Assembly: GCA_023484045.1 (NCBI GenBank)
Contig: JAMDAA010000035.1
Location: 10,966 to 74,965, forward strand
Direction of reading: 5' to 3'
DNA length: 64,000 nt
Source: Patescibacteria group bacterium
Lineage (GTDB): Bacteria; Patescibacteriota; Microgenomatia; Levybacterales; UBA12049
Shown: one piece after another, positions 1-64,000 of the stretch
Numbering within the stretch: the first letter of the stretch is position 1
How the letters are laid out: each line of letters begins with the position of its first letter
The notes under the pieces: generated by a model
The model's input: the letters and a program-made list of their open reading frames with translations, nothing else
The model's database searches: none
Told to the model about the DNA's origin: nothing
Position numbers and translations under genes: made by a program

Positions 1-624
1 TATCCATGTTTCTGGTTGTGTAAAGTCTGTCGACTCCGATCGGAATACAACTTTTAAACCCATCTTCCATCTGCAAAGTTGCGGTTTTCGGAACGATTAA
101 AAGAGAGGAAAGTGTTGTTAAAAGTTTTTTTGACGTTTCCTCGAGTTCCGGCAAGGTTTTACAGGAGATTGTAACGTATAGGCTGAATTGAAAAAACCGC
201 TCGACGCCTTTTGCGAGCTCTTCTTGTAATGCTAAAGCGTCCTCCAATGCTGCTGTGACCTTTGGGTCGATTACTCTTCCTTGTTCGGCCTCCGATGAAA
301 TCGTCGCTTCCATTTCAGCGACTTTTCGTCGTAAATCGGTTAATACGTCACCCGAAAAAGTCGGATAGCAAAACATCGAAATGTTCATCGTGTTGCCAAA
401 ATCGATTAATGGCTCGAGCCAATTCGGAGATACAAAGCGCGGATAGCCGACGATAAAAAAAGTTCTGTAAAATCTTTCCCCAATTCTGATATAGCGAAAA
501 TCAACTTCGATTGAAGACGGCGCGATAATATCAATAAGTGACACCATGCCTTTTTCGACCGCTGGTATTACATTGCTAGCAGGCGTTTTAGGCGCCACAG
601 CTTTATTTTTATTTTTACCGAATA
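1..624 (-). CDS. VirB4/TrbE-like conjugative ATPase, N-terminal 208 aa only (partial; continues beyond window start)
   Basis: Own translation of the reverse strand from the ATG at 624: MSLFGKNKNK...IEVDFRYIRIGERFYRTFFIVGYPRFVSPNWLEPLIDFGNTMNISMF. This matches the N-terminal CagE/TrbE/VirB4-type domain pattern. The frame is open to coordinate 1. It is not in the ORF track because no stop codon lies inside the window. Confidence 0.45.
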
Positions 625-627
625 GAC

Positions 628-1281
628 TCATACGCTTTTTTGTGCCGTAATCATCGGCGTTTTTATGTCGTTACTTTCAACCAATGTGTTTTCTTCGGCT
701 TCTTCGTTATAGACAGAATAGTAAAGTTTTACCAATTCTTCTTTTTCGAGTGTTTTTGCTTTGAGTCCGAGTCTTGCGAGTTGCGTATTCAGAGAGCTCG
801 ATTTTGTATCCAGGGCTTGTTTTGCCTGCTCCTTCGAATTTTTGTCTTTAATAACGCTCGCCGCGCCTTTCTCAAGCGGCGAATAAGGAATAACAATATA
901 GAATTTTTTATCCAGGACTTCGTTTACTTTTATCAATTCTTGTACGAAATCGTGATACAAACTTATTTGCAGCGAAAGTTTTTCGTTGGTCGATTTTTTA
1001 ACTTCTTCTTCGAGTAATTTTAAATAAGACGAGATATCGACTTTTTTGTTTCGGATCAACACTTGTATCGGAAAAGAAAGTGAATTCAGAAGCGACGCGT
1101 AAGAATATATTTTTGTATTTTGTTCTTCTCTTGACAAAAGCGAAAAGTTAGTCGCCTGAATTTCGGTGATCAAACACGCGTTTCCGCCTGTCAAAAACAC
1201 GATATTCCCCTCGATATCGACAATTTCAGTAAATTTTTGGGTAGACCCTGCTTTTATTTTGTTTGGTTTATCGATCGCCAT
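628..1281 (-). CDS. Hypothetical protein in the T4SS-like operon, between the PrgI-like and VirB4-like genes
   Basis: 217-aa ORF separated by 3 nt from both the upstream PrgI-like gene and the downstream VirB4-like start. Charged and coiled-coil rich. No family recognised. Confidence 0.4.
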   Translation of the reverse strand: MAIDKPNKIKAGSTQKFTEIVDIEGNIVFLTGGNACLITEIQATNFSLLSREEQNTKIYSYASLLNSLSFPIQVLIRNKKVDISSYLKLLEEEVKKSTNEKLSLQISLYHDFVQELIKVNEVLDKKFYIVIPYSPLEKGAASVIKDKNSKEQAKQALDTKSSSLNTQLARLGLKAKTLEKEELVKLYYSVYNEEAEENTLVESNDIKTPMITAQKSV

Positions 1282-1283
1282 AA

Positions 1284-2534
1284 TTAATTACCTGCCGCGC
1301 TTGAAAACAATGCTTTTCTTAACTCTTCACGTTCGTCGCTCGAAATTACCTCAAGCGGCGAGATTATTTCTCCCGACACGATAAGCTCAATGACGTCAAA
1401 CTTATTTTTCCCTTTTGGGTCTTCAAATGCGACAGTATACGTGCCGTTTAAAAGCGGCGTCGCTGACGCAAATTGGCCCAAGCCGTTTGTTTTAAACGCG
1501 CGAACAGGATTTCCTTCTTTATCCTTTACCTCGATTAAAATACCCGGCAATACGTTTCCTCTGGCGTCTTTAACGATTCCTGTTATTAGATTTGGAACAT
1601 CGGGCGTTATTGGCGCGCCGACAGTTTTGCCCATCGTTTTTGGAATCGTTCTCACGTTTTGAGTTTCGGCTTTGGGTTGTATTGCCCCCGGTGTAAACAC
1701 TTTTTGCTGTTGTGTTTCGATTGTTTTTTTAAGGTTCAATAATTGCTGTTCAAATTGATTTCGTTCTGTCATAACTTCGTTTAACTGCTGTTCTAGTTCC
1801 AATACTTTTTGATGTATGTTTGCGGTCACAGCTGGTTCTTTCTGAATCGCTTCCTCTTTTTTTGCCTCCTCGAGTTCTTTTGTGATCAACGCCGCTTCTT
1901 TTTGAAGCACCTCGTTTAAATTTTGTTGATTTTTAGGTTGGGAAATGATAGGTTTTTCTTCTTTTCTGGCGGAGCCAGATCCCGCTTCGCGGGACTTTTT
2001 TTCCTCATCTGTCAAAATTATGCGTGGCGGTCCGCCAGGTGGCTGAGAAACCGTTGGTTGGGCCATGCCACCACTAAGCATCGACGAAAGAGACTTAAAA
2101 AACATCATTTCCTTTTCGTCGTGTTTCTCTTTCGGTTTTTGTGGAAGATTTGCTAAATACATCTGAAGTTTGTTTTGCGATTGCGCTTGTGTTTGTTTTG
2201 CCGGGCCTTGAATTTTTTGAATTACGATCGGGACTAATAACTGCCCTCCGAGTTTTTGATAAACGTACTGATTGGGAGAAAAAAGCGCTCTTAAAAAATT
2301 GCCAAACATTATATCGAGCGGTCTTCCTTCGATCGGCAAAAAAGCCAAAGAAACACCAAGTAAAGCAGAAAACAAAGAAATGGAATATTTTATAAGCCAA
2401 AAAATGGGTGCGTAAAAAAATAAAAATGCCAAACCGACTCCACCGGCCAAAAACGCAAACTGCTTAACCGTCATGTCGCCGATCAATTTAAATTTAAATC
2501 CGGTAACATCCTGGGGTATTGGATGATTTTCCAT
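1284..2534 (-). CDS. PrgI-family (VirB3-like) membrane protein with a long C-terminal coiled-coil / beta-rich extension
   Basis: The N-terminus IPQDVTGFKFKLIGDMTVKQFAFLAGGVGLAFLFFY...GRPLDIMFGNFLRALFSPNQYVYQK matches the PrgI-family pattern (xPQxIxxEDKIxGPxTxKQFxYLAGG, two TM segments, then YxWxK). Residues 100-416 are an extension with a Q-rich coiled coil and a C-terminal beta-sandwich-like region. Confidence 0.55.
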   Translation of the reverse strand: MENHPIPQDVTGFKFKLIGDMTVKQFAFLAGGVGLAFLFFYAPIFWLIKYSISLFSALLGVSLAFLPIEGRPLDIMFGNFLRALFSPNQYVYQKLGGQLLVPIVIQKIQGPAKQTQAQSQNKLQMYLANLPQKPKEKHDEKEMMFFKSLSSMLSGGMAQPTVSQPPGGPPRIILTDEEKKSREAGSGSARKEEKPIISQPKNQQNLNEVLQKEAALITKELEEAKKEEAIQKEPAVTANIHQKVLELEQQLNEVMTERNQFEQQLLNLKKTIETQQQKVFTPGAIQPKAETQNVRTIPKTMGKTVGAPITPDVPNLITGIVKDARGNVLPGILIEVKDKEGNPVRAFKTNGLGQFASATPLLNGTYTVAFEDPKGKNKFDVIELIVSGEIISPLEVISSDEREELRKALFSSAAGN

Positions 2535-2542
2535 AATATTTT

Positions 2543-3016
2543 AAAATCCGAAATTCGAATATCGAAATTCGAAACAAATTCAAATTTTTAATTTTTAAAT
2601 ATCTAAATCTATTCTGACTTTCGAATTATCGATCCAAATATGTTCATTAATTCTGTTGCTTCTTTAATCAATACACCTCTTTCTTTTTCTAATTCAGGAT
2701 TATTGTTTATATCTATTAGCAATAGCCAATATCTACTTTCTTTTACTTCTTTCCTACAAATTTTAATCCTCAAAACAAAATCTTTTTTACTTAACGATTC
2801 ATTCGCCTCAATGTAATTTGCTCCAACCGACCCAGATGCTCTTATAAGTTGTATGCCGTCTTCGATGTTTCCGACTGTTTTAACTACTTTTTTAACAAAA
2901 ATTCTTACTCTCTTAGCAAAATTAAATGTCCTTTCCTCTAGGTCGTATTGTTTTGTATTTTTGATTTCTGTCATTTAGAGATTGTTTCGGGTTTCGGACT
3001 TCGTGCTTCGGATTTT
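2543..3016. other. Four-helix-bundle ORF cassette 1, bracketed by an imperfect inverted repeat (IR-L 2543-2577, IR-R 2983-3016)
   Basis: IR-L is aaaatccgaaattcgaatatcgaaattcgaaacaa. The reverse complement of IR-R is aaaatccgaagcacgaagtccgaaacccgaaacaa. Both are built of NNNCGAA heptamers and identical at both ends. The IRs start about 9 nt outside the ORF start codon and about 30 nt after the stop. Confidence 0.45.
2609..2974 (-). CDS. Four-helix-bundle protein (TIGR02436-type; 23S rRNA intervening-sequence protein / DGR Avd family)
   Basis: 121 aa with ...FAKRVRIFVKKV...LIRASGSVGANYIEANESLSKKDFVLRIKICRKEVKESRYWLLL, the characteristic IAEG/ANxxEA...S.KDF...ALGS/CRKE...E..YWL pattern. Confidence 0.75.
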   Translation of the reverse strand: MTEIKNTKQYDLEERTFNFAKRVRIFVKKVVKTVGNIEDGIQLIRASGSVGANYIEANESLSKKDFVLRIKICRKEVKESRYWLLLIDINNNPELEKERGVLIKEATELMNIFGSIIRKSE

Positions 3017-3180
3017 AATGCATAAAACTGTCTTAAATAAGATTATTATGTGAAAAAAATGTTTGCAAGATTATCAAAGTGGGTCAAACGTTACTATAAA
3101 TCAGCCTGCCCCGTGAAAATTGCTCTCTGAGCCGTATTCGAATAGAATAAAAAAGGCGAAAGAGGCTAGTTGTGAAAAAT

Positions 3181-3528
3181 TTATTTATTGAGGCAGACAT
3201 CAAAACCAAAACTTTTTATGCAACCTACCCCTGTAATATAACTTATAAAGCTTATAATAAAGTAGGAAAGAAGAATAATTACGAGTCCGATAATAGCGTA
3301 GGTTAATGTTTTTTTTGCGCCTTCGACTTGCTTTTGGTCGCCGCCAGATGTAATAAATTTAATACCCGAGATTATAACGATTATTACTGCAACGACTCCG
3401 GCCAAAATCAGCGCCCAGATCAAACCATTGTGAAATACGGCGGGAAGACATTTTAAAGTTGCAACTTTATCGCCTTTTTCAGTTGTTTCTAGACATTCAG
3501 GAACAAATGTTTCCCAGTCCACTCCCAT
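3181..3528 (-). CDS. TrbC/VirB2-like pilin-type small membrane protein (paralog 1)
   Basis: 115 aa with a hydrophobic helix, then GIKFITSGGDQKQVEGAKKTL, then a second hydrophobic helix. This two-TM plus conserved GG(D/N)xxKxxxAK loop is shared by all five paralogs. Confidence 0.5.
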   Translation of the reverse strand: MGVDWETFVPECLETTEKGDKVATLKCLPAVFHNGLIWALILAGVVAVIIVIISGIKFITSGGDQKQVEGAKKTLTYAIIGLVIILLSYFIISFISYITGVGCIKSFGFDVCLNK

Positions 3529-3573
3529 ATCTTAAGATTATCAAACAGCGTTAGAAAAGACAAGTTGAATTTA

Positions 3574-3981
3574 TTAGGAGCCGATCAGGGGAGGTATCGT
3601 AAGATTTGTAATATTAATTCCGAACAATTGCGCTACAAACGATATAATAAAGTAAGCCAATATCGCAATAATTAATCCTACAATCGCCGCCACAATCTGA
3701 TTTCTCGCTCCCTCTACTTTCGATTTATCTCCGCCGGAAGTAATCCATCTTATTCCGCCGATGATTAAGAAGAATACGGCGATAATAATCGCGATAATAA
3801 TAACAGCGATTATGACTCTACCGACCATCGGGCCGAAATCTGTCGGCGTAATCAAACATATTTGTCTGAGAATGTCATTTTTCTCTTTTTCTTGGCAAAT
3901 AGCAAGGTCTACGGCAAAAGCAGGATTTGCCAGTAATAGATACGAGATAAGTCCTGTTATCGGGGCGATAATTTTCCTCAT
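3574..3981 (-). CDS. TrbC/VirB2-like pilin-type protein (paralog 2). Start trimmed to MRKIIAPITG with a signal peptide
   Basis: Signal peptide ending ANPAFA, then the core FGPMVGRVIIAVIIIAIIIAVFFLIIGGIRWITSGGDKSKVEGARNQIVAAIVGLIIAILAYFIISFVA. This core is identical to paralog 3 over 68 aa. Confidence 0.5.
   Translation of the reverse strand: MRKIIAPITGLISYLLLANPAFAVDLAICQEKEKNDILRQICLITPTDFGPMVGRVIIAVIIIAIIIAVFFLIIGGIRWITSGGDKSKVEGARNQIVAAIVGLIIAILAYFIISFVAQLFGINITNLTIPPLIGS
3635..3838. repeat. 204-bp perfect direct repeat, copy A (inside pilin paralog 2); identical to 4213-4416
   Basis: Direct base-by-base comparison of the two regions. Identity begins at acaaacgatataataaagtaagcc and ends at ggccgaaa. 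Flanks diverge immediately on both sides. Confidence 0.9.
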
Positions 3982-4043
3982 TAGATTTATGATATGGAGA
4001 TTTTTGGAGTTTGTCAAGAGGAAAATATTTTAAATTTAACTGT

Positions 4044-4571
4044 TTACCGACATTCAAAAATTGGCGGGAGTAGTCCAGGATTAATTTGGGTACAGGTTCC
4101 CGAAGTGCAGGATCCAGATGTATTCCCGCCGCAAACAGCAGACGAAGAGCTACTTCCGCCTATTAAATTTGGAATCGTGAGATTCGTAATCGTTATTCCG
4201 AATAATCCGGCCACAAACGATATAATAAAGTAAGCCAATATCGCAATAATTAATCCTACAATCGCCGCCACAATCTGATTTCTCGCTCCCTCTACTTTCG
4301 ATTTATCTCCGCCGGAAGTAATCCATCTTATTCCGCCGATGATTAAGAAGAATACGGCGATAATAATCGCGATAATAATAACAGCGATTATGACTCTACC
4401 GACCATCGGGCCGAAACTTTGAGGATTAAAACCGCAAAGTATCTTATTAAATCCTGTGTTGCCTCCTGCTCCGGCCTGACTGCAAACGTCAACCGTTACG
4501 TCGGCAAAAGCGGGTTTTATAAAAAAGAGATAAAAAAACAGAGTACTAAAAAATGCAAAAATTTTCCTCAT
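4044..4571 (-). CDS. TrbC/VirB2-like pilin-type protein (paralog 3) with a Cys/Gly/Ser-rich C-terminal tail
   Basis: Same start and signal peptide as paralog 2 (MRKIFAFF...KPAFA) and the identical 68-aa core. It has a divergent N-terminal region and a C-terminal GGSSSSSAVCGGNTSGSCTSGTCTQ tail. Confidence 0.5.
   Translation of the reverse strand: MRKIFAFFSTLFFYLFFIKPAFADVTVDVCSQAGAGGNTGFNKILCGFNPQSFGPMVGRVIIAVIIIAIIIAVFFLIIGGIRWITSGGDKSKVEGARNQIVAAIVGLIIAILAYFIISFVAGLFGITITNLTIPNLIGGSSSSSAVCGGNTSGSCTSGTCTQINPGLLPPIFECR
4213..4416. repeat. 204-bp perfect direct repeat, copy B (inside pilin paralog 3)
   Basis: See copy A. The offset between copies is 578 bp. Confidence 0.9.
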
Positions 4572-4616
4572 TAAATTTATAGTAGCTGGTTTTTAAAAAT
4601 TGTCAAGTATTATGGT

Positions 4617-4943
4617 TTATTTAAGATTACCGACTAAATTAGTCCCGAATAAGCCGCCTATAAAACCGATTATAAAGAATGCGAGAAGAATAATTACAAG
4701 TCCGATAATCGCAAAAGTAATTTTTTGCCTTGCTTTTTGGATCGCTTCTTTGTTTCCTCCGGATGAACTCCACTGAATTCCGCCCCAAATTAAAAAAATA
4801 AGCGCGAGGATAATCGAAACTACAAAAAGAATAACTATTGTATTTGAAATAATTTTCTGCAGAGTTCCTTCTCCGGCAGTCGGCACATTACCTGGAACAT
4901 TGATTTCTCCAAGCTGAGGAATATTTAATGCAAAAAGTTTCAT
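4617..4943 (-). CDS. TrbC/VirB2-like pilin-type protein (paralog 4)
   Basis: 108 aa: ...IVILFVVSIILALIFLIWGGIQWSSSGGNKEAIQKARQKITFAIIGLVIILLAFFIIGFIGGLFG. Confidence 0.5.
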   Translation of the reverse strand: MKLFALNIPQLGEINVPGNVPTAGEGTLQKIISNTIVILFVVSIILALIFLIWGGIQWSSSGGNKEAIQKARQKITFAIIGLVIILLAFFIIGFIGGLFGTNLVGNLK

Positions 4944-4944
4944 T

Positions 4945-6369
4945 TTAAGGAATTTTTAAAGACCATCCGGGAATATGTAATATATTAACTCCGATAAGTT
5001 CCAATATAAATATCGAAAATATTATAAATAAAAGACCCACAATGGTAGATGTTAAGGTTTCCTTTGCCCCCTGAACTTTTTCTGCATTTCCCCGAGACGT
5101 CATTAGTTTATAACCGGAATAAATAATTAATAAGAGGGCAATTCCACCAGAGAGACTAAGAGTAATTCCAAAAATGCTTGCTATAAAGTCTTTTGGGTCA
5201 GTGCCAATGTCGATTCCTAAACCGGTGGAAACCTTTTCACATTTATCATTTACTAGTCCACCGGGCGCGCAAACTGGCGCGGGAGGAGGGAACGATTGTT
5301 GGTCAGATGATTTGTCGTAAAGTATACACCCATAACCCTGATAACACCATCCGCTAGCAGAGCAATCGACATATGATGTTGGATCAGTAAATTCAGTTTG
5401 ATTTTTGATGTTTTGACACGTATTTTCGAAGCCATTCCAAATAAATTTATTTGAACAAACAGGACAGCTTGTTAATAAATCTGGATTCTGTGTCGGTTTA
5501 GGGATTGGAGTGTTTCTCGGAATCGGTGTTGGAGTATTTGTGCCTGCTGGAGCGGGATTAACTTTAAAGTTTAATGGGCACCAGTTATTGTATTGTATGG
5601 ATTCGGAATCACTACCAATATAGACCTCATAAGTTCCTAATTGGGATGGTGCTGAAAATTCATGTGCTAAAGTATTATTAGCATCAAGCGTAACTGGTTC
5701 TGGATTTTTTGCGTCCCAACTTCTGCCAAAATATACAGACTTTTTTGTTATTCCGGGCCATGTTACTTTGTACGTTAAACCTGCATTAGGGGTTGTATCT
5801 ATTAAATCTTGCGATTGTCCACATTGTGGGTTAACATTGACCGATGGCTGCGGGGTTGGTGTTGATGATTGATTTTGATCAGACTTAATAATATTAATTA
5901 CATATTCGTCAACTTGATTAAAAATATCACCGCCCAATGTAATAACCTTTTTTTTATTAAGGATAATGTCATATCTTCCCAGAACAAGGTTTTTTAGATC
6001 ATTTTTATCATCAACTACGAACTCGTGTTTTGTCGCTCCAGTATCATGAGTATCAAAAACAAAATAAGGATGTAATCCTTTTTTCCGTGCAAATTGAGCG
6101 CAATCATTATTATATGAATTCGTAAGCGTACTTTCTAAAAATACATATTTATCAAGATTTTGAATTTCTATTACATAACAAGTTCTTGGCTGGAGATTAG
6201 AAATCTTGATTTTAAAAGGGGAACCTTCTTTGAAATTATTTTCAGACGTGGCCACAATTTTTTCTGGATTTTCAGAGTCAGAGTTAGCAAATACATTCTT
6301 GGCAAAAGTTATTAAGTAAGAAAGGATAAAAACTATTATTAATAATAAAAGAAGATTATTTTTTCTCAC
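4945..6369 (-). CDS. Large secreted protein (about 400-aa Cys-rich extracellular region) fused to a C-terminal TrbC/VirB2-like pilin module
   Basis: N-terminal signal peptide. The long extracellular region has about 16 Cys and PTP-rich linkers. The C-terminal 75 aa, GGIALLLIIYSGYKLMTSRGNAEKVQGAKETLTSTIVGLLFIIFSIFILELIG, has the same two-TM pilin-like architecture as the four short paralogs. Confidence 0.5.
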   Translation of the reverse strand: MRKNNLLLLLIIVFILSYLITFAKNVFANSDSENPEKIVATSENNFKEGSPFKIKISNLQPRTCYVIEIQNLDKYVFLESTLTNSYNNDCAQFARKKGLHPYFVFDTHDTGATKHEFVVDDKNDLKNLVLGRYDIILNKKKVITLGGDIFNQVDEYVINIIKSDQNQSSTPTPQPSVNVNPQCGQSQDLIDTTPNAGLTYKVTWPGITKKSVYFGRSWDAKNPEPVTLDANNTLAHEFSAPSQLGTYEVYIGSDSESIQYNNWCPLNFKVNPAPAGTNTPTPIPRNTPIPKPTQNPDLLTSCPVCSNKFIWNGFENTCQNIKNQTEFTDPTSYVDCSASGWCYQGYGCILYDKSSDQQSFPPPAPVCAPGGLVNDKCEKVSTGLGIDIGTDPKDFIASIFGITLSLSGGIALLLIIYSGYKLMTSRGNAEKVQGAKETLTSTIVGLLFIIFSIFILELIGVNILHIPGWSLKIP

Positions 6370-6551
6370 TTCTTCATCGTAGAATAGTTAAAAAAGTTTT
6401 GCAACTAAGGAGAAAATTTGAGACCGCGGCCTTTTATTGTTTGGAGATGGATTGGGTTATTGGGACCAGCTTCGATTTTTCTGCGGAGTCGGTACAGTCA
6501 TCGGTTTTCGGTTGTCAGTTTTCAGAAATTTGTTTGTCGGTTTTCGGTTAA

Positions 6552-6926
6552 TCAGTCAAATTTTTGCCAGGAGGATAAAAGTTTGTTAAGTTTTCTAGAG
6601 AGAATTTTATATTTTTCTATTAGCCATTCGCAATCTTCAGTTCGGATTCTGGTATAAGTTTTTGCCACAATTTTTATTTCTCTAATATGAGTTATAACTT
6701 CATCTGATGACCCAAGTGCCATTGACAAAAACCTGCAGAATTCCCGAGGCGACCTTTTCTTGCCAAAGCCTTCTGCTATTTGAGGAGCAATTTTTTCTCC
6801 AGCTTCGTTTGCTTGGAATTTAAGCCTTCTATGAGTTAGAGGAAGTAAGTTTGTAATTCTATATAATGGTTCAAGGAGATCAAGTGACAAATTATAAACT
6901 TCAAGGTCAGTAACATCTTTAATCAC
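6552..6926 (-). CDS. Four-helix-bundle protein (TIGR02436 / Avd / IVS-protein family), copy 2
   Basis: MIKDVTDLEVYNLSLDLLEPLYRITNLLP...IAPQIAEGFGKKRSPREFCRFLSMALGSSDEV. Flanked by heptamer-repeat tracts at 6470-6551 and 6930-7000 that are roughly inverted with respect to each other. Confidence 0.75.
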   Translation of the reverse strand: MIKDVTDLEVYNLSLDLLEPLYRITNLLPLTHRRLKFQANEAGEKIAPQIAEGFGKKRSPREFCRFLSMALGSSDEVITHIREIKIVAKTYTRIRTEDCEWLIEKYKILSRKLNKLLSSWQKFD

Positions 6927-7000
6927 TCTCTTAGTCTATCAGATAAACAGATAACTGATAAACTTTTGTCCGAGAACAGAAAACCGGGAACTGATAACAT

Positions 7001-8377
7001 TTATGCAGTGAATTTCATTCCTCTCCCCTTAATTGTCTCCAGATGCTTTGGGTTATTTGGGTCTGTTTCTATTTTCTTCCGCAATCTAAAAATTAACTGA
7101 TCAAGCGCCTGGTCTGTTACTCCGGCCGTTGTTTGAGTATCTTTCCAGACCGAATTTATTATCTCTTCTCTCTCTATAATTTTTCCCTGATTTTCGATTA
7201 AATATTTTAAAAGCCGAAATTCAGCAGAAGTTAAATTCTCTGAAAGAACAAGTTCTCCTTTTTTAATCTCTCTTGCGTCTTGGTCGTAATGTATTTGTTC
7301 GTGGGCGGTTTCTTTTAATGTTTTAATATATTCTTCAAAAATCGGAATTGCGATCTGTTGATTTTTTAACATCCCGACTTTTTCAAGATATATTATGTTT
7401 TCTTTTTCGATATTAAATACCGTGCTTGAAATATTAGATATTAAATATTCTTGTTCGGCCGGAATAAACGAAGACCAGATTTCAAAAAGCCCTTTTTGAA
7501 CCGGTTTTTGTTCGAGCAAAAATTCGATAAGTTTCTTAGCGTTTGGCTGTAAGTCCTTATCTGCTAATATACTTTCCGCACAAAGTCTCGTCAGTTTTCC
7601 GTGTCCTCCGGTTAAATCGATAATTTTGTCCAAAAGTTTTATGTCGATATCTTTTCCCGATATTTTCTGAAGATATGAAATTCTAAAATCTGTTCCCGGT
7701 TTATCATAAAGCGAAAGATAAATAATATTTCCGGCGATAAACTCGTAAAAGTCTGCAAAAAGCGCCGGTTCGATTAAGTCTTCAAGCGGCCGGGGAAGCG
7801 AAAAAATAACAGAAAATCTGTACTTGGCGATGTTTCTAAGGGTTTTAAGATTTATAAAAAACTGATCGGAAACTTTTGAAATATAGTCTTCGAATCTGTC
7901 GAAAAGAAAAACAACGGCTAGTTCCTTTTCGATCGACAAAAAATTAACAGCTTCTTTTAGCCCCTGAAAAAGAACGATTTCATCATTTTGAATCATATGG
8001 GATTTGAATATTTTATGGAGTGCTTCGTGTTCTGCATTCAGCTTCCGGTCGCGGAGCGAATCGGCCAAAGACAAAAACATAAATTTTAGAACGTCAAAAA
8101 GAGATCGGTTTTTGACTTCGGAAAAATTCATGTAGACAAAGTGAAGCCATTTTTGATCTTCGCCTGAATGTTTAATGCGGACATTCCGGTTATAGGCAAG
8201 AAGTCTTAATAGATTTGATCTTCCTGTTCCGGGAAGGCTTACGATCTGACACGATTTCCCTCCTTTAATAAAACCCAGAATTTTTTCGATTTCTGCAAAA
8301 CGAGAGTCGTCGGGGTATAAAGATTCAAAATGAAGACCTTCCATTGCTTCATTGTTAAATTGCTTGATTGTTTTCAT
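7001..8377 (-). CDS. P-loop NTPase fused to a C-terminal OmpR/PhoB-type winged-helix DNA-binding domain (putative regulator)
   Basis: N-terminal SLPGTGRSNLLRLL P-loop-like motif followed by an ATPase-like region of about 300 aa. The C-terminal FRLLKYLIENQGKIIEREEIINSVW...ALDQLIFRLRKKIE...IETIKGRGMKF is a typical trans_reg_C winged helix. Confidence 0.6.
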   Translation of the reverse strand: MKTIKQFNNEAMEGLHFESLYPDDSRFAEIEKILGFIKGGKSCQIVSLPGTGRSNLLRLLAYNRNVRIKHSGEDQKWLHFVYMNFSEVKNRSLFDVLKFMFLSLADSLRDRKLNAEHEALHKIFKSHMIQNDEIVLFQGLKEAVNFLSIEKELAVVFLFDRFEDYISKVSDQFFINLKTLRNIAKYRFSVIFSLPRPLEDLIEPALFADFYEFIAGNIIYLSLYDKPGTDFRISYLQKISGKDIDIKLLDKIIDLTGGHGKLTRLCAESILADKDLQPNAKKLIEFLLEQKPVQKGLFEIWSSFIPAEQEYLISNISSTVFNIEKENIIYLEKVGMLKNQQIAIPIFEEYIKTLKETAHEQIHYDQDAREIKKGELVLSENLTSAEFRLLKYLIENQGKIIEREEIINSVWKDTQTTAGVTDQALDQLIFRLRKKIETDPNNPKHLETIKGRGMKFTA

Positions 8378-8434
8378 TGTTTGATATTTTAGTTAAAAGT
8401 TCAAAGTTAAAAATTAAAAATTACAACTCAAAAT

Positions 8435-8806
8435 TCAAAGTTTATTTCTTCCTTTTAACGTAGAAATACTTGAACCAAGGATTTTTACAAGTTCATCTGT
8501 TTCTTTTAAGAGTGCTTCAATTTCTGCTATTAATTTGGGATCAAGATCTTTTGATAAAGCCAGCCAAAATTTAGTTTCGTTCCCGCTTTTTAAAGCGTGA
8601 TTTAAGAAATTAACAAAATCTCTTTTTGAACTAGCCGCTTGTGCTTCGATAATATTAGCCCCGATGGATGTCGCTGCTCTTAAAAGCTGATCGCTTATAA
8701 CCCATGCAGATCTTTTATTGGGGAACTTATCAACCAGATTAATTATTCTTCTGGCCAAAATAAACGCCCGGCTTATTAACTGTTTTTTAAAATCTTTGTT
8801 ATTCAT
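8435..8806 (-). CDS. Four-helix-bundle protein (TIGR02436 / Avd / IVS-protein family), copy 3
   Basis: ...RAATSIGANIIEAQAASSKRDFVNFLNHALKSGNETKFWLAL... Flanked by inverted heptamer-repeat tracts at about 8390-8440 and 8807-8860, both containing ttaaaagttcaaagt. Confidence 0.75.
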   Translation of the reverse strand: MNNKDFKKQLISRAFILARRIINLVDKFPNKRSAWVISDQLLRAATSIGANIIEAQAASSKRDFVNFLNHALKSGNETKFWLALSKDLDPKLIAEIEALLKETDELVKILGSSISTLKGRNKL

Positions 8807-8938
8807 AACTTTTAATTTTAAACTTCAACTTTGAACTTTGCACTTTGAACTTTTAATTTATTTTATAAGTATATCGTTAGCTTCTTGTAAAGTAAATATC
8901 AAGCTCCTTTACCTCTTTTTCTATAAACTGCGGGTGCT

Positions 8939-11575
8939 ATGAAAGAGGTTTTTAGGCCAACGCCCGAATTGACAAACAAGGCTCCGGTGCAATATTCTAG
9001 AACTGGAGATATTTTTATGGGGGAAAACAGTGGAGAAAAAAATCCTTCTGGACAGAACAATGCAGCTGAACAAGTCAAGACCCCAACCTCTCAGCAGCTT
9101 ATTGCTGGACTAGAATCTATGCACCCGGAAAATTGGGGGTTAAGAGAATCATTTATTCGAGGAAGAAAACAACTAGGTCCGGAATCGATTGTGGATCGAT
9201 TGGATCCGGTTGCTGCCTCAATTCTATCGATCGATCCCACAGGATTTCATGAAGATCCGATTGTAAATGCGATCAATTATTTACAGCTAGAAGCCAGAAA
9301 GGGGAGAGTCGATTTATCTACTTTAAGGGAAATCCGCGAACCGATTTTAAAAGATTTTCTCAGTCCTGATCGAAAAATAAGTTCTGCGGAGGCGACTGAG
9401 TTTTTAAGTAGGACAAGAGACATATTAACCTTGGCGCAAGGAATAAAAGAGCTGGAAGAAGAGGAAGAAAAAAAGGCCGAGGAGGGGAGAAAAAAAGCAG
9501 AAAGAGTAACTGAAGAAGAGAAACTTAAGGATTCAGAAGTGATCGAAAGACTATTTCAGGAAAACATGTTGCGGATTGAACAGCGTGAAATGACTACTCA
9601 AAGCCAGGCGTGGTTTGAAGAAACAACCATGATTAATAAGTTAATAAACTTGGCAGAAGATCTTGGAGATAAAGACCCGGGAGGTAAATTACGTCAACGG
9701 TTAGTCGCACAAAAAAACGTGCGCTTTGCCCTTCACGACATCAATTTCTATGCGCGGGCAGGAATCAAGGAAAATTTTCCCCACATGAGTGAGGCAGCAA
9801 ACCAAATCAATACAGAACATTTTTATTTGGTACACGCCTTGCCTGGCGTAGCGCCAGTTATGCGTATTTTTGAAGAAGAGTATTCTAAGGCAATCCAACA
9901 AACAGGAAGAATTACAGATATCGAGGTCCAAAAAGTCCGTGCCGATGTAGAAAAAAGGTTTAATACGGTAGCTACGATGTACGGTTTAACAGAGCCTCAG
10001 GCGAAAACAGCTTTTAGACTCGGAGAAAACCTATTTAATACTAAAACTCGTTTAGCAGTTTATATATCGCGTGGCGAGATTCCGCAAAATTTGGAGTATC
10101 TACGCACAGATCCTTGGAGTGAATTTGTGCGTTTATATTCTGCTTATGAATTTGAAGTTGGCAAATGGAGATCAATACCAGAAAGCGCAAAAGACTTCGC
10201 CCGATTTTTAGGTAAAACAGCCTTCGACAAAATTCTCAGTGTCCCCGATCACGATTCTTCAATATGGAGAACTTTTGGAATAATCGAAGGATTAAATCAA
10301 AAAGGATATTACAAGTGGGGTCTTTTTATGAGGTTAAAATTTGCTTATAAAGACAAAAAAGCCTTATACGGCGAGGATGGAAAATCGGGCGAAGATCGAA
10401 AAAAAATGGAGAAAAGAGCGGATGAATTAAGGGATGAAATTGTCCAGGATTTTTTGAAAGGAGGAGCATCAAGAGAAGAAGCGGACAAAATGGGAGACAG
10501 AAGAGTCGCGGGATACTGGAAAGACATGCAAAAAGAAATAGATACTAAAACGCATATGGGCAAAACTGGAGAAACCGGGGAGCCTCAACTTAAACAAGTT
10601 TTTAGAGAAGATATTCTTAAGGAAATTAATCATTATATGCCCGAAGAATTAGCGCGGGCATATTGGGGAGATGAGCAATTAGCGAATGTAATTAAAGAAT
10701 GCGGAGGGGCGGAAGTGTTCGGTGAATTATGCAACGAATTAACCCGGATTCGAGAAGAGGAATTAAGAGATGAAAAAGAAAGAGTAAAAGGTCTTAGCGC
10801 TGAGGATCGTGAAAAAAGACAAGACAATTATCAAAATTTTGACAGTAAGGTTACTCATCTTAAGCCAGAGCTTCGTAATCTTTATGCAAGGCTTCATGAT
10901 TTTTTTGAAGAAATAGATGGAAAAGATGGAAAAGGAAGAACAAGAATACAGATTCTCACAGATGAAGATGCAATTATTGGCGGAAGAAAAAATCCTTTGT
11001 ATGACAAAATTTGGTCTGAAAAAGACATGCCATTTGAAGAATTAGAAGATACTATAACACCTGGCTTTGTCGGCCATAAAACATTGGGAAGAAATTATAA
11101 TGATCATGCTGCAGCATTTGGTACCTTAGAAATACTTGAAGAGCTCGCAAAAAATCCAACAAATTTGGAAAATTTACAAAAACTCCACGGAACATTTTCA
11201 AAGTGGCTCGGTTTGGAAACTGAAGAAAAATTAATCGCCCAAATCGCAGAGTCCGTATTAAAATATCATGCCCAAGATGAAGCTTTTAGGCATTTAATGC
11301 CTGGAATTTCAAATCTTCTTGGCTGGGTCATAAGAGGTGGTTCTTCACCTGCGCGAAGAAGATTGGGGAAAAAAGGAGCACAATGGGATTCAGGAACATT
11401 AAATGATCAAATAAATGAAATGCAGGCAAAAGGGTTATTGAGCAAGGAAAAGGCAGATGAACTACGGCAAAAATTGCACATTGTATTTGGTTTTAGGATT
11501 CTACCCTTAGTTCAATTATTTATACTTACTATGGTTTTTGAGATTATCTACAGCCAGGGTCCCCAGAAGAAATAA
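8939..11575 (+). CDS. Large (878 aa) highly charged hypothetical protein with a single C-terminal hydrophobic segment
   Basis: Long intact ORF, rich in E/K/R with coiled-coil-like stretches. The C-terminus is ...FGFRILPLVQLFILTMVFEIIYSQ. No recognised catalytic motif. Confidence 0.5.
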   Translation: MKEVFRPTPELTNKAPVQYSRTGDIFMGENSGEKNPSGQNNAAEQVKTPTSQQLIAGLESMHPENWGLRESFIRGRKQLGPESIVDRLDPVAASILSIDPTGFHEDPIVNAINYLQLEARKGRVDLSTLREIREPILKDFLSPDRKISSAEATEFLSRTRDILTLAQGIKELEEEEEKKAEEGRKKAERVTEEEKLKDSEVIERLFQENMLRIEQREMTTQSQAWFEETTMINKLINLAEDLGDKDPGGKLRQRLVAQKNVRFALHDINFYARAGIKENFPHMSEAANQINTEHFYLVHALPGVAPVMRIFEEEYSKAIQQTGRITDIEVQKVRADVEKRFNTVATMYGLTEPQAKTAFRLGENLFNTKTRLAVYISRGEIPQNLEYLRTDPWSEFVRLYSAYEFEVGKWRSIPESAKDFARFLGKTAFDKILSVPDHDSSIWRTFGIIEGLNQKGYYKWGLFMRLKFAYKDKKALYGEDGKSGEDRKKMEKRADELRDEIVQDFLKGGASREEADKMGDRRVAGYWKDMQKEIDTKTHMGKTGETGEPQLKQVFREDILKEINHYMPEELARAYWGDEQLANVIKECGGAEVFGELCNELTRIREEELRDEKERVKGLSAEDREKRQDNYQNFDSKVTHLKPELRNLYARLHDFFEEIDGKDGKGRTRIQILTDEDAIIGGRKNPLYDKIWSEKDMPFEELEDTITPGFVGHKTLGRNYNDHAAAFGTLEILEELAKNPTNLENLQKLHGTFSKWLGLETEEKLIAQIAESVLKYHAQDEAFRHLMPGISNLLGWVIRGGSSPARRRLGKKGAQWDSGTLNDQINEMQAKGLLSKEKADELRQKLHIVFGFRILPLVQLFILTMVFEIIYSQGPQKK

Positions 11576-11605
11576 GTTATTAATTATAATTTTAGCTAAA
11601 AACTC

Positions 11606-13291
11606 CTATTGAAACCGAAATATTTGTCGGGCAGCACCCCACATGCCTGCTTTTTGAGTTGGGTTACCCGGTAAAGGAGTTCGAGACGCAGCAACTGCTT
11701 TCCCAGAACCACTAATTGCTCCTGTTCCAACCCCGAGCGCAGTAACAATCGGAGAAAGATCAACTTTAGGCGGCTTTAAGACTTGTTGCATATAAGTTAC
11801 TACACGTGGTGTAAGAAGTATAAATCCCATTCCGATTAAAGAACCGATTGGACCTACTTCTCCTCCAGTTGGATTTCCGATAAGCGGAGGTACAAACAAT
11901 GAACTATTTTTGTTAAAAATATTCATCATCGTGTTTCCTAATAATAGCATTGCAATTGTGGTAGGAAATGCTAATAGGTAAGAAAGCATGTAACGTAGCC
12001 AGCTTACAAACCCTCTTCCTCCGACAGCCGGGATAATCCCGGCTACGATCCAAAAAGGCGAGAGGGTAATACCGATTAGTATGGCGACATAAGCCATAAC
12101 AAGTTTAAACCAAAGTCTAAAAAGGGCCCAAAGGATCGCGATAAAAACAATAAGGAATACTAGCAAATAAGGGAGACCAAGTCTTAATGTAGATTGAGCG
12201 AGTCCATAAGAAACTAAACCCGCAGAGATACCGACCCCGGCTGAAATTAAAGGGGTTCCTATCATGCTCGATACTTTTGCCCCAGTTCCAATTCCGATAG
12301 ATGTACTAGCTATGTCGATTAACCAATTAAAAACATTATTTTTTAAACCACTTAATCCAGCAAATCCCTTCAGAAAATTAATAAATTCTGAGGGGCCCAA
12401 AAATGATATGACATTTTGATTTATGTCAAAAATCTTCCCCACAACCGCCGTAGCTGAACTGGCAATATTATTTGCCATTCCGGAAATATTTCCAATATTA
12501 GTTACACCTGGTCCATTACTAGTTCCACCAACAGCTTCTAAAACATTTCTCCCTTGTAAAATTGTTGGATTTAAATTGCTTACATCTATAGCTAAATTAG
12601 CGTTCGAGAATACCCCAAAAGTTAAATACATAAGTATCCACATAAGATCAATCAAAAACCCTGCAATAGCGAAGGAGAATGTAACCATGATGACACCGAT
12701 AATGATTCGCGGGATCTGGTTTTGTATAGTCATTACGGTTCGGGGATCAATTTTAACCCTCAACATTATCATTAATCCTATTATGATAAATATAAGTATA
12801 AAGACGAAATAAACCATATTTCGAAATATAACCCATAATTGCATTAACGGTTTTATGCTATCGAGACCAGTCGATGCATATACGGGTTTTGCGAGGCCAA
12901 AATTACGCGCCAAATAATTAAAATAATCACTTGTATGTATTGGTGGGGTATAAAGCGTTGCGATCATGTTCCCCATAACTCCGATCGCGCCTCCGCCGTT
13001 TTCGACAAAGCCGATTTTCCCAGTTTTTTGATCCACGCCTAAACACTTTTGATTTGGATTTACCGGATCGACACCTGTTAACTGACAAGTCATGGCAGAC
13101 ATAACTTCGATCATCGCATTTTGTGTCCAGGTATGAAGATTTTGGGGAATATCAGGATTAGTGTTAGGAGCAGCATATTGATTTTGTTGGTGTGTTTGTG
13201 ATTGGGCATATGACGGCGTGATAGAAAATAGAAGATAGAAAATAGAAGATAGAAAGAAAAGAGCGACGATATGGACAGTTTGTTTAAACAT
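11606..13291 (-). CDS. Polytopic membrane protein with signal peptide, possibly VirB6/TrbL-like
   Basis: 561 aa. Signal peptide, then a soluble domain of about 110 aa, then at least seven hydrophobic helices and a Gly-rich C-terminus. The architecture resembles VirB6/TrbL. The assignment is by context and topology only. Confidence 0.35.
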   Translation of the reverse strand: MFKQTVHIVALFFLSSIFYLLFSITPSYAQSQTHQQNQYAAPNTNPDIPQNLHTWTQNAMIEVMSAMTCQLTGVDPVNPNQKCLGVDQKTGKIGFVENGGGAIGVMGNMIATLYTPPIHTSDYFNYLARNFGLAKPVYASTGLDSIKPLMQLWVIFRNMVYFVFILIFIIIGLMIMLRVKIDPRTVMTIQNQIPRIIIGVIMVTFSFAIAGFLIDLMWILMYLTFGVFSNANLAIDVSNLNPTILQGRNVLEAVGGTSNGPGVTNIGNISGMANNIASSATAVVGKIFDINQNVISFLGPSEFINFLKGFAGLSGLKNNVFNWLIDIASTSIGIGTGAKVSSMIGTPLISAGVGISAGLVSYGLAQSTLRLGLPYLLVFLIVFIAILWALFRLWFKLVMAYVAILIGITLSPFWIVAGIIPAVGGRGFVSWLRYMLSYLLAFPTTIAMLLLGNTMMNIFNKNSSLFVPPLIGNPTGGEVGPIGSLIGMGFILLTPRVVTYMQQVLKPPKVDLSPIVTALGVGTGAISGSGKAVAASRTPLPGNPTQKAGMWGAARQIFRFQ

Positions 13292-13529
13292 TATCTAGTC
13301 GTCTCGCTAAGCGAGATCTTGCTCCACAAGACTAATATTAGTTTGATCTATTTATAAAATCTTGTCAAGCAGTCCTTCGCTCTAAGGCTTTGCGATTTGA
13401 AGCACGCTTTCGCGAATCTATGCGGACTTGTCCGCCGAAGGTCGCCCAGAATAATTTAATTTATCTTTGTTTTTAACTCTAACTTTCATGGGTGAATGTC
13501 GCCGTCGCTAAAGCTATGGCGACCGAAGG

Positions 13530-13616
13530 CGGAGGGAGGGAGATTCGAACTCCCGGTAAAGTTTCCTCTACACACGATTTCCAATCGTGCTCCTTAAACC
13601 ACTCAGACATCCCTCC
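13530..13616 (-). tRNA. tRNA-Ser (anticodon GGA), long variable arm
   Basis: Reverse complement folds as GGAGGGATGTCTGAGTGGTTTAAGGAGCACGATTGGAAATCGTGTGTAGAGGAAACTTTACCGGGAGTTCGAATCTCCCTCCCTCCG. Anticodon loop TTGGAAA. CCA not encoded. Confidence 0.85.
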
Positions 13617-13624
13617 TAGATTTA

Positions 13625-13852
13625 TTATAGTCCTAGTCTATTAAATAGAATTTCTTTTTGTTGACCTTTTTTCTTCAGTTCTAATTCTCTTTTCCTAGTT
13701 AAAGTGTAATTGCCGTAAGCTTCATAATAGACCAAATCAAAAGGTTTGTAAGATTTTGTTGAACGAACTCTTCCAGAGTTATGCTCGTTAAATCTATTTA
13801 CTAAATTTTTTGTTGATCCAATATAGTGCCAATTTTTATTTTTTGCTTTTGA
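13625..13852 (-). pseudogene. GIY-YIG nuclease domain fragment (UPF0213-type) lacking an N-terminal strand and start codon
   Basis: Own translation: KNKNWHYIGSTKNLVNRFNEHNSGRVRSTKSYKPFDLVYYEAYGNYTLTRKRELELKKKGQQKEILFNRLGL*. It aligns to the intact paralogs at 54177 and 54853 but has no ATG and misses about 20 N-terminal residues. Confidence 0.5.
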
Positions 13853-13877
13853 TTAAATATAGATAATACACAAACGA

Positions 13878-14393
13878 CTATTTTTTTGCTTTCAACCTAC
13901 GGTTGATCGCCCGCAGGGCGACTTGCCAGACTTGTTTATCTGATTTATAAGTCAGTCTTTTTTCGACTTCATGAATATCGAGCCATTCTACGTTTTCCAT
14001 TTCGTGATCGTGATTTTTCGTATCGCCGGACACGTACTGCATTAAAAAATAATACACGGTTTTTTTTATTTTCTCTTGCCCTGAGCCTGTCGAAGGGTTC
14101 CCCTCAAATTGATACCAATACGTAACCGCCGGTAACTCTTTTTCTATTTTCCCCAAAATTCCTGTTTCTTCCTCGACTTCCCGAACCGCGGCTTCTTCCT
14201 TTGTCTCTTTTTTCTCTTGCCCTGAGCCTGTCGAAGGGCCGATTAGTCCTTTCGGAAAAACCCAGCCGTGATGTTGTGAATGTTGCGCTACAAGAATCAA
14301 AATTTTGTTATTTTCTCTTTTATGGACTATTCCTCCGGCTGAAAATTCAAATTTCATAATTTTTTGCGTCCTCGAGAGGAATCGAACCTCCAA
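13878..14393 (-). CDS. NUDIX hydrolase carrying two in-frame copies of a 23-bp repeat element
   Basis: Nudix box GX5EX7REVEEETGI is present. Two insertions, at 14075-14097 and 14215-14237, encode (G/N)PSTGSGQEK. Confidence 0.8.
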   Translation of the reverse strand: MEVRFLSRTQKIMKFEFSAGGIVHKRENNKILILVAQHSQHHGWVFPKGLIGPSTGSGQEKKETKEEAAVREVEEETGILGKIEKELPAVTYWYQFEGNPSTGSGQEKIKKTVYYFLMQYVSGDTKNHDHEMENVEWLDIHEVEKRLTYKSDKQVWQVALRAINRRLKAKK

Positions 14394-14439
14394 CCATTAG
14401 GTTCGGAACCTAACGTTCTATCCATTGAACTACGAGGAC
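14367..14439 (-). tRNA. tRNA-Arg (anticodon CCG)
   Basis: Reverse complement: GTCCTCGTAGTTCAATGGATAGAACGTTAGGTTCCGAACCTAATGGTTGGAGGTTCGATTCCTCTCGAGGACG. Anticodon loop TTCCGAA. Confidence 0.8.
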
Positions 14440-14478
14440 ACTTCGTTGTACGCTCAGTGTAAACAAATATTATCAATG

Positions 14479-14501
14479 CTTGCCCTGAGCAAAGCGAAGG
14501 G
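14479..14501. repeat. GC-rich repeat element, short form, directly abutting the 3' end of tRNA-Ser(CGA)
   Basis: cttgccctgagcaaagcgaaggg ends at 14501. The tRNA discriminator base is at 14502. Confidence 0.7.
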
Positions 14502-14586
14502 CGGAGGGTACAGGATTCGAACCTGTGTAGGCCTTTCGGCCTCGAGTTTTCGAAACTCGTGCAATTGTCCGCTATGCGAACCCTCC
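14502..14586 (-). tRNA. tRNA-Ser (anticodon CGA), long variable arm
   Basis: Reverse complement: GGAGGGTTCGCATAGCGGACAATTGCACGAGTTTCGAAAACTCGAGGCCGAAAGGCCTACACAGGTTCGAATCCTGTACCCTCCG. Anticodon loop TTCGAAA. Confidence 0.85.
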
Positions 14587-14588
14587 TG

Positions 14589-14662
14589 CGTGCCTGGCGA
14601 GACTCGGACTCGCAACCTTTAGATCCGCAATCTAATGCTCTATCCAATTAAGCTACAGGCAC
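14589..14662 (-). tRNA. tRNA-Arg (anticodon GCG as read; could be an ACG-type relative)
   Basis: Reverse complement: GTGCCTGTAGCTTAATTGGATAGAGCATTAGATTGCGGATCTAAAGGTTGCGAGTCCGAGTCTCGCCAGGCACG. Anticodon loop TTGCGGA. Atypical T-loop TCCGAGT. Confidence 0.7.
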
Positions 14663-14772
14663 ATTTGTTCCAACCGTCTATCCATTGTCCGCTAAAGCGA
14701 GATCTCGCCTCTGGCGGAAACTACGGGCACAAATCAATTTGTATTTTAGCCGATTACAGTCTTTGAAGCAAA

Positions 14773-15300
14773 TTATTTAGACGCGGCGTGGGTTTTTTCA
14801 AGGGGAAAATTGCGCGTAAGCCAATCTCCGGATTTTTCCATAAAGGTCGGTTTTATTACTTCGCGGTAGGGAAGAAAGGGTAAAAGAACAGATCTGATAT
14901 GGTCTTTACTTATATCCCCAAGCGTAATAATAAGCTCTCCCGGCAAAAAAGCGCGAGTCCTGATATGTAAAACTTCGATCCCGTGAATTTTTCTAAAATA
15001 AAAATCATAAAGCTCCTGCCATAAATAAAAATGATCTTCAACGGTTACCCCCTCGCTACTTATTCTGTAATGGAAATTATACGGAGGGACAGTTGCCAGG
15101 GCAAAAGCGACAAAAACAAGTGACGCGACGATTCCCATTAATAAATATTGTGAGAATAAGAACAAAATGACTTCGATAACGAGCGCGAGTAAAATTACGT
15201 TTATATAATACTCCTTGCCTCTTTTTCTAAACGGTCTTCCCGGCGCAGACCAGGATAAAAGCGTTTTTACTTGATTCGGGGAAAAATCAGCATTCTCCAT
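14773..15300 (-). CDS. Hypothetical two-TM membrane protein
   Basis: 175-aa ORF with two adjacent hydrophobic helices after a basic N-terminus. Confidence 0.45.
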   Translation of the reverse strand: MENADFSPNQVKTLLSWSAPGRPFRKRGKEYYINVILLALVIEVILFLFSQYLLMGIVASLVFVAFALATVPPYNFHYRISSEGVTVEDHFYLWQELYDFYFRKIHGIEVLHIRTRAFLPGELIITLGDISKDHIRSVLLPFLPYREVIKPTFMEKSGDWLTRNFPLEKTHAASK

Positions 15301-15327
15301 ACATTTACTGTAGATGATTAAAATGTT

Positions 15328-15900
15328 TTAGTCAATGTTTTTTGTTTTCGAAATCAACATTAAATATTCTGTGTTTCCGCCTTTTTCGCCTTTTAACGGA
15401 GACTCTGTTATTCCTTTAATTTCGATCGGTAAATTAGCTAGATCGTTTTTCACTTTTTCGAGCGTGTTTTCTAAAAATTCGTCTTTGACTTTACCTTTTT
15501 TCCGCCATATGTTTTCGGCTTCGTACTGGGGTTTTACGAGTGAAATTATAATTCCGTCGTCTTTTAGAAATTCAAGACTTTTTGGAATTATTAATTTTTG
15601 TTGTGTCCAGCCGACATCGACCGAAATAAAATCGACTTTTTCGGGAAGGTCAGTATATAAAGCATTTGTGCGTTCCATTACGATAACACGCGGATCATTT
15701 CTGAGTTTCCACGCTAATTCGCCGTACGCAGTATCGATCGCGTAAACTTTTTTTGCGCCGTTTTGCAAAAGACAATCCGTAAACCCGCCGGTCGAACATC
15801 CCAAATCCGCGCAGATTTTATCTTTTACATCAACATTAAATTCTCTTAAAGCGTGCTCAAGTTTTAGTCCCGCTCGTGACGCAAATTTGTTTTCGTCCAT
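15328..15900 (-). CDS. tlyA: TlyA-family rRNA 2'-O-methyltransferase (FtsJ-like). Start trimmed to MDENK
   Basis: SRAGLKLEHALREFNVDVKDKICADLGCSTGGFTDCLLQNGAKKVYAIDTAYGELAWKLRNDPRVIVMER matches the TlyA/hemolysin-A methyltransferase core. Confidence 0.7.
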   Translation of the reverse strand: MDENKFASRAGLKLEHALREFNVDVKDKICADLGCSTGGFTDCLLQNGAKKVYAIDTAYGELAWKLRNDPRVIVMERTNALYTDLPEKVDFISVDVGWTQQKLIIPKSLEFLKDDGIIISLVKPQYEAENIWRKKGKVKDEFLENTLEKVKNDLANLPIEIKGITESPLKGEKGGNTEYLMLISKTKNID

Positions 15901-15958
15901 AGTTCTAATAATATCAGAAAAGATTGCAAAAATAGGAAAAAGGGATATAATCACATTT

Positions 15959-16825
15959 ATGGCAGCAGTTGCAGAGATTTTTGAGCCCTCAAGAATCGAC
16001 GTCGACACTGTTAGTTCCGGAATATTTAAAAGAAATCTTAGAAGAGCAGGTCATTTTACCCACGAAAATTTAAAAAAAGTTCTCCCGCTTGATCTTGTTG
16101 AGGAAACAGTCAGGGAGAGATCATTAAGGGTGCCTCTGCGATTTTTTAAAGCAAGCAAAGAAGAATTCGGAACCAGCGCGTTTTTTGAAGTGGCGGGAAG
16201 ATTTTTGTTTCCGCTCCAAGCCGGAACAGTATATTTTCTATATAGAACGATGGGAGATCTTCCCTTAAGCTCAAGATTGGAGATTCTCGTAGCGGCGACG
16301 GTCGCAGGCGAAGTCTCTACATACTTTGCAGAAAAGTATGCACTCGATCATGGGATATCGGCAAGCCTAAGAACACTCACAACCTACAAAAATTCAATAT
16401 CTGAAAAAGATGAGAAAGGGAATTTCGTGGAGAAAAACCTAGGTGAAGAAGAAAAAGAAGGAAAAAAACGCGTTGCAATATTTTCTTCAAAAACACTAGG
16501 TTTTTTAACAAGTTTCCCGGCATTAATAAATGCCGGAGCTGGGATTATGGGACCTTCAGGAGCTACAGAGTACTTAATTTACAGCCAGCTTGCGGGAAGA
16601 TGTGTTGGTACTCCCTTTTGGCTGGCTGCTCATCTGATAGCTGCAAATAAAGACGAGATAAAAGCGTTTGGGAAAAAGGCTATTAAAGAGATAAAAGAGA
16701 TGCCCGAAAATGTAAGAGCAGCTTCACAAAGAATCAGGAAGGACCTAGCGCCTGCAGTTTTGGACTCTCCGGGAAAAATTAAGGATACAATCGCGCGCGA
16801 AGGAGTTATTTTTCAAAGAGACTAG
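15959..16825 (+). CDS. Hypothetical protein
   Basis: ORF 15887-16825. Start moved to the internal Met to avoid overlap with tlyA. No recognised motifs. Confidence 0.35.
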   Translation: MAAVAEIFEPSRIDVDTVSSGIFKRNLRRAGHFTHENLKKVLPLDLVEETVRERSLRVPLRFFKASKEEFGTSAFFEVAGRFLFPLQAGTVYFLYRTMGDLPLSSRLEILVAATVAGEVSTYFAEKYALDHGISASLRTLTTYKNSISEKDEKGNFVEKNLGEEEKEGKKRVAIFSSKTLGFLTSFPALINAGAGIMGPSGATEYLIYSQLAGRCVGTPFWLAAHLIAANKDEIKAFGKKAIKEIKEMPENVRAASQRIRKDLAPAVLDSPGKIKDTIAREGVIFQRD

Positions 16826-16922
16826 CGCTTGCAACTTCAAATATCTCTTCTTCGATGCCTATTTAGTTTTGGTATCAGAACTATGATGTAGCAAGGTTGT
16901 TTATTGATACGTATTGATCTAC

Positions 16923-16952
16923 TTGACTGATAATATTTTAAGAGACTATAAA
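16923..16952 (+). promoter_or_regulatory. Candidate sigma70-type promoter (TTGACT, 18-nt spacer, TATAAA) upstream of the LTD gene
   Basis: Hexamers seen at 16923-16928 and 16947-16952, 13 nt before the start codon at 16966. Confidence 0.25.
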
Positions 16953-16965
16953 TTAATTAATTGCC

Positions 16966-17937
16966 ATGAAACATCGTCTGCCCGTGTTTCTGTTTGTATT
17001 TTTAATTCCTGTTGCTGCTTTTTTCTTATTCTTTCGATTTGAAACGAAAAACGCCTCAGCGGCAAATGCCACTCATTTGGTAATTTCGGAAATACAAGTC
17101 GCCGGAGCTTCATCTTCTCAGGATTTTATCGAGCTTTATAATCCGACGTCGTCAGAGATTAGTTTAGATGGATATAGATTGGTCAAGAGGACAAGTGCGA
17201 GTGCCACAGACTCAAGTATCATGGTTTTTGCGTCTGATGAAATTATTCCCGCTCACGGTTTTTATCTGTGGTGTAATTCGAGTTTAACTGCAAGTTTTGG
17301 ATGTGACAGAAATACGGGCGCTAGCATTGCTAATAACAACAGCATCGGTTTACGTAATGGTCCCGCAAATACAGGGACAGTGGTCGATGCGGTTACTTTT
17401 GGATCTGTAACAAACGCGCTCGGAGAGGGGATATCTCTTACTGCTCCTGTTGCGAGTACGAGTGTTGAAAGAAAAGCGAGTCCTACTTCAGATTCTGCGA
17501 GTATGGCAGTCGGAGGGTCTGATGAATTTATGGGAAACGGGGAAGATACAGATAATAACGCTTCGGATTTTGTAATAAGAACTATGCCTCAGCCCCAAAA
17601 TAGCAAGTCGGCCGTTGAGCCAGCTTTAACATCAACAGAGAGTCCGACCGGAACAATTACGCCAACTGTTACTCCGATAATTACAGAAACACCCACGGAA
17701 ACTCCGACAGAAACTCCAGCTGCAACACCAACGATCGGGATAACAATAACGCCGACTCCTACATTAATTCCCACAATTACACCTTCCCCCAAACCGACGC
17801 CGATTTTGCATAACCCGTTTGTTATTAAACTTCCAAACTCGATATTAGTCTGCGGCTTCCGTTATATAAAAGTTCCGATACTGTGGGGCATGATGCGTAT
17901 GCCAAGATTTACATGCTTCTTTGTGCGCCTCAAATAG
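16966..17937 (+). CDS. Secreted lamin-tail-domain (LTD) protein with a TP-rich linker
   Basis: Signal peptide, then LVISEIQVAGASSSQDFIELYNPTSSEISLDGYRL (LTD signature), then a TPTETPTETPAATPT low-complexity linker. Confidence 0.6.
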   Translation: MKHRLPVFLFVFLIPVAAFFLFFRFETKNASAANATHLVISEIQVAGASSSQDFIELYNPTSSEISLDGYRLVKRTSASATDSSIMVFASDEIIPAHGFYLWCNSSLTASFGCDRNTGASIANNNSIGLRNGPANTGTVVDAVTFGSVTNALGEGISLTAPVASTSVERKASPTSDSASMAVGGSDEFMGNGEDTDNNASDFVIRTMPQPQNSKSAVEPALTSTESPTGTITPTVTPIITETPTETPTETPAATPTIGITITPTPTLIPTITPSPKPTPILHNPFVIKLPNSILVCGFRYIKVPILWGMMRMPRFTCFFVRLK

Positions 17938-17940
17938 TTC

Positions 17941-18360
17941 TTATTTTACGCCAGAGAGCATGACAACGCCTAAAAATATTATTATCGTTCCAATTACCCC
18001 GATTATATTAGGAAATTGGCGGTACAATACAGAACTAAGGATTAACGCGATAACAATACTAAAAGCCTGAACGCTTCTGGCATACCCGACATTGGAAGTT
18101 AATTTATACGCATAAAAAATTGAGAGATCCGCAATAGCCGCAAGGATGGAAACAATTATTAGGAGCGATGAGTTTTTTATATCTGGGATTGTAATTTTGG
18201 TAGTAAGCAAAGAAACGACCCATAAAATAATAGCAACGATACTGTAATACCAAGCCATCGCTAATTGGGGAGGAACTTTTTGTTGGATAGTTTTAAGGAA
18301 TAGTGGGATTATCCCAAATCCGATCGCAGAAACTAAAGATAATATAAACCAATTATTCAT
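17941..18360 (-). CDS. Small four-TM membrane protein (EamA/DMT-like half transporter?). Start trimmed to MNNWF
   Basis: Four hydrophobic helices. The longer ORF start would read through a copy of the GC-rich repeat element. Confidence 0.4.
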   Translation of the reverse strand: MNNWFILSLVSAIGFGIIPLFLKTIQQKVPPQLAMAWYYSIVAIILWVVSLLTTKITIPDIKNSSLLIIVSILAAIADLSIFYAYKLTSNVGYARSVQAFSIVIALILSSVLYRQFPNIIGVIGTIIIFLGVVMLSGVK

Positions 18361-18393
18361 AAATATATTAAGAAAATAGGCGGAGAGGGTGGG

Positions 18394-18470
18394 ATTCCCT
18401 TCGACTTCGCTCAGGGTAAACTTCTCATCTCGCCCAGACTTCAACTCACTCTACTTGCACTGAGCAAGCA
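18394..18470. repeat. Two adjacent copies of the GC-rich repeat element (one inverted) at the 3' flank of tRNA-Ser(TGA)
   Basis: cccttcgacttcgctcagggtaa is the reverse complement of ttaccctgagcgaagtcgaaggg. It is followed by cttgcactgagcaagcaaagcgcgtcgaagtgcgg. Confidence 0.6.
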
Positions 18471-18485
18471 AAGCGCGTCGAAGTG

Positions 18486-18572
18486 CGGAGAGGGTGAGAT
18501 TCGAACTCACGGTGGCGAAAACGCCACAATAGTTTTCAAGACTATCCGGATAAACCGCTCCCGCACCTCTCC
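18486..18572 (-). tRNA. tRNA-Ser (anticodon TGA), long variable arm
   Basis: Reverse complement: GGAGAGGTGCGGGAGCGGTTTATCCGGATAGTCTTGAAAACTATTGTGGCGTTTTCGCCACCGTGAGTTCGAATCTCACCCTCTCCG. Anticodon loop CTTGAAA. Confidence 0.85.
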
Positions 18573-18602
18573 AAACTCACTACTAGTGCTTAGATACTAG
18601 TT

Positions 18603-18693
18603 TGGCGGAGGAGGTGAGATTCGAACTCACGCGAGCATTTCTGCTCAAGGGTTTAGCAAACCCTCGCAATGGACCAAGCTATGCGACTCCTCC
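18603..18693 (-). tRNA. tRNA-Ser (anticodon GCT), CCA encoded
   Basis: Reverse complement: GGAGGAGTCGCATAGCTTGGTCCATTGCGAGGGTTTGCTAAACCCTTGAGCAGAAATGCTCGCGTGAGTTCGAATCTCACCTCCTCCGCCA. Anticodon loop TTGCTAA. Confidence 0.85.
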
Positions 18694-18745
18694 AAACGAT
18701 CGTATTATATCATCAAATATCTTCGACCTGCTACACTTAGCTCGT

Positions 18746-19447
18746 GTGGGTATTCTAGATTTTCTTTTCCCAAAATATTGTGTTAATTGTAAAAAAATCG
18801 GCTCGTATCTTTGCGGTAATTGTTTTTCTTATTTATCTTTTGACGACGAAAAAATATGCGTGGTTTGCGATCGGCCATCGATTAATAGCTTGACTCATCC
18901 GCGCTGCCAAACAAAATACGCGATCGATGGTGTTTTTACGAGCCTTGCGTATAAAGGAGTGGTTAAAAAACTCGTTTATAAGTTTAAATACAATCCTTAT
19001 CTCTCTGATCTTAAAAATCTACTTATAGAGCTTTTTTACGAAGGTTTAATTCAGAAAGAGGATTTTTACAGGGTTTTTTCGAAAGATTCGGTTTTTGTTC
19101 CAATCCCACTTCACCCTTCAAAATTAAAGAAAAGGGGATATAACCAGTCGCAAATTTTGGCTGAAGAGTTGTCGAAAAAATTCGGGAATAGAGTCGTAAA
19201 CTTACTAGAAAGAGTAAAAGATACAAAAACTCAAGCCGGTCTTAAAAAGGATGACAGAAAGAAAAATATTATTGCCGCCTTTGTTCTCAAAAGGTCTCAC
19301 CTTGATCAAGGTGAGACCTTGAACGGGAAAACCATCTTTATCGTGGACGATGTTTTGACTACCGGCTCAACTTTTTTGGAGGCGGCAAAGGTGCTCAAGA
19401 AAGGAGGAGCAAAGCGCGTTTTTGGCCTCGCTCTAGCCAGGGATTAA
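18746..19447 (+). CDS. comF: ComF-family protein (phosphoribosyltransferase domain with N-terminal Cys-rich zinc finger). Start uncertain
   Basis: [10 protein letters not shown]...CGNC...VCDRP zinc-finger motifs, then the PRTase signature [15 protein letters not shown]. The listed ORF start at 18602 overlaps tRNA-Ser and is spurious. A GTG at 18746 is proposed instead. Confidence 0.65.
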
Positions 19448-19911
19448 TAGGAGTTCTCATTTTTTCCATATAGCTTTAAAATTTCTTTGGCCCAAACTAT
19501 TACGTCTTTTACTCTAACGCCAGAGGGCTGTGGTTTCACCCATAGTTCTAGATTTTCAATTCTGTTATCATCCTTAACTCCGTTTTTATGGTGGACATTT
19601 TCATTGGACATTAAAAATCTTCCTAATTTTTTCTCCATTACGATAATGTGCTCGAATATATATCCCGTACCTTTTTGTGAATGAGGATGTTCTTTTTTTC
19701 GTGTTAATATATAGCCATTGTGTTTAACGGAAGTGTTATAATTTCTTCTAGTTTGACTCTCGCATTTTCCGCAGAAATTCGACGTTGGTTGTATAAGCTT
19801 ACCGCATTTTGGACAAGGTTTTTTGTAGATCTGACCCCTACAAGATGGACAAAGCTTATGTCTACTAGAGGGTGTAAACAGCCTTTGACATTGTAAACAT
19901 ATTCTCTCCAC
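19444..19911 (-). CDS. HNH endonuclease with N-terminal zinc ribbon
   Basis: Four CxxC pairs at the N-terminus. HNH core ...[20 protein letters not shown]. Confidence 0.65.
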
Positions 19912-19949
19912 AATTTAATATTAATTTATTGTGGACTTATTGTAAAGTG

Positions 19950-20334
19950 TGGAGATGTCGAGCATTGAGTCTCGAGTCCAAGAATATCCTTAAAAAACAT
20001 CTACAAGCTTATTCGATTTTTGTCCCACCAAAGGCGGGAGTCGCTCTATTCTTTTCTAATCGAAAAGAATGAATAAAGTCAAGGTTTATAATAATAAATA
20101 AGGACGAAAACCGTTTTCCTTATCATCTCTCAACTGTTTTTATGCCCATATCGCCCCGTTGAGAAAAGACAACATGAACAGGTCTAATTCAATTAAGCGT
20201 ATAGTAACGCCGGTTGATATCGACCGCTAAACGATTGCTCGTTAGCATTTATAATTTGAATCTGTTTTACGACTATTATTCAAAGTCGGCTTGCAGTTTT
20301 TTAATGTACTTTCTTGTCGATACGATGCATCCCC
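19950..20334 (-). ncRNA. ssrA: Candidate tmRNA (ssrA) next to smpB
   Basis: The reverse strand begins GGGGATGCATCGTATCGAC..., like the tmRNA 5' end GGGGnnGAttcGAC. It ends ...GGACTCGAGACTCAATGCTCGACATCTCCA, with a T-arm-like hairpin and an acceptor strand pairing with the 5' GGGGATG. A possible tag ORF is ...ANEQSFSGRYQPALLYA*. The tag frame is uncertain. Confidence 0.5.
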
Positions 20335-20369
20335 AAGGACTGTATTATAGCTTGTTTTGAAGAGTAAAG

Positions 20370-20819
20370 TCAAGTTGTTTTAGCTTCGGAGATCAATTCC
20401 TGCTCGATTTCTCTTTGGAGGTCTCTTTTTTTAATCGCTTCTTTTTTTTGGTATTTTTTCTTTCCGCGAGCCAAGGCTAGCTCGACTTTTATAAAATGGT
20501 GTTTGTCGTAAAGCGATAAGGGTACGATCGATAAATTCGATCCTTCCATTTTGGATTTCAGGCTTATTATTTCATTTTTATGGAGTAAAAGTTTCCTAGT
20601 TCTTTTTTCGTCGTAATTTTCGATTTGGGCGTATTTATACGGAAAAATTTTGGCGTTTAAAAGATATGCTTCACTTCCGATTATTCTAACGTGGCTTCCG
20701 GTTAAATCCGCGTGGCCAAGCCTAATTGCTTTAACCTCTGAGCCATATAAATTAATCCCGGCTTCAAACCGGTCTAAAATTTCATAATCAAAAAAAGCCC
20801 TCTTGTTCACAATTTTCAT
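20370..20819 (-). CDS. smpB: SsrA-binding protein SmpB
   Basis: FFDYEILDRFEAGINLYGSEVKAIR...HVRIIG...NRKLLLHKNEI matches SmpB throughout. Confidence 0.85.
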   Translation of the reverse strand: MKIVNKRAFFDYEILDRFEAGINLYGSEVKAIRLGHADLTGSHVRIIGSEAYLLNAKIFPYKYAQIENYDEKRTRKLLLHKNEIISLKSKMEGSNLSIVPLSLYDKHHFIKVELALARGKKKYQKKEAIKKRDLQREIEQELISEAKTT

Positions 20820-20860
20820 GCTTCAATAATACTTCAAAAGCAGAAAAATGTAAATTTGAT

Positions 20861-22555
20861 CTATTTGATGCTGATTTCGTAGATTTTGCCGCTAGATAGA
20901 ACGAGGATTTTTTTGTCTTTTTCAAGAACTTCAAAATCTTTTGCGTCTTTCAAAACTTTAGATTTATACTGTGCCACATAGCTCCCGTCTTTTTTCAAAA
21001 CTACGATTCTATTATTTGCGCCATCAAGAACATAGATATTATCAAAATCGACGTTTGTATAAATCCTGTTTGGATTAGAAAACGGTTGATCGAGTCCGGA
21101 TATTTTAAAATTATCGGTTTTTCCCTTTAAAAACTTTAAAATATTTCCGTCTTGTAAAATTGTATAAAGCGCGCCGTCAACAGTTACAGCGGTTGCTTTA
21201 GAAAGATCTGCAGGTTGCGTAAGATAATCTGTTTTCGAATAAGTAGATCCGCTCGGGACAAATTTAAAAATCTTATCGGCACTTTTATCTAAAATATAAA
21301 CGTTTCCAAGGTACGCATCGATTCCTCCTGCTGTATCCCAATCTTTTTTAATAATCAGTTTTTCTTTACTGTTTCCCTTGTCGACGCTTATTACGCCGTC
21401 AGAATTTATGTAATATATGCTTGCACTGTTTTGTGCAAAAAGACTTGAATCTCCCTTTTTGGCCTCTAAAGCTAATAGTTTACTCGCATCATTGCCAACT
21501 TCCTTTGCCTCGACCGTATTTACCTCCGAAATTTCGGAAATCGCGGTTTCGACTTTTGCTAAAAGTTCCGAAACTTTTTTTTCTTCATCGGAATTCGGTT
21601 TAAACTTAGATTTATTTTCATTCAATGTTTTTTGTGCGGACAGAAAGTCGTCGCGCGCCAGATTTTTGTTTAAGCTCAGAAGACTTTGACCCTCGTCGTA
21701 TTTTTTCTGAGCAGCTTGATAAACCTCGTTAAATATAGTTTTTGTTTTTTGGTCTTCACGACTTTTTACAGCCAAATAAACGCTTCCTACTAAAATTACG
21801 GCGATTATTAAAGCAACGCTTAAAAAGACTTTTCTCGAATGGCTAAGGTTAAATTTTGATAAATTGTTTTTAATCGAGCTAAGGACGGGCAGTGAGGAAG
21901 GAGTCGGGAGAGGTTCTTCTTCCTTTTCTTCTTCGACAACTTCAGCTGTTTTATAAGAGATAATTACGGCCGACGCTTCTCCCTCTTGCCGTTCGTGAAC
22001 TTTGGGGGATAAATTTTCGGCGATTTCGGATGGAGAAAAGTTGTCGATCGCGGAGATAAGTGTATCTTTTGTAATCGTTTCGATGAATTTTTCGGTCGCC
22101 AATATAATTACGTCGTTGTTTTCCAAAAAACCCGATGCGGATTTTAGTTGATTATCCGACGAATCTAAAACCGCTCCGGTTTTTTCTCCGCGTTTTATTA
22201 AAATCTTACCGTTCCCCGAAAGAAAGCAATACATTATGTTTTGTGTAATACAAGAGACCGTAAAACAAGAATTAGTGTCGTTTGGAATTTTTTCAAAAGC
22301 TAAAGAAACGGCTTTTTTAATCGATTCAAGATCTTTGACTTCGAGCGTAAAAAATTCGGTTTCGAGGGTGCTTAGTATGTCTTTTCCAATCGATGCGAGC
22401 GACTCTTCTTCTCCGATTTCCTTCTTTGAAAGCGAGAGAACAGCGAAGAGTCCGCCCGCGTTATAGGCTTGTGACCAAGAAGTAAGCGTCGGCGTCGCGA
22501 CAATTTTCGAAAAAGCCAGCTTTGGTTTGTCTGAATTAAAATTTTCTTCTGCCAT
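20861..22555 (-). CDS. Hypothetical membrane-anchored protein (N-terminal PP2C-like region?, central TM, C-terminal beta-propeller-like repeats)
   Basis: 564 aa with one central TM helix (VFLSVALIIAVILVGSVYLAV). The C-terminal YVLDGANNRIVVLKKDGSYV-type repeats suggest a beta-propeller. The N-terminal phosphatase-like call is weak. Confidence 0.4.
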   Translation of the reverse strand: MAEENFNSDKPKLAFSKIVATPTLTSWSQAYNAGGLFAVLSLSKKEIGEEESLASIGKDILSTLETEFFTLEVKDLESIKKAVSLAFEKIPNDTNSCFTVSCITQNIMYCFLSGNGKILIKRGEKTGAVLDSSDNQLKSASGFLENNDVIILATEKFIETITKDTLISAIDNFSPSEIAENLSPKVHERQEGEASAVIISYKTAEVVEEEKEEEPLPTPSSLPVLSSIKNNLSKFNLSHSRKVFLSVALIIAVILVGSVYLAVKSREDQKTKTIFNEVYQAAQKKYDEGQSLLSLNKNLARDDFLSAQKTLNENKSKFKPNSDEEKKVSELLAKVETAISEISEVNTVEAKEVGNDASKLLALEAKKGDSSLFAQNSASIYYINSDGVISVDKGNSKEKLIIKKDWDTAGGIDAYLGNVYILDKSADKIFKFVPSGSTYSKTDYLTQPADLSKATAVTVDGALYTILQDGNILKFLKGKTDNFKISGLDQPFSNPNRIYTNVDFDNIYVLDGANNRIVVLKKDGSYVAQYKSKVLKDAKDFEVLEKDKKILVLSSGKIYEISIK

Positions 22556-22561
22556 TTTCGA

Positions 22562-22798
22562 TTACAGTATAACAAGCGCGACTAAAAAAAGCGAAATCGC
22601 AAAAATCATATTTAAAATTGTTATAACAGTTAAAATTGTCGAGGCATGGATTTGCGACACAACGCGGTTCATCGTTTTTACCTGATTAAAAAGAATAAAG
22701 GAAAAAATAATATAAGCCGAAAGCAAAATTAAAAAAACAATTTTTACTAAAAATAAAGCGTTTGTAAATTGTAGGAATGACAAAAAATCACTTGGCAT
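22562..22798 (-). CDS. Small hydrophobic membrane protein
   Basis: 78 aa with two hydrophobic helices. Overlaps the next gene's start by 11 nt. Confidence 0.35.
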   Translation of the reverse strand: MPSDFLSFLQFTNALFLVKIVFLILLSAYIIFSFILFNQVKTMNRVVSQIHASTILTVITILNMIFAISLFLVALVIL

Positions 22799-23417
22799 GT
22801 ATTCCCTTTCCGATTAAATCTTCGATTATAGAGACAACACCCGATGGATTAATAACTGACAAAAAATCAAAATTCACGATTTCTCCCGCTGTTTGAACAA
22901 TAACATCGCCGTAATTAAAAAGTGTCGCAAAAAAACCGACCTGTGTATAACTTACGTCTTCGACTAAACCGAGCTTTGTCATCGCTACGTTGTGATAAAC
23001 GAGATCGGAAAAATCGATATCGACAATTCTATTGGTTGTGACAAGTGAAATATTATAATGCCAGGTAATAAATTTTACAAAAGCGTAATTAAATACTAAA
23101 ACATAATAAAAAAATATAAAAAAATTTATAAAATTTGACGGAAGAAACGATGGGAAGAAATTCATAAAAGAAGAAAGATAAAGTAGTACTGCAGGAAGAA
23201 TAAGGAGAACAATCGTTATTAAAATCCAAGAGAGGTTTTTAATAAAATGGGCCCTGAGAAAAAGGAGAATCTTTTCGTCGTCCCCCTGATCACGGAAATA
23301 AACTCCGTCGGGTTTTTGTCTAAAATAACTGAAAAAACCCGGATAATTTGTTTTTATTTTTTCGTTTACGGTTTTGGTTGACTTGTCTGTATTTTTTGGA
23401 ATAAAAATATCCGGCAT
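22788..23417 (-). CDS. Membrane protein with bacterial PH-like (YdbT/DUF304-like) domain
   Basis: A two-TM hairpin followed by a soluble domain. The N-terminus has DGVYFRDQGDDEKILLFLRAH. Weak family call. Confidence 0.35.
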   Translation of the reverse strand: MPDIFIPKNTDKSTKTVNEKIKTNYPGFFSYFRQKPDGVYFRDQGDDEKILLFLRAHFIKNLSWILITIVLLILPAVLLYLSSFMNFFPSFLPSNFINFFIFFYYVLVFNYAFVKFITWHYNISLVTTNRIVDIDFSDLVYHNVAMTKLGLVEDVSYTQVGFFATLFNYGDVIVQTAGEIVNFDFLSVINPSGVVSIIEDLIGKGIHAK

Positions 23418-23420
23418 AAA

Positions 23421-25178
23421 TTATCTCTTTTCTACATTATACAATGGTCCGACAATGTTTATGTTAGAAGGGGCACGTAGATTGAAGTAATTCTTAAATT
23501 CGTCTCCGGAAAAGGGCGTTGTGCCGGCATCGCCTGTAACATTTACCGAAGTTGTTCTTCCGGTGCCTTTATCCCAGTCGACGCTTATGTCAGAAACGGA
23601 ATTATATGGCGTTATGTTTCTATTTCGAAGTTCCTGTTTTACACGATCGGCATCCCACGTGTCGACTCCGTCGGGATTCGGTTTGTCGACCTGTGACAGA
23701 TGTTGTTGTGTCGAAGAGTCATTTTTTGCGAGTATTAAAACATTTACGATGTCGGCGATTTCATCGGATTTTAGCCACGCGGTTTTATTGTATTGAGCTC
23801 GTGATCCCCAGTCGCAGTAAAACACTGGCGAATCTTTATCGTACGCGCTACTTTGTAAATCAGAAAAACTGTTTATCGAAGACGAGGCATCGACAGCCCT
23901 TTTAGTAAACGATGTTTGACTCCAGCCTATATCGCCGGAAGTAAAAACATAACCTCCGTGAGTCGAAGAAAACCACGCCTTAATCGGGTTTCCTCCTTGA
24001 ATCATTACTTTTCCGGGCGTTGCATTGACAGCCTGTTCCCAATTACCGCCTTTGGGATTTGTTTGAAAAGCTTGGCAATATTCATTGGCGCAAATAGACG
24101 AAGTACCATTATTCGTCGCAGCCAAAACATATGATCTTGCTGCAATCGCTTGGGCTTTTAATGCCGCAAGATTATTATCCGCCCAAGAATCAGGAACTTC
24201 ATATATTCTCTTGATATAATCTTCTAATCCTCCGCTCCAGATAATATTGCCGGAATTAAATCCGTTACTGTCATTTACTTTGATATTAGTATTGACATCT
24301 GCATCTTGAATTCCGTCAAAACTGTAATAGGCGCGTAGTATTTGTTCGTAATCCTGACCGGCTTTTGCCCTTCCCCATGCGCCAAATTGACTAAGCCCGA
24401 CTCGATTGGGAACGCCGTATGTAAACAGAGCAAATCTCGGGCTGAATCCAGGATTGATATTTCTGTCGTCGGTACATCCGCCTCTCATCGAATAGGCCGA
24501 TTTTGGAAGATTAAGACTTCCGAGTTTTTGCGCTAAAAGTTCTTGCTGTCGGGATGTTAATTGCGCGATTTGGCCCGATAATTTAGTCTGATATTCTTTT
24601 GCGCCCGAAACGATTTTGTCTAATTTCCCCGATTGCTCGTCTAAGCTAGCTTTAGCCGTGACGAGTCTTGATTGTTCGTCTTCGAGCGCTCTTTTTTTTA
24701 CTTCGAGGTCAGCGATCGACAGTGCGATGTTTGTGATTATTGTTTTATCCTGATCTGCTTTTGCTTTTTGATAGGCCAAAAGTTGTGTTATTTCCGACGC
24801 ATCCTGTCCGGACAGAAAAACTAAAATCGGAGAATCGTAGTAACTTTTAATATAATAATTTCGGATCGCGATATTCAATATTTTCTGCTGTTTTTCCATG
24901 TTTTTGTAACCGTCATCGATTATTTTCTTTTTATTTTCGATATCTTTTTCGATCACAGCGACACGATTTTTAATTTCTTTTATTTGCGCTTGGAGGCTTT
25001 TTAATTGAGATTCTAAGGGTCTTGTCGCGTTTATCGACATATTGAGCGCTGTGGTTAGATCGTTTATCTGTTTATTTAGATCATCTAATTCATCGGAGAA
25101 AGTTTTATCTGGAAATACGAAAAATAAAAAATTAAAAATAAAAAAGAAAATAATCGTAGTAGATAGAAATTTTTTCAT
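23421..25178 (-). CDS. Secreted coiled-coil protein with SpoIID/LytB-like domain
   Basis: Signal peptide and about 200 aa of coiled coil. Then ...RVGLSQFGAWGRAKAGQDYEQILRAYY, resembling the SpoIID/LytB motif MSQYGAxGMAxxGKxYxEILxHYY. Confidence 0.55.
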   Translation of the reverse strand: MKKFLSTTIIFFFIFNFLFFVFPDKTFSDELDDLNKQINDLTTALNMSINATRPLESQLKSLQAQIKEIKNRVAVIEKDIENKKKIIDDGYKNMEKQQKILNIAIRNYYIKSYYDSPILVFLSGQDASEITQLLAYQKAKADQDKTIITNIALSIADLEVKKRALEDEQSRLVTAKASLDEQSGKLDKIVSGAKEYQTKLSGQIAQLTSRQQELLAQKLGSLNLPKSAYSMRGGCTDDRNINPGFSPRFALFTYGVPNRVGLSQFGAWGRAKAGQDYEQILRAYYSFDGIQDADVNTNIKVNDSNGFNSGNIIWSGGLEDYIKRIYEVPDSWADNNLAALKAQAIAARSYVLAATNNGTSSICANEYCQAFQTNPKGGNWEQAVNATPGKVMIQGGNPIKAWFSSTHGGYVFTSGDIGWSQTSFTKRAVDASSSINSFSDLQSSAYDKDSPVFYCDWGSRAQYNKTAWLKSDEIADIVNVLILAKNDSSTQQHLSQVDKPNPDGVDTWDADRVKQELRNRNITPYNSVSDISVDWDKGTGRTTSVNVTGDAGTTPFSGDEFKNYFNLRAPSNINIVGPLYNVEKR

Positions 25179-25263
25179 AAGTTTTGTGATGCAGGATTTA
25201 TTATACCAAAGTAATACAAAAAGATTGCAAAATTGACAAGTTATGTTATACTTTGTGCAATAA

Positions 25264-25866
25264 ATGGAAGAGGCAGGATTTAGAGAAACGACGATCTCGT
25301 TTAAACCACCGGAAAAAAGACGTTCAAAACGCCCGTTGATAATAATTGCCGCTGTTATCGTAGTCGCGGTTATAATTTTTTTAGCAATACGCTTTATTGG
25401 TTCATCTAAAAAAACTCCAGAAAAATCAACAAGCGGGATAACTCCGACTCCGACCGAATTTCAGTTTCCGACAGATACACCGACGCCATCGGGATCAGAA
25501 AAATCAACCCCGACGCCTACTTCCAAAGAAAAAGCACCAACACCGACTTCGGCCGCTAATCCAGTCGACAAAAAGACCGGTCTTGACAGAAGCGAGCTTA
25601 AAGTTGCGGTTCAAAACGGGAGCGGAACGGTTGGGGTTGCGAGCAAAGTTTCTGATTATCTGAAGGGATTTGGTTATCACGTGGTCGCAGTCGGTAACGC
25701 AGAAACTTTTGATTACGAGAATGTCACTATTTCGATTAAAACAAGTTCTGTAAAATATCTTCCACTTCTTAAATCCGATATCTCAAAAGATTACACGATC
25801 GCAAAAACATCAGAAGATTTAGATGCTTCATCTTCGGCAGACGTTGTAGTGATAGTCGGAAAATAA
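25264..25866 (+). CDS. Membrane-anchored LytR_C (LytR/CpsA/Psr C-terminal) domain protein
   Basis: One TM helix, a TP-rich linker, then LKVAVQNGSGTVGVASKVSDYLKGFGYHVVAVGNAETFDYENVTI. Confidence 0.55.
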   Translation: MEEAGFRETTISFKPPEKRRSKRPLIIIAAVIVVAVIIFLAIRFIGSSKKTPEKSTSGITPTPTEFQFPTDTPTPSGSEKSTPTPTSKEKAPTPTSAANPVDKKTGLDRSELKVAVQNGSGTVGVASKVSDYLKGFGYHVVAVGNAETFDYENVTISIKTSSVKYLPLLKSDISKDYTIAKTSEDLDASSSADVVVIVGK

Positions 25867-25910
25867 ATTCATCGGTTGATTAAAAATCCTCTTTTTATTA
25901 TTATGGAAAG

Positions 25911-26873
25911 GTGGAGAAATACAATTTAGTCGCGATCGGTGATGCTGTGATCGATGTCTTTTTAACGATCGGTGAAGAAAATGTTCACGTAAATTTTAAG
26001 GATTCAGAACTTTGTTTTAAATACGGAACCAAAATTCCGGTCGAAAGCGCTAATTTTTTCTTAGGCGGAAACGCGTGTAATGTATCGGTCGGATTATCAA
26101 AACTTGGTTTTAAAACGGCGCTTTTTTCTGAAATCGGTGACGACGATTTTTCGGACATGGTTATTAAGGGTTTAAAAAACGAAAACGTTTCAGAAGAGTT
26201 TGTTAGGAAAGTGAGCGGGATTTCTTCTTTTTCGGTCGGGATAAATTACAAAGGAGAGCGTACGCTTTTTGTTGAGCACGTCCAGAGAAAAAACAATTTT
26301 GATTTTTCAAACATAGATACAGAATGGGTCTATTTAACGAGTCTCGGAAAAGAATGGAAAGACGCGTATAAAAAGACGTTAGATTTTGTTCAAAACAAAA
26401 ACCTGCGGTTCGCGTTTAATCCGGGAACATTGCAACTTAAAGAAGGATATTCTTCTATTTCAGAGATCCTCAAAAAGACAGACGTGCTTTTTTTAAACAA
26501 GGAGGAGTCAATAAAACTTCTGTATGGTATTAACAATTCGGAACAGATAGACGATATCGATGAGCTCTTAGTCAATTTGCAAGCACTCGGATCTAAAATA
26601 GTAGTAATAACAGATGGGATAAATGGCTCATTTTGTATCGATGAAGACAAAAAAACTTATTCACGCGAGATAATCGACGTAAAAGTTATGAATAAAACAG
26701 GTGCCGGAGACGCTTATACTTCGGGATTTATCGCGGCTTTAATTTCGGGTAAAACTGTGAAAGATGCGATGGAGTGGGGAACATTGAACGCAACTGCGGT
26801 TATCGGAAAGATCGGAGCACAAGTCGGTCTTTTGAAAAAAACCGAGATGGAAGAAAAATTAAAGAGCTTATGA
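25911..26873 (+). CDS. PfkB-family carbohydrate kinase (ribokinase-like)
   Basis: GGNACNVSVGLSKLGF near the N-terminus and the GAGDAYTSGFIAAL anion-hole motif near the C-terminus. Confidence 0.75.
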   Translation: MEKYNLVAIGDAVIDVFLTIGEENVHVNFKDSELCFKYGTKIPVESANFFLGGNACNVSVGLSKLGFKTALFSEIGDDDFSDMVIKGLKNENVSEEFVRKVSGISSFSVGINYKGERTLFVEHVQRKNNFDFSNIDTEWVYLTSLGKEWKDAYKKTLDFVQNKNLRFAFNPGTLQLKEGYSSISEILKKTDVLFLNKEESIKLLYGINNSEQIDDIDELLVNLQALGSKIVVITDGINGSFCIDEDKKTYSREIIDVKVMNKTGAGDAYTSGFIAALISGKTVKDAMEWGTLNATAVIGKIGAQVGLLKKTEMEEKLKSL

Positions 26874-27697
26874 TTTCACTCGATAAAATAACAACAAACA
26901 ATAAGGCCTTGTATCTTGCTTACGATCAGGGTTTTGAACACGGACCGACAGATTTTAACGATGAAAATGTCGACCCGAATTTCGTATTAGATATCGGAAT
27001 AAAAGGTGGTTTTAACGCGATAATTTTCCAAAAAGGAGTCGCGGAAAAATATTATCCTTCGACAAGCTCAGGACAAGTTCCTTCGGCAAGCTCCCTTCAG
27101 CAAAGTTCAGAGCAGGCAGGACAAGTTACTAAAATACCACTCATACTTAAACTGAATGGAAAAACAAATCTTGTCGAAGGACGAGATCCGTATTCGCCAC
27201 TTTTGTGTACAGTCAGTGAGGCCTTGGATTTGGGTGCGGTAGCTGTTGGTTATACGATTTATGTCGGAAGTGAATTCGAAAGTAAAATGACATCGGAATT
27301 TTCTTCGGTTGTCCGCGAAGCGCACGAGAAAGGAGTTCCTGTAATAGGATGGATGTATTTGGCAGGAAAATTCCTTCGGCAAGCTCAGGACAAGCAAAAA
27401 GGCAGAGAACTAACGGCGTATGCTGCAAGGCTCGGATTGGAATTAGGCGCAGATATTATTAAAATAAAATATCCCGGGGATTTGGAATCGCTGAAATGGG
27501 CGGTCGAATCGGCAGGAAAGACAAAAGTTGTTATCTCGGGCGGGGTAAAGGAGAATGAAAACGAATTTTTAGAAACTGCAAAAACGATAATGGAGACGGA
27601 AGCAATCGGTATGGCTGTCGGCCGAAACATCTGGCAAAATAAAAATCCGCTCGAAATAACAAAAAAGTTGAAGGAGATTATTTTTAAAAATAGTTAA
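26870..27697 (+). CDS. Class I aldolase of the DhnA/FbaB (DeoC-like) family, with two in-frame repeat-element insertions
   Basis: MISLDKITTNNKALYLAYDQGFEHGPTDF... TIM-barrel aldolase pattern. Start set at the internal Met (ATGA overlap with the kinase stop). Insertions are TSSGQVPSASSLQQSSEQAGQ (27055-27128) and FLRQAQDKQKG (27371-27400). Confidence 0.55.
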   Translation: MISLDKITTNNKALYLAYDQGFEHGPTDFNDENVDPNFVLDIGIKGGFNAIIFQKGVAEKYYPSTSSGQVPSASSLQQSSEQAGQVTKIPLILKLNGKTNLVEGRDPYSPLLCTVSEALDLGAVAVGYTIYVGSEFESKMTSEFSSVVREAHEKGVPVIGWMYLAGKFLRQAQDKQKGRELTAYAARLGLELGADIIKIKYPGDLESLKWAVESAGKTKVVISGGVKENENEFLETAKTIMETEAIGMAVGRNIWQNKNPLEITKKLKEIIFKNS

Positions 27698-28341
27698 ATA
27701 TATTCCTTAACAATATCCCCAAAAAATTTTTTTACCTCTTTTTTCGTCGGTAAGGGTTTGGAAGAGGCTGGAATAACATCAAAATTTAATAAGTCGTCAA
27801 AATATACTAATTGCTCAAGAAATATTTTCTCTTCAAAAACGCTTCCGTACACTTTTTTTGCAACGGAAATAAGCTCGGGAAGTTTAATATAGCCGTTTTT
27901 AAAAACAGAGTAAAGATCGAAGTAATCGCGATACTCCCCGCGTCTTCCAATTGTATAAGCTTTTTGTACCGCAATGTCTTTTACGTTAAATAATCTTAAA
28001 TTGTTTTCAAAGTCTAATATTTCAAAATAGGGCTTAAACGGATAATGTAAAAAAGTAACTTTTACTTCGTTTTTAGTAAAAAATGTAAGTTCGTCGGAAG
28101 AATCTGTCGCAATGTTTTTAATCTCGAGAGTTTCTGATATTTTTTCAAGAAGGTTTTTCGAAAGAGGATTATCTCTAAAAAAATCAAAGTCAAAAGATTT
28201 TCTGTGGGCAAGGTAAAGCGCTAAAGCCGTTCCTCCGCCGAGTGTAAAATCTTTTGCGTGCAATAAAAGCTTTTTCAAAAGCTTTTGTCTTTTGCTATCA
28301 AGTACTTCTAGGTGCAGATTTGAGATATTTTTGTTCATCAA
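27694..28341 (-). CDS. AbiEii/AbiGii-family nucleotidyltransferase (type IV TA toxin-like)
   Basis: FTLGGGTALALYLAHRKSFDFDFF...RGEYRDYFDLYSV matches the DUF1814/AbiEii nucleotidyltransferase fold signature. Confidence 0.55.
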   Translation of the reverse strand: MMNKNISNLHLEVLDSKRQKLLKKLLLHAKDFTLGGGTALALYLAHRKSFDFDFFRDNPLSKNLLEKISETLEIKNIATDSSDELTFFTKNEVKVTFLHYPFKPYFEILDFENNLRLFNVKDIAVQKAYTIGRRGEYRDYFDLYSVFKNGYIKLPELISVAKKVYGSVFEEKIFLEQLVYFDDLLNFDVIPASSKPLPTKKEVKKFFGDIVKEYI

Positions 28342-28603
28342 TCGACTTTGTGTGCAATATGAACTTTGTAATAAAGTTAAGAGAAGAAGTCGTATAGACT
28401 TTCTTTGGATGTTTCAAAAATAGCTTTAAAAGTTTGTCTTCCCCCGCTGTTTTTTTGAGGGTTTTAATATCGTTAATCGTGCCATAAGCCAGGGTTTGAT
28501 GAATATTGTCTGCGGACTTTGCAGTAATTTTTTTTGCGTACCAAGAATAATTAAACATTAAAAAAATTATACCAATAAACGACTCGTTTGACAAGAAACT
28601 CAT
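28298..28603 (-). CDS. Small hypothetical protein immediately upstream of, and overlapping, the AbiEii-like gene (candidate partner)
   Basis: 101-aa ORF with a 44-nt overlap with the AbiEii start. No wHTH recognised. Confidence 0.3.
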   Translation of the reverse strand: MSFLSNESFIGIIFLMFNYSWYAKKITAKSADNIHQTLAYGTINDIKTLKKTAGEDKLLKLFLKHPKKVYTTSSLNFITKFILHTKSIDEQKYLKSAPRST

Positions 28604-28606
28604 AGT

Positions 28607-29356
28607 ATGATATATAGTAGCAAACTTATGGCAATAGAAGCTAGAGATTTACTTCGAAGACAACTTGAGCAGTTGCCGGAAGATCATCCGGAAAGGGCTT
28701 TCATAAACACCCAGATAGGTGTTTTTGATGCTTATATTGCGGCCAGAAAAGGAGTAGCGTCAGAGCCTTCTGAGTCAAGCGAAAGAGTTGATCTAAATGC
28801 AGAGTGGAAAAGACGAGCGGAAAGGTACATAGAACTTGGTTTTCATAAAGAGCTTGGTCTTTCAAAAAAGGATTATTTGGCATCTTTGCCAAAATTTGAA
28901 CTACAGCCGGAAAGCTTTCGCGGCCGTTTTGATATCCCAATTCTTGTTGAAACGAGAATTAAATCACAACGCCAAGCAGAACTTGCAGGACTCAGTTACT
29001 ACCTGAGTGGTTCAGCAGTTTCTGACTGGGAAGGTGACCCCATGGATTACAAAACTTCCGATGTTCCATATACTGCGTGGATGCAAGATGGAAGAAAAAA
29101 TCTTAAAAGGAGTGTTGACGATGTTCGTAAAGCATTAGAAATAGATGAGCGTGGAGCAACGGAATATGATGGCGTAGCCCTTTGGATTTCAAACCCAAGC
29201 GTGTTAAGAGATCATTATATTGACCTTCCGGGGACGCAGGTTGGGTCTGGGGGTGCGCCCGATTTGGCTCGTGGGCTCGGTGGGCCGCGCTTGGACTACG
29301 GTTGGGCTGGCAATGGCGATCCTAGGTTTGGTTCTGCTTCCTGCGGGAGAGTTTAA
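28607..29356 (+). CDS. Hypothetical protein. The 3' half is compositionally GC-rich relative to the window
   Basis: 249-aa ORF. The C-terminal Gly-rich stretch is encoded by unusually GC-rich DNA (ggtgcgcccgatttggctcgtgggctcggtgggccgcgc...). Confidence 0.4.
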   Translation: MIYSSKLMAIEARDLLRRQLEQLPEDHPERAFINTQIGVFDAYIAARKGVASEPSESSERVDLNAEWKRRAERYIELGFHKELGLSKKDYLASLPKFELQPESFRGRFDIPILVETRIKSQRQAELAGLSYYLSGSAVSDWEGDPMDYKTSDVPYTAWMQDGRKNLKRSVDDVRKALEIDERGATEYDGVALWISNPSVLRDHYIDLPGTQVGSGGAPDLARGLGGPRLDYGWAGNGDPRFGSASCGRV

Positions 29357-29544
29357 TTTTGACCTTTGAATCTTTTCCTTTTTTGTCCTCTTGAATTTTA
29401 TTATCGGATACCCCTTTAAGGCCAGGCCTTTTAAGGCTCTCGTATTCGTATTATTTAGGCTATTTAAAACATGCCAATAGTTATAAATTAATTAGGCATT
29501 TAAGAGAGAGTTTTTTTATGGTAGACTAGGATTAAATTATTAAA

Positions 29545-29991
29545 ATGAAAATATTTTTAGGGACTGATCACGCGGGGTTTGAGTTAAAAGAATACGTTAA
29601 AAACTTTCTTCAAAAAGAGAATTATGAGCTGGTTGATTGTGGGGCGTTAAGTTTTGATAAAGATGATGATTATCCCGATTTTGTGGGTAAAGCTGCTGTA
29701 GGAGTTTCGGAAAATCCTGGTTCGATGGGAATAGTTTTTGGCAAATCAGGAGCGGGTGAGTGTATCGTTGCCAATAAAATAAAAGGAATAAGGGCGTTTT
29801 TGGGGATAAACGAAGAGAATGTAAAACTCGCAAGAGAGCATAACGATGTAAACGTGCTTTCTTTGGGTTCAGCATTTGTAAGTAATGAAAAAGCATGTGA
29901 ATTAATAAAATTATTTATCGAAACACCGTTTTCCAATGAGGAAAGACACAGGCGCAGAATCGAAAAGATCACTGCGATCGAAAACAAATAA
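29545..29991 (+). CDS. rpiB: Ribose-5-phosphate isomerase B
   Basis: MKIFLGTDHAGFELKEYV...GSMGIVFGKSGAGECIVANKIKGIRAF matches RpiB/LacAB. Confidence 0.8.
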   Translation: MKIFLGTDHAGFELKEYVKNFLQKENYELVDCGALSFDKDDDYPDFVGKAAVGVSENPGSMGIVFGKSGAGECIVANKIKGIRAFLGINEENVKLAREHNDVNVLSLGSAFVSNEKACELIKLFIETPFSNEERHRRRIEKITAIENK

Positions 29992-30079
29992 TTGTTACAT
30001 TGTTAAAATTGTTTCATTGTTTAATTCTTAACAATGTAGCAATAAGCGAGTGCAACGAGCGGAACAATGCAACAATAAT

Positions 30080-30739
30080 ATGCAAATAATTCCTGGGATT
30101 TTAGAAAAAACTTGGGAAGAGGTTGAAAAAAAGATCGAAACCGCTAAAACTTTTTCAAAAATTATTCATATCGATATAATCGACGGAAAATTTGCGCCGA
30201 ACACGACTTTTTTAGATCCAGCGCCGTTTAAAAAATATTCAAACGATTTTTTTTTCGAAGTTCAACTAATGGTCGATGAACCGATAAATTATTTAAAACC
30301 TTTTGCCAACTCGGGGTTTAAAAGATTTTTGGGGCAGATCGAAAAAATGTCGAGTCAGGAAGAGTTTATAGCGCAAGGACAACTTTTGGGTGAAGTGGGT
30401 TTGGCGATCGATCTTCCAACCCCGATAGATTCGATAAAAGTTCCGTTCGACGGTCTTGACTGTTTGCTTTTTATGTCGGTAAAAGCGGGATTTTCGGGAC
30501 AAAAATTTTCGGAAAATATTTTGGAAAAAATAAGATCAGCAAGGCAAAAAACCTCGATCCCGATCGAAATCGATGGCGGAGTAAACGAAGAAAATATCAA
30601 ACGCCTTTTAGAATCCGGAGTTAATCGTTTTATCGCGACAAGCGCAATTTTTGGTTCGGATAATCCTTTAAATCAATATCGAAATTTACAAAACTTCCTT
30701 AAAGAGTCGGACTCACAGACGGAGAAGGAGACGGAGTGA
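30080..30739 (+). CDS. rpe: Ribulose-phosphate 3-epimerase
   Basis: HIDIIDGKFAPNTTF, LMSVKAGFSGQKF and EIDGGVNEENIKRL...FIATSAIF align with the Rpe motifs HFDVMDxHxVPNxT, LMSVNPGFGGQ and EVDGGV...AGSAIF. Confidence 0.8.
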   Translation: MQIIPGILEKTWEEVEKKIETAKTFSKIIHIDIIDGKFAPNTTFLDPAPFKKYSNDFFFEVQLMVDEPINYLKPFANSGFKRFLGQIEKMSSQEEFIAQGQLLGEVGLAIDLPTPIDSIKVPFDGLDCLLFMSVKAGFSGQKFSENILEKIRSARQKTSIPIEIDGGVNEENIKRLLESGVNRFIATSAIFGSDNPLNQYRNLQNFLKESDSQTEKETE

Positions 30740-32933
30740 AGATGCAGTTTACAGAATTTTCGGTTCCTTTTATAAAATATTCAATTCTCCCAAGACACGG
30801 TTTTTGAATAACATCAAAAGGCATTTTATATTTTTCATCGGGCTTATTTTTTAGGACCTCGGTCATGATTTTGTTCCAAATCGGTGCGGCACCCGTTATT
30901 CCCGATGCTAAACTTTGACTCATTGGGCTATTGTCGTTATTTCCAACCCAGACAGCAACAACATAAGAAGGTGTATAGCCGATTGTCCAATTATCTCTTT
31001 TGTTATCGGATGTTCCGGTTTTAACCGACACAGTCTTGCCAGAAATATTAAGAGGGGAATTTGTGCCGAATTCTAAGGCTCGAGCTTGATTATCTGAAAG
31101 TATGCTCGAAATAATAAAAGTAATGCCTTCATCTAAAACAGTTTTTCCATGGATTTCTTTTTTTTCTTCTAAGATGTTACCTTTATAATCGGTTATTTTT
31201 AAAATCGGGTTTAAATCGACTCTTCTGCCCTGATTCGCGATGGTTCCGTAAACGGTCGCCATATCGAGCATCGTGACATCCGCACCGCCGAGCGTTATCG
31301 ATAAACCGTATTTTTTCGAATCATCCCACGATTTTATTCCCATTTTCTTTCCCAAGTTTACGATCGCTTGGACCCCGACTTGATTTACAATTTTTACAGC
31401 AGGAATATTAAAAGAATTTGCAAATGCGATCCGAAGCGGAATATTCCCATGGAATTTACCGTCATAATTAACAGGTGAATAAACAGTTGCAGAACCGGTT
31501 GCAACAAACGTGATCGGAGAATCATTTAGAATTGTTGCAGGAGTTAGTCCGCGGGAAAGTGCTGCGGAGTACGTGACGACTTTTATCGAAGATCCGGGTT
31601 GGCGAAGAGAAAGTGTCACGTTTACATTTCCATCATTTTTTGTGTCAAAATAGTCTTTACTTCCGACCATCGCTAAAATATCTCCATTTTTCGGATCAGT
31701 TACGACACTCGCGCCGTTTGTAAGATTTAAGTAAGTATTATTTTGCACCTCATCTGCGACAATTTTTTCGGCATCTTCCTGAAGTTTTAAATCGATGCTT
31801 GTTATAATATTTAATCCGCCTTTTTCGACCATTCCGAGGCCATATTTTTTTACCAAAAAATCTTTCACATACATCACAAAATGCGGAGCGAATATTGGCG
31901 TTTGGGGAGTTTGAAAAGCTAGCTCTTCATTTTTTGCATTGTCGTGATCTTCCTTTGAAATATAATCCAAGGAAAGCATTTTGTCTAAAACTTCGATTTG
32001 TCTCCTTTTCCAAAGATTAGGTGTTGTGCCAAACGGAGAATAGATCGTCGGTGCTTTTGGGATTCCGGCCAAAAATGCAGATTCAGCAAGGTCTAAATCT
32101 TTGACGTTTTTTCCGAAATATATTTCGGAAGCCGCCTCTGCGCCCCAGGCAGTTCCCCCGTAAGGAACCTGATTAAAGTACATCTCGAGAATTTGGTTTT
32201 TGGTATAAATTCTTTCGGACCAGAAGGCAAGGATTATTTCTTTTATTTTTCTTTCGATCGTAGTTTCGGGACTTAAAAGCGCAGACTTAATAAGTTGTTG
32301 GGTGATCGTTGATCCGCCCTGCAACCCGTCTCCCGACGCATTTTTAATCGCTGATCTTATGATCGCGTTTACGTCAAATCCCGGGTGATCGTAAAAATCT
32401 TTGTCTTCGATCGCGATCGTCGCCTGCTGTAATTTTATCGGAATATCAGAAAGCGGGACCATGGTCCTGTTTTGATTTGCGTAAATTTGATATAAGAGCG
32501 TATGGTTTCGATCATAAATTTTTGTTGTTTGCGAGATGTCCCTTAAAGACAGCATTCTCGGATTCGGAAGGTTATCGATAAAAATAAATATAAGAATCGG
32601 GATAAAGATAAAAACACAGGAAAAAATAATGCCCCAAATAAAATATTTAAATTTTGTTAAAAACGGGAGAGGGAATATAACTATCGGCTTTGTTTTCTTA
32701 CTTTTTTTTATCCTATTTTTAATTTTTTCGTAGAATTGTTTTTTGGTTTTATTATTAGATCGAGAAAACCTCAACCTTCTTAAATCAAAGATTTCAAAAG
32801 TAATCTTAAAAAGATTAACTATAGGTTTAAATAAATTTTTGACAACAGATTTAATTGATTTAAACAATAAGATTACAAAATCACCAATTTTAATCAGAAT
32901 CTGCGCGATAAAAAAAGCAATATTCCCGATCAT
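30699..32933 (-). CDS. Class A penicillin-binding protein (transglycosylase + transpeptidase), paralog 1
   Basis: GT51 motifs IEDKDFYDHPGFD and GGSTITQQLIK. Transpeptidase region LSLRQPGSSIK (SxxK). N-terminal TM. Confidence 0.8.
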   Translation of the reverse strand: MIGNIAFFIAQILIKIGDFVILLFKSIKSVVKNLFKPIVNLFKITFEIFDLRRLRFSRSNNKTKKQFYEKIKNRIKKSKKTKPIVIFPLPFLTKFKYFIWGIIFSCVFIFIPILIFIFIDNLPNPRMLSLRDISQTTKIYDRNHTLLYQIYANQNRTMVPLSDIPIKLQQATIAIEDKDFYDHPGFDVNAIIRSAIKNASGDGLQGGSTITQQLIKSALLSPETTIERKIKEIILAFWSERIYTKNQILEMYFNQVPYGGTAWGAEAASEIYFGKNVKDLDLAESAFLAGIPKAPTIYSPFGTTPNLWKRRQIEVLDKMLSLDYISKEDHDNAKNEELAFQTPQTPIFAPHFVMYVKDFLVKKYGLGMVEKGGLNIITSIDLKLQEDAEKIVADEVQNNTYLNLTNGASVVTDPKNGDILAMVGSKDYFDTKNDGNVNVTLSLRQPGSSIKVVTYSAALSRGLTPATILNDSPITFVATGSATVYSPVNYDGKFHGNIPLRIAFANSFNIPAVKIVNQVGVQAIVNLGKKMGIKSWDDSKKYGLSITLGGADVTMLDMATVYGTIANQGRRVDLNPILKITDYKGNILEEKKEIHGKTVLDEGITFIISSILSDNQARALEFGTNSPLNISGKTVSVKTGTSDNKRDNWTIGYTPSYVVAVWVGNNDNSPMSQSLASGITGAAPIWNKIMTEVLKNKPDEKYKMPFDVIQKPCLGRIEYFIKGTENSVNCIFTPSPSPSVSPTL
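31585..31679. repeat. 95-bp block identical to 34080-34174 (between the two PBP paralogs)
   Basis: Direct comparison: atcgaagatccgggttggcgaagagaaagtgtcacgtttacatttccatcattttttgtgtcaaaatagtctttacttccgaccatcgctaaaat is identical in both genes. Two further shared blocks of about 32 bp lie near 32296/34790 and 32395/34880. Confidence 0.9.
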
Positions 32934-33019
32934 AAAATTTAAAATCTTATAGGATTTTTTTAAAGAGCAGTCACCAGGATTATACTATAGGGACAATCAA
33001 AATTAAAAGAGGTAAAATT

Positions 33020-35173
33020 TTACGGTTTTGGCGGTTCTGTTGGATGAGGGCAAGTCAAACAATAAAAGTCTCCGTTTGGGTCTTTGACGACAACTTCGTC
33101 CCGCATTTCGGCATTATCTGTTTGACCTTGTTTTACCAAATCATTCGTAGATTTATCGATCCAAACTTTTTGCTGTCCAGGATCGACTGTTTTAGGTTCA
33201 GTACCCTTTATAAAATATTCAAATCTTGTTGGGCATCGATTCGGTGTTCCGTCGGATGGCGGAATGAACCCCGACGTTGAACAAACGGCTTTTTGAATAA
33301 CGTCTTCTGGCTTCTGGGGAGATTCGATCGTTTTATCCTTAAGTAAATTTGCCATTATTTTATGCCAGATCGGCGCAGCACCTGTTATACCCGAAACCAG
33401 GCCTGTCATTTGACTATTATTGTTGTTCCCGACCCAAACAGCAGCCAATAAAGATTTTGTATATCCTATAGTCCAATTATCGCGGTAATCATTTGTTGTT
33501 CCGGTTTTAACCGACACTGTTTGATTGTCGATTTTTAGTTCAGAATTTGATCCAAATGCCATTTCTCTTGCGCCATTATCAGATAAAATATTCGAGATGA
33601 TAAAAGCGACAGAAGACGGAATGACTTTTTTTCCAAAAATCGGGCTCGAAGGTGGTTTATATTCTTCGATAATTTTTCCCTTCGCGTCGGTCAATTTTAA
33701 AATCGGATGGAGATCAATTCTGTATCCATTATTAGCGAAAACACCATAGGCGGTTGCCATCTGTAACATTGTTACTTCACCACCGCCGAGAGTGAGCGAT
33801 AGGCCATAACGATTTGGGTCTTTGAAAGTTGTGATTCCCATTGCAGAGGCAGTTGCGATCATCGGTTCGACTCCGTTTAGTTTTAACATTTTGACCGCTG
33901 GGATGTTTATCGAATTTCCCAAAGCATATCTCATTTGAATAACGCCGTGCCATTTTCCGTCATAATTTACGGGACAATATTCTTCATGGCCGGGATTTGG
34001 GAAACACGTCTCTTGATCGATAAATGGCGTGGCGGCGTTATATCCTTTAATAAGACCAACGGCGTAATTAATCGGTTTGATCGAAGATCCGGGTTGGCGA
34101 AGAGAAAGTGTCACGTTTACATTTCCATCATTTTTTGTGTCAAAATAGTCTTTACTTCCGACCATCGCTAAAATTTCTCCCGTACCAGGATCAGTTACGA
34201 GACCTGCGGCGTTTGAGACGTTATATCCTTTAAGTTTTGCAACCTCGGTAGCGATAACGTCTTGCACGAATTCTTGAGTCGGTAGATCAAGGGAAGTTAT
34301 TACCTTAAGTCCTCCTTGCTCGACTAAATGCTCGCCATATTTTTCTTCCAAAAGCCCCTTGACATATAGCACAAAATGCGGGGCTTTTATAGTGCTCGAG
34401 ACTTTTTGAAAATGGAGTTCTTCTTTTATGGCTTTCTCTGTCTGGCCTTTGTTTGTGTATTCTTGTTGTTCCATTTTTCGTAAAACCTCAACTTGCCTTT
34501 GTTTAGCGAGCTCCGGATGGGAGCCAAACGGGGAAAGCGTAGTCGGCGATTCGGGAAGTCCAGCGATTAATGCAGCTTCAGCGAGGGTTAGATCTTTTGC
34601 GTGTTTTCCAAAATATGTCTGAGCTGCTGCTTCAACTCCGTAGGCTGTTCCGCCATAGGGTGCCTGATTTAAGTACATCTCGAGAATCTGATTTTTAGAA
34701 TATAAAGATTCGGTTGCGAAAGAAAGGATAACTTCTTTGATTTTTCGTGTTATCGTTCTTTCTGGTGTAAGAAGACTATTTTTTACGAGTTGTTGGGTGA
34801 TCGTTGATCCGCCCTGCAATTCTTTATGGAATACGATCGAATACAGAGCGCGGGTGATTCCCCGAAGATCGATCGCGCCGTGTCGATAAAAATCTTTGTC
34901 TTCGATCGCGATCGTCGCATTTTGCAAATTAACCGGAATTTCTTTAAGTGGAATAAAAGTTTGGTTTTTTTGGGCGTAAATCGTATATAAAAGATTGCCG
35001 TTCCGATCGAATATTTGACTCGATTGGGGAATTGCTGAGCTACTGAGTTTTGTCGGGAGTGGCATGTCCCTTAAGATAAAAAAATAAAATAATCCGGATA
35101 AAATAGCGATTATCAGAAAGATTATCCAAAATTTGCGAACAAACTTGTAAAGCGATTTTGGGTTTTTTTTCAT
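33020..35173 (-). CDS. Class A penicillin-binding protein, paralog 2
   Basis: IEDKDFYRHGAIDLRGI and GGSTITQQLVKNSLL; LSLRQPGSSIK; N-terminal TM. Confidence 0.8.
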   Translation of the reverse strand: MKKNPKSLYKFVRKFWIIFLIIAILSGLFYFFILRDMPLPTKLSSSAIPQSSQIFDRNGNLLYTIYAQKNQTFIPLKEIPVNLQNATIAIEDKDFYRHGAIDLRGITRALYSIVFHKELQGGSTITQQLVKNSLLTPERTITRKIKEVILSFATESLYSKNQILEMYLNQAPYGGTAYGVEAAAQTYFGKHAKDLTLAEAALIAGLPESPTTLSPFGSHPELAKQRQVEVLRKMEQQEYTNKGQTEKAIKEELHFQKVSSTIKAPHFVLYVKGLLEEKYGEHLVEQGGLKVITSLDLPTQEFVQDVIATEVAKLKGYNVSNAAGLVTDPGTGEILAMVGSKDYFDTKNDGNVNVTLSLRQPGSSIKPINYAVGLIKGYNAATPFIDQETCFPNPGHEEYCPVNYDGKWHGVIQMRYALGNSINIPAVKMLKLNGVEPMIATASAMGITTFKDPNRYGLSLTLGGGEVTMLQMATAYGVFANNGYRIDLHPILKLTDAKGKIIEEYKPPSSPIFGKKVIPSSVAFIISNILSDNGAREMAFGSNSELKIDNQTVSVKTGTTNDYRDNWTIGYTKSLLAAVWVGNNNNSQMTGLVSGITGAAPIWHKIMANLLKDKTIESPQKPEDVIQKAVCSTSGFIPPSDGTPNRCPTRFEYFIKGTEPKTVDPGQQKVWIDKSTNDLVKQGQTDNAEMRDEVVVKDPNGDFYCLTCPHPTEPPKP
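34080..34174. repeat. 95-bp block identical to 31585-31679
   Basis: See 31585-31679. Confidence 0.9.
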
Positions 35174-35236
35174 CTCTATATGATATCATTTGAAGCTCGT
35201 CCTGACAAATCAGTTTTGTATAGTTTATAATTAACT

Positions 35237-36268
35237 TTGTTTATGTTTACGCCTTACTTACCGACAATAAATAATATTTTCAATGCCGTTTCGGTTCCCA
35301 GTATCGGTCTAAATTTTTTCGATATCATCATCTTGATCATTTTTATTTTTTACGCGATCGAAGGGTATTCTATCGGTTTTTTTTCTTCGCTTTTTGATCT
35401 TACGAGTTTTATTTTATCTTTTGTTTTAGCGCTAAAATTTTATTCTTTGATCGGAAAATTACTCGTCAATTTTTTTCACATCCCCCAGGGCTTTGCGGAC
35501 GCAGGCGGATTTTTTATTGTTTTTATCTTTTTAGATATCATTGTCAATATAATTCTCAAGAAAAAAATATTAAACAGATTTCCGGTCAAGCTTATTCATA
35601 ATAAGGCAAGTCATATTTTAGGTGTTATTCCGGCGATATTTTCGGCCGGGATTCTTGTTTCTTTCATTTTAACTTTGATAATTTCGTTGCCGTTTTCGGC
35701 TTTTCTCAAAGAATCAGTTTCCTCTTCGAAAATCGGAAATCTTCTTGTTCTAAACACGGCGGGTTTTGAAAAAAAACTTAACGAAGTTTTCGGGGGCGCG
35801 GTTAGCGAAACTTTAAACTTTCTAACGATCGAACCCGAAAGCAACGAATCGGTTAGCCTTAATTTTAAAATAAAAAATTTTAAGGTCGACAAAACTTCAG
35901 AAAAACAGATGCTAGCATTGATAAATAAAGAAAGAACAAATAGGGGTCTTAACCAATTGATTTTTGACGACAATATTGCAGAAGTCGCAAGAGCGCACGC
36001 GGAAGACATGTTTAAAAAGGGATATTTTTCGCATTACAGTCAAAATGGCGCTTCACCTTTCGATCGACTATCAAACGCCAATATTGATTTTACTTACGCT
36101 GGCGAAAACCTGGCGCTCGCTCCGAGTACGGAATTCGCGATGCAGGGTTTAATGAACAGCAAGAGCCACAAAGATAACATTTTATCTCCGAATTTTAATA
36201 AAATAGGAATTGGGACCATAGACGGAGGAATTTACGGAAAAATGTTCGTTCAGGAATTTACTAATTAA
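35237..36268 (+). CDS. CvpA-like membrane protein fused to a C-terminal CAP/SCP (PR-1-like) extracellular domain
   Basis: Four N-terminal hydrophobic helices typical of CvpA. The C-terminal ...GYFSHYSQNGASPFDRL...YAGENLA...HKDNIL resembles the CAP domain signatures. Confidence 0.55.
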   Translation: MFMFTPYLPTINNIFNAVSVPSIGLNFFDIIILIIFIFYAIEGYSIGFFSSLFDLTSFILSFVLALKFYSLIGKLLVNFFHIPQGFADAGGFFIVFIFLDIIVNIILKKKILNRFPVKLIHNKASHILGVIPAIFSAGILVSFILTLIISLPFSAFLKESVSSSKIGNLLVLNTAGFEKKLNEVFGGAVSETLNFLTIEPESNESVSLNFKIKNFKVDKTSEKQMLALINKERTNRGLNQLIFDDNIAEVARAHAEDMFKKGYFSHYSQNGASPFDRLSNANIDFTYAGENLALAPSTEFAMQGLMNSKSHKDNILSPNFNKIGIGTIDGGIYGKMFVQEFTN

Positions 36269-36364
36269 AAAATCGACGATTGTTAAATTGTTTTCATTGT
36301 TCAATTGTTAACAATAGTAGCAATAAAACAATAATGGCAATGTCTTAGTTATTTAGATAAATAT

Positions 36365-37495
36365 ATGAGTTACCTCTTGCCTCTTATAAAAAATGCTGAT
36401 GTTAAAGGTAAAACTGTTCTTCTTCGATTAGATTTGGATGTTCCGATCGTACAACTCAAAATTCAAAATTCAAAATCAGAAATTAAAATAGAGGACAAAG
36501 AGCGCCTGGAATCGGGATTAGCGACGATTAGGTATTTAACTAAACACGGGGCGGAAATAATTATTGCTGGACATTTGGGTCGTCCAGAAGGAAAGGATGA
36601 AAATTTCTCCCTACGACCCGTAGCAAAGTGGTTTGCGAGAAAAGTAGGATATAGTCAAATTCATCCTCGTAAATTTGGAATTTTTAACGGTTGGCGTCTT
36701 ACAGAAAGAATTTCGATTCTTGAGAATCTGAGGTTTTTTAAAGGAGAGGAGAGAGACGATAAACAGTTTTCAAAAGAATTGGCATCTCTTGCAGATGTTT
36801 ATATCAACGATGCGTTTGCAGTGAGTCATCGGACTCACGCTTCGATCGTCGGAGTTCCAGCGATTTTGCCCCATTTTGCGGGAATTCATTTTGCAGAAGA
36901 AGTAGAAATTTTAGGAAATGTATTAAAGCGCCCAAAAAGGCCGCTTATTGTAATAATCGGAGGAGCAAAACTCGAAACAAAACTACCACTCGTCGAAAAA
37001 ATGCACCGTTTTGCCGATTACGTCCTGATCGGAGGAAAGATCGCACGGGAAACACGAGTTTTGTTAAAGGTGGCCCATGAAAAAATTTATCCTCAAGCTG
37101 GCAGGAAAAGATCGGTTCTTTTGATCGCTGATTCAAATTTTAACGGTACTGACATTTCCGAAAAGAGTGTTGAAAATTTTTGCCAGATAGTAGTTTTAGC
37201 AAAAACGATTATTTGGAATGGACCGATGGGAATTATCAAGAATTCAGAATTCTCGCCTCGCGGCGAAGCGGGCAGAATTCAGAATTCAGAAGATACGGAA
37301 AAAGGGACGAGGAAATTGGCAAAAGCGATTACAGAGAGCAAAGCATATTCGATCGTCGGCGGCGGAGATACATTAGCTTATCTTAAAAAAATTGATCTAC
37401 TAAATAAATTCGACTTTTGTTCGATGGGCGGGGGAGCGATGCTTTCATTTTTAGCCGGCGAAAAAATGCCGGGGATTGAGGTACTCGAAAAATAA
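36365..37495 (+). CDS. pgk: Phosphoglycerate kinase with two in-frame low-complexity insertions
   Basis: ADVKGKTVLLRLDLDVP, IIAGHLGRPEGK and GGGDTLAYL motifs. Insertions at about 36455-36492 (VQLKIQNSKSEIKIE) and 37237-37290 (KNSEFSPRGEAGRIQNSE). Confidence 0.85.
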   Translation: MSYLLPLIKNADVKGKTVLLRLDLDVPIVQLKIQNSKSEIKIEDKERLESGLATIRYLTKHGAEIIIAGHLGRPEGKDENFSLRPVAKWFARKVGYSQIHPRKFGIFNGWRLTERISILENLRFFKGEERDDKQFSKELASLADVYINDAFAVSHRTHASIVGVPAILPHFAGIHFAEEVEILGNVLKRPKRPLIVIIGGAKLETKLPLVEKMHRFADYVLIGGKIARETRVLLKVAHEKIYPQAGRKRSVLLIADSNFNGTDISEKSVENFCQIVVLAKTIIWNGPMGIIKNSEFSPRGEAGRIQNSEDTEKGTRKLAKAITESKAYSIVGGGDTLAYLKKIDLLNKFDFCSMGGGAMLSFLAGEKMPGIEVLEK

Positions 37496-38596
37496 TTACT
37501 CAAAAAAACTTTTATAAAACGACGTGCTTCTTTGAATCGCTGTTTCCCAACTGCCATTATTAAAATTGTGATTCTCTCCGGGGTATGTGTGATAAGTAAC
37601 ATTTTTTCCGAGTTTTTTAAGCTCGTCTACTAATTGGTTAGACCATTTTTGAGGAACTGCTTCATCGTCTCCGCCTTGATGAATTTCAATCGGCGCGTTT
37701 ATCCAGGAGAAATAATTAGTTAGCGAATAGAGTTCAATATCATAACCTTTTTCAAAATCAGCGATAATTTTCCTTAAATACTTTCCGTGGTCATCTAATT
37801 CGTCGGTGTAATAAAAAATCGAATAAGGAAAAGGTTTTGAAACAGGAGCCCAAAGCACAGTCGGGTACCTTCGGCCGGTTATTTCTAAAATAGATAAAGC
37901 AATTTGACCTCCGTTACTGTGTCCCCAAATTCCAACCTTTTCATAATCTGCCTTAGTTTCACTATTAACATTTATTAAGCCTTCATTTATGTTTTTAATC
38001 GAAGAAAGTAAAGTTAGGGCAGTTGTGTATGTTTGAAATCTATCTTCGAGCGAATCAGTCGAGGCAGGAGAGGATTCACTGTAACCTAAAAAATCGGGCG
38101 CTAAAGTTATAAATCCGTTTTGGGCAAAATATTCTCCACCGTGTTGTGTTCCGACTCCAAAATCATAAATTTCTTTATCGACATATCCCCGAAACATAAC
38201 AATTACCGGATACGCGCCTTGTTTTTTCGGGATATTCGCGAGTCCGCTGACTTTTTTAGCTTGCCCTGAGCTCTTCGAGTCTGAGCTTGAGGGTTCCTCC
38301 CTCAGAGTCGAATGACCTGTCGAAGGGACATCAAAATAAAAAACCCGCGAGGTATAATCGGGAGTTTCTTTTATGATCTTTCCAAAAGTGATCGGACTTT
38401 CTTTCCAGCCAGAGGCTGGTCCGCCTTTGGCGGAAAAAGTTTTTTTTAAGTTTTCGAAACTGTATTTTTCAAACTTTTTTTCTTTGATATTGCTTAAAGG
38501 ATTTATTAGAGGTTTTTGTTGCTGACTAAGTAAATAAATTACGCCGATAAGAGCTAAAAAAACGAGGGAGTATACAAGATATATTTTTTTCATCAT
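37496..38596 (-). CDS. Secreted alpha/beta-hydrolase (esterase/peptidase-like) with an in-frame 68-bp repeat-element insertion
   Basis: GHSNGG nucleophile elbow and an N-terminal TM/signal. The insertion at 38260-38327 encodes HSTLREEPSSSDSKSSGQAKK. Confidence 0.6.
   Translation of the reverse strand: MMKKIYLVYSLVFLALIGVIYLLSQQQKPLINPLSNIKEKKFEKYSFENLKKTFSAKGGPASGWKESPITFGKIIKETPDYTSRVFYFDVPSTGHSTLREEPSSSDSKSSGQAKKVSGLANIPKKQGAYPVIVMFRGYVDKEIYDFGVGTQHGGEYFAQNGFITLAPDFLGYSESSPASTDSLEDRFQTYTTALTLLSSIKNINEGLINVNSETKADYEKVGIWGHSNGGQIALSILEITGRRYPTVLWAPVSKPFPYSIFYYTDELDDHGKYLRKIIADFEKGYDIELYSLTNYFSWINAPIEIHQGGDDEAVPQKWSNQLVDELKKLGKNVTYHTYPGENHNFNNGSWETAIQRSTSFYKSFFE
38260..38327. repeat. GC-rich repeat element, long form (CTTGCCCTGAGC - internal hairpin - CTGTCGAAGGG), in-frame in the esterase gene
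   Basis: cttgccctgagc tcttcgagtctgagcttgagggttcctccctcagagtcgaatgac ctgtcgaaggg. The termini are identical to the 23-bp short form at 14075 and 14215. The internal segment has a ctcagagtcga/tcgagtctgag inverted repeat. Confidence 0.7.
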
Positions 38597-38669
38597 TCCT
38601 ATTATATATGTTTTTAGGACTTGAAGTCATAAACTTTTATTTATATACTCATATTGAGGAATTCGAAAT

Positions 38670-39722
38670 ATGACACGCGTTGCGATTAACGGCTACGGAA
38701 GAATCGGAAGGATCACGCATAGAGTAATTTTAGAAAAATACAATTCCGAAATCGAAGTTGTCGCGATAAATGCAGGTTCATCGACGGATATAAAGGGTTG
38801 GATGTACCTGTTAAAATACGATTCTGCATACGGGCCACTCAATAAGAATTTAGAATCTAAAATTCAGAATTCAGAATTAAATAATTCGATAGGGTCGCTC
38901 ATTATCGACGGAAAGGAAATTCCGGTTTTTTCTCAAAAAGATCCGTCTTTACTTCCTTGGAAGGATTTAAATGTTGATGTTGTTGTCGAATCGACCGGAG
39001 AATTTGAAAAGGAAGAAGAATTAAAAAAGCACATAACCGCGGGGGCAAAAACAGTCGTTTTATCAGCGCCATTAAAAGAGGGAACTTCTCCGACCTATGT
39101 TATTTCCGTAAACGATAAGGATTACAAAGGCGAAAATATTATTAGCAATGCCTCGTGTACAACAAATTGTATCGCGCCCGTTGCAAAGATTATGATCGAA
39201 CATTTTGGGGTCGAAAAAGCGATGATGACAACAATTCATGCTTACACTTCCGATCAAAGACTTCAGGACGGCGGTCACAAAGATTATAGACGGGGAAGGG
39301 CGGCTTCTCAAAATATTGTTCCAACTTCAACCGGCGCGACAAAAGCCGCGGCAAAGGCATTGCCGGAATTACAAGATAAATTTTCTGGCCTTGCGATAAG
39401 AGTCCCGGTAATCATCGGATCGCTTTCCGACTTTACGTTTCTTCTTAAAAAAGAAACAACGGTCGACGAAATTAACAGTGTGTTTAAGCAAGAATCTCAA
39501 AATTCGGCATATAAAGGAATTTTGACAGTGAGCGAAGATCCTTTAGTTTCATCCGACATAATCGGAAATTCAAACTCTTCGATCGTCGATTTGTCGCTTA
39601 CCCAAGTTGTTGGTGGCAATATGGTAAAAGTTGTCGCGTGGTACGATAATGAATATGGTTATGCGTGTCGACTCGTCGAGGAAGCAATAATGGTTGGAAA
39701 GGGGATTAACTCCGCTCAATGA
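38670..39722 (+). CDS. gap: Glyceraldehyde-3-phosphate dehydrogenase with one in-frame heptamer-repeat insertion
   Basis: NGYGRIGR and SNASCTTNC catalytic motifs. Insertion at about 38846-38885 (NLESKIQNSELNNS). Confidence 0.85.
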   Translation: MTRVAINGYGRIGRITHRVILEKYNSEIEVVAINAGSSTDIKGWMYLLKYDSAYGPLNKNLESKIQNSELNNSIGSLIIDGKEIPVFSQKDPSLLPWKDLNVDVVVESTGEFEKEEELKKHITAGAKTVVLSAPLKEGTSPTYVISVNDKDYKGENIISNASCTTNCIAPVAKIMIEHFGVEKAMMTTIHAYTSDQRLQDGGHKDYRRGRAASQNIVPTSTGATKAAAKALPELQDKFSGLAIRVPVIIGSLSDFTFLLKKETTVDEINSVFKQESQNSAYKGILTVSEDPLVSSDIIGNSNSSIVDLSLTQVVGGNMVKVVAWYDNEYGYACRLVEEAIMVGKGINSAQ

Positions 39723-40309
39723 GTACTCCTATTGAACTTCCAAATATAAAAAATATTACAGTTTCTGGAAGAATCGGTGCTGGCGCTACGACTCTTGCTA
39801 AAAAACTTGCAGAAAAATTAAACTGGCGGGTTTTAGAGGGCGGGGATTTATTTGAAAAGATCCATAAAGAATTAGGGCTGAGTCAGACAGAAGTTTTAAA
39901 AAGACCGGACCATTTTGATTTAGAGTACGAAGAAAAAGTAAAAAAAATACTTAGAGAAGAATCTCATCAGATCGTCCAAAGTCATTTGGCAGGATTTGAT
40001 GCCCGGGGAATCGAAGGAGTTTTTAAGATTTTTATTGACTGTGAAGATAGTGAGGGTAATGATAAACCGGAGATTCGAATCGACCGTTTAATTAACCGCG
40101 ACGGGATTTCGATAGAAAATGCCAAAGAAGAGGTATTTGATCGGGAAAAACAACACACAGAAAAATGGCGAAGACTTTATGCCGGAAGCGACCCAAATTG
40201 GGTTTATTGGGATAAAAAATATTACGATTTAGTAATTAATACTTACTCGCATAACCAGGAAGAAACTCTCAAACTCGCCCTTTCAGCGATGGGATATAAG
40301 CGGATTTAA
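39719..40309 (+). CDS. Cytidylate-kinase-like / AAA-type nucleotide kinase family protein
   Basis: P-loop GRIGAGATTLAKKLAEKL, about 190 aa. 4-nt overlap with the gap stop. Confidence 0.5.
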   Translation: MSTPIELPNIKNITVSGRIGAGATTLAKKLAEKLNWRVLEGGDLFEKIHKELGLSQTEVLKRPDHFDLEYEEKVKKILREESHQIVQSHLAGFDARGIEGVFKIFIDCEDSEGNDKPEIRIDRLINRDGISIENAKEEVFDREKQHTEKWRRLYAGSDPNWVYWDKKYYDLVINTYSHNQEETLKLALSAMGYKRI

Positions 40310-40310
40310 A

Positions 40311-41204
40311 TTAAACCTTCAATCCTTTGCAAATAGCTACTGGGATCATTGTAAGAGGACCAGATTTGCCCCAAAGATATTTATAGTCAGGAGCTGTTTT
40401 AAGTCTACTTTTTCGAAGCATAATCTCGTCAAAATATGGGTTAAGTAATTCATATTGTTGTGCGATCATCTGTCCTTCCGAGCCGATCTCAGCACCTGGA
40501 ACGTTTGGATAAAATGCAAATATGCCATCTGGGAGAAGCATCTCGGAGAGCGTAGGAAGATATAATAAATCATTTATTCCTCTGTCCTCTGGTCTTAGAG
40601 GAAAGGTATCTGAAATTATTATATCGAACTTTTTGCGTCTTTCAGCAAGGCTTTTCGCTACTTCACCTGCCTCGCCGTTATATAAAACTATTTTTATAAT
40701 TGGTTTTGTACCCGGTACTTCATGTGATGTGCCCGTAAAACTTTTTTCCCATCTCTCTTTCCATTTTTCGGATCTTTCGTAGACATCTTTATTTAGTTCA
40801 ACAACACGGTATTCTCCTCTTCCGCGACCCACTAATTTCTGAATTACGCGGTTACCAGTTATACCAATTCCAAAACCTAATTCTAAAACTCTAACAGGCG
40901 CTTTTCTATCTCTTATAAGTTGATCAAAAGCGAGACTTACGGTATCACTACACCATGGAGTTTCGCACGTATCCATGACCTGATTACCCATAATAATTAG
41001 TCTTGTTCCAGCATCATAGTCATAAAAAGTCCCGTCTCCGTAATAAAATCTGCCTTTAGGATAGCTAATATATTCTGCCTTGGCATTTCTCCATACTTCA
41101 ATTGGATTACCGGTTTCCCCATCTTTACCACCATCATGATTTCTGTTTCCATTAAATATTGCCTGCGCCGTTAATTGTTGTAGTACTTCTGGATTAACAC
41201 TCAT
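40311..41204 (-). CDS. SAM-dependent methyltransferase-like protein (spermidine-synthase-like fold?)
   Basis: VRVLELGFGIGITGNRV GxGxG-type motif with a later DIIISDTF acidic motif. Weak. Confidence 0.4.
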   Translation of the reverse strand: MSVNPEVLQQLTAQAIFNGNRNHDGGKDGETGNPIEVWRNAKAEYISYPKGRFYYGDGTFYDYDAGTRLIIMGNQVMDTCETPWCSDTVSLAFDQLIRDRKAPVRVLELGFGIGITGNRVIQKLVGRGRGEYRVVELNKDVYERSEKWKERWEKSFTGTSHEVPGTKPIIKIVLYNGEAGEVAKSLAERRKKFDIIISDTFPLRPEDRGINDLLYLPTLSEMLLPDGIFAFYPNVPGAEIGSEGQMIAQQYELLNPYFDEIMLRKSRLKTAPDYKYLWGKSGPLTMIPVAICKGLKV

Positions 41205-41344
41205 AATAATTTAATATTGTGTCTGCGTATTCTATAGCGAGTACGATTATAAGTCAAGCGTAGATAAGCCATCTATTGGATGAATAATTAAGATATTGCA
41301 AAGCAATATTTTATAAGATACAATTTCAATGCAAAATTAAATTT

Positions 41345-42367
41345 ATGAGAGTAGCAGCCATAATGCAGAAAAAAGTTGATTATGTCACCACTAAAGATTC
41401 GGTCGGTCACGTGTCTCGTATTATATTTGGCCACGGAATAAATGGCGTCCCTGTTTGTAAGGATAAAAAGCTAGTAGGATTTATTACGGAGCGCGACATA
41501 TTATCGAAATTTTTCCCATCAATGCAGGAATATATAGAAGATCCTGTTCACGCTAGAGACTTTGAGTCGATGGAAAAGAAAATTTCCGAAATCCTGTCTT
41601 TGAGTGCGGATGACATAATGACTAAAAATCCAATAAGCATAACTTCCGATACCCCCGTTCTTCACGCGCAATCTCTAATGTTTGTTAACAAAATCGGACG
41701 GCTGCCTATCGTAGATGATTCTGGAACACTTGTGGGAATAATATCTAAAGGCGATATTTTTAAAGCAGTTGTTGGGAAAAAATTAATTTTAGGAGAAGAA
41801 GAGGGTTTTTATGATTGGATGTCTAAATATTATGATGTTTTGATAGATTGGGAAGAAAGATTATCACAAGAGATTCCTGATCTCGTAGAGCTTTTTAAAG
41901 CTGAAAATACGAAAAGGATTTTAGATGTTGCTTCTAGCACGGGAGAACATTCAATTGGTCTTGTAAAAAAGGGATTCCAAATATGCGGTTTAGACAGAAG
42001 TAGTCTTATAAATGAAGTTGCGGAAAAAAAGAAAAATAAATTAGTTGAAGAACAAAAAGAAAGAATAAAGTTCTTCGCTGGGAATTATAAAGAAATAATA
42101 TCATCACTCCCTCATACGTTCGATGCGGCAATTTTCATGGGAAACGCTTTACCACATGTTATAAACACAAAAAAAGACATAGTAAAAGAAGTTGTTAAGG
42201 TTCTAGAACCAAAAAACTCGTTATTATTTTTTCAAATTATAAATTTTGATCGAATATTTGAGTTACGCGGGGGAGTTAGAGAATTTGTAGTAAGGAAATC
42301 GAGTATAGGCTATGGTCAAGAGCACGCTTTTTTACTTTTTATAAAAAAAGGACAAATAATACTGTAA
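41345..42367 (+). CDS. CBS-pair domain fused to a SAM-dependent methyltransferase domain
   Basis: Two CBS motifs (GINGVPVC..., IGRLPIVDDSGTLVGIISKGD) then ILDVASSTGEHSIGLVKKGFQICGLDRS, a methyltransferase motif I. Confidence 0.55.
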   Translation: MRVAAIMQKKVDYVTTKDSVGHVSRIIFGHGINGVPVCKDKKLVGFITERDILSKFFPSMQEYIEDPVHARDFESMEKKISEILSLSADDIMTKNPISITSDTPVLHAQSLMFVNKIGRLPIVDDSGTLVGIISKGDIFKAVVGKKLILGEEEGFYDWMSKYYDVLIDWEERLSQEIPDLVELFKAENTKRILDVASSTGEHSIGLVKKGFQICGLDRSSLINEVAEKKKNKLVEEQKERIKFFAGNYKEIISSLPHTFDAAIFMGNALPHVINTKKDIVKEVVKVLEPKNSLLFFQIINFDRIFELRGGVREFVVRKSSIGYGQEHAFLLFIKKGQIIL

Positions 42368-42617
42368 TTTATACTCGTGCAATCTTTGATTTCATCGGCG
42401 ATAAGTGGAGTTTCAAAACGATGAATAGCACGATAATAACCTATATTGGAAAAAAAGAGATTACTGAAATATTAAATAAATTTGGTTTTTTAAAAGTAAA
42501 ATTTTACGGAGGTCAATTTTATGGTCCTTTATTTAAGGAGCCGTTTAAGCCCTTGGAGAGCGACTGGTTGAATGTTGTGGCGAAAAGATAAATTTATTTG
42601 ACATAGTAATATAAAAG

Positions 42618-43187
42618 GTGTATGTTATAAACGAAATGAGAAAGTTTTTTCTCGTCGCGATCGCATTCTTAATATTTCTCCAAACTTATAAAGTTTCTTT
42701 TGCTCAAGAGAAAATTACTCCAACTTCAACTCCTTTTCCGACTCCAACACCAATTGAGTATCAGCTTCCATATCCGGGTCTTTTGCCCGATCATCCGTTA
42801 TATTTTATAAAAGCGGTAAGAGATAAAATTATGGACGTTTTAATTTCTGATCCATTTAAAAAAGCCGAATTTAATTTACTTTCGGCAGATAAGCGTTTAA
42901 ACGCCGGAATTTTTCTTTTTAAGAATGGCAAACAACAGTTAGCCGCCGACACGATTTCCAAAGGAGAAAATTATTTTGAAAAAGCGATTGATAACGCAAA
43001 AGAAGCAAAAAAGCAGGGGAAAGATGTTAATGGTATTATTTCAAGACTGCTGCTTTCTGTGAAGAAACAACAAGCTGTCATTAAAGATCTCGAAAATAAA
43101 GCGTCGGGCAAGGTAACACAGAGTTTAAATTTAAGTCTGCAAAGGGCGACTGATCTAGAAAAACAGGTAAATACGATTAATCTTTAA
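42618..43187 (+). CDS. Secreted hypothetical protein (DUF5667-like)
   Basis: Signal peptide; PYPGLLPDHPLYFIKAVRDKIMD motif recalled from CPR DUF5667 proteins. Weak. Confidence 0.35.
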   Translation: MYVINEMRKFFLVAIAFLIFLQTYKVSFAQEKITPTSTPFPTPTPIEYQLPYPGLLPDHPLYFIKAVRDKIMDVLISDPFKKAEFNLLSADKRLNAGIFLFKNGKQQLAADTISKGENYFEKAIDNAKEAKKQGKDVNGIISRLLLSVKKQQAVIKDLENKASGKVTQSLNLSLQRATDLEKQVNTINL

Positions 43188-43397
43188 TTGTTACTGAAAA
43201 GTTCTTAATTGTTTATTTTTTTTACTCACGTACCTAACCCAAAAATACACTTATTCTAATAGTCCTATATTTTTTTTACTCTATTTTTTTCCCGTTAATG
43301 AAACTTTGAAAAACCGAGGCTAGAAAAATAACTGACTAATTTTGATATATTTATTGATAGTTGACACGGCAGATCTAGGGTCATATTATTTGTCTTG

Positions 43398-43413
43398 GCA
43401 CTAGATATAGAGT
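43398..43413 (+). promoter_or_regulatory. Candidate NrdR box immediately upstream of nrdR-nrdJ
   Basis: GCACTAGATATAGAGT resembles the NrdR-box palindrome acaCtAtATaTaGtgt. It lies 9 nt before the nrdR start. Confidence 0.3.
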
Positions 43414-43421
43414 TTTTAGTT

Positions 43422-43871
43422 ATGAAGTGTCCTTATTGCGGAAGCACAGATACAGAAGTAATCGAAACAAGAGACAGTGAAGATCTTGAAACAATAAGGA
43501 GAAGGAGATCATGCTTAAAGTGCGGAAAAAGATTTACAACTTATGAAAGAGTGGAAAATATTAATTTAGTCGTAATAAAAAAGGAAGGAAAAAGAGAGCA
43601 GTTTAACAGAGATAAATTAAAAAGCGGAATTTTAAAGGCGAGTGAAAAAACAGCGGTGTCGGTCGACGCGATCGAAAAAATCGTGACAGAAATAGAGCAT
43701 GAATTAAGAAGCGCAGATTCAGTCGAAGTCGAAAGTAAAAAAATCGGGCAAATGGTTGCGAACAAACTTAAAAAAATCGACAAAATCGCTTATATTAGAT
43801 TCTCAAGCGTTTTTAGACGATTTGTCGACGTCGAAGATTTCGAAAAAGAAGTAAAAAAACTTATTAAATAA
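43422..43871 (+). CDS. nrdR: Transcriptional repressor NrdR
   Basis: MKCPYCGSTDTEVIETRDSEDLETIRRRRSCLKCGKRFTTYE zinc ribbon and ATP-cone. Confidence 0.85.
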   Translation: MKCPYCGSTDTEVIETRDSEDLETIRRRRSCLKCGKRFTTYERVENINLVVIKKEGKREQFNRDKLKSGILKASEKTAVSVDAIEKIVTEIEHELRSADSVEVESKKIGQMVANKLKKIDKIAYIRFSSVFRRFVDVEDFEKEVKKLIK

Positions 43872-43895
43872 TCCGCCAGAGGCGAGACAAGAATT

Positions 43896-46397
43896 ATGAA
43901 ACTTGACGGAATAAGACAACAGGTATTTTTAGACAGATACGCCTTAAAAGATAAAAAAGGACATCCGATTGAACAAGCTCCAGATGAAATGTGGCAAAGA
44001 GTCGCGCGTGGTGTTTCTCAGGCTGAAAAAAAAGAAGACAGAAAACTTTGGGAGAAAAAATTTGTCGACGCGATGAAGGATTTCAAATTTGTACCGGGCG
44101 GGAGAATTTTGGCTGGCGCTGGAACCGGTTTTGACGTAACATTTTATAATTGTTTTGTTTTGCCTTCTCCCGCCGATTCAAGAGACGGAATTTTGGATAA
44201 TCTTAAATCGATGATCGAGATTATGGCGCGGGGCGGAGGTGCGGGGATTAATCTTTCTTCTCTTAGGCCTCGCGGAGCGAGGGTTAAAAAAGTAAACGGA
44301 TTTTCATCGGGGCCGTGTAATTGGGCAGAGCTTTATTCGATCGCGACTCATGACATTATTCAACAAGGAGGATCAAGGCGAGGCGCTTTGATGCTCATGC
44401 TCTGGGACTGGCATCCGGATATAGAAGAGTTTGTTACTGTAAAACAGGATTTAAGAAAAATAACGGGCGCTAATCTTTCGGTTTGCGTATCCGATAGATT
44501 TATGGAAGCGGTAAAAAAAGATGAAAATTGGGATTTAGTATTTCCTGACCTTTCAGATAAAGATTACGACGAAAAGTGGGACGGAGATTTAACTACCTGG
44601 AGAGCATTAAAAAAGAAAGTAAAAGTATACAAAACAATAAAAGCTAGACATCTTTGGAATTTAATTTGTGAGGCCGCGTGGAAAAGCGCTGAACCTGGAA
44701 TCGTTTTTATGGAACGCTACAATAAAATGTACAACAATTGGTATTGGAACAGGGTTAATTGTACAAATCCGTGTGGAGAAGAAGGACTTCCGGCGTGGGG
44801 CGTATGTAATTTAAGTTCGCTCAATCTTTCGGCTTTTGTAAGGGGTTATTCTGTCGACAAGCCGGGAGAGATGGATTATAAAAGTTTGGCAGAACACGCA
44901 AAAATCGGAGTAAGGCTTCAAGACGACGTGATTAATATTGATAGTTACGCTTTCCCCGAAATCAAAGAGATGCAGGTAAACGGAGAGCGAAGAATCGGTC
45001 TCGGGACTTTGGGACTCGGCGACGCGCTTATAAAGATGCATCTTCGCTATGGATCGGATAAGTCGCTTAAAGTGATCGAAAAAATTTTCAAAACAATAAG
45101 AGACGCGGCGTATGAAGCGTCGACAGAAATCGCGAAAGAAAAAGGTGCTTTCCCGAAATTTAACGCGACAAAATATCTAAAAGGATATTTTATAAAAAAA
45201 CTTCCAAAAAATCTTCGAGACAAAATCAGAAAATACGGAATCAGAAATTCGCTTCTTTTGCAGGAAGCACCCACCGGCTCAACGAGTCTTTTATCCGGAG
45301 TTTCGTCCGGTATCGAACCGATTTACGAATTCGAATTTATCAGAAAAGACAGACTTGGTGAACATAAGATGTTTCACCCCCTTTATGAAGAATGGAAAAA
45401 AGCCCATCCGAATTCACTAACTAGTGAAAGACCCGATTATTTTGTTTCGGCGAATGATTTAACACCGGAGGATCATGTAAAAGTTCAATCGACAATTCAG
45501 CAATACGTCGATGCGTCGATTTCTAAAACCGTTAACGCGCCAAAAATACACACGGTAGAAGATGTTAAAAAATTGTACGAGCTCGCGTATAAACTCGGTT
45601 GTAAAGGAATTACATACATGAGGGAGGGTTCAAGAGAAGGGGTTCTGACAAGAATCGATGCTTCGGCAAGCTCAGCACAAGAGAAAAAAGAAGAACAGCC
45701 GGTTGCTACTACACAAGTGGTTTATTCTCATAAACCGATGGTTGCGCGGCCGGAAAGAGCAGAAGGAGTTACTTACAGAACTCAAACCCCGATCGGCGAA
45801 GCGTTTATTACGATAAATCACGATGAAAACAAAGAACCGTTTGAAATGTTTATTACGATCGGAAAATCGGGGTCAGATATTGCCGCGATGGCAGAGGCGC
45901 TAGGCAGAATAGTATCGTTGAACTTAAGACTTTCAGGCGGGCTTTCCCCGCGCGAGAGAGTTAGACAGGTTATCGCTCAGCTTGCCGGAATCGGCGGTGC
46001 AAGAAGTGTTGGGTTTGGTAAAGAAAAAGTTAGGTCTTTACCCGATGCAGTCGCAAAAGTTTTAGCGAGACATTTTAACTTTTCTGTAAACGGTAAAGTC
46101 GAAGATAAAAAAATGGTCGCAGTAACAAACGGAGAAGCAAAAGAGATGGTCGAAAAACAAGATCAGAGAGTAATTAAAAACGGAGAAAGTAAATTAGATG
46201 TTAAAGAATTTAAAGAAAAACAAGATATTATTATGCTTCAACAGCTTTCTATCGAAGGACAAGCGAGTGGTTTGTCGCTTGAGCATTCTTCGACCAGCAC
46301 GAGTCTTTTTGATGTGTGTCCGGATTGCGGAAGCGGAAGTTTAGCGTACGAAGAAGGCTGTAGAAAATGTTACAGCTGTGGTTATTCAGAATGTTAA
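43896..46397 (+). CDS. nrdJ: Class II (adenosylcobalamin-dependent) ribonucleotide reductase
   Basis: 833 aa. The N-terminal region and the C-terminal Cys cluster (CPDCGSGSLAYEEGCRKCYSCGYSEC) are typical of NrdJ. Small in-frame insertion at 45661-45685 (ASASSAQEK). Confidence 0.85.
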   Translation: MKLDGIRQQVFLDRYALKDKKGHPIEQAPDEMWQRVARGVSQAEKKEDRKLWEKKFVDAMKDFKFVPGGRILAGAGTGFDVTFYNCFVLPSPADSRDGILDNLKSMIEIMARGGGAGINLSSLRPRGARVKKVNGFSSGPCNWAELYSIATHDIIQQGGSRRGALMLMLWDWHPDIEEFVTVKQDLRKITGANLSVCVSDRFMEAVKKDENWDLVFPDLSDKDYDEKWDGDLTTWRALKKKVKVYKTIKARHLWNLICEAAWKSAEPGIVFMERYNKMYNNWYWNRVNCTNPCGEEGLPAWGVCNLSSLNLSAFVRGYSVDKPGEMDYKSLAEHAKIGVRLQDDVINIDSYAFPEIKEMQVNGERRIGLGTLGLGDALIKMHLRYGSDKSLKVIEKIFKTIRDAAYEASTEIAKEKGAFPKFNATKYLKGYFIKKLPKNLRDKIRKYGIRNSLLLQEAPTGSTSLLSGVSSGIEPIYEFEFIRKDRLGEHKMFHPLYEEWKKAHPNSLTSERPDYFVSANDLTPEDHVKVQSTIQQYVDASISKTVNAPKIHTVEDVKKLYELAYKLGCKGITYMREGSREGVLTRIDASASSAQEKKEEQPVATTQVVYSHKPMVARPERAEGVTYRTQTPIGEAFITINHDENKEPFEMFITIGKSGSDIAAMAEALGRIVSLNLRLSGGLSPRERVRQVIAQLAGIGGARSVGFGKEKVRSLPDAVAKVLARHFNFSVNGKVEDKKMVAVTNGEAKEMVEKQDQRVIKNGESKLDVKEFKEKQDIIMLQQLSIEGQASGLSLEHSSTSTSLFDVCPDCGSGSLAYEEGCRKCYSCGYSEC

Positions 46398-46410
46398 GAT
46401 CAAAAATCAA

Positions 46411-46454
46411 CCCTTCGATTTCGCCAAGTCAGACTTGGCTTCGCTCAGGGCAAG
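46411..46454. repeat. GC-rich repeat element (inverted orientation, with ccaagtcagacttgg palindromic insert), intergenic after nrdJ, flanked by TCAAAAA-type heptamers
   Basis: cccttcgatttcgccaagtcagacttggcttcgctcagggcaag. Its reverse complement begins cttgccctgagcgaag. Flanked by gatcaaaaatcaa and gaattcaaaaatcaaaactacaagttaaaactcaaaag. Confidence 0.65.
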
Positions 46455-46519
46455 AATTCAAAAATCAAAACTACAAGTTAAAACTCAAAAGTGTTAAAAT
46501 CAGAAAGATAAATTTAAAT

Positions 46520-46675
46520 TTTAAAATTTAGGGCAAAAGTTCCGAAGTCTGTGGAAATCAAACGCTGTGCCGCAACCGTAATAGTCGGGGCGAAGGCTTT
46601 TGCTGTTTTAAAAATTCTTCGAGCAAAGAATAGTATTTTATAAAATACCTTCTCGACTCGAGAAGGTTTTTTGTA
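46520..46675 (+). promoter_or_regulatory. Candidate cobalamin riboswitch with intrinsic-terminator expression platform upstream of pduO
   Basis: TAGGGCAAAAGTTCCGAAGTCTGTGGAAATCAAACGCTGTGCCGCAACCGTAATAG resembles the conserved B12-element core (AGGGAA..GGTG.GAAUCC..GCUG.C.CGCA.C.GUAAGG). Downstream hairpin ccttctcgactcgagaagg plus a T6 run at 46648-46672. No clear B12 box was seen. Confidence 0.4.
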
Positions 46676-46717
46676 GATTCGAATACATTTGTATTATTTC
46701 GATTAGCATTTATTAGT

Positions 46718-47320
46718 ATGACAAAAATCTATACAAGAAAAGGAGATAAAGGAAAAACTTCTCTTTTTGGCGGAAAATGTGTTCAAAAATCAAATTCCCG
46801 GGTCGAAGCTTACGGGACAGTAGACGAATTAAATAGCGTGATTGGAATCGTTATTACTCAAGTTCAAAAATCAAAACTTCCTCCTTCGCTAAAGCTTCGG
46901 AGGACAAGCAAATCTCAAAACCATATCTTAAAGCTCAAAAATGAGTTGACCGAGATTCAAAAGGATTTATTTGAGATAGGAACAGAGCTTGCAGATCAAA
47001 AATCAGAAGTCAAAAATCAAAAACAACTCGCAGAGAGGATTGAAAAAATTGAGAAAGAGATCGATGAGATGGCGGAGCAACTGCCGGAAATTCACAATTT
47101 TATAATTCCCGGCGGGGGAGAAGCGGGGTCACTTCTTCACTTTTGTCGGGCAATCTGTCGGAGAGCAGAAAGAAGAGTGGTTGCATTGTCGAAAAAAGAA
47201 AAAATAAACAAAGAAATTCTCATTTATCTAAATCGTCTTTCGGACTTTTTGTTTATATCAGCACGATTTGTAAACAAATTAGAAAATAAAAAAGAAATAG
47301 TTTGGAGAAAAGAAATATGA
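46718..47320 (+). CDS. PduO-type ATP:cob(I)alamin adenosyltransferase, with two in-frame low-complexity insertions
   Basis: MTKIYTRKGDKGKTSLFGGKCVQKSNSRVEAYGTVDELNSVIG matches the PduO/MMAB N-terminus. Insertions are QVQKSKLPPSLKLRRTSKSQNHILKLK and ADQKSEVKNQKQ. Confidence 0.75.
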   Translation: MTKIYTRKGDKGKTSLFGGKCVQKSNSRVEAYGTVDELNSVIGIVITQVQKSKLPPSLKLRRTSKSQNHILKLKNELTEIQKDLFEIGTELADQKSEVKNQKQLAERIEKIEKEIDEMAEQLPEIHNFIIPGGGEAGSLLHFCRAICRRAERRVVALSKKEKINKEILIYLNRLSDFLFISARFVNKLENKKEIVWRKEI

Positions 47321-48675
47321 GAGGAAAAGAATTATTAACAGACGGAAGCGCGGCACTCCAGCCGGTTGTTAAACCGGAATTTAGGATTGTGGGAAGGAAT
47401 GAGAGGGAAGTAGTTGATTTAGAAATATATAGAAGAAAAAAAGAACTCCAGAAACCTATAGGACTTCAGAAATTTATAGATTTTCTCGACAGAAATTATC
47501 AGCAACAAAACTTAAAACGGGATTGGTATACATTAGATAAGGAAGTTGGGTTTAGTATGGATGCTCAAATGAGAATTTTTGAAGAAGCAGGAGAAAATAA
47601 GGCGTTGGCAGTTACGCGTACAAAACAGGATATGTTAGGATTTTCTCTTGAGTATTTACGACAAGGAACAGTTATGCCGGCAGATTATGAAATAAAAGAA
47701 GAATCCGACGGAACACAGAAAGTTGTAAACCTCAAATATGGGAAAGAAATATTGGATACCGTCTCCGAAAAGGAAAGAAAAGGATCTGTAAAAAGATCGA
47801 TTGGGAGAGTCAGAGATTATCTTTTGGGAGAAGGCGAGGGATCAGTTGGTATAGTTGTTAGTCCTCCAGGGTGGACAGGTCTTAAGACAGACAGAGGAGA
47901 GCCTATTATTTATGATCAAACTCAAATTTTATACTTCCAAAATACAGGAAATAGAATAGAAGAAACTACTTATAGAACTGATTTTGATCAACAAAAATGC
48001 AGAAAATTAATAGAAAGACTAACCGGTACAGAAATTCCGAGTAATGCTAATGTCGAAGATTATGTTGGTCAAATAGCTTTAATCGGACCATCGGCAGGGC
48101 ATTTAGCAAAAGAGCCAGAGGGACTTATAAATATTATGCAGGGAATCGGAGGATCAGCCTTTGCTTATGGAGATAAAACATGGGAAGACATGAGAAAAGA
48201 TTTAAGGCGAAGAAGAGAACTTTACGAATTTGACGCAAGAGCAAAGGAAATTCTTGATAAATTTGAAGTTTATGTTTTATCGCATGATCTAAATCCACTA
48301 CAGACACAGAAAGCGATTGCAGGAACAGTACTTCGTTTGTCCAAGTTTTTCCTATATGATGGCCAAGAAGATTATGATCAAGGAGAATTAACTCTAAAAA
48401 GATCGTCGTACACAGTTGTTTATCGCCGACCTGTAACTTATGGTCAGGTACTTGAAGAAGTTAAAAAATTACCAGGCTGTGAAGGAGGAGGGAATAAAAC
48501 AAGCGTTTTATCGGTTACCGAAAGAACAGGAACAGTGTTAACAAAAGATAGGGGATATAAATTTGATGATTACGAACATGGTTGCAAAAATTGCGGAAAA
48601 AAACCAACAGGGCCATGCCAAATATGCGAGCCCTGCACAGAAGATATAGAAAGAGCAGAGGCGGGTCTGGAATAA
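47317..48675 (+). CDS. Hypothetical protein with a C-terminal Cys cluster (zinc-ribbon-like), translationally coupled to pduO
   Basis: ATGA overlap with the pduO stop. C-terminal HGCKNCGKKPTGPCQICEPC. Confidence 0.4.
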   Translation: MRGKELLTDGSAALQPVVKPEFRIVGRNEREVVDLEIYRRKKELQKPIGLQKFIDFLDRNYQQQNLKRDWYTLDKEVGFSMDAQMRIFEEAGENKALAVTRTKQDMLGFSLEYLRQGTVMPADYEIKEESDGTQKVVNLKYGKEILDTVSEKERKGSVKRSIGRVRDYLLGEGEGSVGIVVSPPGWTGLKTDRGEPIIYDQTQILYFQNTGNRIEETTYRTDFDQQKCRKLIERLTGTEIPSNANVEDYVGQIALIGPSAGHLAKEPEGLINIMQGIGGSAFAYGDKTWEDMRKDLRRRRELYEFDARAKEILDKFEVYVLSHDLNPLQTQKAIAGTVLRLSKFFLYDGQEDYDQGELTLKRSSYTVVYRRPVTYGQVLEEVKKLPGCEGGGNKTSVLSVTERTGTVLTKDRGYKFDDYEHGCKNCGKKPTGPCQICEPCTEDIERAEAGLE

Positions 48676-48729
48676 TTTGTGACCTTAATATAATGACATC
48701 AAAAAATTTTAGTGTTATTATGATAGTGT

Positions 48730-49182
48730 ATGGACGACAAAACTCAAACAGATACTCAACAGACAGTTAACCAGTCATCTCAACCGCCTTCACAGGTTTC
48801 GCCTCAGAAGGTCGTGATTACTCCTCAGATTCAGCCGACGGCACCAGTACATAAAGAATTTGAGCGTCCGGTGGGTGTTTCGAGCGAATTAAATGATTAT
48901 GTAAAGTCTTCCGAAACACCGCCGCAGGTAGAGCAAGAAGTATTAGACGCAGGAGTTCAAAAAGTAGATCATTTACCAAAACTTTCTGATCAGCATAATA
49001 ATATCGGCGTAAAGCATTCGATTCCGCCTGTGTCAAGAACAATTGCCGAACCTTCAGTTGTTCTTCCGATGACCAAACAAGAAGCCGAAAAAACGTTGAG
49101 ACACAATCCGGTCTCGAGCGCGATAAAATGGAAAGCAGCAGAAGTTTTAAAACAATTTTCAAAATTATTTATCGGAGGGTAG
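48730..49182 (+). CDS. Hypothetical Pro/Gln-rich protein preceding the VirD4-like ATPase
   Basis: 150-aa ORF ending 4 nt before the ATPase start. Confidence 0.3.
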   Translation: MDDKTQTDTQQTVNQSSQPPSQVSPQKVVITPQIQPTAPVHKEFERPVGVSSELNDYVKSSETPPQVEQEVLDAGVQKVDHLPKLSDQHNNIGVKHSIPPVSRTIAEPSVVLPMTKQEAEKTLRHNPVSSAIKWKAAEVLKQFSKLFIGG

Positions 49183-49186
49183 AGTA

Positions 49187-51565
49187 ATGTTTTTACAGAC
49201 ACCATCGCTTGAAAATTTAGATACACTCATTATCTCATCTTTACTCGGTTTTTTAGCCGCAGCTATTTTGGTTTTGGGTTTGGCCGGAATTTTATATATC
49301 ATATTTCTAGTTTATAAAAACCGGAACCGCGAGAAAGAATCTTTAAATTCGACACTTCTTCAAATTTCTTTACCGCGTGACAACGAAATTAAAATCGATG
49401 CCGCAGAACAACTATTCTCGAGTCTTGCGTCGATTGGGAAAAGCGGAATGTTTTCTTTTTTAAAACCGCAACCTCATTTATCTTTCGAAATCGTCGGGGT
49501 GCCAGGGGATATCAGCTTTTTTGTATATGTTCCAAATTCGATTCGCGACCTCGTCGAAAAGCAAATTAACGGCGCATATCCAGACGCAGAGATAAAACCT
49601 GTAGATATAGGAAGTTATAATAAAAAAGAATATACGGTTGGAAATGAATATAATATTTTTTCAGAAGCAGGAAAGGTCGCGTTCACCTCTTTAAAACTCA
49701 AATCATCGAATTACCACCCGATAAAAGTTTTTAAAGATCTACCGACAGATCCGCTATCATCGATAACATCAGTTTTAGCAAAGATGACAGAAGGAGAGGG
49801 GGCGGCGATTCAGATTTTAATAAGTCCGGCCGATGACAAGTGGAGGAAACAGGGACGATCTTATATAGCAAAAACTAAAAAAATTGAAGCTAATCCCGAA
49901 ACTGCAAAATATGCATCAGACTCTAAAGAACTCGAGGCGATCGAAAGCGAAATATCAAAGTCCGGATTTAACACGGTCGTGAGAATAGTTGTGTGCTCAA
50001 GTACGATCGAATCTGCCAACGCGCACCTGAGCAATATAAAAACAAGTTTTGGACAGTTTAGCGGTCTTAATTCTTTTAAGAAAAACCGTCATTGGTTCAA
50101 AGGGCTTTTTATGAATGACTTTATTTATAGATATATGCCGCTTTTCGACCAAACCTCGGTCATGTCAAGCGAGGAGTTGGCGACAATATTTCATCTGCCG
50201 AATAAAAGCATCACAACTCCGCATATTCATTGGGTAACGGCCAAACGCGCTCCGGCTCCGGCGCAGATTCCGGAAAGCGGTTTGTACCTTGGCAAAAGTT
50301 CGTACAGAGGAATATCAAAACCCGTTTATATCGGACTCGAAGATCGGAGAAAACACATGTACATAATCGGAAAAACAGGCGTTGGAAAATCCGAATTTAT
50401 GAAAGAAATGATCATGCAGGATATAAAAGCGGGTGAGGGAGTTGCGGTTATCGATCCGCACGGAGATTTAATCGACGATATTTTACTATTAATGCCTTCA
50501 AACAGATCAGAAGACGTAATTTTATTCGATCCGTCTGACACCCAAAGACCGATGGGTTTTAATATGCTTGAGGCTCAAACAGAGGAACAAAAGCATTTGG
50601 TAACAACCTCAATTATAGGACTCATGTATAAACTTTTCGATCCGCATCAAACCGGAATTATCGGTCCTAGATTTGAACACGCGATTAGAAACGCGATGTT
50701 GACTGTTATGTGTGAGCCGGGAAATACTTTTGTCGAAGTTGTCCGTGCGCTTACAGATGCTGCATTTGTTCAGGAGCTTTTGCCAAAAGTTCAGGATCCG
50801 ATCATCAGGCGTTACTGGACAGATCAAATCGCGCAAACTTCGGATTTTCATAAGTCCGAAGTTTTGGATTATATCGTTTCTAAATTCGGCCGATTCGTCA
50901 CGAATAAAACGATCCGAAATATTATCGGGCAATCAGACAGCGCGTTTAATTTTAGAAAAGTAATGGACGAAGGAAAAATTTTATTGGTCAATCTTTCAAA
51001 GGGAAAAATAGGGGAGGAAAATTCTAACTTCTTGGGTTTAGTTCTTGTGCCTAAAATATTAATCGCCGCGATGTCGCGTCAGGACATAGCGAGAGAGCAA
51101 CGACGAGACTTTTTCTTATATGTTGATGAGTTTCAGAATTTCGCGACGCCAGATTTTGCGCAGATTTTATCAGAAGCCCGAAAATACAAGCTTAATTTAA
51201 CCGTTGCGAACCAATTTATCGGCCAAATGGAAGAAGAAATTAAAAATGCGATTTTTGGAAACGTAGGAACGGTCGTTGCGTTCAGAGTCGGAGTAACAGA
51301 CGCAAATTATTTACAGCATGAATTCCAGCCGGTTTTTACAGAAGCGGATTTAATAAACGTCGAAAGATTTAACGCCTACGTCAAGACGGTAGTAAACGGC
51401 GAACCGGTTCCACCGTTTTCGATGGATTTAGTAAAAGACATTAATAAAGAAAAAGAATTACAGAACCCGAGAGTCGCAGAGCTCGTTAAAGAACTTTCAA
51501 GGCTTAAATACGGGAAAGACGCAAGAGAAATCGAAAACGAAATCGCCGAAAGAGCCAGGTTGTAA
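49187..51565 (+). CDS. VirD4/TraG-like (or VirB4-like) type IV secretion ATPase with an N-terminal TM anchor
   Basis: N-terminal hydrophobic helix pair (LIISSLLGFLAAAILVLGLAGILYIIFLVY). Walker A IIGKTGVGKSEF followed by AVIDPHGDL. Walker B-like LYVDEFQNF. 792 aa. Confidence 0.55.
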   Translation: MFLQTPSLENLDTLIISSLLGFLAAAILVLGLAGILYIIFLVYKNRNREKESLNSTLLQISLPRDNEIKIDAAEQLFSSLASIGKSGMFSFLKPQPHLSFEIVGVPGDISFFVYVPNSIRDLVEKQINGAYPDAEIKPVDIGSYNKKEYTVGNEYNIFSEAGKVAFTSLKLKSSNYHPIKVFKDLPTDPLSSITSVLAKMTEGEGAAIQILISPADDKWRKQGRSYIAKTKKIEANPETAKYASDSKELEAIESEISKSGFNTVVRIVVCSSTIESANAHLSNIKTSFGQFSGLNSFKKNRHWFKGLFMNDFIYRYMPLFDQTSVMSSEELATIFHLPNKSITTPHIHWVTAKRAPAPAQIPESGLYLGKSSYRGISKPVYIGLEDRRKHMYIIGKTGVGKSEFMKEMIMQDIKAGEGVAVIDPHGDLIDDILLLMPSNRSEDVILFDPSDTQRPMGFNMLEAQTEEQKHLVTTSIIGLMYKLFDPHQTGIIGPRFEHAIRNAMLTVMCEPGNTFVEVVRALTDAAFVQELLPKVQDPIIRRYWTDQIAQTSDFHKSEVLDYIVSKFGRFVTNKTIRNIIGQSDSAFNFRKVMDEGKILLVNLSKGKIGEENSNFLGLVLVPKILIAAMSRQDIAREQRRDFFLYVDEFQNFATPDFAQILSEARKYKLNLTVANQFIGQMEEEIKNAIFGNVGTVVAFRVGVTDANYLQHEFQPVFTEADLINVERFNAYVKTVVNGEPVPPFSMDLVKDINKEKELQNPRVAELVKELSRLKYGKDAREIENEIAERARL

Positions 51566-51643
51566 CCCCTTTTTCTTGACAGCACGTCAATATTTTCGTA
51601 CGCTAGAATTATATTCTAAGAAATATTATTTAAATGTCCAATT

Positions 51644-52336
51644 ATGACACGGATAATAGATCGGCAAAAAGCTATTAGACTAAGAAAACAAGGAAAGACA
51701 TATAGTGAAATAAAGAAAGAATTAAAAATCTCTAAAAGTACTCTTTCTGATTGGTTGTCAAACTTTTATTTGACAAATGAACAACTTAAGTTATTAGAAA
51801 AGAGTATCAAAAGAAAAAAAGAATTAGCCATAGAGAAATATAGGGGAACGATGCATTCAAAACGAGAAACAAGATTAGAAAAGATTTATGATATTCAAAA
51901 AAGAACAATTCTTCCATTATTAAAAAAAGAATTGGATATTGCTGGATTATTTTTGTATTGGGGAGAAGGAAATAAGAATTTGCAAGGACCGGTATCGATT
52001 AATAATACTGATCCTCAGGTTCTTTTGTTTACCCTATATTGGTTAACAAAAATTATAATGGTGCCAAAAGAGAAAATTAAAGTGTATATTCATCTGTATG
52101 CAGATATGAATATAAAGAAAGAAATTAATTATTGGAGCACAACTTTAAATATCTCATTATCTCAATTTAATAAACCCTATATTAAAAAAAGTAAAAGAAT
52201 AGATCTGGATCAAAAAGGATTTGGCCACGGAACATGTGCCTTAGTCGTTAATAACGTAAGGCTTAAAGAAAAAATTTTAATGAGTATTAAAGTAATAGCT
52301 GACTACTATAGTAGATTGAATCTGTGCTATAATTGA
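51644..52336 (+). CDS. HTH-domain protein, possible LAGLIDADG-like homing-endonuclease relative
   Basis: N-terminal GKTYSEIKKELKISKSTLSDWL helix-turn-helix. Later DIAGLFLYWGEGNKN loosely resembles a LAGLIDADG motif. Weak. Confidence 0.3.
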   Translation: MTRIIDRQKAIRLRKQGKTYSEIKKELKISKSTLSDWLSNFYLTNEQLKLLEKSIKRKKELAIEKYRGTMHSKRETRLEKIYDIQKRTILPLLKKELDIAGLFLYWGEGNKNLQGPVSINNTDPQVLLFTLYWLTKIIMVPKEKIKVYIHLYADMNIKKEINYWSTTLNISLSQFNKPYIKKSKRIDLDQKGFGHGTCALVVNNVRLKEKILMSIKVIADYYSRLNLCYN

Positions 52337-52346
52337 GCAGTTAAAG

Positions 52347-52418
52347 GGGCTCGTAGCTCAGCGGGAGAGCGGTTGTCTTATAAACAACAGGTGCTTGGTT
52401 CGACCCCAAGCGGGCCCA
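52347..52418 (+). tRNA. tRNA-Ile (anticodon TAT)
   Basis: GGGCTCGTAGCTCAGCGGGAGAGCGGTTGTCTTATAAACAACAGGTGCTTGGTTCGACCCCAAGCGGGCCCA. Anticodon stem GTTGT/ACAAC, loop CTTATAA. Confidence 0.75.
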
Positions 52419-52470
52419 CTTCGAATCCAAGCGGACGCACAAGTAAATCTCAAATCTCAAAAATCAAATC

Positions 52471-52860
52471 TCAAATCTGAGAAGCGATAGATTTAACTCT
52501 TATGATCTCATATTTATTCCATTTTTCTTGAAAATCAATCATAATTGATATCTCATCATTTGTTAATTCAATGTTTTTGGGAACCACAATTAATTTATCG
52601 TCATCATCGTTCAATCTATGGATTACAGCAATGACCTTGCCTTTTACCCGATTAACAGGAGTATTCACCCCAAGAAAATATACGTCTAATTCTTCTCCGT
52701 CTGGAGCTTTTGTATTTGGTATATATCCATAATTAGCTAAATATAAAAAACCATGCTTAGGATGTTTAGTTCCAAGTGGTCTATCGATAAAAACCTCCAC
52801 CTCTTTTCCTAAATATTTTGAAGCCATCAAAAAAGATCGCGTTTTATTTTTCATAAGCAA
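52471..52860 (-). CDS. ppa: Family I inorganic pyrophosphatase-like protein (short form)
   Basis: LANYGYIPNTKAPDGEELDVYFLG...GKVIAVIHRLNDDDDKLIVVP aligns with the PPase core (NYGYIxxTLxxDGDPVDVLV ... GVLxMxDExGxDxKLVAVP). It is about 45 aa shorter than E. coli Ppa. Confidence 0.5.
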   Translation of the reverse strand: MLMKNKTRSFLMASKYLGKEVEVFIDRPLGTKHPKHGFLYLANYGYIPNTKAPDGEELDVYFLGVNTPVNRVKGKVIAVIHRLNDDDDKLIVVPKNIELTNDEISIMIDFQEKWNKYEIIRVKSIASQI

Positions 52861-52917
52861 AATTATAACATCTTTGTAAATTTTAAGCTAAAAAAATTAG
52901 ATGAGTCTACTTTTTCG

Positions 52918-53778
52918 TTAAAGTTCTATGAGGTGAGCGTTTTCTTTTGCGCGGTCTTTAACAAACTCCAAATATCTTTCTGTTGTCGAAAGTCTTTTGT
53001 GTCCCAAAATCTTTGAAAGTATAACCAGAGAAACACCGTGTTTTAAATGATGGGCGACGAAAGTGTGTCGGAGGTCGTTTACTTTTGCATTTTTTATGTC
53101 ACAAAGTCTAAAGTAACGTTCGATCGCGGTTCTTATATTTCTTATTAAAAACGGCTTGCCTGATTTTGTAACAAAAATCCGGTCTTCTTTAACTTCTGGT
53201 CTTGCTTTTATGTAGCTATCTAAGGCATCTTTCGCAGCTTTGTTTAAAGGAACAATTCTTTCTTCGTGTTTTTCAAACGCCTGAATTCTTAAATTATCGC
53301 CGTTCATATCCGAAAGACGAAGACCCGCTAATTCTCCGATCCTTATGCCTGTTTGCAAAAGGAGTTCGATAACGGCAAACATCCTGCAATCGTTTCTTGC
53401 AGCATCCCGTAAGGCTCTGTATTCAGTCGGGGCTAAAATTCGGGGTGGGGCAAGTTCATATCTTGGATGATTTATCAAAAGAGAGGGGTCCTCTACGACA
53501 TACTCATTACTCTTTAAAAACCTATAAAACGTACGTGTTGAGTTAATTTTTCGTGAGATTGATTTCGGCGTGTATCCATCTTTTGATAATTTCGCCAAAA
53601 AAGCCTCGAGATTCTCTTTTGTAGCCTCATGAATATTGTTTTTCGATAATTCCTCTAAGAATAGAACTAACTGCTCGATATCTTTCCCATATGCTACAAT
53701 GGTAGAGTTCGAGTGATGTTTTTCTTTGAGAAAATTCTTAAATTGAACGTGGGCATCTCTAACTTTTATTATTTTCAT
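52918..53778 (-). CDS. Tyrosine recombinase, XerC/XerD / phage-integrase family
   Basis: N-terminal SAM-like core-binding domain. Catalytic region has RIGELAGLR (R), HTFVAHHL (HxxR) and LSTTERYLE (Y). Confidence 0.8.
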   Translation of the reverse strand: MKIIKVRDAHVQFKNFLKEKHHSNSTIVAYGKDIEQLVLFLEELSKNNIHEATKENLEAFLAKLSKDGYTPKSISRKINSTRTFYRFLKSNEYVVEDPSLLINHPRYELAPPRILAPTEYRALRDAARNDCRMFAVIELLLQTGIRIGELAGLRLSDMNGDNLRIQAFEKHEERIVPLNKAAKDALDSYIKARPEVKEDRIFVTKSGKPFLIRNIRTAIERYFRLCDIKNAKVNDLRHTFVAHHLKHGVSLVILSKILGHKRLSTTERYLEFVKDRAKENAHLIEL

Positions 53779-53828
53779 TAGAATTTAATAAAGCCTATAA
53801 TATCAACAAACGTTAAGATAGTCAAGAT

Positions 53829-54173
53829 GTGAAAAAAATATTATTTTTCACGGTTTTAATCGCATCGATCTTTATAATAAACGGCCTAGTACGCTCGATT
53901 TGCGGTCTTTGGCAAAAACAGGGGTTAGTCGCGACCGCACAAAAAGAACTCGATCGGCAAAAACAGGAAAACAAAAATCTTAAAAAAAAGCTCACAGAAG
54001 TCCAAAATCCTAAATTTCTAGAAGAGCAGGCGAGAAACAAGCTGCTTTTGGTTAAAGAGAATGAGCAGGAAGTAATAATCCCGAAAGAATTCTTGGGAGC
54101 TTCGGATTCAGCTAGGGGGAAAAAGAGCGATTCGCGGCCAAACTGGCAAAAATGGTGGGATTTATTTTTCTAG
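53829..54173 (+). CDS. FtsB/DivIC-like septum-formation initiator
   Basis: N-terminal TM, a coiled coil (ELDRQKQENKNLKKKL) and NPKFLEEQARNKLLLVKENEQEVIIP, like the FtsB C-terminal motif. Confidence 0.6.
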   Translation: MKKILFFTVLIASIFIINGLVRSICGLWQKQGLVATAQKELDRQKQENKNLKKKLTEVQNPKFLEEQARNKLLLVKENEQEVIIPKEFLGASDSARGKKSDSRPNWQKWWDLFF

Positions 54174-54176
54174 AAA

Positions 54177-54422
54177 TTAGATTTTTAAACCTAAAATTTT
54201 CATCTTTTTATCTCTCCTCCAACCTTTAATTTGGCTCTCTCTTTTTAGGGCTGCAAATTTTGATTCAAGTGGTTCGGCATAAAGTAGTTTTACTGGTTTA
54301 TGAGACCTTGTGTATCTCCCGCCTTTCCCATTTTTATGATCCACAAATCTTGCATCGGGATTATTTGAGGAACCCGTATATAAACTGCCGTCAGAGCATA
54401 GAATAATGTAAACGAACCACAT
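54177..54422 (-). CDS. GIY-YIG nuclease-domain protein (UPF0213-type)
   Basis: MWFVYIILCSDGSLYTGSSNNPDARFVDHKNGKGGRYTRSHKPVKLLYAE... has the classic GIY...YTG...R...H...G...E pattern. Confidence 0.75.
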   Translation of the reverse strand: MWFVYIILCSDGSLYTGSSNNPDARFVDHKNGKGGRYTRSHKPVKLLYAEPLESKFAALKRESQIKGWRRDKKMKILGLKI

Positions 54423-54685
54423 AAAAGTGCTTGCACTGAACGGAGCGAAGCCTAGAAAAAGATATGTCCTTCGATAAACTCAGGACAATTCGCCGCTTCT
54501 ATTCTAAATGCTTGCAATGAGCAAGCCCGAATGAAATGAAGGGCGCGTCGAATTGTTGCGGGGCTGGGAGTTGCGCCCAGCCTGTGAGATTATGAGCCTC
54601 ACGTGCACTGTACACTACCCCGCGCGTGCGTACTATTATAACAATTGATTTCACCTTGGTCAACCTGATATACTTTGATCTGAAA

Positions 54686-54762
54686 GCCAGGGTAGCTCAG
54701 TCGGTAAGAGCACAGCATTCATAACGCTGAGGTCGTGGGTTCGATTCCCACCCCTGGTACCA
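54686..54762 (+). tRNA. tRNA-Met/Ile2-type (anticodon CAT), CCA encoded
   Basis: GCCAGGGTAGCTCAGTCGGTAAGAGCACAGCATTCATAACGCTGAGGTCGTGGGTTCGATTCCCACCCCTGGTACCA. Whether it is elongator Met, initiator or lysidine-Ile2 cannot be decided from the sequence. Confidence 0.8.
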
Positions 54763-54852
54763 TAAAGCAGAACAAGTTCGCTTTATGGCCATGAAGTGAT
54801 CTTTGATCTACTTCATTGGCTATTAATGTTTCTTTCGAATCAATAGAAACAA

Positions 54853-55158
54853 ATGTCAAAACTTACGCATTGTGTTTACGTTTTGTTTAGTTTAAAAGAT
54901 AAAAATTTTTATATTGGATCTTCTTCAAATTTAAAGTCAAGATTAACGGACCATTTTAATGGAGAAGTTAAAAGCACTTTGTTCAGAAGACCATTTAAGC
55001 TTATTTTTTGTGAATATTTTTTATCTAAAAAAGATTCGTTAAGGAGAGAAAAATATTTTAAAACGACTTCAGGAAAAAAGGCATTAAAATTAATTATTAG
55101 AAAATCGCTTGATGAATTAATGCCTAAATTGGTTTCAAGAAATGCAAATTCTGTCTAA
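54853..55158 (+). CDS. GIY-YIG nuclease-domain protein (second intact paralog)
   Basis: ...CVYVLFSLKDKNFYIGSSSNLKSRLTDHFNGEVKSTLFRRPFKLIFCEYF... Confidence 0.7.
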   Translation: MSKLTHCVYVLFSLKDKNFYIGSSSNLKSRLTDHFNGEVKSTLFRRPFKLIFCEYFLSKKDSLRREKYFKTTSGKKALKLIIRKSLDELMPKLVSRNANSV

Positions 55159-55161
55159 ATT

Positions 55162-55950
55162 ATGAATAATCAGCCGATCGGTGTTTTTGATTCTGGAGTT
55201 GGGGGATTAAGTATCCTCTCCGAAGTTAAAAAAAAACTACCAAAAGAAAACTATATTTTTTTAGCCGACCAGGCCCATGTTCCTTACGGCGAAAAAACAG
55301 GAGAAGAGCTCAAAATTCTTGTTTCCAAAATTATCGATTTTTTTATCAGAAAAAAAGTTAAAATGGTCATTTTCGGTTGCAACACGGCGACTGTCTACGC
55401 GATCGATTTTTTAAGGAAAAGATATCCGATTCCGCTTGTCGGTGTGGTTCCTGTTATAAAAACGCTCGCGGAACATACAGTAAGTAATAAAGTAGGGGTT
55501 TTATCCACGCCAGCGACGAGTAAAAGTCCGTATCTTAAAAAATTGATAAATGAATTTGCAAATGGAATAAAAATTTATAATGTCGGCGGAAACGGACTCG
55601 AAAATTTGGTCGAGGAGGGGAAAATAGATGATCAAAAGACAAAAAAAGTTTTATCGGAAATTCTTACGCCGATGATTAAAAAAGGCGTTGATTGTATCGG
55701 TCTTGGCTGTACTCATTACCCGTTTTTAAAAGATGAGATTCAAAAAATCGTCGGATCTAAGATTTCTATTTTTGATTCGGGAAAGGCCGTCGCTAAAAGA
55801 GTAGACGAAGTATTATCAAAAAAGAATATAAAAGGAAATAAAAGAACAGGAGATTTATATTACACAACCGGAGATCCAAAAGAATTTAAAAGAGTAGCAG
55901 AAAAGCTATTGTCGCATAAGTTAGATAATGTTTCTACGGCGATAATTTAA
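55162..55950 (+). CDS. murI: Glutamate racemase
   Basis: PIGVFDSGVGGLS ... FGCNTATV ... GCTHYPFL motifs. Confidence 0.85.
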   Translation: MNNQPIGVFDSGVGGLSILSEVKKKLPKENYIFLADQAHVPYGEKTGEELKILVSKIIDFFIRKKVKMVIFGCNTATVYAIDFLRKRYPIPLVGVVPVIKTLAEHTVSNKVGVLSTPATSKSPYLKKLINEFANGIKIYNVGGNGLENLVEEGKIDDQKTKKVLSEILTPMIKKGVDCIGLGCTHYPFLKDEIQKIVGSKISIFDSGKAVAKRVDEVLSKKNIKGNKRTGDLYYTTGDPKEFKRVAEKLLSHKLDNVSTAII

Positions 55951-55953
55951 TAT

Positions 55954-57498
55954 ATGAATTTTAAAAATAAACCCTACGACGTTGAAACTTTGCAGGGCAA
56001 GAAAATAGCGGTTATTGGGCTTGGGGTAGAGGGGGAATCAAGCGTGAGATACTTGAAAAAGCAGGGCGCAGAAGTTACTGTTTTGGATAAAAAAGATAGT
56101 GAGGATTATCTTAAAGATCTTGACAAATACGATTTGATCGTTAGAAGCCCCGGGGTTCAATTGAATAAAATTCAGAATTCAGAATTCAGAATTCAGAATT
56201 CGATTATAACCTCTCAGACAAAACTTTTTTTTGATCTTTGCCCTTGTAAAATTATCGGAGTAACGGGGACAAAGGGAAAAGGAACAACTTCTTCATTAAT
56301 TTATGAAATGCTAAAAAAATCCTTCGACTCCGCTCAGGACAAGGCAGAGAAAAATGTGTATTTAGGCGGTAATATTGGACAGCCGCCGCTTGATTTTTTG
56401 AACAAATTAAATGATCAATCTTTAGTAGTCCTAGAGTTATCGAGTTTTCAGCTTCAAGACCTTACAAAGAGTCCGTACATAGCAGTTGTCTTAATGATAA
56501 CTTCGGAACATCTCGATTATCACAAAGATATTGATGAGTACGTCGACGCAAAAAGAAATATCTTAAAATTTCAGACAGCGTCAGATTTTGCAATTGTTAA
56601 TCGGGATTATCCGGCGAGCAATGAATCGGATATTCAAACAGAAGGAAAAGTGTATTTTGTAAGTAGGGAAAGAGAGGTCGAAGAAGGGTGTTTTGTAAAG
56701 GACGGAAAAATATTCATAAGACTTGGTACTGAAGTGACCCGCTCGCCGCTGAGGTCGGCTTGCCAGTTCGACGAGTTTTCGAACGCAAGCGTCCCTGCGG
56801 TCGCCTCAGGCGACCTCGGGATACGCTCCGATGTTCATCGGAGTCTAGCGAAAACATCGTCTCATGGTAAGCCTCCCCGCGGCGACCCGCGCTCTTCTCA
56901 ATATCCTAATATCTTTGAAGAACAAGTGATCGATACAAACGACATTCTTCTTCCCGGTACGCATAATTTGGAAAATGTATGCGCCGCGGTTATGGCGGCA
57001 ACATTGTCAGGAGTTTCAAAACAAAATATTATTCATGTTCTTAAAACTTTTAAAGGTTTGGAACATAGGCTCGAGTTGGTAGATGAGATCAACGGCGTTT
57101 CGTATTACGATGATTCGTTTTCTACGACTCCAGAGACCGCGATCGCCGCGATTCAGGCGTTTAAACAGCCGAAGATATTAATTCTTGGAGGATCGAGTAA
57201 AGGGAGCGATTTTACAGAACTCGGTCAAATTATTTCAAAAGACGAAAGTATAAAAGCGATTATCGGAATCGGAGAAGAATGGAGCCGCATGAAAGCGGAA
57301 TTTCCAATTTCCAATTTCCAATTTCCAATTATCGAAGGGGCGAAGAATATGTTGCAGATAGCTCAGGCGGCTTCGAAAATCGCAAAACCAGGGGACGTTG
57401 TACTTTTGACTCCGGCCTGCGCGAGTTTTGGGATGTTTAAAAACTACAAAGACCGCGGAGAACAATTTAAGAGAGAGGTCGAAAAACTTAAAAATTAA
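55954..57498 (+). CDS. murD: UDP-N-acetylmuramoyl-L-alanine--D-glutamate ligase with several in-frame repeat insertions
   Basis: GKKIAVIGLGVEGES and VTGTKGKGTT P-loop; DDSFSTTPE and LILGGSSKG C-terminal motifs. Insertions at 56169-56202 (AATTCAG x5), 56321-56346, about 56735-56900 (a 160-bp GC-rich nested palindrome) and 57301-57329 (TTTCCAA x4). Confidence 0.8.
   Translation: MNFKNKPYDVETLQGKKIAVIGLGVEGESSVRYLKKQGAEVTVLDKKDSEDYLKDLDKYDLIVRSPGVQLNKIQNSEFRIQNSIITSQTKLFFDLCPCKIIGVTGTKGKGTTSSLIYEMLKKSFDSAQDKAEKNVYLGGNIGQPPLDFLNKLNDQSLVVLELSSFQLQDLTKSPYIAVVLMITSEHLDYHKDIDEYVDAKRNILKFQTASDFAIVNRDYPASNESDIQTEGKVYFVSREREVEEGCFVKDGKIFIRLGTEVTRSPLRSACQFDEFSNASVPAVASGDLGIRSDVHRSLAKTSSHGKPPRGDPRSSQYPNIFEEQVIDTNDILLPGTHNLENVCAAVMAATLSGVSKQNIIHVLKTFKGLEHRLELVDEINGVSYYDDSFSTTPETAIAAIQAFKQPKILILGGSSKGSDFTELGQIISKDESIKAIIGIGEEWSRMKAEFPISNFQFPIIEGAKNMLQIAQAASKIAKPGDVVLLTPACASFGMFKNYKDRGEQFKREVEKLKN
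56169..56202. repeat. (AATTCAG)x4 plus one degenerate unit, a perfect heptamer microsatellite in-frame in murD
   Basis: aattcagaattcagaattcagaattcagaattcg encodes KIQNSEFRIQNS. Confidence 0.85.
56735..56900. repeat. About 160-bp GC-rich nested-palindrome insertion inside murD (in-frame, no stop codons)
   Basis: Palindromes seen: gcttgc...gttcgacgagttttcgaac...gcaagc, gtcgcctcaggcgac and ctccgatgttcatcggag. Encodes TRSPLRSACQFDEFSNASVPAVASGDLGIRSDVHRSLAKTSSHGKPPRGDPRSSQ, which is absent from MurD orthologs. Confidence 0.6.
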
Positions 57499-57499
57499 C

Positions 57500-58720
57500 A
57501 TGAGTAAGTTTGGTTTCGACATTTCTTTTAAAGATAAATCTTCACGCGCCCGGATCGGAAAAATCTCGACCCCGCACGGCGTTATCGAAACTCCGGCGTT
57601 TACCCCAGTCGGTACTCAGGCGTCGGTTAAATCATTAGACCCGAAAGATTTAAAAGAAACGAAAACCCAAATATTTTTTGGCAATACTTACCATTTACAT
57701 TTAAGGCCGGGGGAAGAGGTTGTTAAAAAATTTGGCGGATTGGCAAAATTTATGGGATGGGATGGACCGACGATTACGGACAGCGGGGGTTTTCAGGTTT
57801 TTTCGCTTGCTCAAAAAAAAGGAAGATCGCGCAATCAGGAAGAAGAAATTAATCTGGTTAAGATTACAGAAGACGGGGTTGTTTTTCGTTCGCATATAGA
57901 CGGAAGCTTACACGAATTCACCCCCGAAAAATCGATCGAGATACAAAAGAATTTGAGCGCGGATATTATTTTAGCGTTTGATCAATGTCCGCCGTATCCG
58001 GCAAGTTATGAAGACGCCAAAAAAGCGATGGACAGAACGCACGAATGGGCAGTTCGTTGCCTAAACTCAAAGCTCAAAGCTCAAAAGTCAAAACTACAAC
58101 TTAAAATTCAAAACTTTAATCAGGCGATTTATGGGATAGTTCAGGGTTCGGTTTATGAGGATTTAAGAAAAGAGTCGGCAAAATTCATTGGCGATCTTGC
58201 CCTGAGCGGAGTCGAAGGGTTTGACGGGATTGCCATCGGCGGAGTCGCGGTCGGAGAAAGTAAAGTTGAAATGCTGCGAGCTGTTGAATGGGTGGTTCCG
58301 CTTTTGCCAGAAGAAAAACCCCGGCATTTGTTGGGCGTTGGGGAAGTGGATGATATTTTTGAAATTATTGAGCGCGGAATCGATACTTTTGATTGTGTTA
58401 TTCCGACAAGACTCGGAAGAACCGGATTCTTGTTTGTCGGGCCAAAAGAGGGGAACATTAAAAACCGATTTAGAATCGACATTAATAAATCGGTTTTTGC
58501 CAAAGACCAAGAACCGGTGACCAAAAATTGCAATTGTTATGTCTGTCAAAATTTTACCCGCGGCTATCTCAATCATTTATTTATAGGTAGAGAGCTTCTC
58601 GCATATAGACTTGCGAGTTATCACAATATTTACTTTATTAACGATCTCGTCGAAAAAATAAGGAACGCAATTTTAAACGGAGAGTTTAAAAAGATGAAAA
58701 GAGAATGGCTGGAAGCGTAA
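57500..58720 (+). CDS. tgt: Queuine tRNA-ribosyltransferase
   Basis: FGFDISFKDKSSRARIGKISTPHGVIETPAFTPVGTQASVK and the zinc site CxCxxC...H (CNCYVCQNFTRGYLNHL). In-frame insertions at 58063-58117 and 58196-58219. Confidence 0.85.
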   Translation: MSKFGFDISFKDKSSRARIGKISTPHGVIETPAFTPVGTQASVKSLDPKDLKETKTQIFFGNTYHLHLRPGEEVVKKFGGLAKFMGWDGPTITDSGGFQVFSLAQKKGRSRNQEEEINLVKITEDGVVFRSHIDGSLHEFTPEKSIEIQKNLSADIILAFDQCPPYPASYEDAKKAMDRTHEWAVRCLNSKLKAQKSKLQLKIQNFNQAIYGIVQGSVYEDLRKESAKFIGDLALSGVEGFDGIAIGGVAVGESKVEMLRAVEWVVPLLPEEKPRHLLGVGEVDDIFEIIERGIDTFDCVIPTRLGRTGFLFVGPKEGNIKNRFRIDINKSVFAKDQEPVTKNCNCYVCQNFTRGYLNHLFIGRELLAYRLASYHNIYFINDLVEKIRNAILNGEFKKMKREWLEA

Positions 58721-58833
58721 ATTTGACTTGATTTAGCAGTCTTGCTATACTTTATTAGTCATGAAAAAGGGAATATTAAATAATTGGTACGATCAGGATT
58801 CAGCTTAACTGTTGGTCTGATTTCTCGTGCTTG

Positions 58834-58860
58834 AACCAGCCAACAGCGGCTGGTTTTTTT
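58834..58860 (+). terminator. Rho-independent terminator after tgt
   Basis: aaccagccaacagcggctggtt hairpin followed by a T7 run. Confidence 0.5.
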
Positions 58861-58871
58861 ATGGAAAAAAT

Positions 58872-59564
58872 ATGAAAAATAAAAAAGCAATCTGTATTTT
58901 AGGAGGAATGGGGCCGCAAGCCTCAGTTTATATGCATAAAATGCTGGTCGAATTATCGGCAAGATATTTTAATGCAAAAAATAACGAAGATTATCCCGAA
59001 ATAATCATATATTCAATTCCGATTCCTGATTTTATCTCTAACAAAGTCAATAAAAGAAAGGCGCTGATTATGCTTAAAAAACGTGTAGCAGAGATAAATA
59101 AACTTTCTGTTTCACAAATCGGAATAGCATGCAATACGGCTCATTTACTTTTAGGGGAGTTACAAAATATATCAAAAACTCCTTTTGTATCGATAATAGA
59201 TGAAGTAAATAAAACAGTTGGGCCAAAGATTAAAAAAGTTGGTCTTTTAGCTTCACCTACAACAATAAAGTCATATTTGTATCAAAACGTTCTTGAAAAA
59301 AAGAGGATAGAAATAATTACGCCGTCTTTAATTGAATTGGAAATACTTGAAAAAATAATAAGAAAAGTGATTAGAGGCAAAATAACTAAAAAAGATCAAA
59401 TAACCTTAAGATCGATTGCTAATTCATTAAAAGACAGAGGTGCAGAGGGAATTATCCTTGGCTGTACAGAATTACCGCTTATTTTTCCACCGAAATTTTC
59501 TTTGCCTGTCTTTAATTCGGTTGAGATACTGGCGATGGCTTTATTGCGTAAATATTACAAATAA
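58872..59564 (+). CDS. Aspartate/glutamate racemase family protein (aspartate racemase-like)
   Basis: ICILGGMGPQAS ... IGIACNTAHLL ... GAEGIILGCTELPLI motifs of the Asp/Glu racemase fold with two Cys/Thr catalytic sites. Confidence 0.7.
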   Translation: MKNKKAICILGGMGPQASVYMHKMLVELSARYFNAKNNEDYPEIIIYSIPIPDFISNKVNKRKALIMLKKRVAEINKLSVSQIGIACNTAHLLLGELQNISKTPFVSIIDEVNKTVGPKIKKVGLLASPTTIKSYLYQNVLEKKRIEIITPSLIELEILEKIIRKVIRGKITKKDQITLRSIANSLKDRGAEGIILGCTELPLIFPPKFSLPVFNSVEILAMALLRKYYK

Positions 59565-59572
59565 AATACAAT

Positions 59573-60592
59573 ATGAAAAAGATGAAAAAGAGAATATTAA
59601 CAGGAGATAACACAACCGGAAGACTTCATTTGGGTCATTATGTAGGATCGCTTGAAAATAGAGTGAAGCTTCAGCATGAGTATGAAACCTTTATTTTGCT
59701 GGCTGATATGCATTCTTTAGCTTATCCAAGATATATTGGCGAACCAGGTACGGTTGCCGATTCCGTAATTCAGGTGACTATGGATAACTTAGCGGTTGGA
59801 CTTGATCCGGAAATTTCAACAATTTTTGCAGAATCAACTGTTCCTGAAATTTATGAACTTGCCACCATATTTAGCATGTTTGTTTCTCATAACCGGGCCT
59901 TAAGAAACCCGACGATTAAAGAAGAAATAAGAGAAAAAAGCTTAGGTGATAATTACTCTTTGGGTTATATATTTTTTCCAATTCTTCAAGCAGCAGATAT
60001 TTTATGTGTAAAAGCGGATTTGGTTCCTGTGGGAGAAGATCAACTTCCTCATATTGAGCAAACCAATGAGATAGTACGAAGGTTCAATCAACTCTACGGA
60101 GGAGAAGCTTTAAAAGAAACAAAAGGCTTGGTTGGTCGTATAAACAGATTGGTTGGAACGGACGGAAATGTCAAAATGACTAAATCATTAGGTAATTGTA
60201 TCTACCTTTCTGATTCGGAAGCCGAGTTAGAGAAAAAAGTTATGAATATGTACACTGATCCAAAAAGAATTCACCCGACGGATAAAGGTACTGTGGAGAG
60301 CAATCCTGTTTTTATTTATTTAGATGCTTTTGGAAAAGAAAAAGACAAATCTCAAATCGAAGATTTTAAAATTCGATACAGAGAAGGAAAGGTGGGAGAT
60401 GTTGAGGTAAAAAAATATTTGGTTAAAGTTTTAAACGATTTTTTGGATCCGATTAGAAAAAGACGTAAAAAATACGAAGCAAATCCGGAACAAGTAATAA
60501 AAATCTTAGAGGAAGGCACAAAAAAAGCGCGGGAGGAAGCAATTAAAACTTTAACTGCGGTTAAAAATGTGATTAATCTGAATTATTTTTGA
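59573..60592 (+). CDS. trpS: Tryptophan--tRNA ligase
   Basis: TGDNTTGRLHLGHYVG (HIGH) and KMTKS (KMSKS) motifs. Confidence 0.85.
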   Translation: MKKMKKRILTGDNTTGRLHLGHYVGSLENRVKLQHEYETFILLADMHSLAYPRYIGEPGTVADSVIQVTMDNLAVGLDPEISTIFAESTVPEIYELATIFSMFVSHNRALRNPTIKEEIREKSLGDNYSLGYIFFPILQAADILCVKADLVPVGEDQLPHIEQTNEIVRRFNQLYGGEALKETKGLVGRINRLVGTDGNVKMTKSLGNCIYLSDSEAELEKKVMNMYTDPKRIHPTDKGTVESNPVFIYLDAFGKEKDKSQIEDFKIRYREGKVGDVEVKKYLVKVLNDFLDPIRKRRKKYEANPEQVIKILEEGTKKAREEAIKTLTAVKNVINLNYF

Positions 60593-60620
60593 AGGTTAAA
60601 TCATTGGCAAATTAGCCTCG

Positions 60621-62507
60621 TTGTGCTATACTCTCGCTATGCCTTCCCCCAATTTTAAAAAAATTAATAAAAATGGTCGTCGCAACTTTAAAGTAAAGAT
60701 GCGATTCTCTTGGAAAAACCTTATTCTGTACAGTTTTTTGTTTATCTTTTTGCTTTTTTTATTCTCGGGTTTTACGCAATCTCTAAATTTAAACAATGTA
60801 AAAACCGCTTCGCTTTCTCAAGTGATTAATGATGTTAAAAAGGGAAAAGTGACACAGATTACCGTTTCGGATAATAAACTCACTATTCAGGAAAAAGACG
60901 AAGTTTTTCAGGCTTTTAAAGAACCTGGTTCAAACGTTTATCAAATATTCAAAGACGCCGGAGCATCACTCGATAAGACAAAAGTGACAGTAAAAGACGA
61001 ATCGAGTCTAAACAGCTGGATCAATATTTTAGGTTCGATCCTTCCGGTTATTTTAATGGTCGCGTTTTTCTATTTTATTTTCCGTCAAGCAAGAGGAGCG
61101 CAGGAAAGCATTTTTTCTTTTGGTCAATCAAAAGCAAAGCTTTTTAACAGAGATCATCCAAAGGTTACTTTTGCCGATGTAGCAGGCGTAGATGATGCAA
61201 AACAGGAATTAACAGAGATTGTTGATTTTTTGAAAAACCCGGGTAAATATAAAGCGATGGGTGCTAGAACGCCAAAGGGCGTGTTAATGGTCGGTCCATC
61301 CGGAACCGGAAAGACGCTTCTTGCCAGGGCTACAGCCGGAGAAGCGAACGTACCTTTTTTCTCGATGGCGGGATCTGAATTTATGGAAATGTTGGTCGGA
61401 GTTGGTGCCAGCCGTGTTCGTGATTTGTTTAATACCGCTAAAAAAGCGCAGCCGGCGATAATTTTTATCGATGAAGTCGATGCGATCGGAAGGCAACGCG
61501 GAGCGGGATTTATGGGTGGACATGACGAGCGTGAACAAACCTTAAATCAAATTCTAGTTGAAATGGACGGTTTTATGCCTACAGAACAGCTAGTTGTGAT
61601 TGCCGCGACAAACAGGCCCGATGTTTTGGACCCTGCGCTTATTAGACCGGGAAGATTTGACAGGCGTGTTGTTTTAGACATGCCGGACGTTGTTGGTAGA
61701 AAATCGATACTTTCGATTCACGCCAAAGGAAAACCGTTCGCCGAAGACGTCGATTGGGAAAAGGTGGCAAAAAGAACAGTCGGATTTTCCGGTGCGGATT
61801 TAGAAAATATGTTAAACGAAGCCGCGATTTTAGCGGCGAGATTAGGTAAAAAGGCGATCGAAATGAAAGATATAAACGAAGCCTCAACAAAAGTTAAACT
61901 CGGACCCGAGAAAAAAAGATTACAGTCCGAAGAAGACCGCGAAATGACAGCGTATCACGAGGCGGGGCACGCTTTAGTTTCCTGGCAGATGCCCCATGTG
62001 GATCCCGTGCACAGAATATCGATCGTGAGTCGTGGATTTTCACTCGGTCACACAATGATAGAACCGGTAGAGCATACTCACGAGACAAGAACACATCTTT
62101 TGGAACAAATAACAGTCATGCTTGGTGGAAGGGCGGCAGAAAAATTAATATTTAATGAGATGACAACAGGGGCTTCAAACGATATAGCTCGGGCGACAGA
62201 ACTCGCGCGGATGATGGTTTCAGAATTTGGCATGAGCGATTTGGGGCCGATAAATTTGGATGGAGAGAATAAAACATTCTATGATAAAGCCAATATCTCG
62301 CCTGAAATGGCAGCCAAGGTCGACGCAGAAGTTAAAAAAATAACAGATGTTTGCTACAAAAATGCCCAAGCGATTTTACTCAAACTTAAAGCAAAACTCG
62401 ATCTTTTAGCAGCGGAACTTCTTAAAAAAGAAACACTCGAAGCAGAAGAGTTCGAAAGTTTAATCGGAATAAAAAAAGTGCAGGCGAGGTTGAAAGCAGA
62501 TAAATAG
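60621..62507 (+). CDS. ftsH: ATP-dependent zinc metalloprotease FtsH
   Basis: Two TM segments, [11 protein letters not shown] Walker [12 protein letters not shown] Walker B, SRH region, and HEAGHA zinc motif. The start could be the Met at 60639. Confidence 0.9.
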
Positions 62508-62546
62508 TCATTGACAGGTAGAATGACTTGTGAAATTATTTAATTA

Positions 62547-63179
62547 ATGAGCAAATTCTCCAAAAAAGAGGCGATCGGGTACGGATGGGATAAAGTTAAA
62601 AAAAATCTCCGATTTTTTATTGTATTAATAGTAATCGTTTTTGCTGTCTCATTTGTCCCCTCTTTTATTAATAGCGCGATGACAGCATCTTCTAGGGAGG
62701 GAGGCCAGATATTTCCGACAATATTTTCTTTAATAATAAATCTTGCTTTTTGGGTTTTGCAAACGATCATCGGCATCGGTCTTATTAAAATTTATCTTAA
62801 ATTTATCGATGGACAAAAACCGAAATATTCGGATCTTTTTTCCTATTACCGATTATTTTTCAAATATTTAATAGGTTCGATTTTGAGCGGTTTAATCGTT
62901 CTCGCAGGATTTATTTTGCTTATAGTTCCCGGAATTATCTGGTCGATCAAATATCAGTTTACGACATATTTGATCGTCGATAAAGATATGAGCCCGGTTG
63001 CGGCGTTGAAAAAAAGCGGGGCAATAACTAAAGGGTCAAAATGGAATTTGTTTCTATTCGGGTTACTTCTTGGTTTAATCAATATTTTGGGTGTGATTGC
63101 CTTGGGCGTTGGATTATTTATTACAATTCCGATAACAATGCTTGCGACCGCTTATGTTTATCGTAAACTTTCAGCTTAA
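62547..63179 (+). CDS. Hypothetical polytopic membrane protein
   Basis: 210 aa with 5-6 hydrophobic helices. No catalytic motif seen. Confidence 0.4.
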   Translation: MSKFSKKEAIGYGWDKVKKNLRFFIVLIVIVFAVSFVPSFINSAMTASSREGGQIFPTIFSLIINLAFWVLQTIIGIGLIKIYLKFIDGQKPKYSDLFSYYRLFFKYLIGSILSGLIVLAGFILLIVPGIIWSIKYQFTTYLIVDKDMSPVAALKKSGAITKGSKWNLFLFGLLLGLINILGVIALGVGLFITIPITMLATAYVYRKLSA

Positions 63180-63230
63180 ACCTCGTTAGTTTTTCTTCAT
63201 TTAGCCTTATAAAATGATATAATGTCGATA

Positions 63231-64000
63231 TGACTTCCAAAACTTTTCTTTTGATCGACGGTAATGCTATCTTGCACCGTGCGTTTCACGCGTTGCCGCC
63301 ATTAACGAGTAAAGACGGAAATTTAGTAAACGCCGTCTACGGATTTTTCTCGATGTTTTTAAAAATTCTATCCGAAGTTAAACCGGACCATGCTGTTATC
63401 TGTTTTGACAGACCAAAACCAACTTTCCGCAAAACTTTGTACGTTGGTTATCAAGCACACAGGCCAAAAATGGACGATACTTTAATACCTCAAATACAAA
63501 CGGTTCACGAAATTCTAGGTAAAGCAAAATATAAAATATTCGAAATCGACGGCTACGAGGCAGACGATTTGATTGGAACGATTTCAAAAAAAGTAGTTGA
63601 CGATTTTAATTCCAGGGTTATTATTGTTTCGGGAGATCGCGACATGCTACAGCTTGTGAACTCACACGTAAAAGTTTTAGCGCCGATTACGGGGATTACA
63701 AAAATGATTTTGTTTGATGAAAAGCTGGTTGAGGAAAAATACGGGATAAAATCCTCACAAATCGTAGATTATAAATCGCTAGCCGGTGATTCTTCGGACA
63801 ATTATCCGGGCGTGCCGGGAGTCGGTCCAAAGACAGCGTCAACTTTATTAAAAGAATACGGGACGCTCGAGAATTTATATCAAAACATCGATGGTATAAA
63901 AAAGAAAAACGAGAATCTATCGATAAAACTTGCAACGGGAATCGAATCTGCGGGCCTGGCGAAGAAACTCGCGACGATCGTAACCGACGCGCCAATAACT
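63231..64000 (+). CDS. polA: DNA polymerase I, 5'-3' exonuclease domain (partial; continues beyond window end)
   Basis: Own translation from the ATG at 63231: MTSKTFLLIDGNAILHRAFHALPPLTSKDGNLVNAVYGF...EADDLIGT...SGDRDMLQL...GVPGVGPKTA are canonical FEN/5'-nuclease motifs. Confidence 0.8.

Follow-up and report, generated by a model that had tools for sequence, protein, structure and literature searches.

The region analyzed here most probably represents a chromosomal, origin-proximal type IV secretion system (T4SS) of the kind that is typical of Patescibacteria, in this case of a member of Candidatus Levybacteria (class Microgenomatia), a reading to which we assign a probability of about 0.82. 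It occupies one end of a DNA stretch of 64,000 nucleotides, hereafter called the window. The locus is of the Gram-positive (MPF-FATA-like) style and comprises an array of VirB2-like pilin genes, a PrgI/VirB3 protein, VirB4, a VirB6-like protein and, at a distance, VirD4. This type of system, including its pilin arrays, has already been published (Wang 2023; Quinonero-Coronel 2025), and the window holds a typical copy that adds no new kind of system; the oddities for which it had been flagged are either the norm in its lineage or unrelated selfish insertions. The additions that result from the present analysis are modest and consist of a VirB6 assignment for Microgenomatia, a class of pilins with a swappable head, a conserved regulator of the OmpR type and a gene-conversion tract. 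An earlier, sequence-only reading had proposed a T4SS-like or pilus locus with the Gram-positive-style set of components known from CPR bacteria. This core identification was borne out by profile matches of the components, and all open reading frames (ORFs) claimed for the locus were found where they had been placed, on the minus strand.

The gene for the VirB4-like ATPase is cut by the window edge, and only its first 210 codons are present (positions 1–631, minus strand). The public contig L001, which overlaps positions 1–3092 of the window with 0 mismatches, provided the upstream extension that had been recommended for completing this gene, and yielded the whole protein of 662 amino acids (aa). 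The full-length protein scored 389.8 bits against NF045971, the VirB4-like CD1110 family (cutoff 325), spanning profile positions 184–733 of 752, and 98.5 bits against P-loop_TraG, while AAA_10 and DUF87 were matched as well. It aligned to the VirB4 structure PDB 4ag5 with E = 3e-47, and its sequence shows the motifs GKSGAGKS (Walker A) and LLILDEAW (Walker B). The assignment as VirB4-like, first made on the partial ATPase, is thus confirmed on the full-length protein.

The adjacent gene (628–1281, minus strand), the stop of which overlaps the VirB4 start by 4 nt, encodes a protein of 217 aa that had been listed as an unknown, but that is in fact a TrsD-like, detached N-terminal domain of VirB4. 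It aligns to positions 28–179 of the CD1110 VirB4 model (E = 1.3e-5) and to positions 110–288 of VirB4_plasma (E = 2.2e-9), aligns below the cutoff to TrsD/TraD NF041427 over profile positions 13–200 of 201 (26.4 bits, cutoff 200, E = 5e-6), and has a precomputed match to PF26593 (TraC-like) on record. The N-terminal domain and the ATPase do not form one polypeptide here, being split into the TrsD-like protein and the 662-aa protein, an arrangement that a recent survey gives as known in Patescibacteria and pGO1 (PMC12102498). The two genes adjoin in 78 of the 80 related Levybacteria loci, with VirB4 proteins 67–90% identical, that made up our comparison set.

Parted from VirB4 by the TrsD-like gene alone is the gene (1284–2534, minus strand) for a PrgI/VirB3-like membrane protein of 416 aa, in which an N-terminal pair of transmembrane (TM) helices (hydrophobic segments at aa 26–70) is joined through a low-complexity/coiled-coil linker to a CarboxypepD_reg-like beta-sandwich at the C-terminus. 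PF12666 was matched at aa 5–92 with 29.3 bits (cutoff 27), over profile positions 1–91 of 91, and PF13620 with 30.9 bits, which is below its cutoff of 32.3. The PrgI match and the long extension, of about 320 aa and ending in the CarboxypepD_reg-like domain, are real, as had been noticed from the sequence, but the suggestion that such an extension is unusual did not hold: length and architecture are the same in 74 of the 80 loci, and among the database matches listed (120 of 1,583) all 120 have this length and both domains.

A divergent VirB6/TrbL-like polytopic membrane protein of 561 aa is encoded at 11606–13291 (minus strand). The protein itself had no match in Pfam, VirB6/TrbL (PF04610) included. 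Homology to PF04610 was found through its close relatives, and its polytopic helical fold resembles that of solved VirB6, and these later tests support the initial VirB6/TrbL-like call. The VirD4-like type IV coupling protein (T4CP) of 792 aa is encoded at 49187–51565 on the plus strand, 36 kb away from the cluster. It had been described as a VirD4/TraG-like ATPase with an N-terminal TM anchor, in agreement with its hydrophobic N-terminal segment and with three Pfam domains above cutoff, namely TrwB_AAD_bind (34 bits, cutoff 20.5), T4SS-DNA_transf (30.3 bits, cutoff 20.1) and TraG-D_C (27 bits, cutoff 22); its Walker A motif reads GKTGVGKS and its Walker B motif FLYVDEF. The NCBIfam equivalog cutoffs were not reached, the best model being SXT_TraD with 57.7 bits. 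We infer that this protein belongs to the same machine as the cluster; a T4CP encoded far from virB4 is the norm in Patescibacteria according to the survey (PMC12102498). Two unannotated genes, of 457 and 150 aa, lie upstream of VirD4, and a ComF-family gene is located at 18602–19447.

The gene order VirB6 – regulator – pilins – long PrgI – TrsD – VirB4 is conserved among the 80 Levybacteria loci, and in the closest relative an M23 peptidase gene and dnaN follow just past VirB4. The surroundings of the cluster consist of housekeeping genes and tRNAs. Its origin-proximal position is constant across 80 genomes in which VirB4 is 67–90% identical, which argues for vertical inheritance. The scanned window ORFs of at least 100 aa included no relaxase, and no VirB8-like or VirB1-like gene was found inside the 64-kb window.

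We propose that VirB4/TrsD, PrgI and VirB6 would form a membrane translocon, and that the M23 peptidase seen past VirB4 in the closest relative would open the cell wall. The small pilins may polymerize into a short filament or conduit, of which the head-bearing pilin would be the adhesin or cap, and the machine would mediate contact-dependent exchange with a host cell, either by exporting effectors or by importing host molecules, rather than conjugation. The earlier idea that a variable filament would serve host attachment or DNA uptake is plausible. The function is of importance because the T4SS is one of the few systems shown to be essential for the epibiotic lifestyle of Patescibacteria; in Southlakia epibionticum the T4SS with its pilin array is reported as essential (PMC12857230, PMC11665869), in strain ML1 by Wang et al. 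2023 (cited in PMC12857230). Possible, though less likely, is that the machine works as an importer, taking up DNA as does the ComB T4SS of Helicobacter, or host nucleotides and building blocks, with the pilin structure as conduit. CPR bacteria are without many biosynthetic pathways, and the reviews propose uptake as a candidate role and cite the H. pylori precedent (PMC11665869, PMC12857230); the lack of a relaxase and the presence of the ComF-family gene point in the same direction. However, the sequence gives no hint as to which way transport runs, and coupling proteins of the VirD4 type usually accompany export. Moreover, loss of ComEC in S. epibionticum abolished competence and left viability unaffected, so that the essential role of the T4SS in that organism is not ComEC-dependent DNA uptake.

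The pilin array comprises five genes on the minus strand, each exceeding the gathering score (26.6 bits) of PF18895 (T4SS_pilin), the VirB2-like Pfam family in use for Patescibacteria. In reading order these are class 5 (4945–6369, 474 aa, 29.6 bits at aa 394–457), class 4 (4617–4943, 108 aa, 35.4 bits), two copies of class 2/3, namely copy B (4044–4571, 175 aa, 28.8 bits) and copy A (3574–4017, 28.7 bits), and class 1 (3181–3528, 115 aa, two TM helices, 42.8 bits). This agrees with the proposal of a giant pilin-fusion and four short TrbC/VirB2-like paralogs, places the family domain of the fusion in its C-terminus, and shows that the small membrane proteins match a pilin family rather than an unrelated one. 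The five pilins match one another at E-values of 1e-8 to 1e-19, and no further matching pilin-type ORF was found elsewhere in the 64 kb. As five neighbouring genes each match at E-values of 1e-6 or lower, the array is not a product of chance. Class 5 begins with a signal peptide, continues with a variable, beta-rich head (about 360 aa) that contains Pro/Thr linkers and a Cys-rich module, and carries a C-terminal pilin domain for which AF2 confidently predicted a helix-loop-helix at 392–463 (helices 392–424 and 429–463, pLDDT 81–90). It is always the first pilin of the array, and its homologues, which range in length from 267 to 802 aa, have only the C-terminal ~20% in common (55–75% identity), their heads being unrelated. 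Class 4 holds a conserved second position and class 1 is always last. In copy A, the true start of which is likely the Met at 3984, a signal peptide precedes a mature N-terminus that is variable, and copy B has an additional Cys-rich C-terminal tail. The two copies show a mosaic pattern of identity, with a 201-nt core of 100% DNA identity inside otherwise diverged genes. This tract argues for recent duplication or gene conversion within one class as the source of the fifth pilin, copy B being the extra copy.

The five-fold amplification had been regarded as unusual. In contrast, among the 49 related loci in which the sequence extends 8 kb or more upstream of virB4, 39 have arrays of 4–6 pilins (27 with four, 9 with five and 3 with six), and the survey reports arrays of 2–11 genes in Patescibacteria (PMC12102498). 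The order was exactly 5-4-(2 or 3)-1 in 26 of 54 loci. Sequence comparison thus describes the array as four conserved pilin classes in a fixed order, to which the window adds one recent copy, and this fixed order argues for distinct structural roles of the classes and not for interchangeable variants.

It seems distinctly unlikely that the five pilin-family proteins form no pilus and instead are small membrane subunits of the translocon or of an envelope-spanning channel. Classical Gram-positive T4SSs are without VirB2 pilins, monoderm T4SSs classically lack pili, and four classes conserved in a fixed order are what would be expected of obligate subunits. The evidence for a pilin fold is weak as well: no solved VirB2/TraA pilin was found when a Levybacteria pilin profile was run against PDB sequences, and Foldseek returned nothing significant for the model of the pilin-fusion, the best pilus match being the A. 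pernix conjugation pilin (E = 2.1, target-normalised TM-score 0.55). Nonetheless, all five proteins are above the PF18895 cutoff and class 1 reaches the classical TrbC/VirB2 family PF04956 at E = 0.008 (16.8 bits, which is below the cutoff of 27.9), the remaining window pilins matching this family more weakly or not at all. The predicted helix-loop-helix hairpin fits the VirB2 design, and reviews describe the Saccharibacteria homologues as structurally VirB2-like. Finally, the pilin anchor of class 5 carries a secreted, beta-rich domain that is large and highly variable, an arrangement best understood if the structure is exposed at the surface. A filament or conduit built of pilins is the reading that we prefer.

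That the locus serves to move DNA by conjugation, as the transfer module of a degraded plasmid or of an integrated conjugative element, we consider very improbable. In favour of this reading, VirB4 belongs to a monoderm conjugation ATPase family (NF045971, the CD1110 family of C. difficile CTn2), the window encodes a VirD4-like coupling protein, and a tyrosine recombinase and an HTH protein adjoin a tRNA-Ile gene close to VirD4. However, this recombinase is XerC/XerD-like, the scanned window ORFs are devoid of a relaxase, and the cluster lies among housekeeping genes and tRNAs at a constant origin-proximal position in the 80 Levybacteria genomes. In line with this, the survey puts relaxases in only 103 Patescibacteria genomes (PMC12102498).

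Within the chromosomal T4SS cluster, a conserved one-component regulator of 458 aa is encoded at 7001–8377 (minus strand; Trans_reg_C, 72 bits). It has an N-terminal P-loop-like domain, a C-terminal OmpR/PhoB winged-helix DNA-binding domain and no receiver domain; only aa 360–457 match response regulators in PDB and NCBIfam. In 31 related loci the regulator gene immediately precedes the pilin array. Its adjacency to VirB6 is broken in the window by a gene on the opposite strand (8939–11575, plus strand) for a charged, near-orphan protein of 878 aa with a C-terminal TM helix and no match in Pfam or NCBIfam. No clear homologue was found in the 80 loci (none by phmmer, weak partial matches by tblastn), and the protein has just 3 other representatives among 1.84 billion proteins. 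In L003, a large ORF without detectable similarity is present at this position.

Three ivp cassettes, all on the minus strand, are found in the same region: ivp1 (2537–3034), with a four-helix-bundle ORF at 2609–2974 between 44-nt inverted repeats (2541–2584 and 2975–3018); ivp2 (6485–7000), with an ORF at 6552–6926 and repeats at 6495–6516 and 6972–6993; and ivp3 (8391–8859), with an ORF at 8435–8806 and 50-nt repeats at 8393–8442 and 8807–8856. The ivp1 ORF matches Pfam 23S_rRNA_IVP and TIGR02436, and the ORFs of ivp2 and ivp3 match PF05635 with 56.7 and 82.7 bits, respectively; PF05635 and TIGR02436 were exceeded in their cutoffs by the ORFs tested. The inverted repeats measure 22–50 nt, and the complementarity of the cassette flanks was higher than in controls, with p about 2e-6 in each of two independent sets. 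In minimum-energy RNA folds the flanks of ivp1 closed into a stem (z = −3.75), and those of ivp3 closed as well (z = −2.25); in ivp2, where flanking complementarity is weaker, the flanks also closed, with z only −0.62. The cassettes probably create RNase III-sensitive stems in the transcript. The otherwise homologous L003 site lacks ivp1, and ivp2 lies between the regulator and pilin class 5, where the intergenic region of L003 measures 21 bp. In the 80 genomes, 42 cassettes were found upstream of virB4 versus 0 downstream, with the ORF intact in all 42 copies; ivp relatives are found in many unrelated settings, for the most part at a distance from any T4SS. The window contains no rRNA gene, and its cassettes are intergenic in a protein-coding operon. 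The ivp genes are generalist selfish cassettes of the 23S rRNA intervening-sequence (IVS) type, lodged between genes. They had been taken as embedded Avd-like cassettes, but proved to be insertions of sporadic occurrence with inverted repeats on both sides. The scanned window ORFs of at least 100 aa included no reverse transcriptase, and the window holds no template/variable repeat (TR/VR) pair, its sole long direct repeat being the identical pilin core; the ivp genes therefore belong neither to a diversity-generating retroelement (DGR) nor to the apparatus. In favour of Avd-like four-helix-bundle genes marking a DGR, it may be said that such elements are common among CPR bacteria. PF05635 proteins are homologous to DGR Avd (PMC10053308) and the genes are located among variable surface proteins, but that a DGR hypermutates the pilins has practically no probability, as the pilin 2/3 core repeat is identical and not adenine-mutated, the cassettes are discrete and present or absent between close relatives, their own relatives are mostly distant from any T4SS, and a reverse transcriptase is missing from the scanned ORFs. 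A DGR was accordingly rejected for the window.

Rather doubtful, in our estimation, is a combined proposal in which a heteromeric T4SS filament is made of four obligate pilin classes, the first of these being the missing adhesin, and the IVS-like cassettes act as RNase III sites. If true, a conserved pilin anchor would carry an extracellular head that is exchanged rapidly and determines host specificity, and RNase III cuts at the cassettes would segment the long transcript, thereby tuning the ratio of pilins to machinery.

The ivp cassettes resemble the 23S rRNA IVSs of Coxiella burnetii and Leptospira (PMC4990558) in size (about 470–520 nt, versus 428–444 nt for the Coxiella IVS), in terminal inverted repeats for which a long stem is predicted, in short tandem heptamer-like repeats beside the ORF, and in encoding a four-helix-bundle protein of the same family (about 120 aa). 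They differ in being located between genes of a protein-coding operon and not in helix 45 of 23S rRNA, and in their ORFs, which are intact in 42 copies whereas that of Coxiella is decaying. The cassettes show that elements known from rRNA genes colonize mRNA operons too, which matters for the annotation of CPR operons and for reading "Avd-like" genes as signs of DGRs. As in the T4SSs of Bartonella and Anaplasma, VirB2-family paralogues occur in tandem, with variable exposed segments and signs of recombination between copies. Unlike in those systems, the Levybacteria copies group into four conserved classes whose order is fixed across genomes, one class being fused to a large head domain, and this suggests distinct structural roles rather than an interchangeable pool of antigenic variants.

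With the MPF-FATA systems (pCF10 Prg, pGO1 Trs and C. difficile CTn2) the locus shares a CD1110-type VirB4, a PrgI-type VirB3, a TrsD-like small protein before VirB4, a polytopic VirB6-like protein, a VirD4-type coupling protein, a cell-wall hydrolase near VirB4 (the M23 peptidase, in the close relative) and the absence of an outer-membrane core. In contrast to these systems, no relaxase was found among the scanned window ORFs, there is no oriT and no PrgB-type adhesin, the genes are chromosomal and vertically inherited, VirB2-like pilins are present (classical MPF-FATA systems have none), and PrgI carries its ~320-aa extension. The closest likeness is to the Patescibacteria T4SS surveyed by Quinonero-Coronel et al. 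2025 (PMC12102498), which is the same system, with an MPF-FATA-related VirB4, adjacent TrsD, PrgI/VirB3, VirB6, a PF18895 pilin array, a distant T4CP, no relaxase and an origin-proximal position near dnaN/dnaA. Only details differ. In text searches of that paper, a head-bearing pilin class, a fixed four-class order and an OmpR-type regulator were not encountered. Two of the window pilins are 72% identical over a local alignment, compared to a within-array maximum of 54% in the survey. For Microgenomatia, the survey further notes that VirB6 is scarce and that VirB3 is seldom linked to virB4, whereas both were found here and are conserved in Levybacteria. For this class, the T4SS components of which had been described as difficult to detect, the comparison of 80 loci supplies several details that lend themselves to testing, namely a VirB6 candidate, a constant set of four pilin classes, an exchangeable-head pilin as a possible host-recognition element, and a dedicated regulator.

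The sequence-only reading had placed the genes of a type IV secretion system (T4SS) on the minus strand, and all of these open reading frames were recovered at the same positions. The frame cut by the window edge was completed with a public contig (L001) that matches window positions 1-3092 without difference and then continues for 3,028 further bases. The completed protein of 662 aa scores 389.8 bits against the NCBIfam model for VirB4-like conjugal transfer ATPases of the CD1110 family (cutoff 325), matches the solved Thermoanaerobacter VirB4 domain with E = 3e-47 and contains both Walker A and Walker B motifs; the partial ATPase is thus VirB4-like, as had been proposed. The 217-aa product of the adjacent gene, which overlaps the virB4 gene by 4 nt and had been listed as an unknown, is TrsD-like. 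It aligns to positions 28-179 of the CD1110 model, of which the ATPase takes positions 184-733, and it is also matched by the TrsD/TraD model with a score below the cutoff. Judged from these alignments, it is most simply described as a detached VirB4 N-terminal domain.

A VirB4 search of species-representative genomes yielded 80 related loci, in which VirB4 is 67-90% identical, and nearly all of those with an informative name belong to Candidatus Levybacteria (class Microgenomatia). The gene order on these loci is VirB6-like, regulator, large pilin, three to five small pilins, long PrgI, TrsD and VirB4. L003, the locus of the closest relative, continues beyond VirB4 with genes for a bitopic charged protein, a secreted M23 peptidase and a protein of 400 aa before dnaN is reached, in agreement with the published origin-proximal position of Patescibacteria T4SSs (PMC12102498, in its available text). 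The PrgI-like protein of the window (1284-2534, minus strand) scores above the PrgI cutoff in its N-terminal 92 residues; the remaining ~320 residues end in a CarboxypepD_reg-like domain. This extension had been regarded as unusual. However, PrgI measures approximately 400-450 aa in nearly all of the 80 loci, and among the PrgI homologues listed, 120 of 120 (of 1,583 in the database) share the length and both domains, so the extension is a trait of the lineage. For the VirB6-like protein (11606-13291), a family profile gave no relevant match among PDB sequences. The VirD4-like gene (49187-51565, plus strand) encodes a protein with a hydrophobic N-terminus and the three Pfam domains of VirD4/TraG coupling proteins. 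Directly 5' of it lie two genes for proteins of 457 and 150 aa (47302-49182, plus strand). Neither protein has a Pfam or NCBIfam match, the 457-aa protein has no significant match in PDB sequences, and both are candidates for proteins that assist the coupling protein. Close to the 3' side of the VirD4-like gene, a tRNA-Ile gene with anticodon TAT (52347-52419, plus strand) adjoins genes for a helix-turn-helix protein and a XerC/D-like recombinase.

Five adjacent minus-strand proteins (3181-3528, 3574-4017, 4044-4571, 4617-4943 and the C-terminus of 4945-6369) score above the gathering threshold of Pfam family PF18895, "type IV secretion system pilin", which bears out the proposed five-member array. 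They match one another with E-values of 1e-8 to 1e-19, and no other PF18895 member was found among the open reading frames of the 64-kb window. The family is PF18895 and not the classical TrbC/VirB2 Pfam family, whose cutoff these pilins do not reach; a Levybacteria pilin profile had no relevant match among PDB sequences. The two points on which the sequence-only reading had staked the identification, a pilin-family match of the small membrane proteins and the VirB4 character of the full-length ATPase, were both examined, and both outcomes favour the finding. The supposedly unusual five-fold amplification, on the other hand, proved to be ordinary: of the 49 loci whose sequence reaches 8 kb or more upstream of virB4, 39 carry four to six pilin genes (four in 27, five in 9 and six in 3 loci), while one to three were found in 4 loci and none in 6.

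The pilins fall into four classes with a conserved order, namely class 5 (the large pilin), class 4, class 2/3 and class 1. This order is exact in 26 of 54 loci, and in most non-canonical arrays class 2/3 or class 5 has an additional copy; the array in the window has all four canonical classes, with class 2/3 present twice. Its pair of class 2/3 genes (3574-4571) is 72% identical, as compared to a within-array maximum of 54% in published arrays (PMC12102498, in its available text). They share 201 nt without a single DNA difference but are otherwise diverged, strongly so in the 5' part, while the 3' part has 10 synonymous versus 5 non-synonymous codon differences. This combination is a signature of gene conversion, and the 201-nt tract therefore indicates a probable recent conversion event. 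A 26-nt repeat (3965-3990 and 4555-4580) contains a promoter-like site that is retained in each class 2/3 copy. Consensus scans for promoters and terminators gave counts equal to those in shuffled sequences and were thus uninformative.

Homologues of the class 5 pilin, a protein of 474 aa in the window, have only their C-terminal ~20% in common (55-75% identity), and this part consists of the pilin domain and a short Cys-containing lead-in. Their N-terminal parts are unrelated from genome to genome, the proteins are between 267 and 802 aa long in total, and fn3, CarboxypepD_reg or peptidoglycan-binding domains occur in some of them. An AlphaFold model of the 474-aa pilin is confident only at the C-terminal helix-loop-helix (pLDDT 81-90), the head being beta-rich and poorly modelled, and Foldseek returned no significant match for this model. 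Matches of the head to Ig-like folds were discarded as not meaningful because the N-terminal 360 residues are of low confidence. We infer that class 5 combines a conserved pilin anchor with an exchangeable surface head, which makes it a candidate adhesin. In its available text, a 2025 survey of Patescibacteria T4SSs reports that no adhesins were detected, and a term search of that text found no mention of a head-bearing pilin class (PMC12102498).

Between the pilins and VirB6 lies a gene for a 458-aa protein (7001-8377, minus strand), and at least 31 related loci have this gene immediately 5' of the pilins. Its OmpR/PhoB winged-helix match is confined to the last ~100 residues, there is no receiver domain, and the N-terminal region of 360 aa contains a P-loop-like motif (LPGTGRSNLL). 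By its domain content the protein is a predicted one-component regulator. The opposite-strand slot between this gene and the VirB6-like gene holds an 878-aa orphan (8939-11575, plus strand), a charged protein with a C-terminal transmembrane helix, of which a set of 1.84 billion proteins contains just 3 further representatives. In L003 the same slot is occupied by a different large open reading frame (L003:2-2134, minus strand). Homology of the orphan to the large opposite-strand L003 proteins at comparable positions was considered and rejected, as no similarity was detectable. As far as these sequences go, the slot is conserved in position and hypervariable in content. L003 has a further opposite-strand insertion between the last pilin and PrgI (L003:5901-7995, minus strand), which encodes a 582-aa charged coiled-coil protein with a C-terminal transmembrane helix and a 114-aa protein; neither has a Pfam match or similarity to the 878-aa orphan.

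The Avd-like cassettes, counted earlier among the unusual features of the apparatus, are real, but they are unrelated to the T4SS and are not part of a diversity-generating retroelement (DGR). Three minus-strand genes (ivp; 2609-2974, 6552-6926 and 8435-8806) encode four-helix-bundle proteins of the 23S_rRNA_IVP family (PF05635/TIGR02436), a family related to Avd (PMC10053308). The cassettes (2537-3034, 6485-7000 and 8391-8859) are ~500 bp each and are sited between protein genes. All three genes are flanked by imperfect inverted repeats of 22-50 nt with heptamer-like tandem motifs, and upon folding of the transcribed strand these flanks pair into a long stem around the open reading frame (z = -3.75, -2.25 and -0.62). 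In the 80 Levybacteria loci, flank complementarity is stronger for ivp genes than for their neighbours (median -35 versus -26 kcal/mol, p = 2e-6). The ivp1 site is filled in the window and empty in L003, the difference being a ~500-bp block including the arms, which lies directly 5' of the PrgI start codon and is bordered on either side by conserved sequence. An Rfam scan of the T4SS region gave no match.

The DGR reading was rejected because there is no TR/VR pair and no reverse transcriptase, none having been found among the scanned window open reading frames of at least 100 aa. In the 80 loci, 42 of 42 ivp genes lie upstream of virB4 (from VirB6 to TrsD), and an equally long stretch of DNA downstream has none (p about 1e-13). 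They occupy different intergenic sites in different genomes, and 40 of the 42 are co-oriented with the operon. A role as T4SS-specific parts was rejected when a metagenomic collection was scanned with an alignment of the closer ivp subgroup, a search that started from the ivp side: T4SS genes were nearby in only 2 of 80 loci. In these metagenomic loci the flanks are complementary too (p = 1.8e-6 versus permuted partners), and the ivp1 arm motif (AAATCCGAAGCACGAAATCCGAAACAA and its complement) recurs on several unrelated contigs. The cassettes are built like the Coxiella 23S rRNA intervening sequence (IVS), which measures 428-444 nt and has a terminal stem, heptamer repeats, an S23p open reading frame and RNase III excision (PMC4990558), but they are inserted in an mRNA operon. 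We conclude that they are generalist selfish IVS-type elements and not T4SS parts. By analogy, we infer that RNase III may process the operon transcript at the predicted ivp stems.

An integrative and conjugative element was also rejected, since the cluster is inherited vertically in a housekeeping context and no relaxase was found among the scanned window open reading frames of at least 100 aa. The remainder of the window encodes ribonucleotide reductase, penicillin-binding proteins, glycolysis enzymes, FtsH, tRNAs and tmRNA. The tmRNA gene (109.5 bits in Rfam; not called by ARAGORN) adjoins smpB (19947-20334 and 20370-20819, both minus strand). At 18602-19911, a competence-related gene of the ComF family precedes an opposite-strand gene for a small HNH endonuclease that has a double zinc ribbon. 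The called comF start overlaps an opposite-strand tRNA-Ser gene, which makes a start further downstream probable. Amid genes for sugar-phosphate metabolism, an AbiEii-type nucleotidyltransferase toxin of 215 aa is encoded (27694-28603, minus strand), and a 101-aa open reading frame, possibly its antitoxin, overlaps the upstream end of the toxin gene.

The component identities and their conserved arrangement have been demonstrated here, and a working scheme can be proposed in which VirB4/TrsD, PrgI and VirB6 would form the membrane translocon and a nearby peptidase would open the cell wall. The small pilin classes may build a filament or conduit, with the head-bearing class as adhesin or cap, and the OmpR-type protein would control the operon. 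Instead of conjugation, the apparatus would then serve contact-dependent exchange with a host cell. The core of the sequence-only reading was right, while the features that it singled out either are ordinary in this lineage or have nothing to do with the T4SS. The additions made here are incremental, if useful. They comprise a VirB6 call in Microgenomatia, the grouping of the pilins into four fixed classes, a pilin that bears a head, a regulator, a tract of gene conversion and, in an mRNA operon, IVS-like cassettes.

According to the available text of Quinonero-Coronel et al. 2025 (PMC12102498), the Patescibacteria VirB4 clade is related to the MPF-FATA class, TrsD adjoins VirB4, PrgI/VirB3 and VirB6 are present, the coupling protein is usually encoded far from virB4 and relaxases are almost absent. 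The same text describes 441 arrays of VirB2-like pilins with 2-11 genes, especially in Microgenomatia and Saccharimonadia. In Southlakia epibionticum, a T4SS and a six-pilin array are essential and of unknown function, according to the available text of reviews (PMC12857230, PMC11665869). Compared to classical MPF-FATA conjugation systems, the T4SS in the window has pilins and lacks a relaxase; both departures are already in the literature, and the T4SS belongs to the Patescibacteria system described there.

Follow-up and report, generated by a model that had tools for sequence, protein, structure and literature searches.

We describe here a small genetic unit, a ‘cassette’, in which a gene of the PF05635/TIGR02436 family has its start and stop codons abutted by inverted arrays of a cassette-specific heptamer, and which is a general element and not a local oddity. 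Our best explanation, to which we give about an even chance, is that the unit is a small insertion cassette of wide distribution that corresponds, in mRNAs, to the intervening sequences (IVS) with ORFs known from 23S rRNA. The DNA analysed (the ‘window’) is a stretch of 64,000 nt from Patescibacteria group bacterium GCA_023484045.1 (contig JAMDAA010000035.1, positions 10,966-74,965, forward strand; GTDB lineage Bacteria; Patescibacteriota; Microgenomatia; Levybacterales; UBA12049). It carries exactly three copies. An earlier note on this DNA had described three paralogous ORFs of 121-124 aa as free-standing IVS-like or Avd-like cassettes in intergenic spacers of a secretion/pilin locus. Their free-standing, IVS-like character and their insertion in spacers or leaders are supported, in a locus that encodes a PrgI-like protein, T4SS pilins and a wHTH regulator, and our coordinates agree, with all three ORFs on the minus strand, copy 1 in the 5′ leader of the PrgI-like gene and copies 2 and 3 flanking the regulator:

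1284-2534, minus strand: host PrgI-family gene, with cassette 1 in its 5′ leader
2541-2608, minus strand: cassette 1 stop-side arm; heptamer array at 2543-2577, unit AAATTCG on the plus strand
2609-2974, minus strand: cassette 1 ORF (‘c1’ subfamily), four-helix-bundle/23S-IVS protein family, 121 aa, HMM matches
2975-3018, minus strand: cassette 1 start-side arm; sense AAAATCC GAAGCAC GAAGTCC GAAACCC GAAACAA, 8 nt short of the ATG
6495-6551, minus strand: cassette 2 stop-side arm; plus strand CGGTTTT CGGTTGT CAGTTTT ...
6552-6926, minus strand: cassette 2 ORF (‘c2’ subfamily), same protein family, GTG start, 124 aa, HMM matches
6927-6998, minus strand: cassette 2 start-side arm; sense GTTATCAG TTCCCGG TTTTCTG TTCTCGG ... 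TTATCAG TTATCTG
7001-8377, minus strand: host regulator gene between cassettes 2 and 3, 458 aa, C-terminal wHTH (Trans_reg_C)
8391-8434, minus strand: cassette 3 stop-side arm; outer end 13 nt from the regulator ATG (8377)
8435-8806, minus strand: cassette 3 ORF (‘c3’ subfamily), same protein family, 123 aa, HMM matches, AlphaFold model
8807-8860, minus strand: cassette 3 start-side arm; sense AAAGTTC / AAAGTGC units, adjoining the ATG

Cassette 1 has a conserved leader element (about 3060-3090) on one side and, on the other, the ATG of the PrgI-family gene (2534), from which the outer end of its stop-side arm is separated by 6 nt, and the start-side arm of cassette 2 directly follows the regulator stop codon (7001-7003). 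A promoter-like site (8896-8868, minus strand) is seen just outside the start-side arm of cassette 3.

The proposed membership of the four-helix-bundle/IVS-protein family is borne out by HMM searches, with copies 1, 2 and 3 scoring 40.4, 56.7 and 82.7 bits against Pfam PF05635 (gathering cutoff 33.8) and matching TIGR02436 at E values of 1e-16, 6e-15 and 5e-29. The AlphaFold model of the cassette 3 protein is a four-helix bundle (pLDDT 93.8), and solved relatives have five chains per crystal entry. Cassette ORFs at the Levybacteria loci L001 and L095 share 63-66% identity with the c1 ORF. Purifying selection on the protein is strong (dN/dS ~0.05-0.07, with dS saturated), and the arm motif persists between cassettes despite that saturation. 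A fold search ranks IVS proteins first, and then Avd, the accessory protein of diversity-generating retroelements (DGRs), whose chains share the fold (TM 0.7-0.8) at an identity of only 18% and belong to reverse-transcriptase ribonucleoprotein entries (8UB7, 8UB8, 8UBE; 4DWL). The earlier description ‘Avd-like’ thus holds at the level of fold only: none of the three window proteins matches the bAvd HMM at E <= 0.01, Avd is absent from a sequence-profile search of the PDB, and, whereas Avd has a reverse transcriptase partner, none was found among the neighbour genes scanned.

Each of the three ORFs stands between two inverted arrays in which its own heptamer is repeated about 4-7 times, with period 7 detected in all six flanks by Tandem Repeats Finder. 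The arm sequences quoted in the earlier note are correct. One detail differs: in copy 1, 31 nt of AT-rich period-7 filler (2578-2608) separate the stop codon from the stop-side arm. The paired arms span 44 nt in copy 1 (2541-2584 / 2975-3018; 75% complementary), 22 nt in copy 2 (6495-6516 / 6972-6993; 77%) and 50 nt in copy 3 (8393-8442 / 8807-8856; 78%). Flank inverted-repeat (IR) scores of 36, 34 and 26 compare with a median of 15 and a maximum of 26 for the 44 other window genes, and at a stringent threshold arrays occur at lag 7 only (four observed, none in shuffles). Predicted RNA folds, both minimum-free-energy and centroid, pair arm with arm in every cassette, with z-scores of -3.8, -0.8 and -2.3 for copies 1 to 3, such that copy 2 folds no better than its shuffles; taken alone its arms are weak (its IR score ties the best control), and they are validated only by 57 homologous cassettes in which its GTTnTCnG arms recur.

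The window contains nine further heptamer arrays, most of them within genes and none as an inverted pair around a gene; the AATTCAG arrays among the window's repeats correspond to the Geobacter unit TTCAGAA, and solo arrays also occur inside housekeeping genes. The possibility that the tracts are generic microsatellites had been raised at the outset, and such solo arrays do exist, but they do not refute the finding, since inverted pairs are missing from control genes and, of the 242 period-7 arrays in 460 kb, half (124) fall within 100 nt of a four-helix-bundle ORF.

The architecture is conserved far beyond chance, in the homologue sets as in the window. Across 93 copy-3-type genes the median IR score is 31, as against 14 in 255 control genes, 77% of the 93 score above the controls' 95th percentile, and lag-7 identity is 0.66/0.69 against 0.49/0.50; for the 57 copy-2-type genes the median IR score is 33 against 13, with 88% above the 95th percentile of controls. 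Their sources are CPR lineages together with ten or more other groups, and the same build is found in cultured Nostoc, Planktothrix, Gloeocapsa, Chlorohelix and Monoglobus. Nostoc has G+C-rich heptamer versions, and the two arrays of Treponema run as direct instead of inverted repeats. Arms hold a median of 4.4-4.9 units, and median spacers are 47.5 and 61 nt. The cassettes sit in sense orientation in operon spacers and 5′ leaders, filling the spacer; neighbour pairs are co-oriented in 92% of cases against a baseline of 81% (p = 0.001, an optimistic value, as all our p-values are, because the sampled cassettes are related to one another). Subfamilies couple protein with heptamer, the heptamer following the protein subfamily and not the host. 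ORF-less hairpin versions also exist: 44 ORF-less arrays form inverted pairs, with hairpins found between operon genes, and those at L001 share the heptamer family of cassette A in the same operon.

Using the regulator gene as an anchor for orthologous loci with and without cassettes, we find that cassettes are gained, lost and replaced at spacer and leader sites. In the closest relative (L094), which shares the synteny and has a regulator 82% identical, all three sites are empty; L095 carries cassettes of other subfamilies (24-34% identity) at the same two leaders, and L010 an ORF-less hairpin with a different heptamer where L001 has a cassette. Cassettes of the same subfamily also occur in ATP-synthase operons elsewhere, and a single genome may combine several distinct pairs of heptamer and protein over a few kb, as in the window, at L001 and at L095.

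The sequences lend pairing of the arms at the RNA level modest to weak support, and the earlier claim of ‘selection on a long RNA stem’ goes further than they show: some 20% of arm positions are mismatched, with transversion-type mismatches predominating, and the pooled excess of sense-strand G:U over A:C is absent in the copy-3 set (98:86, not significant) and modest in the copy-2 set (74:49). Counted per cassette, a sense-wobble excess outnumbers a deficit (33:18 and 21:7), and register-specific complementarity persists at held-out variable positions (0.46 vs 0.39, and 0.47 vs 0.26). Sliding the arms by 7 or 14 nt costs them little complementarity, which speaks against a unique long stem; in these arrays more than one register allows pairing, and every 7 nt there are positions free to vary, so that the conserved feature is an inverted array of one heptamer. 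Such tolerance is as compatible with repeated binding sites as with a stem.

The likeness to rRNA intervening sequences drawn by the earlier note is strengthened by the Coxiella 23S IVS, in which heptamers (GACAGAT x3 plus GACAGAA) abut the S23p start codon and a 28-bp terminal stem is cut by RNase III (PMC4990558); GACAGAA/GACGGAA arms are found in the cassettes of L138 and L144, and IVP ORFs are known from CPR rRNA insertions (PMC11270868). More generally, 23S IVS (Leptospira, Coxiella burnetii, Xanthomonas; S23p / PF05635) share with the cassettes the protein family, an ORF within terminal inverted repeats able to form a stem, and a size of ~430-530 nt. It is this common build, together with the GACAGAA-type unit, that leads us to regard the cassettes as IVS-type elements living in mRNAs. 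They differ in that IVS lie inside the rRNA gene, whereas cassettes occupy protein-coding operons, in their spacers and leaders (no rRNA gene is present in the window, in line with the note), and in that decay is reported for the Coxiella ORF, whereas the cassette ORF is conserved by selection.

We suggest that the cassette would be co-transcribed with its host operon, that its arms may zip into a long imperfect duplex with the ORF looped out, and that RNase III may cut this duplex, by analogy with the Coxiella stem. The element would then be tolerated at places where a break in the RNA does no harm, namely between cistrons, in leaders and at the tips of rRNA helices. We think it probable that the protein binds its own element's heptamer arrays and serves that element's maintenance or spread, arguing by analogy from the five chains of its solved relatives and from its fold relative Avd, which sits in a DGR ribonucleoprotein. 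Arm binding, excision by RNase III and the mobility mechanism are all inferred here. Set against this hairpin model are the solo arrays inside genes, which it leaves unexplained, the direct arrays of Treponema, the poor fold of copy 2 and the degree of arm mismatch.

We consider it unlikely, though worth taking seriously, that the cassette is instead a mobile element at the DNA level, in which the arms are terminal repeats of iterated protein-binding sites, the protein is an end-binding factor, a host or trans-acting enzyme does the cutting and joining, and its non-autonomous derivatives appear as ORF-less hairpins and solo arrays, in the way that REPINs relate to RAYTs or MITEs to IS. The presence/absence differences and replacement at one site, the heptamer that follows its protein, the multi-register pairing with free positions every 7 nt, the ORF-less inverted pairs (including those at L001) and the coincidence of ~5 units per arm with five chains per entry would all suit such an element. 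Yet the cassette proteins have no recognised catalytic domain and no transposase, PADLOC or PHROG match; no target-site duplication was resolved at the compared cassette and empty sites; and the excess of sense co-orientation is not predicted by a purely DNA-level mechanism. Arms are identical across ten population samples, which gives no sign of recent activity; dS is saturated between cassettes in different contexts, so their moves are old; and no cassette was found on viral contigs. Distinctly improbable, in our view, is domesticated operon punctuation, with the hairpins as host cis-elements for mRNA stability, translational coupling or termination and the protein as a trans-acting regulator encoded within some of them. 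The ORF-less hairpins between operon genes and the purifying selection on the protein would fit, as would published precedents: the STRR hairpin between hupS and hupL, for which transcript stabilisation or translational coupling has been proposed (PMC2670836), the paired five-heptamer sites between proB/proA and moaA/mosC of Geobacter, read as regulator-binding sites (PMC2700814), and TAACTGA arrays ending 1 nt before start codons (PMC4679880). Against this, several heptamer/protein pairs coexist within a few kb of one genome, cassette sites are not conserved between relatives (the closest lacking all three), and the region shows no enrichment of sites resembling promoters or terminators.

Two further readings carry very little weight. 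That the arms are ordinary slippage-prone AT-rich microsatellites, inverted around ORFs by coincidence, draws on the nine other window arrays and on an over-representation of heptameric repeats in many bacterial genomes (as cited in PMC4692102); it is contradicted by the control comparisons and the clustering of arrays at four-helix-bundle ORFs, by a motif conserved with the protein subfamily despite saturated dS, and by the G+C-rich Nostoc versions, and we think it very improbable. Scarcely credible is an origin as DGR remnants or trans-acting accessory (Avd) genes, for which the fold likeness and a match of one related cassette protein (at L095) to PF22296 bAvd might speak, given the sequence-level searches above, the lack of a reverse transcriptase among scanned neighbours, and the presence of cassettes inside unrelated operons in dozens of genomes.

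Returning to the IVS-type insertion cassette, REPIN-RAYT systems and MITEs offer a parallel in having a protein gene between cognate short inverted repeats, ORF-less hairpin doublets of that repeat dispersed in intergenic spacers and several families per genome. RAYTs, though, are HUH (Y1) transposases, and REPIN-RAYT systems have a single palindrome and one gene copy per genome, where the cassettes have tandem-array arms and many gene-carrying copies. Correia/NEMIS elements of Neisseria are small inverted-repeat insertions co-transcribed into mRNAs, their hairpins processed by RNase III, but they lack an ORF and, where the cassettes have heptamer arrays, they have unique terminal inverted repeats and duplicate a TA target. 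Closest to the arms are the known bacterial heptamer repeats (cyanobacterial STRR, Xanthomonas GGGAATC, Beggiatoaceae/cyanobacterial TAACTGA and the Geobacter paired heptanucleotide sites; PMC4692102, PMC4679880, PMC2700814, PMC2670836): tandem 7-nt units, typically in 3-6 copies, mainly intergenic between co-oriented genes and often in convergent hairpin-capable pairs, sometimes within ORFs, and with some arrays ending beside a start codon. Proposals for them include G-quadruplexes, IHF/HU sites and translational control. The cassette arrays differ in bracketing one particular gene family and co-varying with it; ‘four helix bundle’ and ‘S23’ occur nowhere in the text of those papers, and we found no description of the gene-repeat link in the searchable literature. 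The cassettes thus tie an unexplained family of ‘intervening-sequence proteins’ to the unexplained heptamer repeats of bacteria.

All three ORFs reported in the earlier note are present in the window as described, on the minus strand, and encode proteins of 121, 124 and 123 aa. The flanks of each are period-7 tracts (‘arms’) that are inverted with respect to one another, such that terminal inverted repeats enclose the ORF in all three cassettes. The stems are imperfect (75-78% complementary), and folding of the sense strand, the check proposed for the earlier claim, pairs the arms with the ORF looped out in both MFE and centroid structures (3/3 cassettes). An HMM built from the three proteins and run across the 64 kb found no copies beyond these.

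Cassettes in the window (four-helix-bundle ORF plus flanking heptamer arms)
Cassette 1: ORF 2609-2974, minus strand; arms 2541-2584 and 2975-3018 (44 nt, 75% complementary); RNA fold z-score -3.8
Cassette 2: ORF 6552-6926, minus strand; arms 6495-6516 and 6972-6993 (22 nt, 77% complementary); RNA fold z-score -0.8
Cassette 3: ORF 8435-8806, minus strand; arms 8393-8442 and 8807-8856 (50 nt, 78% complementary); RNA fold z-score -2.3

The host locus is T4SS-like, with genes for a PrgI-family protein, a Trans_reg_C regulator and five T4SS_pilins, and each window cassette has an arm whose outer end is 0-13 nt away from a start or stop codon of a host gene. That of cassette 1 is 6 nt 5′ of the ATG of the PrgI-like gene (1284-2534, minus strand); cassette 2 starts directly 3′ of the stop codon of the regulator (7001-8377, minus strand); and cassette 3 ends 13 nt 5′ of the regulator ATG, with a promoter-like site (8896-8868) directly upstream of it. 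None of the cassettes sits inside a 23S or 16S rRNA gene, the flanking genes being protein-coding, and an Rfam scan of the whole window returned tRNAs and tmRNA only, in agreement with the earlier claim that no rRNA gene is nearby.

A leader element, TTGACC(C/T)A(C/T)TTTGATAATCTTGCA, is conserved 5′ of the PrgI-like gene in three genomes (window ~3060-3090; L094, the closest available relative, 11835-11870; L095, a Levybacteria locus, ~11165-11190), and in the window and L095 a cassette is placed between this element and the PrgI-like start codon. Two adjacent T4SS-pilin paralogues (3574-4017 and 4044-4571) are identical over ~200 nt (3620-3850 / 4200-4430) in the transmembrane C-terminal part, which suggests a recent duplication or gene conversion. 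Elsewhere in the window, ARAGORN calls a tRNA-Ile with the anticodon UAU, unusual in bacteria, at 52347-52419, and a tRNA-Met at 54555-54624 (minus strand) that is absent from the Rfam results at gathering score.

Chance microsatellites can effectively be excluded as an explanation for the arms. We scored inverted flanks (IR score) by local alignment of the 90 nt 5′ of each start with the reverse complement of the 90 nt 3′ of each stop; copies 3, 1 and 2 reach 36, 34 and 26, against a median of 15 and a maximum of 26 for the 44 other window genes. At a stringent threshold the window holds 4 lag-7 arrays, compared with 0 in dinucleotide-type shuffles, and none at lags 5, 6 or 8-12. Copy 2 is weak when taken alone, a weakness made up for by its homologues: a metagenome scan with copy 2 yielded 65 loci, and the 57 copy-2-type genes scored have a median IR score of 33 against 13 in controls, with 88% above the control 95th percentile. 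A copy-3-type profile, applied to one genome per species, yielded 80 loci; here the median is 31 for 93 copy-3-type genes, 77% of which lie above the 95th percentile of controls, and 14 for 255 control genes from those loci. The flanks of the copy-3-type genes match themselves at lag 7 with an identity of 0.66/0.69 (controls, 0.49/0.50); at lags 6 and 8 it is ~0.5. In 460 kb of loci we counted 242 arrays of period 7, as opposed to 13, 19, 3 and 2 at periods 5, 6, 8 and 9, and 124 of the 242 fall within 100 nt of the end of a four-helix-bundle ORF. Control genes with high IR scores were considered as alternative cargo and rejected, being ordinary host genes sandwiched between two elements.

Gene and arms together form a discrete unit that is general across phyla. 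Copy-3-type hosts include many CPR lineages, Omnitrophota, Nitrospiraceae, Zixibacteria, Aminicenantes, Caldatribacteriota, Thermodesulfobacteriota, Planctomycetes, Ignavibacteria and one Micrarchaeia MAG. The contig binned as Micrarchaeia (L028, 2141-2521) carries a copy-3-type cassette with 60-nt AAAGTTn arms and a protein 75% identical to CPR copies; this is either an inter-domain transfer or a binning error. In cyanobacteria, the arms on Nostoc punctiforme plasmid pNPUN02 and those of N. flagelliforme are perfect, (AATTCGC)4 on the upstream side and (GCGAATT)4 on the downstream side, and the arms on N. punctiforme pNPUN01 are GTCGGAG / CTCCGAC. Like STRR-type repeats, these arrays have at least 3 tandem 7-nt units and are mainly intergenic; because the Nostoc cassettes carry such arms, at least some cyanobacterial STRR-type tandem heptamer arrays are arms of these cassettes. 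An exception to inversion is Treponema saccharophilum, where the two arrays are direct. The Planktothrix cassette is located between drmD and pglX, those of Gloeocapsa and Chlorohelix between DUF1156 and Swt1-HEPN genes, and that of Monoglobus, whose ORF is decayed, between hsdS and hsdR; the cassettes of these four are thus housed in defence or restriction-modification operons. The loci of these cultured organisms (L163 1120-1575, L164 1105-1690, L172, L166, L168, L167, L169 and L170) place the cassette on plasmids. A phage origin was dropped, as a scan of viral contigs with the copy-3 profile gave no relative.

The encoded proteins belong to the intervening-sequence protein (IVP) family, as the earlier note had proposed, with copies 1-3 scoring 40.4, 56.7 and 82.7 bits against PF05635 (23S_rRNA_IVP; Pfam gathering cutoff 33.8) and 60.8, 55.4 and 100.6 bits against TIGR02436 (‘four helix bundle protein’; NCBIfam cutoff 24). 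Of the family motif GxxRxxxSxxxNxxE (PMC3936711), copies 1 and 3 align as RxxxSxxxNxxE, with no leading G at that spacing, and copy 2 retains the final E only. An AlphaFold2 model, made for copy 3 only, has four helices (pLDDT 93.8), and its top Foldseek matches are BT_0352 (2RLD; TM 0.80-0.87, with a sequence match at E 9e-19) and XCC0516 (2GSC), each deposited with five chains. The next-nearest structures are Avd chains of the DGR ribonucleoprotein (8UB7, 4DWL) at TM 0.7-0.8 and 18% identity, and so the suggestion that these proteins are ‘Avd-like’ stands at the level of fold. It does not stand by sequence: no Avd comes up when the PDB is searched with a profile, and none of the three window proteins matches bAvd (PF22296) at E <= 0.01. 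A Pfam scan of ten ORFs within 628-14393 returned PrgI, T4SS_pilin, Trans_reg_C and NUDIX, with two ORFs lacking a match and, as previously claimed, no reverse transcriptase among the ten; a DGR remnant is effectively excluded. Beyond their own family, the three proteins gave only a marginal match to RmrT (E 0.0055) among other Pfam, PADLOC and PHROG families, and readings as a defence system or a phage gene were dropped on that basis.

Copy-3 homologues at 79-88% amino-acid identity are found in many CPR lineages, where dN is 0.07-0.19 with dS saturated (dN/dS ~0.05-0.07). Low dN with saturated dS means that the protein is functional, and under purifying selection, and that the divergences are old; the arm motif persists despite the saturation of dS.

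The arms are arrays of one degenerate unit, not unique sequences, with a median of 4.4-4.9 and mostly 3-6 heptamers per arm. On the best diagonal, complementarity between arms is 0.80; a shift of 7 lowers it to 0.69-0.73 and a shift of 14 to 0.61-0.67, and arms out of phase give 0.35-0.55. At held-out variable heptamer positions, about half of which are unpaired, register-specific complementarity is 0.46 versus 0.39 in the copy-3 set and 0.47 versus 0.26 in the copy-2 set, some of which is real. Across ten near-identical population contigs the arms are identical, without variation in unit copy number, and hypervariability at this scale is thus not seen. The heptamer unit tracks the protein subfamily and not the host; protein and heptamer form cognate pairs, and one genome can carry several such pairs within a few kb (window, L095 and L001, the latter a Levybacteria ATP-synthase operon).

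Heptamer units by protein subfamily
Copy-3-type proteins: AAAGTTn or AAAGCGn
Copy-1-type proteins: TCC[G/T]AAA
Copy-2-type proteins: GTTnTCnG
Distant copy-2-like proteins: GACAGAA/GACGGAA
L095 cassettes: CTAGTnG and others

Between the window and L001, every unit of the copy-1-type arms differs, G/T upstream and C/A downstream. Free-standing cassettes with GACAGAA/GACGGAA arms (~40 nt upstream of position 1501) were seen at L138-L140, L144, L145 and L161.

The cassettes lie in sense orientation, co-oriented with their neighbours in 163/177 pairs (92%) versus 81% for other adjacent genes (p = 0.001), and their arms fill the spacer, the median spacers being 47.5 and 61 nt. Inspection of translated neighbours at ten diverse loci revealed no common target operon. 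Cassettes are gained, lost and replaced at spacer sites. In L094, where the regulator is 82% identical and the pilin/PrgI/TraC synteny is kept, 0/3 cassette sites are filled, and the spacers align to window sequence on both sides of each cassette. In L095 (regulator 63% identical), cassettes occupy the leaders of the regulator and PrgI, the same two leaders as in the window, and differ from those of the window in subfamily (24-34% identity) and in heptamer; L095 has a third cassette between pilin genes. Levybacteria ATP-synthase operons carry three cassettes between consecutive atp genes. ORF-less derivatives of the cassettes also exist. At the site of cassette A of L001, a related strain, L010, has a 110-nt hairpin of CAGTAAA/TTTACTG units, without an ORF, that spans precisely the interval between the upstream stop codon and the next start codon. 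This hairpin (440-555) is of a different heptamer family from cassette A of L001; ORF-less hairpins in other spacers of the L001 operon (811-878 and 6100-6208) share the family of cassette A. L010 and L001 are identical downstream (cassettes B and C), with identity falling to only ~90% upstream, and this points to a recombination breakpoint inside the operon.

Of the 118 arrays that do not adjoin a four-helix-bundle gene, 44 belong to inverted pairs without an ORF; the solo arrays number 45 in intergenic sequence and 29 within long ORFs, the latter made up of the window’s eight and 21 in 17 other loci. Within the window, solo in-frame arrays lie in housekeeping genes (36446-36488, 37263-37292, 38845-38881, 46993-47024, 56163-56207, 57291-57337 and 58058-58115), namely those for phosphoglycerate kinase (two), GAPDH, cobalamin adenosyltransferase, a MurD-like ligase and tRNA-guanine transglycosylase, and these window arrays are all A-rich on the sense strand. 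Those of the MurD-like ligase are perfect (AATTCAG x4.7 and AATTTCC x4.6), that of the transglycosylase looks like a copy-3-type arm, CTACAAC included, and the GAPDH and transglycosylase arrays fall where these proteins have loop insertions by comparison with solved homologues. An intergenic array, (AAATCTC)x5 at 52441-52484, lies just after the tRNA-Ile and beside a pyrophosphatase-like ORF on the opposite strand; no inverted partner was found within 700 nt.

Mismatches between the arms that are compatible with wobble pairing on the sense strand number 98 against 86 of the mirror type in the copy-3 set (p = 0.42) and 74 against 49 in the copy-2 set (p = 0.03), p-values that are generous given that the sequences in both sets are related to one another. 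Cassettes with an excess versus a deficit of sense wobble stand at 33:18 (copy-3 set) and 21:7 (copy-2 set), and transversion-type mismatches (226 and 171, respectively) exceed both other types. The wobble counts lend weak support to pairing in the sense transcript, and mirror-image arrays of binding sites fit them equally. The earlier note’s observation holds, as does its view of free-standing, IVS-like cassettes (an IVP-family ORF, terminal inverted repeats and protein-coding flanks), with the Avd likeness confined to fold; its ‘selection on a long RNA stem’ does not follow from the wobble counts, which are ambiguous, with transversion-type mismatches the commonest.

Our best reading, to which we would give roughly an even chance, is that the cassette is co-transcribed, that its arms would pair into an imperfect duplex processed by analogy with rRNA intervening sequences, and that the protein may act on its own arrays; since the duplex would be so processed, the element would persist where scission of the RNA chain does no harm. 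The main rival, which we think rather unlikely, is a DNA-level element whose arms would serve as iterated end-binding sites, much as in REPIN-RAYT systems or MITEs. The cassettes do combine terminal inverted repeats with presence/absence polymorphism at orthologous sites, as TIR transposons and MITEs do. A gene flanked by its cognate repeat together with ORF-less doublets of the same heptamer family, the arrangement of a REPIN-RAYT system, was seen in L001; the 64-kb window holds no ORF-less inverted pair. No element-encoded transposase was found, the sole cassette ORF being a helical bundle of 121-124 aa, and comparison of filled with empty sites gave no target-site duplication, the genomes being too diverged to fix junctions to the base.

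A domesticated system of operon punctuation strikes us as improbable. A promoter and terminator scan of 2300-9200 gave no enrichment (25 against 21.9 and 5 against 5.8 expected from shuffles), such that arms acting as promoters or intrinsic terminators are not evident. These readings are not mutually exclusive.

Among known systems, the closest relative is the ORF-bearing 23S rRNA IVS, which shares the terminal inverted repeats enclosing an ORF and differs in that the cassettes lie outside rRNA genes. In the 23S IVS of Coxiella burnetii, GACAGAT/GACAGAA heptamers upstream of the S23p ORF resemble the GACAGAA/GACGGAA arms of free-standing cassettes. IVP ORFs are present in CPR rRNA insertions (PMC11270868), and an account of IVP genes located between cas genes says nothing of flanking repeats (PMC3936711). 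Conversely, the four-helix-bundle gene family is not mentioned in accounts of STRR hairpins between hupS and hupL (PMC2670836), of paired convergent GGGAATC arrays in Xanthomonas (PMC4692102), of TAACTGA arrays that end 1 nt 5′ of start codons and also occur inside ORFs (PMC4679880), or of paired five-heptamer sites between operon genes in Geobacter (PMC2700814), whose unit, TTCAGAA, is that of the window’s AATTCAG arrays. No paper in the full-text literature searched, which includes few subscription journals and so may miss an earlier description, connects four-helix-bundle/IVS-protein genes with heptamer arrays flanking them at sites other than rRNA.

The IVS protein family (PF05635/TIGR02436) is very widely annotated and has two crystal structures, with no function assigned since the family was first met in rRNA IVSs in the 1990s; bacterial tandem heptamer repeats, for their part, have been seen repeatedly and explained differently (cyanobacterial STRR, Xanthomonas GGGAATC, Beggiatoaceae TAACTGA, Geobacter paired sites). 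Here, gene and repeats are one unit, far outside rRNA and in many phyla, with protein subfamily and heptamer paired, and it is this breadth, along with the link to long-unexplained heptamer repeats, that raises the interest of the cassettes. There is also a hazard for annotation, as cassettes that interrupt ATP synthase, T4SS-like, CRISPR-cas, restriction-modification and other defence operons can pass for components of these systems, and in-frame heptamer arrays change conserved enzymes. Both questions, that of IVP function and that of the heptamer repeats, can now be approached at the bench in tractable organisms such as Nostoc punctiforme.

Finally, we offer a speculative model, unlikely as we judge it to be, in which four-helix-bundle ‘IVS proteins’ would bind tandem heptamer arrays in a sequence-specific way, perhaps one pentamer subunit to each unit, and would make up with their cognate arrays a pan-bacterial class of self-perpetuating element without an enzyme of its own, comprising gene-bearing cassettes, ORF-less hairpins and solo arrays, even in frame in housekeeping genes. 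If this is true, STRR-type heptamer repeats, unexplained since 1990, would be accounted for, and PF05635 would gain a function.

Follow-up and report, generated by a model that had tools for sequence, protein, structure and literature searches.

The stretch of DNA analysed here, referred to as the window (64,000 nt), lies on a 74,973-bp contig of a metagenome-assembled genome (MAG) from an uncultured, ultrasmall bacterium recorded as 'Patescibacteria group bacterium'. Two adjacent genes in it, termed A and B, are on record as hypothetical proteins of this MAG (M1268_04150 and M1268_04155). Both lie on the minus strand, which corrects the original prediction, and both belong to a five-gene pilin array next to genes of a type IV secretion system (T4SS). 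The genes of this region are listed below, where L006 is one of the related loci surveyed later in the text.

1..631, minus strand: VirB4 ATPase gene, 5' part, running off the window; 63% identical (E=2e-98) to the N-terminus of the L006 VirB4
628..1281, minus strand: TraC-like T4SS accessory protein; 48% identical (E=1e-69) to the PF26593 TraC-like protein of L006
1284..2534, minus strand: PrgI (VirB3-like) with a CarboxypepD_reg-like domain; PF12666, 29.3 bits (cutoff 27)
3181..3528, minus strand: small pilin paralog of 115 aa, downstream of A; PF18895, 42.8 bits; syntenic in relatives
3574..3981, minus strand: gene A (M1268_04150), 135 aa, 'mid-type' VirB2-like T4SS pilin; PF18895, 29.0 bits
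4044..4571, minus strand: gene B (M1268_04155), 175 aa, 'tailed' mid-type VirB2-like pilin; PF18895, 28.8 bits
4617..4943, minus strand: small pilin paralog of 108 aa, upstream of B; PF18895, 35.4 bits
4945..6369, minus strand: 474-aa protein, first gene of the array; PF18895 at residues 394-457
7001..8377, minus strand: 458-aa protein with a C-terminal OmpR/PhoB-type winged-helix domain (Trans_reg_C); PF00486, 72 bits

All five array genes score above the gathering cutoff of PF18895 (T4SS_pilin, 26.6 bits), and the three genes besides A and B reach 29.6-42.8 bits. The tandem pilin-type paralogs of the original prediction are therefore retained, with their family specified: A and B are VirB2-like T4SS pilins of PF18895, not type IV pilins. 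The product of gene A begins with MRKIIAP and consists of a signal peptide (MRKIIAPITGLISYLLLANPAFA), an N-terminal segment with two Cys, a two-helix core, and a short C-terminus. The product of gene B has the same core, differs from A in the signal peptide and the N-terminal segment, and ends in an extra 40 aa (GGSSSSSAVCGGNTSGSCTSGTCTQINPGLLPPIFECR) in which a Ser-rich linker leads to a tail with four Cys. The termini quoted originally, namely the MRKI(I/F)A starts, the LFGINITNLTIPPLIGS end, and the Ser/Cys-rich tail, are correct. The two proteins are 73% identical overall, their genes are separated by 62 nt, and the GC content around them is about 36-38%.

The database record P0001 is 100% identical to B, and P0002 is the source record of A. 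The nearest relatives are proteins of Microgenomates and Levyibacteriota at about 55-65% amino acid identity, and the searched collections held none above this level. Likewise, the assembly index gave no exact-protein match to A or B, and a scan of genome contigs returned only distant relatives (31-43% identity).

The core of the pilin at 4617..4943 is ~71% identical to the A/B core at the nucleotide level, and the 474-aa protein combines a large N-terminal extracellular region with a C-terminal pilin domain and has a counterpart at the homologous position in L004, L005, L009, and L010. The VirB4 fragment and the TraC-like protein (217 aa) gave no Pfam match and were assigned by BLASTP to annotated relatives; the L006 VirB4 used as reference carries P-loop_TraG/DUF87. 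A 561-aa multi-TM protein and an 878-aa protein of the window also lacked a Pfam match. The genomic linkage of PF18895 pilins is seen in PrgI, the TraC-like protein, the VirB4 N-terminus, and a T4CP-like ATPase gene at 49187-51565, 45 kb from the array. The rest of the window is ordinary chromosomal sequence (RNR, FtsH, MurD, PBPs, tRNAs), and the array belongs to a chromosomal Patescibacteria (Microgenomatia-like) T4SS. The 458-aa winged-helix protein is a candidate regulator on the grounds of synteny, with homologs of similar size and the same Pfam domain adjoining the arrays in L006 and L010. Avd-like genes (PF05635) are also present nearby.

Each of the two genes is preceded by a promoter-like site.

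3989..4017, minus strand: promoter-like site of A, TTGACA-17-TATCAT; 11/12 match, the best in 2900-7000; ends 7 nt before the ATG
4579..4606, minus strand: promoter-like site of B, TTGACA-16-TACTAT; 10/12 match; ends 7 nt before the ATG

The sigma-70-like matches that rank first and second in 2900-7000 are those directly 5' of A and B. Promoter-like matches are no more numerous in this interval than in shuffled sequence, and the scan taken by itself is therefore no proof. The pattern TTGAC[AT]-N16-18-TAnnnT, ending 7-13 nt before the start codon, is found at 60 of the 80 unique mid-type pilin genes of relatives. A Shine-Dalgarno sequence is absent at both A and B. From these signals, both genes look expression-competent, with leaders that are very short or absent, and neither looks like a silent cassette.

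The identical core and its diverged flanks

The relationship between A and B centres on a block of identical sequence, adjoined by a more diverged segment.

3635..3838, minus strand: identical block, gene A copy; codon 48 (third position) to codon 116 (second position)
4213..4416, minus strand: identical block, gene B copy; exact match to the gene A copy
3593..3634, minus strand: post-core segment of gene A (LFGINITNLTIP...); ~79% identical in nucleotides to 4171-4212 in B

The identity between 3635-3838 and 4213-4416 that had been claimed is confirmed; it is 100% over 204 nt at an offset of 578, and the match is maximal, with one further base breaking it at either end. A repeat search places it within a wider repeat, 3593-3838 / 4171-4416, which is 96% identical over 246 nt, and the pair is the top repeat of the 64-kb window, being the longest and the most identical. 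A sensitive blastn search with 3540-4620 as the query found no third copy in the window, and the sole further similarity was 71% over 69 nt with the neighbouring pilin core at 4749-4816. The block encodes FGPMVGR...ISFVA, which comprises TM1, the SGGD loop, and TM2; the peptide common to the two cores is 69 aa long and identical, rather than the 68 aa counted before. The gene alignment has 91 differences in 405 aligned positions. When these differences are permuted, the longest identical run averages 19 nt (20,000 of the permutations), and a run of 204 nt was reached in 0/200,000.

A and B are homologous over their full length, very unevenly. Similarity falls sharply to random at 3839/4417. 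The original prediction held that the ends differ completely, but this is not the case. The promoter-like region, the signal peptide (MRKI.A...PAFA), and the two-Cys segment are alignable after a 12-nt change of offset, to 590, with 51% nucleotide identity, and homology can still be recognised in the signal peptides and in the promoter-like regions upstream. On the other side of the block, the 19 post-core codons show 65% nucleotide identity with 14/19 amino acids identical in a pairwise codon alignment, and 79% amino acid identity in the multiple alignment. Homology thus persists through the diverged flanks, which makes A and B old paralogs over their entire length. The post-core segment at 3593..3634 would then represent the older level of divergence beside a converted tract.

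The synonymous sites separate the core from its flanks. Among codons for the same amino acid, 2/69 differ at the nucleotide level in the core and 14/30 in the flanks (Fisher p=3e-7), and both of the core differences sit at the edges of the block. The tract is thus far poorer in synonymous differences than the homologous flanks, as in concerted evolution. The pair of L010 serves as an unconverted control, since its core proteins are 87% identical and its synonymous codon differences amount to 23/60. The ranking of the partitions against 119 homologs is likewise incongruent. For the core (100%) and for the 19 aa that follow it (79%), A and B are mutual best matches, whereas their mutual ranks are only 18th and 9th of 121 for the signal peptide and 73rd and 119th for the mature N-terminus. 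For example, the signal peptide of A is 78% identical to that of P0008, and the tail of B resembles the P0099 tail (z=3.6 vs shuffles, 0/500). The gene conversion claimed originally is borne out by the homolog ranking, the synonymous test, and the permutations, and the 204-nt block within the diverged pair is best explained by recent gene conversion, a mechanism that we infer from the pattern of substitution.

Two other origins of the identical cores have to be weighed against recent conversion. Conservation in the family peaks in the core (across 85 aligned sequences, 11 columns are invariant and a further 14 are ≥90% conserved, almost all of them within the core), and purifying selection alone might be thought to keep A and B identical there. 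However, protein-level selection does not freeze synonymous sites, and the comparison of 2/69 in the window with 23/60 in L010 (p=2e-7) refutes this explanation, which is left with virtually no probability; the near-absence of synonymous change points to recent gene conversion instead. The other origin is a very recent partial duplication or domain shuffle, in which one core would have been duplicated and fused to unrelated N- and C-terminal segments. The abrupt drop of similarity to random at 3839/4417 fits such an event, and whole-gene duplication does occur in the family (the L024 copies that flank an IS30-like transposase ORF). Yet all the flanking parts, from the promoter-like region through signal peptide and two-Cys segment to the 19 post-core amino acids (65-79%), are diverged homologs of each other, and only the 62-nt spacer, without a mobile element, lies between the genes. 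A partial duplication is accordingly regarded as highly improbable.

Recurrence in related loci

The mid-type class was surveyed with an HMM in 90 related loci and the window (91 in all). The order of the array in relatives is a large pilin-domain protein, a ~110-aa pilin, a single mid-type pilin or a pair of them (130-200 aa, signal peptide present), and another ~110-aa pilin. Where the flanks suffice, T4SS genes follow downstream (PrgI in L004; a TraC-like gene and VirB4 in L006). Two mid-type pilins are present in 14/91 loci, which correspond to 12 independent organisms, and exact blocks of 65-354 nt are common to both copies in 9/12 of these independent loci. The longest exact block of each pair is as follows.

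L024 pair: 354 nt
L055 pair: 288 nt
L056 pair: 253 nt
L020 pair: 210 nt
Window pair A/B: 204 nt
L016 pair: 164 nt
L066 pair: 107 nt
L060 pair: 86 nt
L005 pair: 65 nt
L065 pair: 39 nt
L010 pair: 18 nt
L006 pair: 12 nt

In the pairs of relatives, identity is typically centred on the core, and the signal peptide and the N-terminus are much more diverged. The constant core with differing N- and C-terminal segments that was originally described for A and B thus recurs, homogenised in the same manner, in related genomes. The boundaries of the conversion tracts vary among genomes. The L024 pair is a special case, as its two copies, 100% identical to each other, lie on either side of an IS30-like transposase ORF, and that duplication is of different origin.

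The loci L016 and L020 come from strains that are ~90-97% identical and were recovered from one metagenome. In their four-way alignment, columns 98, 278, 317, 320, and 323 are alike within each genome and different between the genomes, and these derived sites shared within a genome add to the incongruence seen in the partition ranking. Similarly, copy 2 of L020 is 95.9% identical to copy 1 of L016 and 90.4% identical to its positional ortholog, copy 2 of L016. The two strains thus allow a direct test, and their site patterns carry the signature of ongoing conversion and concerted evolution.

Another pair of loci, L053 and L056, agrees at 100% of positions for 2,908 nt, and 6 nt short of the pilin 1 stop codon the two become unrelated. 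The first pilin has 137 aa in one of them and 204 aa in the other, where it ends in a Ser/Gly/Asn-rich tail with four Cys, and pilin 2 of L053 has a mature N-terminus of the pilin-1 type behind a different signal peptide. The difference between the two loci may be a strain-level reassortment at the repeat or an assembly chimera; it gives an indirect hint, from another organism, of population heterogeneity at such loci. C-terminal extensions on a mid-type pilin are found in five organisms (B of the window, copy 2 of L010, which is P0099, copy 1 of L053, copy 1 of L060, and the unpaired P0118), and usually carry four Cys after a Ser/Gly-rich linker. Homology among the tails of these pilins is detectable only for B and P0099.

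As the source is a MAG contig, the tandem pair could in principle be an assembly artefact, in which two strain alleles were stitched in tandem or similar cores were collapsed and then written twice. At 204 nt the exact repeat is longer than the k-mers typically used, so that only read pairs can have resolved it, and bubble-popping of two near-identical cores by the assembler could exaggerate the perfect identity. The L053 contig even ends inside the second copy, which indicates that assemblers struggle at this repeat. Against this, the flanks of A and B are unique and the two ORFs are intact, each with its own diverged promoter-like site, signal peptide, and C-terminus. Tandem pairs with near-identical cores are found in at least 8 other independent assemblies, and several pairs hold internal differences (202/207 identical in L016 and 205/207 in L020) that a collapse would remove. 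Moreover, bubble-popping merges only highly similar sequences, and conversion is still required to give a core of at least 95% identity beside flanks of about 50-65%. The recurrence in many independent assemblies argues that the phenomenon is real, and an artefact is considered quite improbable. A further possibility is a programmed or high-frequency reassortment of segments, with the core as a recombination handle and the ends swapped, or deleted and duplicated, through the 204-nt direct repeat, which would vary the pilus surface rapidly. The mosaic of a constant core and variable exposed ends would suit this possibility, as would the tract boundaries that differ among genomes, the divergence of L053 and L056 after 2,908 identical nt into a 137-aa and a tailed 204-aa pilin, and the pilin-1-type mature N-terminus of L053 pilin 2 behind another signal peptide. 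VirB2 arrays have also been tied, speculatively, to antigenic variation or host range (PMC12102498; PMC3556328). However, just two copies are present, both complete and with promoter-like sites; silent cassettes are absent from the 64 kb, no recombinase gene adjoins the pair, and no inverted repeats surround it. The L053/L056 junction lies at a repeat and a contig end and may be an assembly chimera, and ordinary RecA-mediated conversion accounts for all the observations. For the same reasons (two complete genes with promoter-like sites, no silent copies, no adjacent recombinase), the cassette or antigenic variation of the original prediction is unsupported as stated, and programmed reassortment is unlikely.

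Topology, proposed role, and comparison with known systems

An AF2 model of B, built on an alignment of 85 sequences, has a mean pLDDT of 76. It shows the signal peptide as a helix (residues 2-16), a short helix at 41-46, and a long hairpin whose arms, helices 50-85 and 90-123, meet at the invariant SGGD loop (pLDDT 82-93); the tail is of low confidence. A cleavage-type AFA motif is visible by inspection in the signal peptides of A and B. The architecture is that of PF18895, namely a small protein with an N-terminal signal peptide (by inspection) and a two-helix hairpin (AF2). Foldseek gave no significant match to solved pilins. In the solved conjugative pili (F-type pili and T-pili), the loop between the helices faces the lumen, and the termini point to the outside. 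By analogy, the core is probably the filament-packing part, with the two-Cys N-terminal segment and the C-terminal tail exposed.

The account that we favour for the locus is as follows. An older duplication would have produced A and B as adjacent, separately promoted VirB2-like paralogs, whose signal peptides, two-Cys N-terminal segments, and C-terminal ends diverged, B bearing the extra Ser/Cys-rich tail. A recent non-reciprocal intrachromosomal homologous recombination event would then have copied at least 204 nt from one gene into the other, and the converted tract would be exactly the helix-loop-helix core (TM1, SGGD loop, TM2). Recurrent conversion in mid-type pilins may in this way keep the filament-packing core, on which the T4SS acts, evolving in concert, and the segments predicted to lie on the pilus surface would stay different while the core is homogenised, with conversion filtered by selection. 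The outcome would be two co-expressed isoforms, plain and 'tailed', which are interchangeable for processing and assembly and display different surfaces, and these surfaces plausibly serve host attachment or contact by the epibiont. The identity, the mosaic structure, the lack of synonymous change, the family and locus assignment, the recurrence in relatives, and the promoter-like sites are observed; the conversion mechanism is deduced from them, and co-assembly, surface exposure, and an adhesive role of the isoforms are proposals. The account as a whole, of old VirB2-like paralogs with recent, recurrent core conversion and two surface-differing isoforms, is judged probable.

A bolder version is rather unlikely: in epibiotic Patescibacteria, mid-type pilins would form a two-isoform system, plain and Cys-tailed, in which the core is both kept by frequent conversion and used as a crossover handle that reassorts N-terminal loops and C-terminal tails within and between strains. 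If true, such handle-based reassortment would be a simple, recombinase-free form of surface variation that tunes host attachment of a T4SS pilus essential in this phylum. An identical packing core with diverged exposed ends leads to the hypothesis that both isoforms are built into one filament or machine and only their displayed parts set them apart, and the pattern marks residues that are likely host-facing. Expression studies could make use of the conserved promoter-like site, whose leader is very short or lacking.

Tandem pilin arrays in Patescibacteria are already known, and the locus is not a new kind of system. Arrays of 2-11 VirB2-like genes are on record from 383 assemblies, with Microgenomatia particularly rich in them, and the authors speculate that they serve adaptation to different host strains (Quinonero-Coronel et al., 2025; PMC12102498). 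Southlakia epibionticum cannot do without its pilin array (Wang et al., 2023, summarised in PMC12857230), and that source describes the T4SS and its pilin array as essential in the sole genetically tractable species of Patescibacteria. Pilus formation is unproven for any member of the group, and the need for several pilins is unexplained (PMC12857230). The present array resembles the published ones in having tandem PF18895 pilins beside virB4 and prgI on the chromosome. The difference lies in the degree of identity, as the published members average 25% within an array and reach 54% at most (PMC12102498), whereas A and B are 73% identical overall and 100% over the core (69 aa / 204 nt). Given that maximum, pairs like A/B must be absent from that dataset or confined to a subgroup. 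A full-text literature search found no report of gene conversion in Patescibacteria pilin arrays. In the papers cited here and in the literature searched, the nucleotide-identical cores of neighbouring paralogs and the recurrent concerted evolution in one pilin subclass were likewise not found.

A parallel outside the group is seen in Anaplasma phagocytophilum and A. marginale, where 8-15 tandem virB2 paralogs lie beside virB4. Variation there is concentrated in two regions, one N-terminal and close to a Cys and the other C-terminal, around two conserved helices, and the existence of a surface organelle that varies antigenically has been suggested (PMC3556328). The tandem position next to virB4, the signal peptide, the two hydrophobic helices, and the distribution of variability are shared with A and B. 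Unlike these, the Anaplasma proteins are VirB2 of the PF04956 type from diderm Rickettsiales, and an identical nucleotide core between neighbours is unreported there (PMC3556328). The organism here is, in contrast, a candidate monoderm-type epibiont with an MPF-FATA-like T4SS.

The pilE/pilS system of Neisseria involves a type IV pilin with one expressed locus, many promoterless and truncated silent copies, and a G4 cis element, and its recombination is programmed and of high frequency. It resembles the present locus in the non-reciprocal recombination between pilin copies and in the conserved segments that bound variable exposed ones; it differs in that here both copies are complete and promoter-bearing and the conserved, not the variable, part is transferred. 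A pilE/pilS-type cassette system is not supported for A and B, because each gene runs from an ATG to a stop codon, encodes a signal peptide, and has its own promoter-like site, and silent cassettes are absent, with no third copy in 64 kb. A shufflon of the R64 pilV type is also rejected, as the two copies are in direct orientation, the pair is not flanked by any meaningful inverted repeat, and no recombinase domain was found in the neighbouring ORFs scanned. Nor does the pair look like the target of a diversity-generating retroelement (DGR), since its repeat shows 100% identity and lies in the conserved core rather than in the variable parts; no reverse transcriptase domain was found among the ORFs scanned, which are part of those in the window. 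A further comparison is with tufA and tufB, paralogs that RecA-type conversion keeps identical or nearly so at synonymous sites. The homogenisation of synonymous sites is common to both cases, but in tufA/tufB it extends over the whole gene, whereas in A and B it is restricted to the core and the ends remain divergent, presumably by selection.

Sequence breaks and duplications in pilin and other tandem genes

Two metagenome contigs carrying related pilin arrays, L053 and L056, share 100% identity for 2,908 nt. All similarity is lost from position 2909 onward, 6 nt short of the stop codon that closes the first gene for a mid-type pilin (VirB2-like, 130-200 aa). The break adjoins the repeated pilin core, the helical-hairpin segment often near-identical between two mid-type pilins of one locus, and the pilin concerned is 137 aa long in one contig and 204 aa, with a C-terminal tail, in the other; contig L053 terminates inside the second pilin copy. 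At another related locus, L024 (2414-5405), the mid-type pilin gene occurs in two copies that are 100% identical over at least 446 nt, upstream region included, and they are separated by the following ORF.

L024 3641-4615, minus strand: ORF with IS30-like transposase features (judged by eye only)

The L024 duplication would be of IS-associated origin, with this ORF as the putative transposase. The window holds a second tandem pair, formed by class-A penicillin-binding-protein paralogs.

30699-32933, minus strand: penicillin-binding protein, Transgly and Transpeptidase domains
33020-35173, minus strand: paralog with the same domains

These paralogs have patches of 72-91% nucleotide identity in common, and the highest patch (91% over 140 nt, 31581-31720 vs 34076-34215) may represent an older conversion tract.

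Promoter-like sites and further genes with known or possible roles in secretion

A promoter-like consensus (TTGACA-N16-18-TATGAT-like) precedes 60 of the 80 unique mid-type pilin genes of the related loci (L004-L090), and such sites also precede the two mid-type genes of the window. The site ends 7-13 nt upstream of the start codon and a Shine-Dalgarno sequence is lacking, an arrangement that suggests mRNAs that are strongly expressed and leaderless or nearly so. These sites in the window, and further genes assigned or possibly related to type IV secretion (T4SS), are as follows.

3989-4017 and 4579-4606, minus strand: promoter-like sites of the mid-type pilins
4945-6369, minus strand: 474-aa protein, C-terminal pilin domain fused to a large Cys-rich N-terminal region
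8939-11575, plus strand: 878-aa protein, syntenic
11606-13291, minus strand: 561-aa multi-TM protein, syntenic
49187-51565, plus strand: VirD4/TrwB-like type IV coupling protein (DUF87, TrwB_AAD_bind, T4SS-DNA_transf, TraG-D_C)

The coupling protein gene is 45 kb distant from the pilin/VirB4 cluster. The 878-aa and 561-aa proteins, which gave no match in a Pfam search, may be uncharacterised T4SS parts; their counterparts in relatives are similar in position and size, and were equated by these two features alone, without alignment.

PF05635 genes and periodic repeats

Three PF05635 genes, all on the minus strand, lie within 2541-8856. This family ('23S rRNA intervening sequence protein') is an Avd-like four-helix bundle.

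2609-2974, minus strand: inverted-repeat arms of 44 nt, 2541-2584/2975-3018
6552-6926, minus strand: arms of 22 nt, 6495-6516/6972-6993
8435-8806, minus strand: arms of 50 nt, 8393-8442/8807-8856

Short periodic A/T-rich repeats (AAATCTCAAATCTC-like) similar to these arms recur at four sites.

52445-52484, 57298-57337, 58069-58108 and 60347-60386: AAATCTCAAATCTC-like repeats

PF05635 was not found in the tested ORFs adjoining two of these repeats. Family members are also scattered through the pilin arrays of the relatives L004 and L005. Around all three window genes the inverted repeats are imperfect and built from short periodic units, and the genes with their flanks look like small cassettes bounded by inverted repeats.
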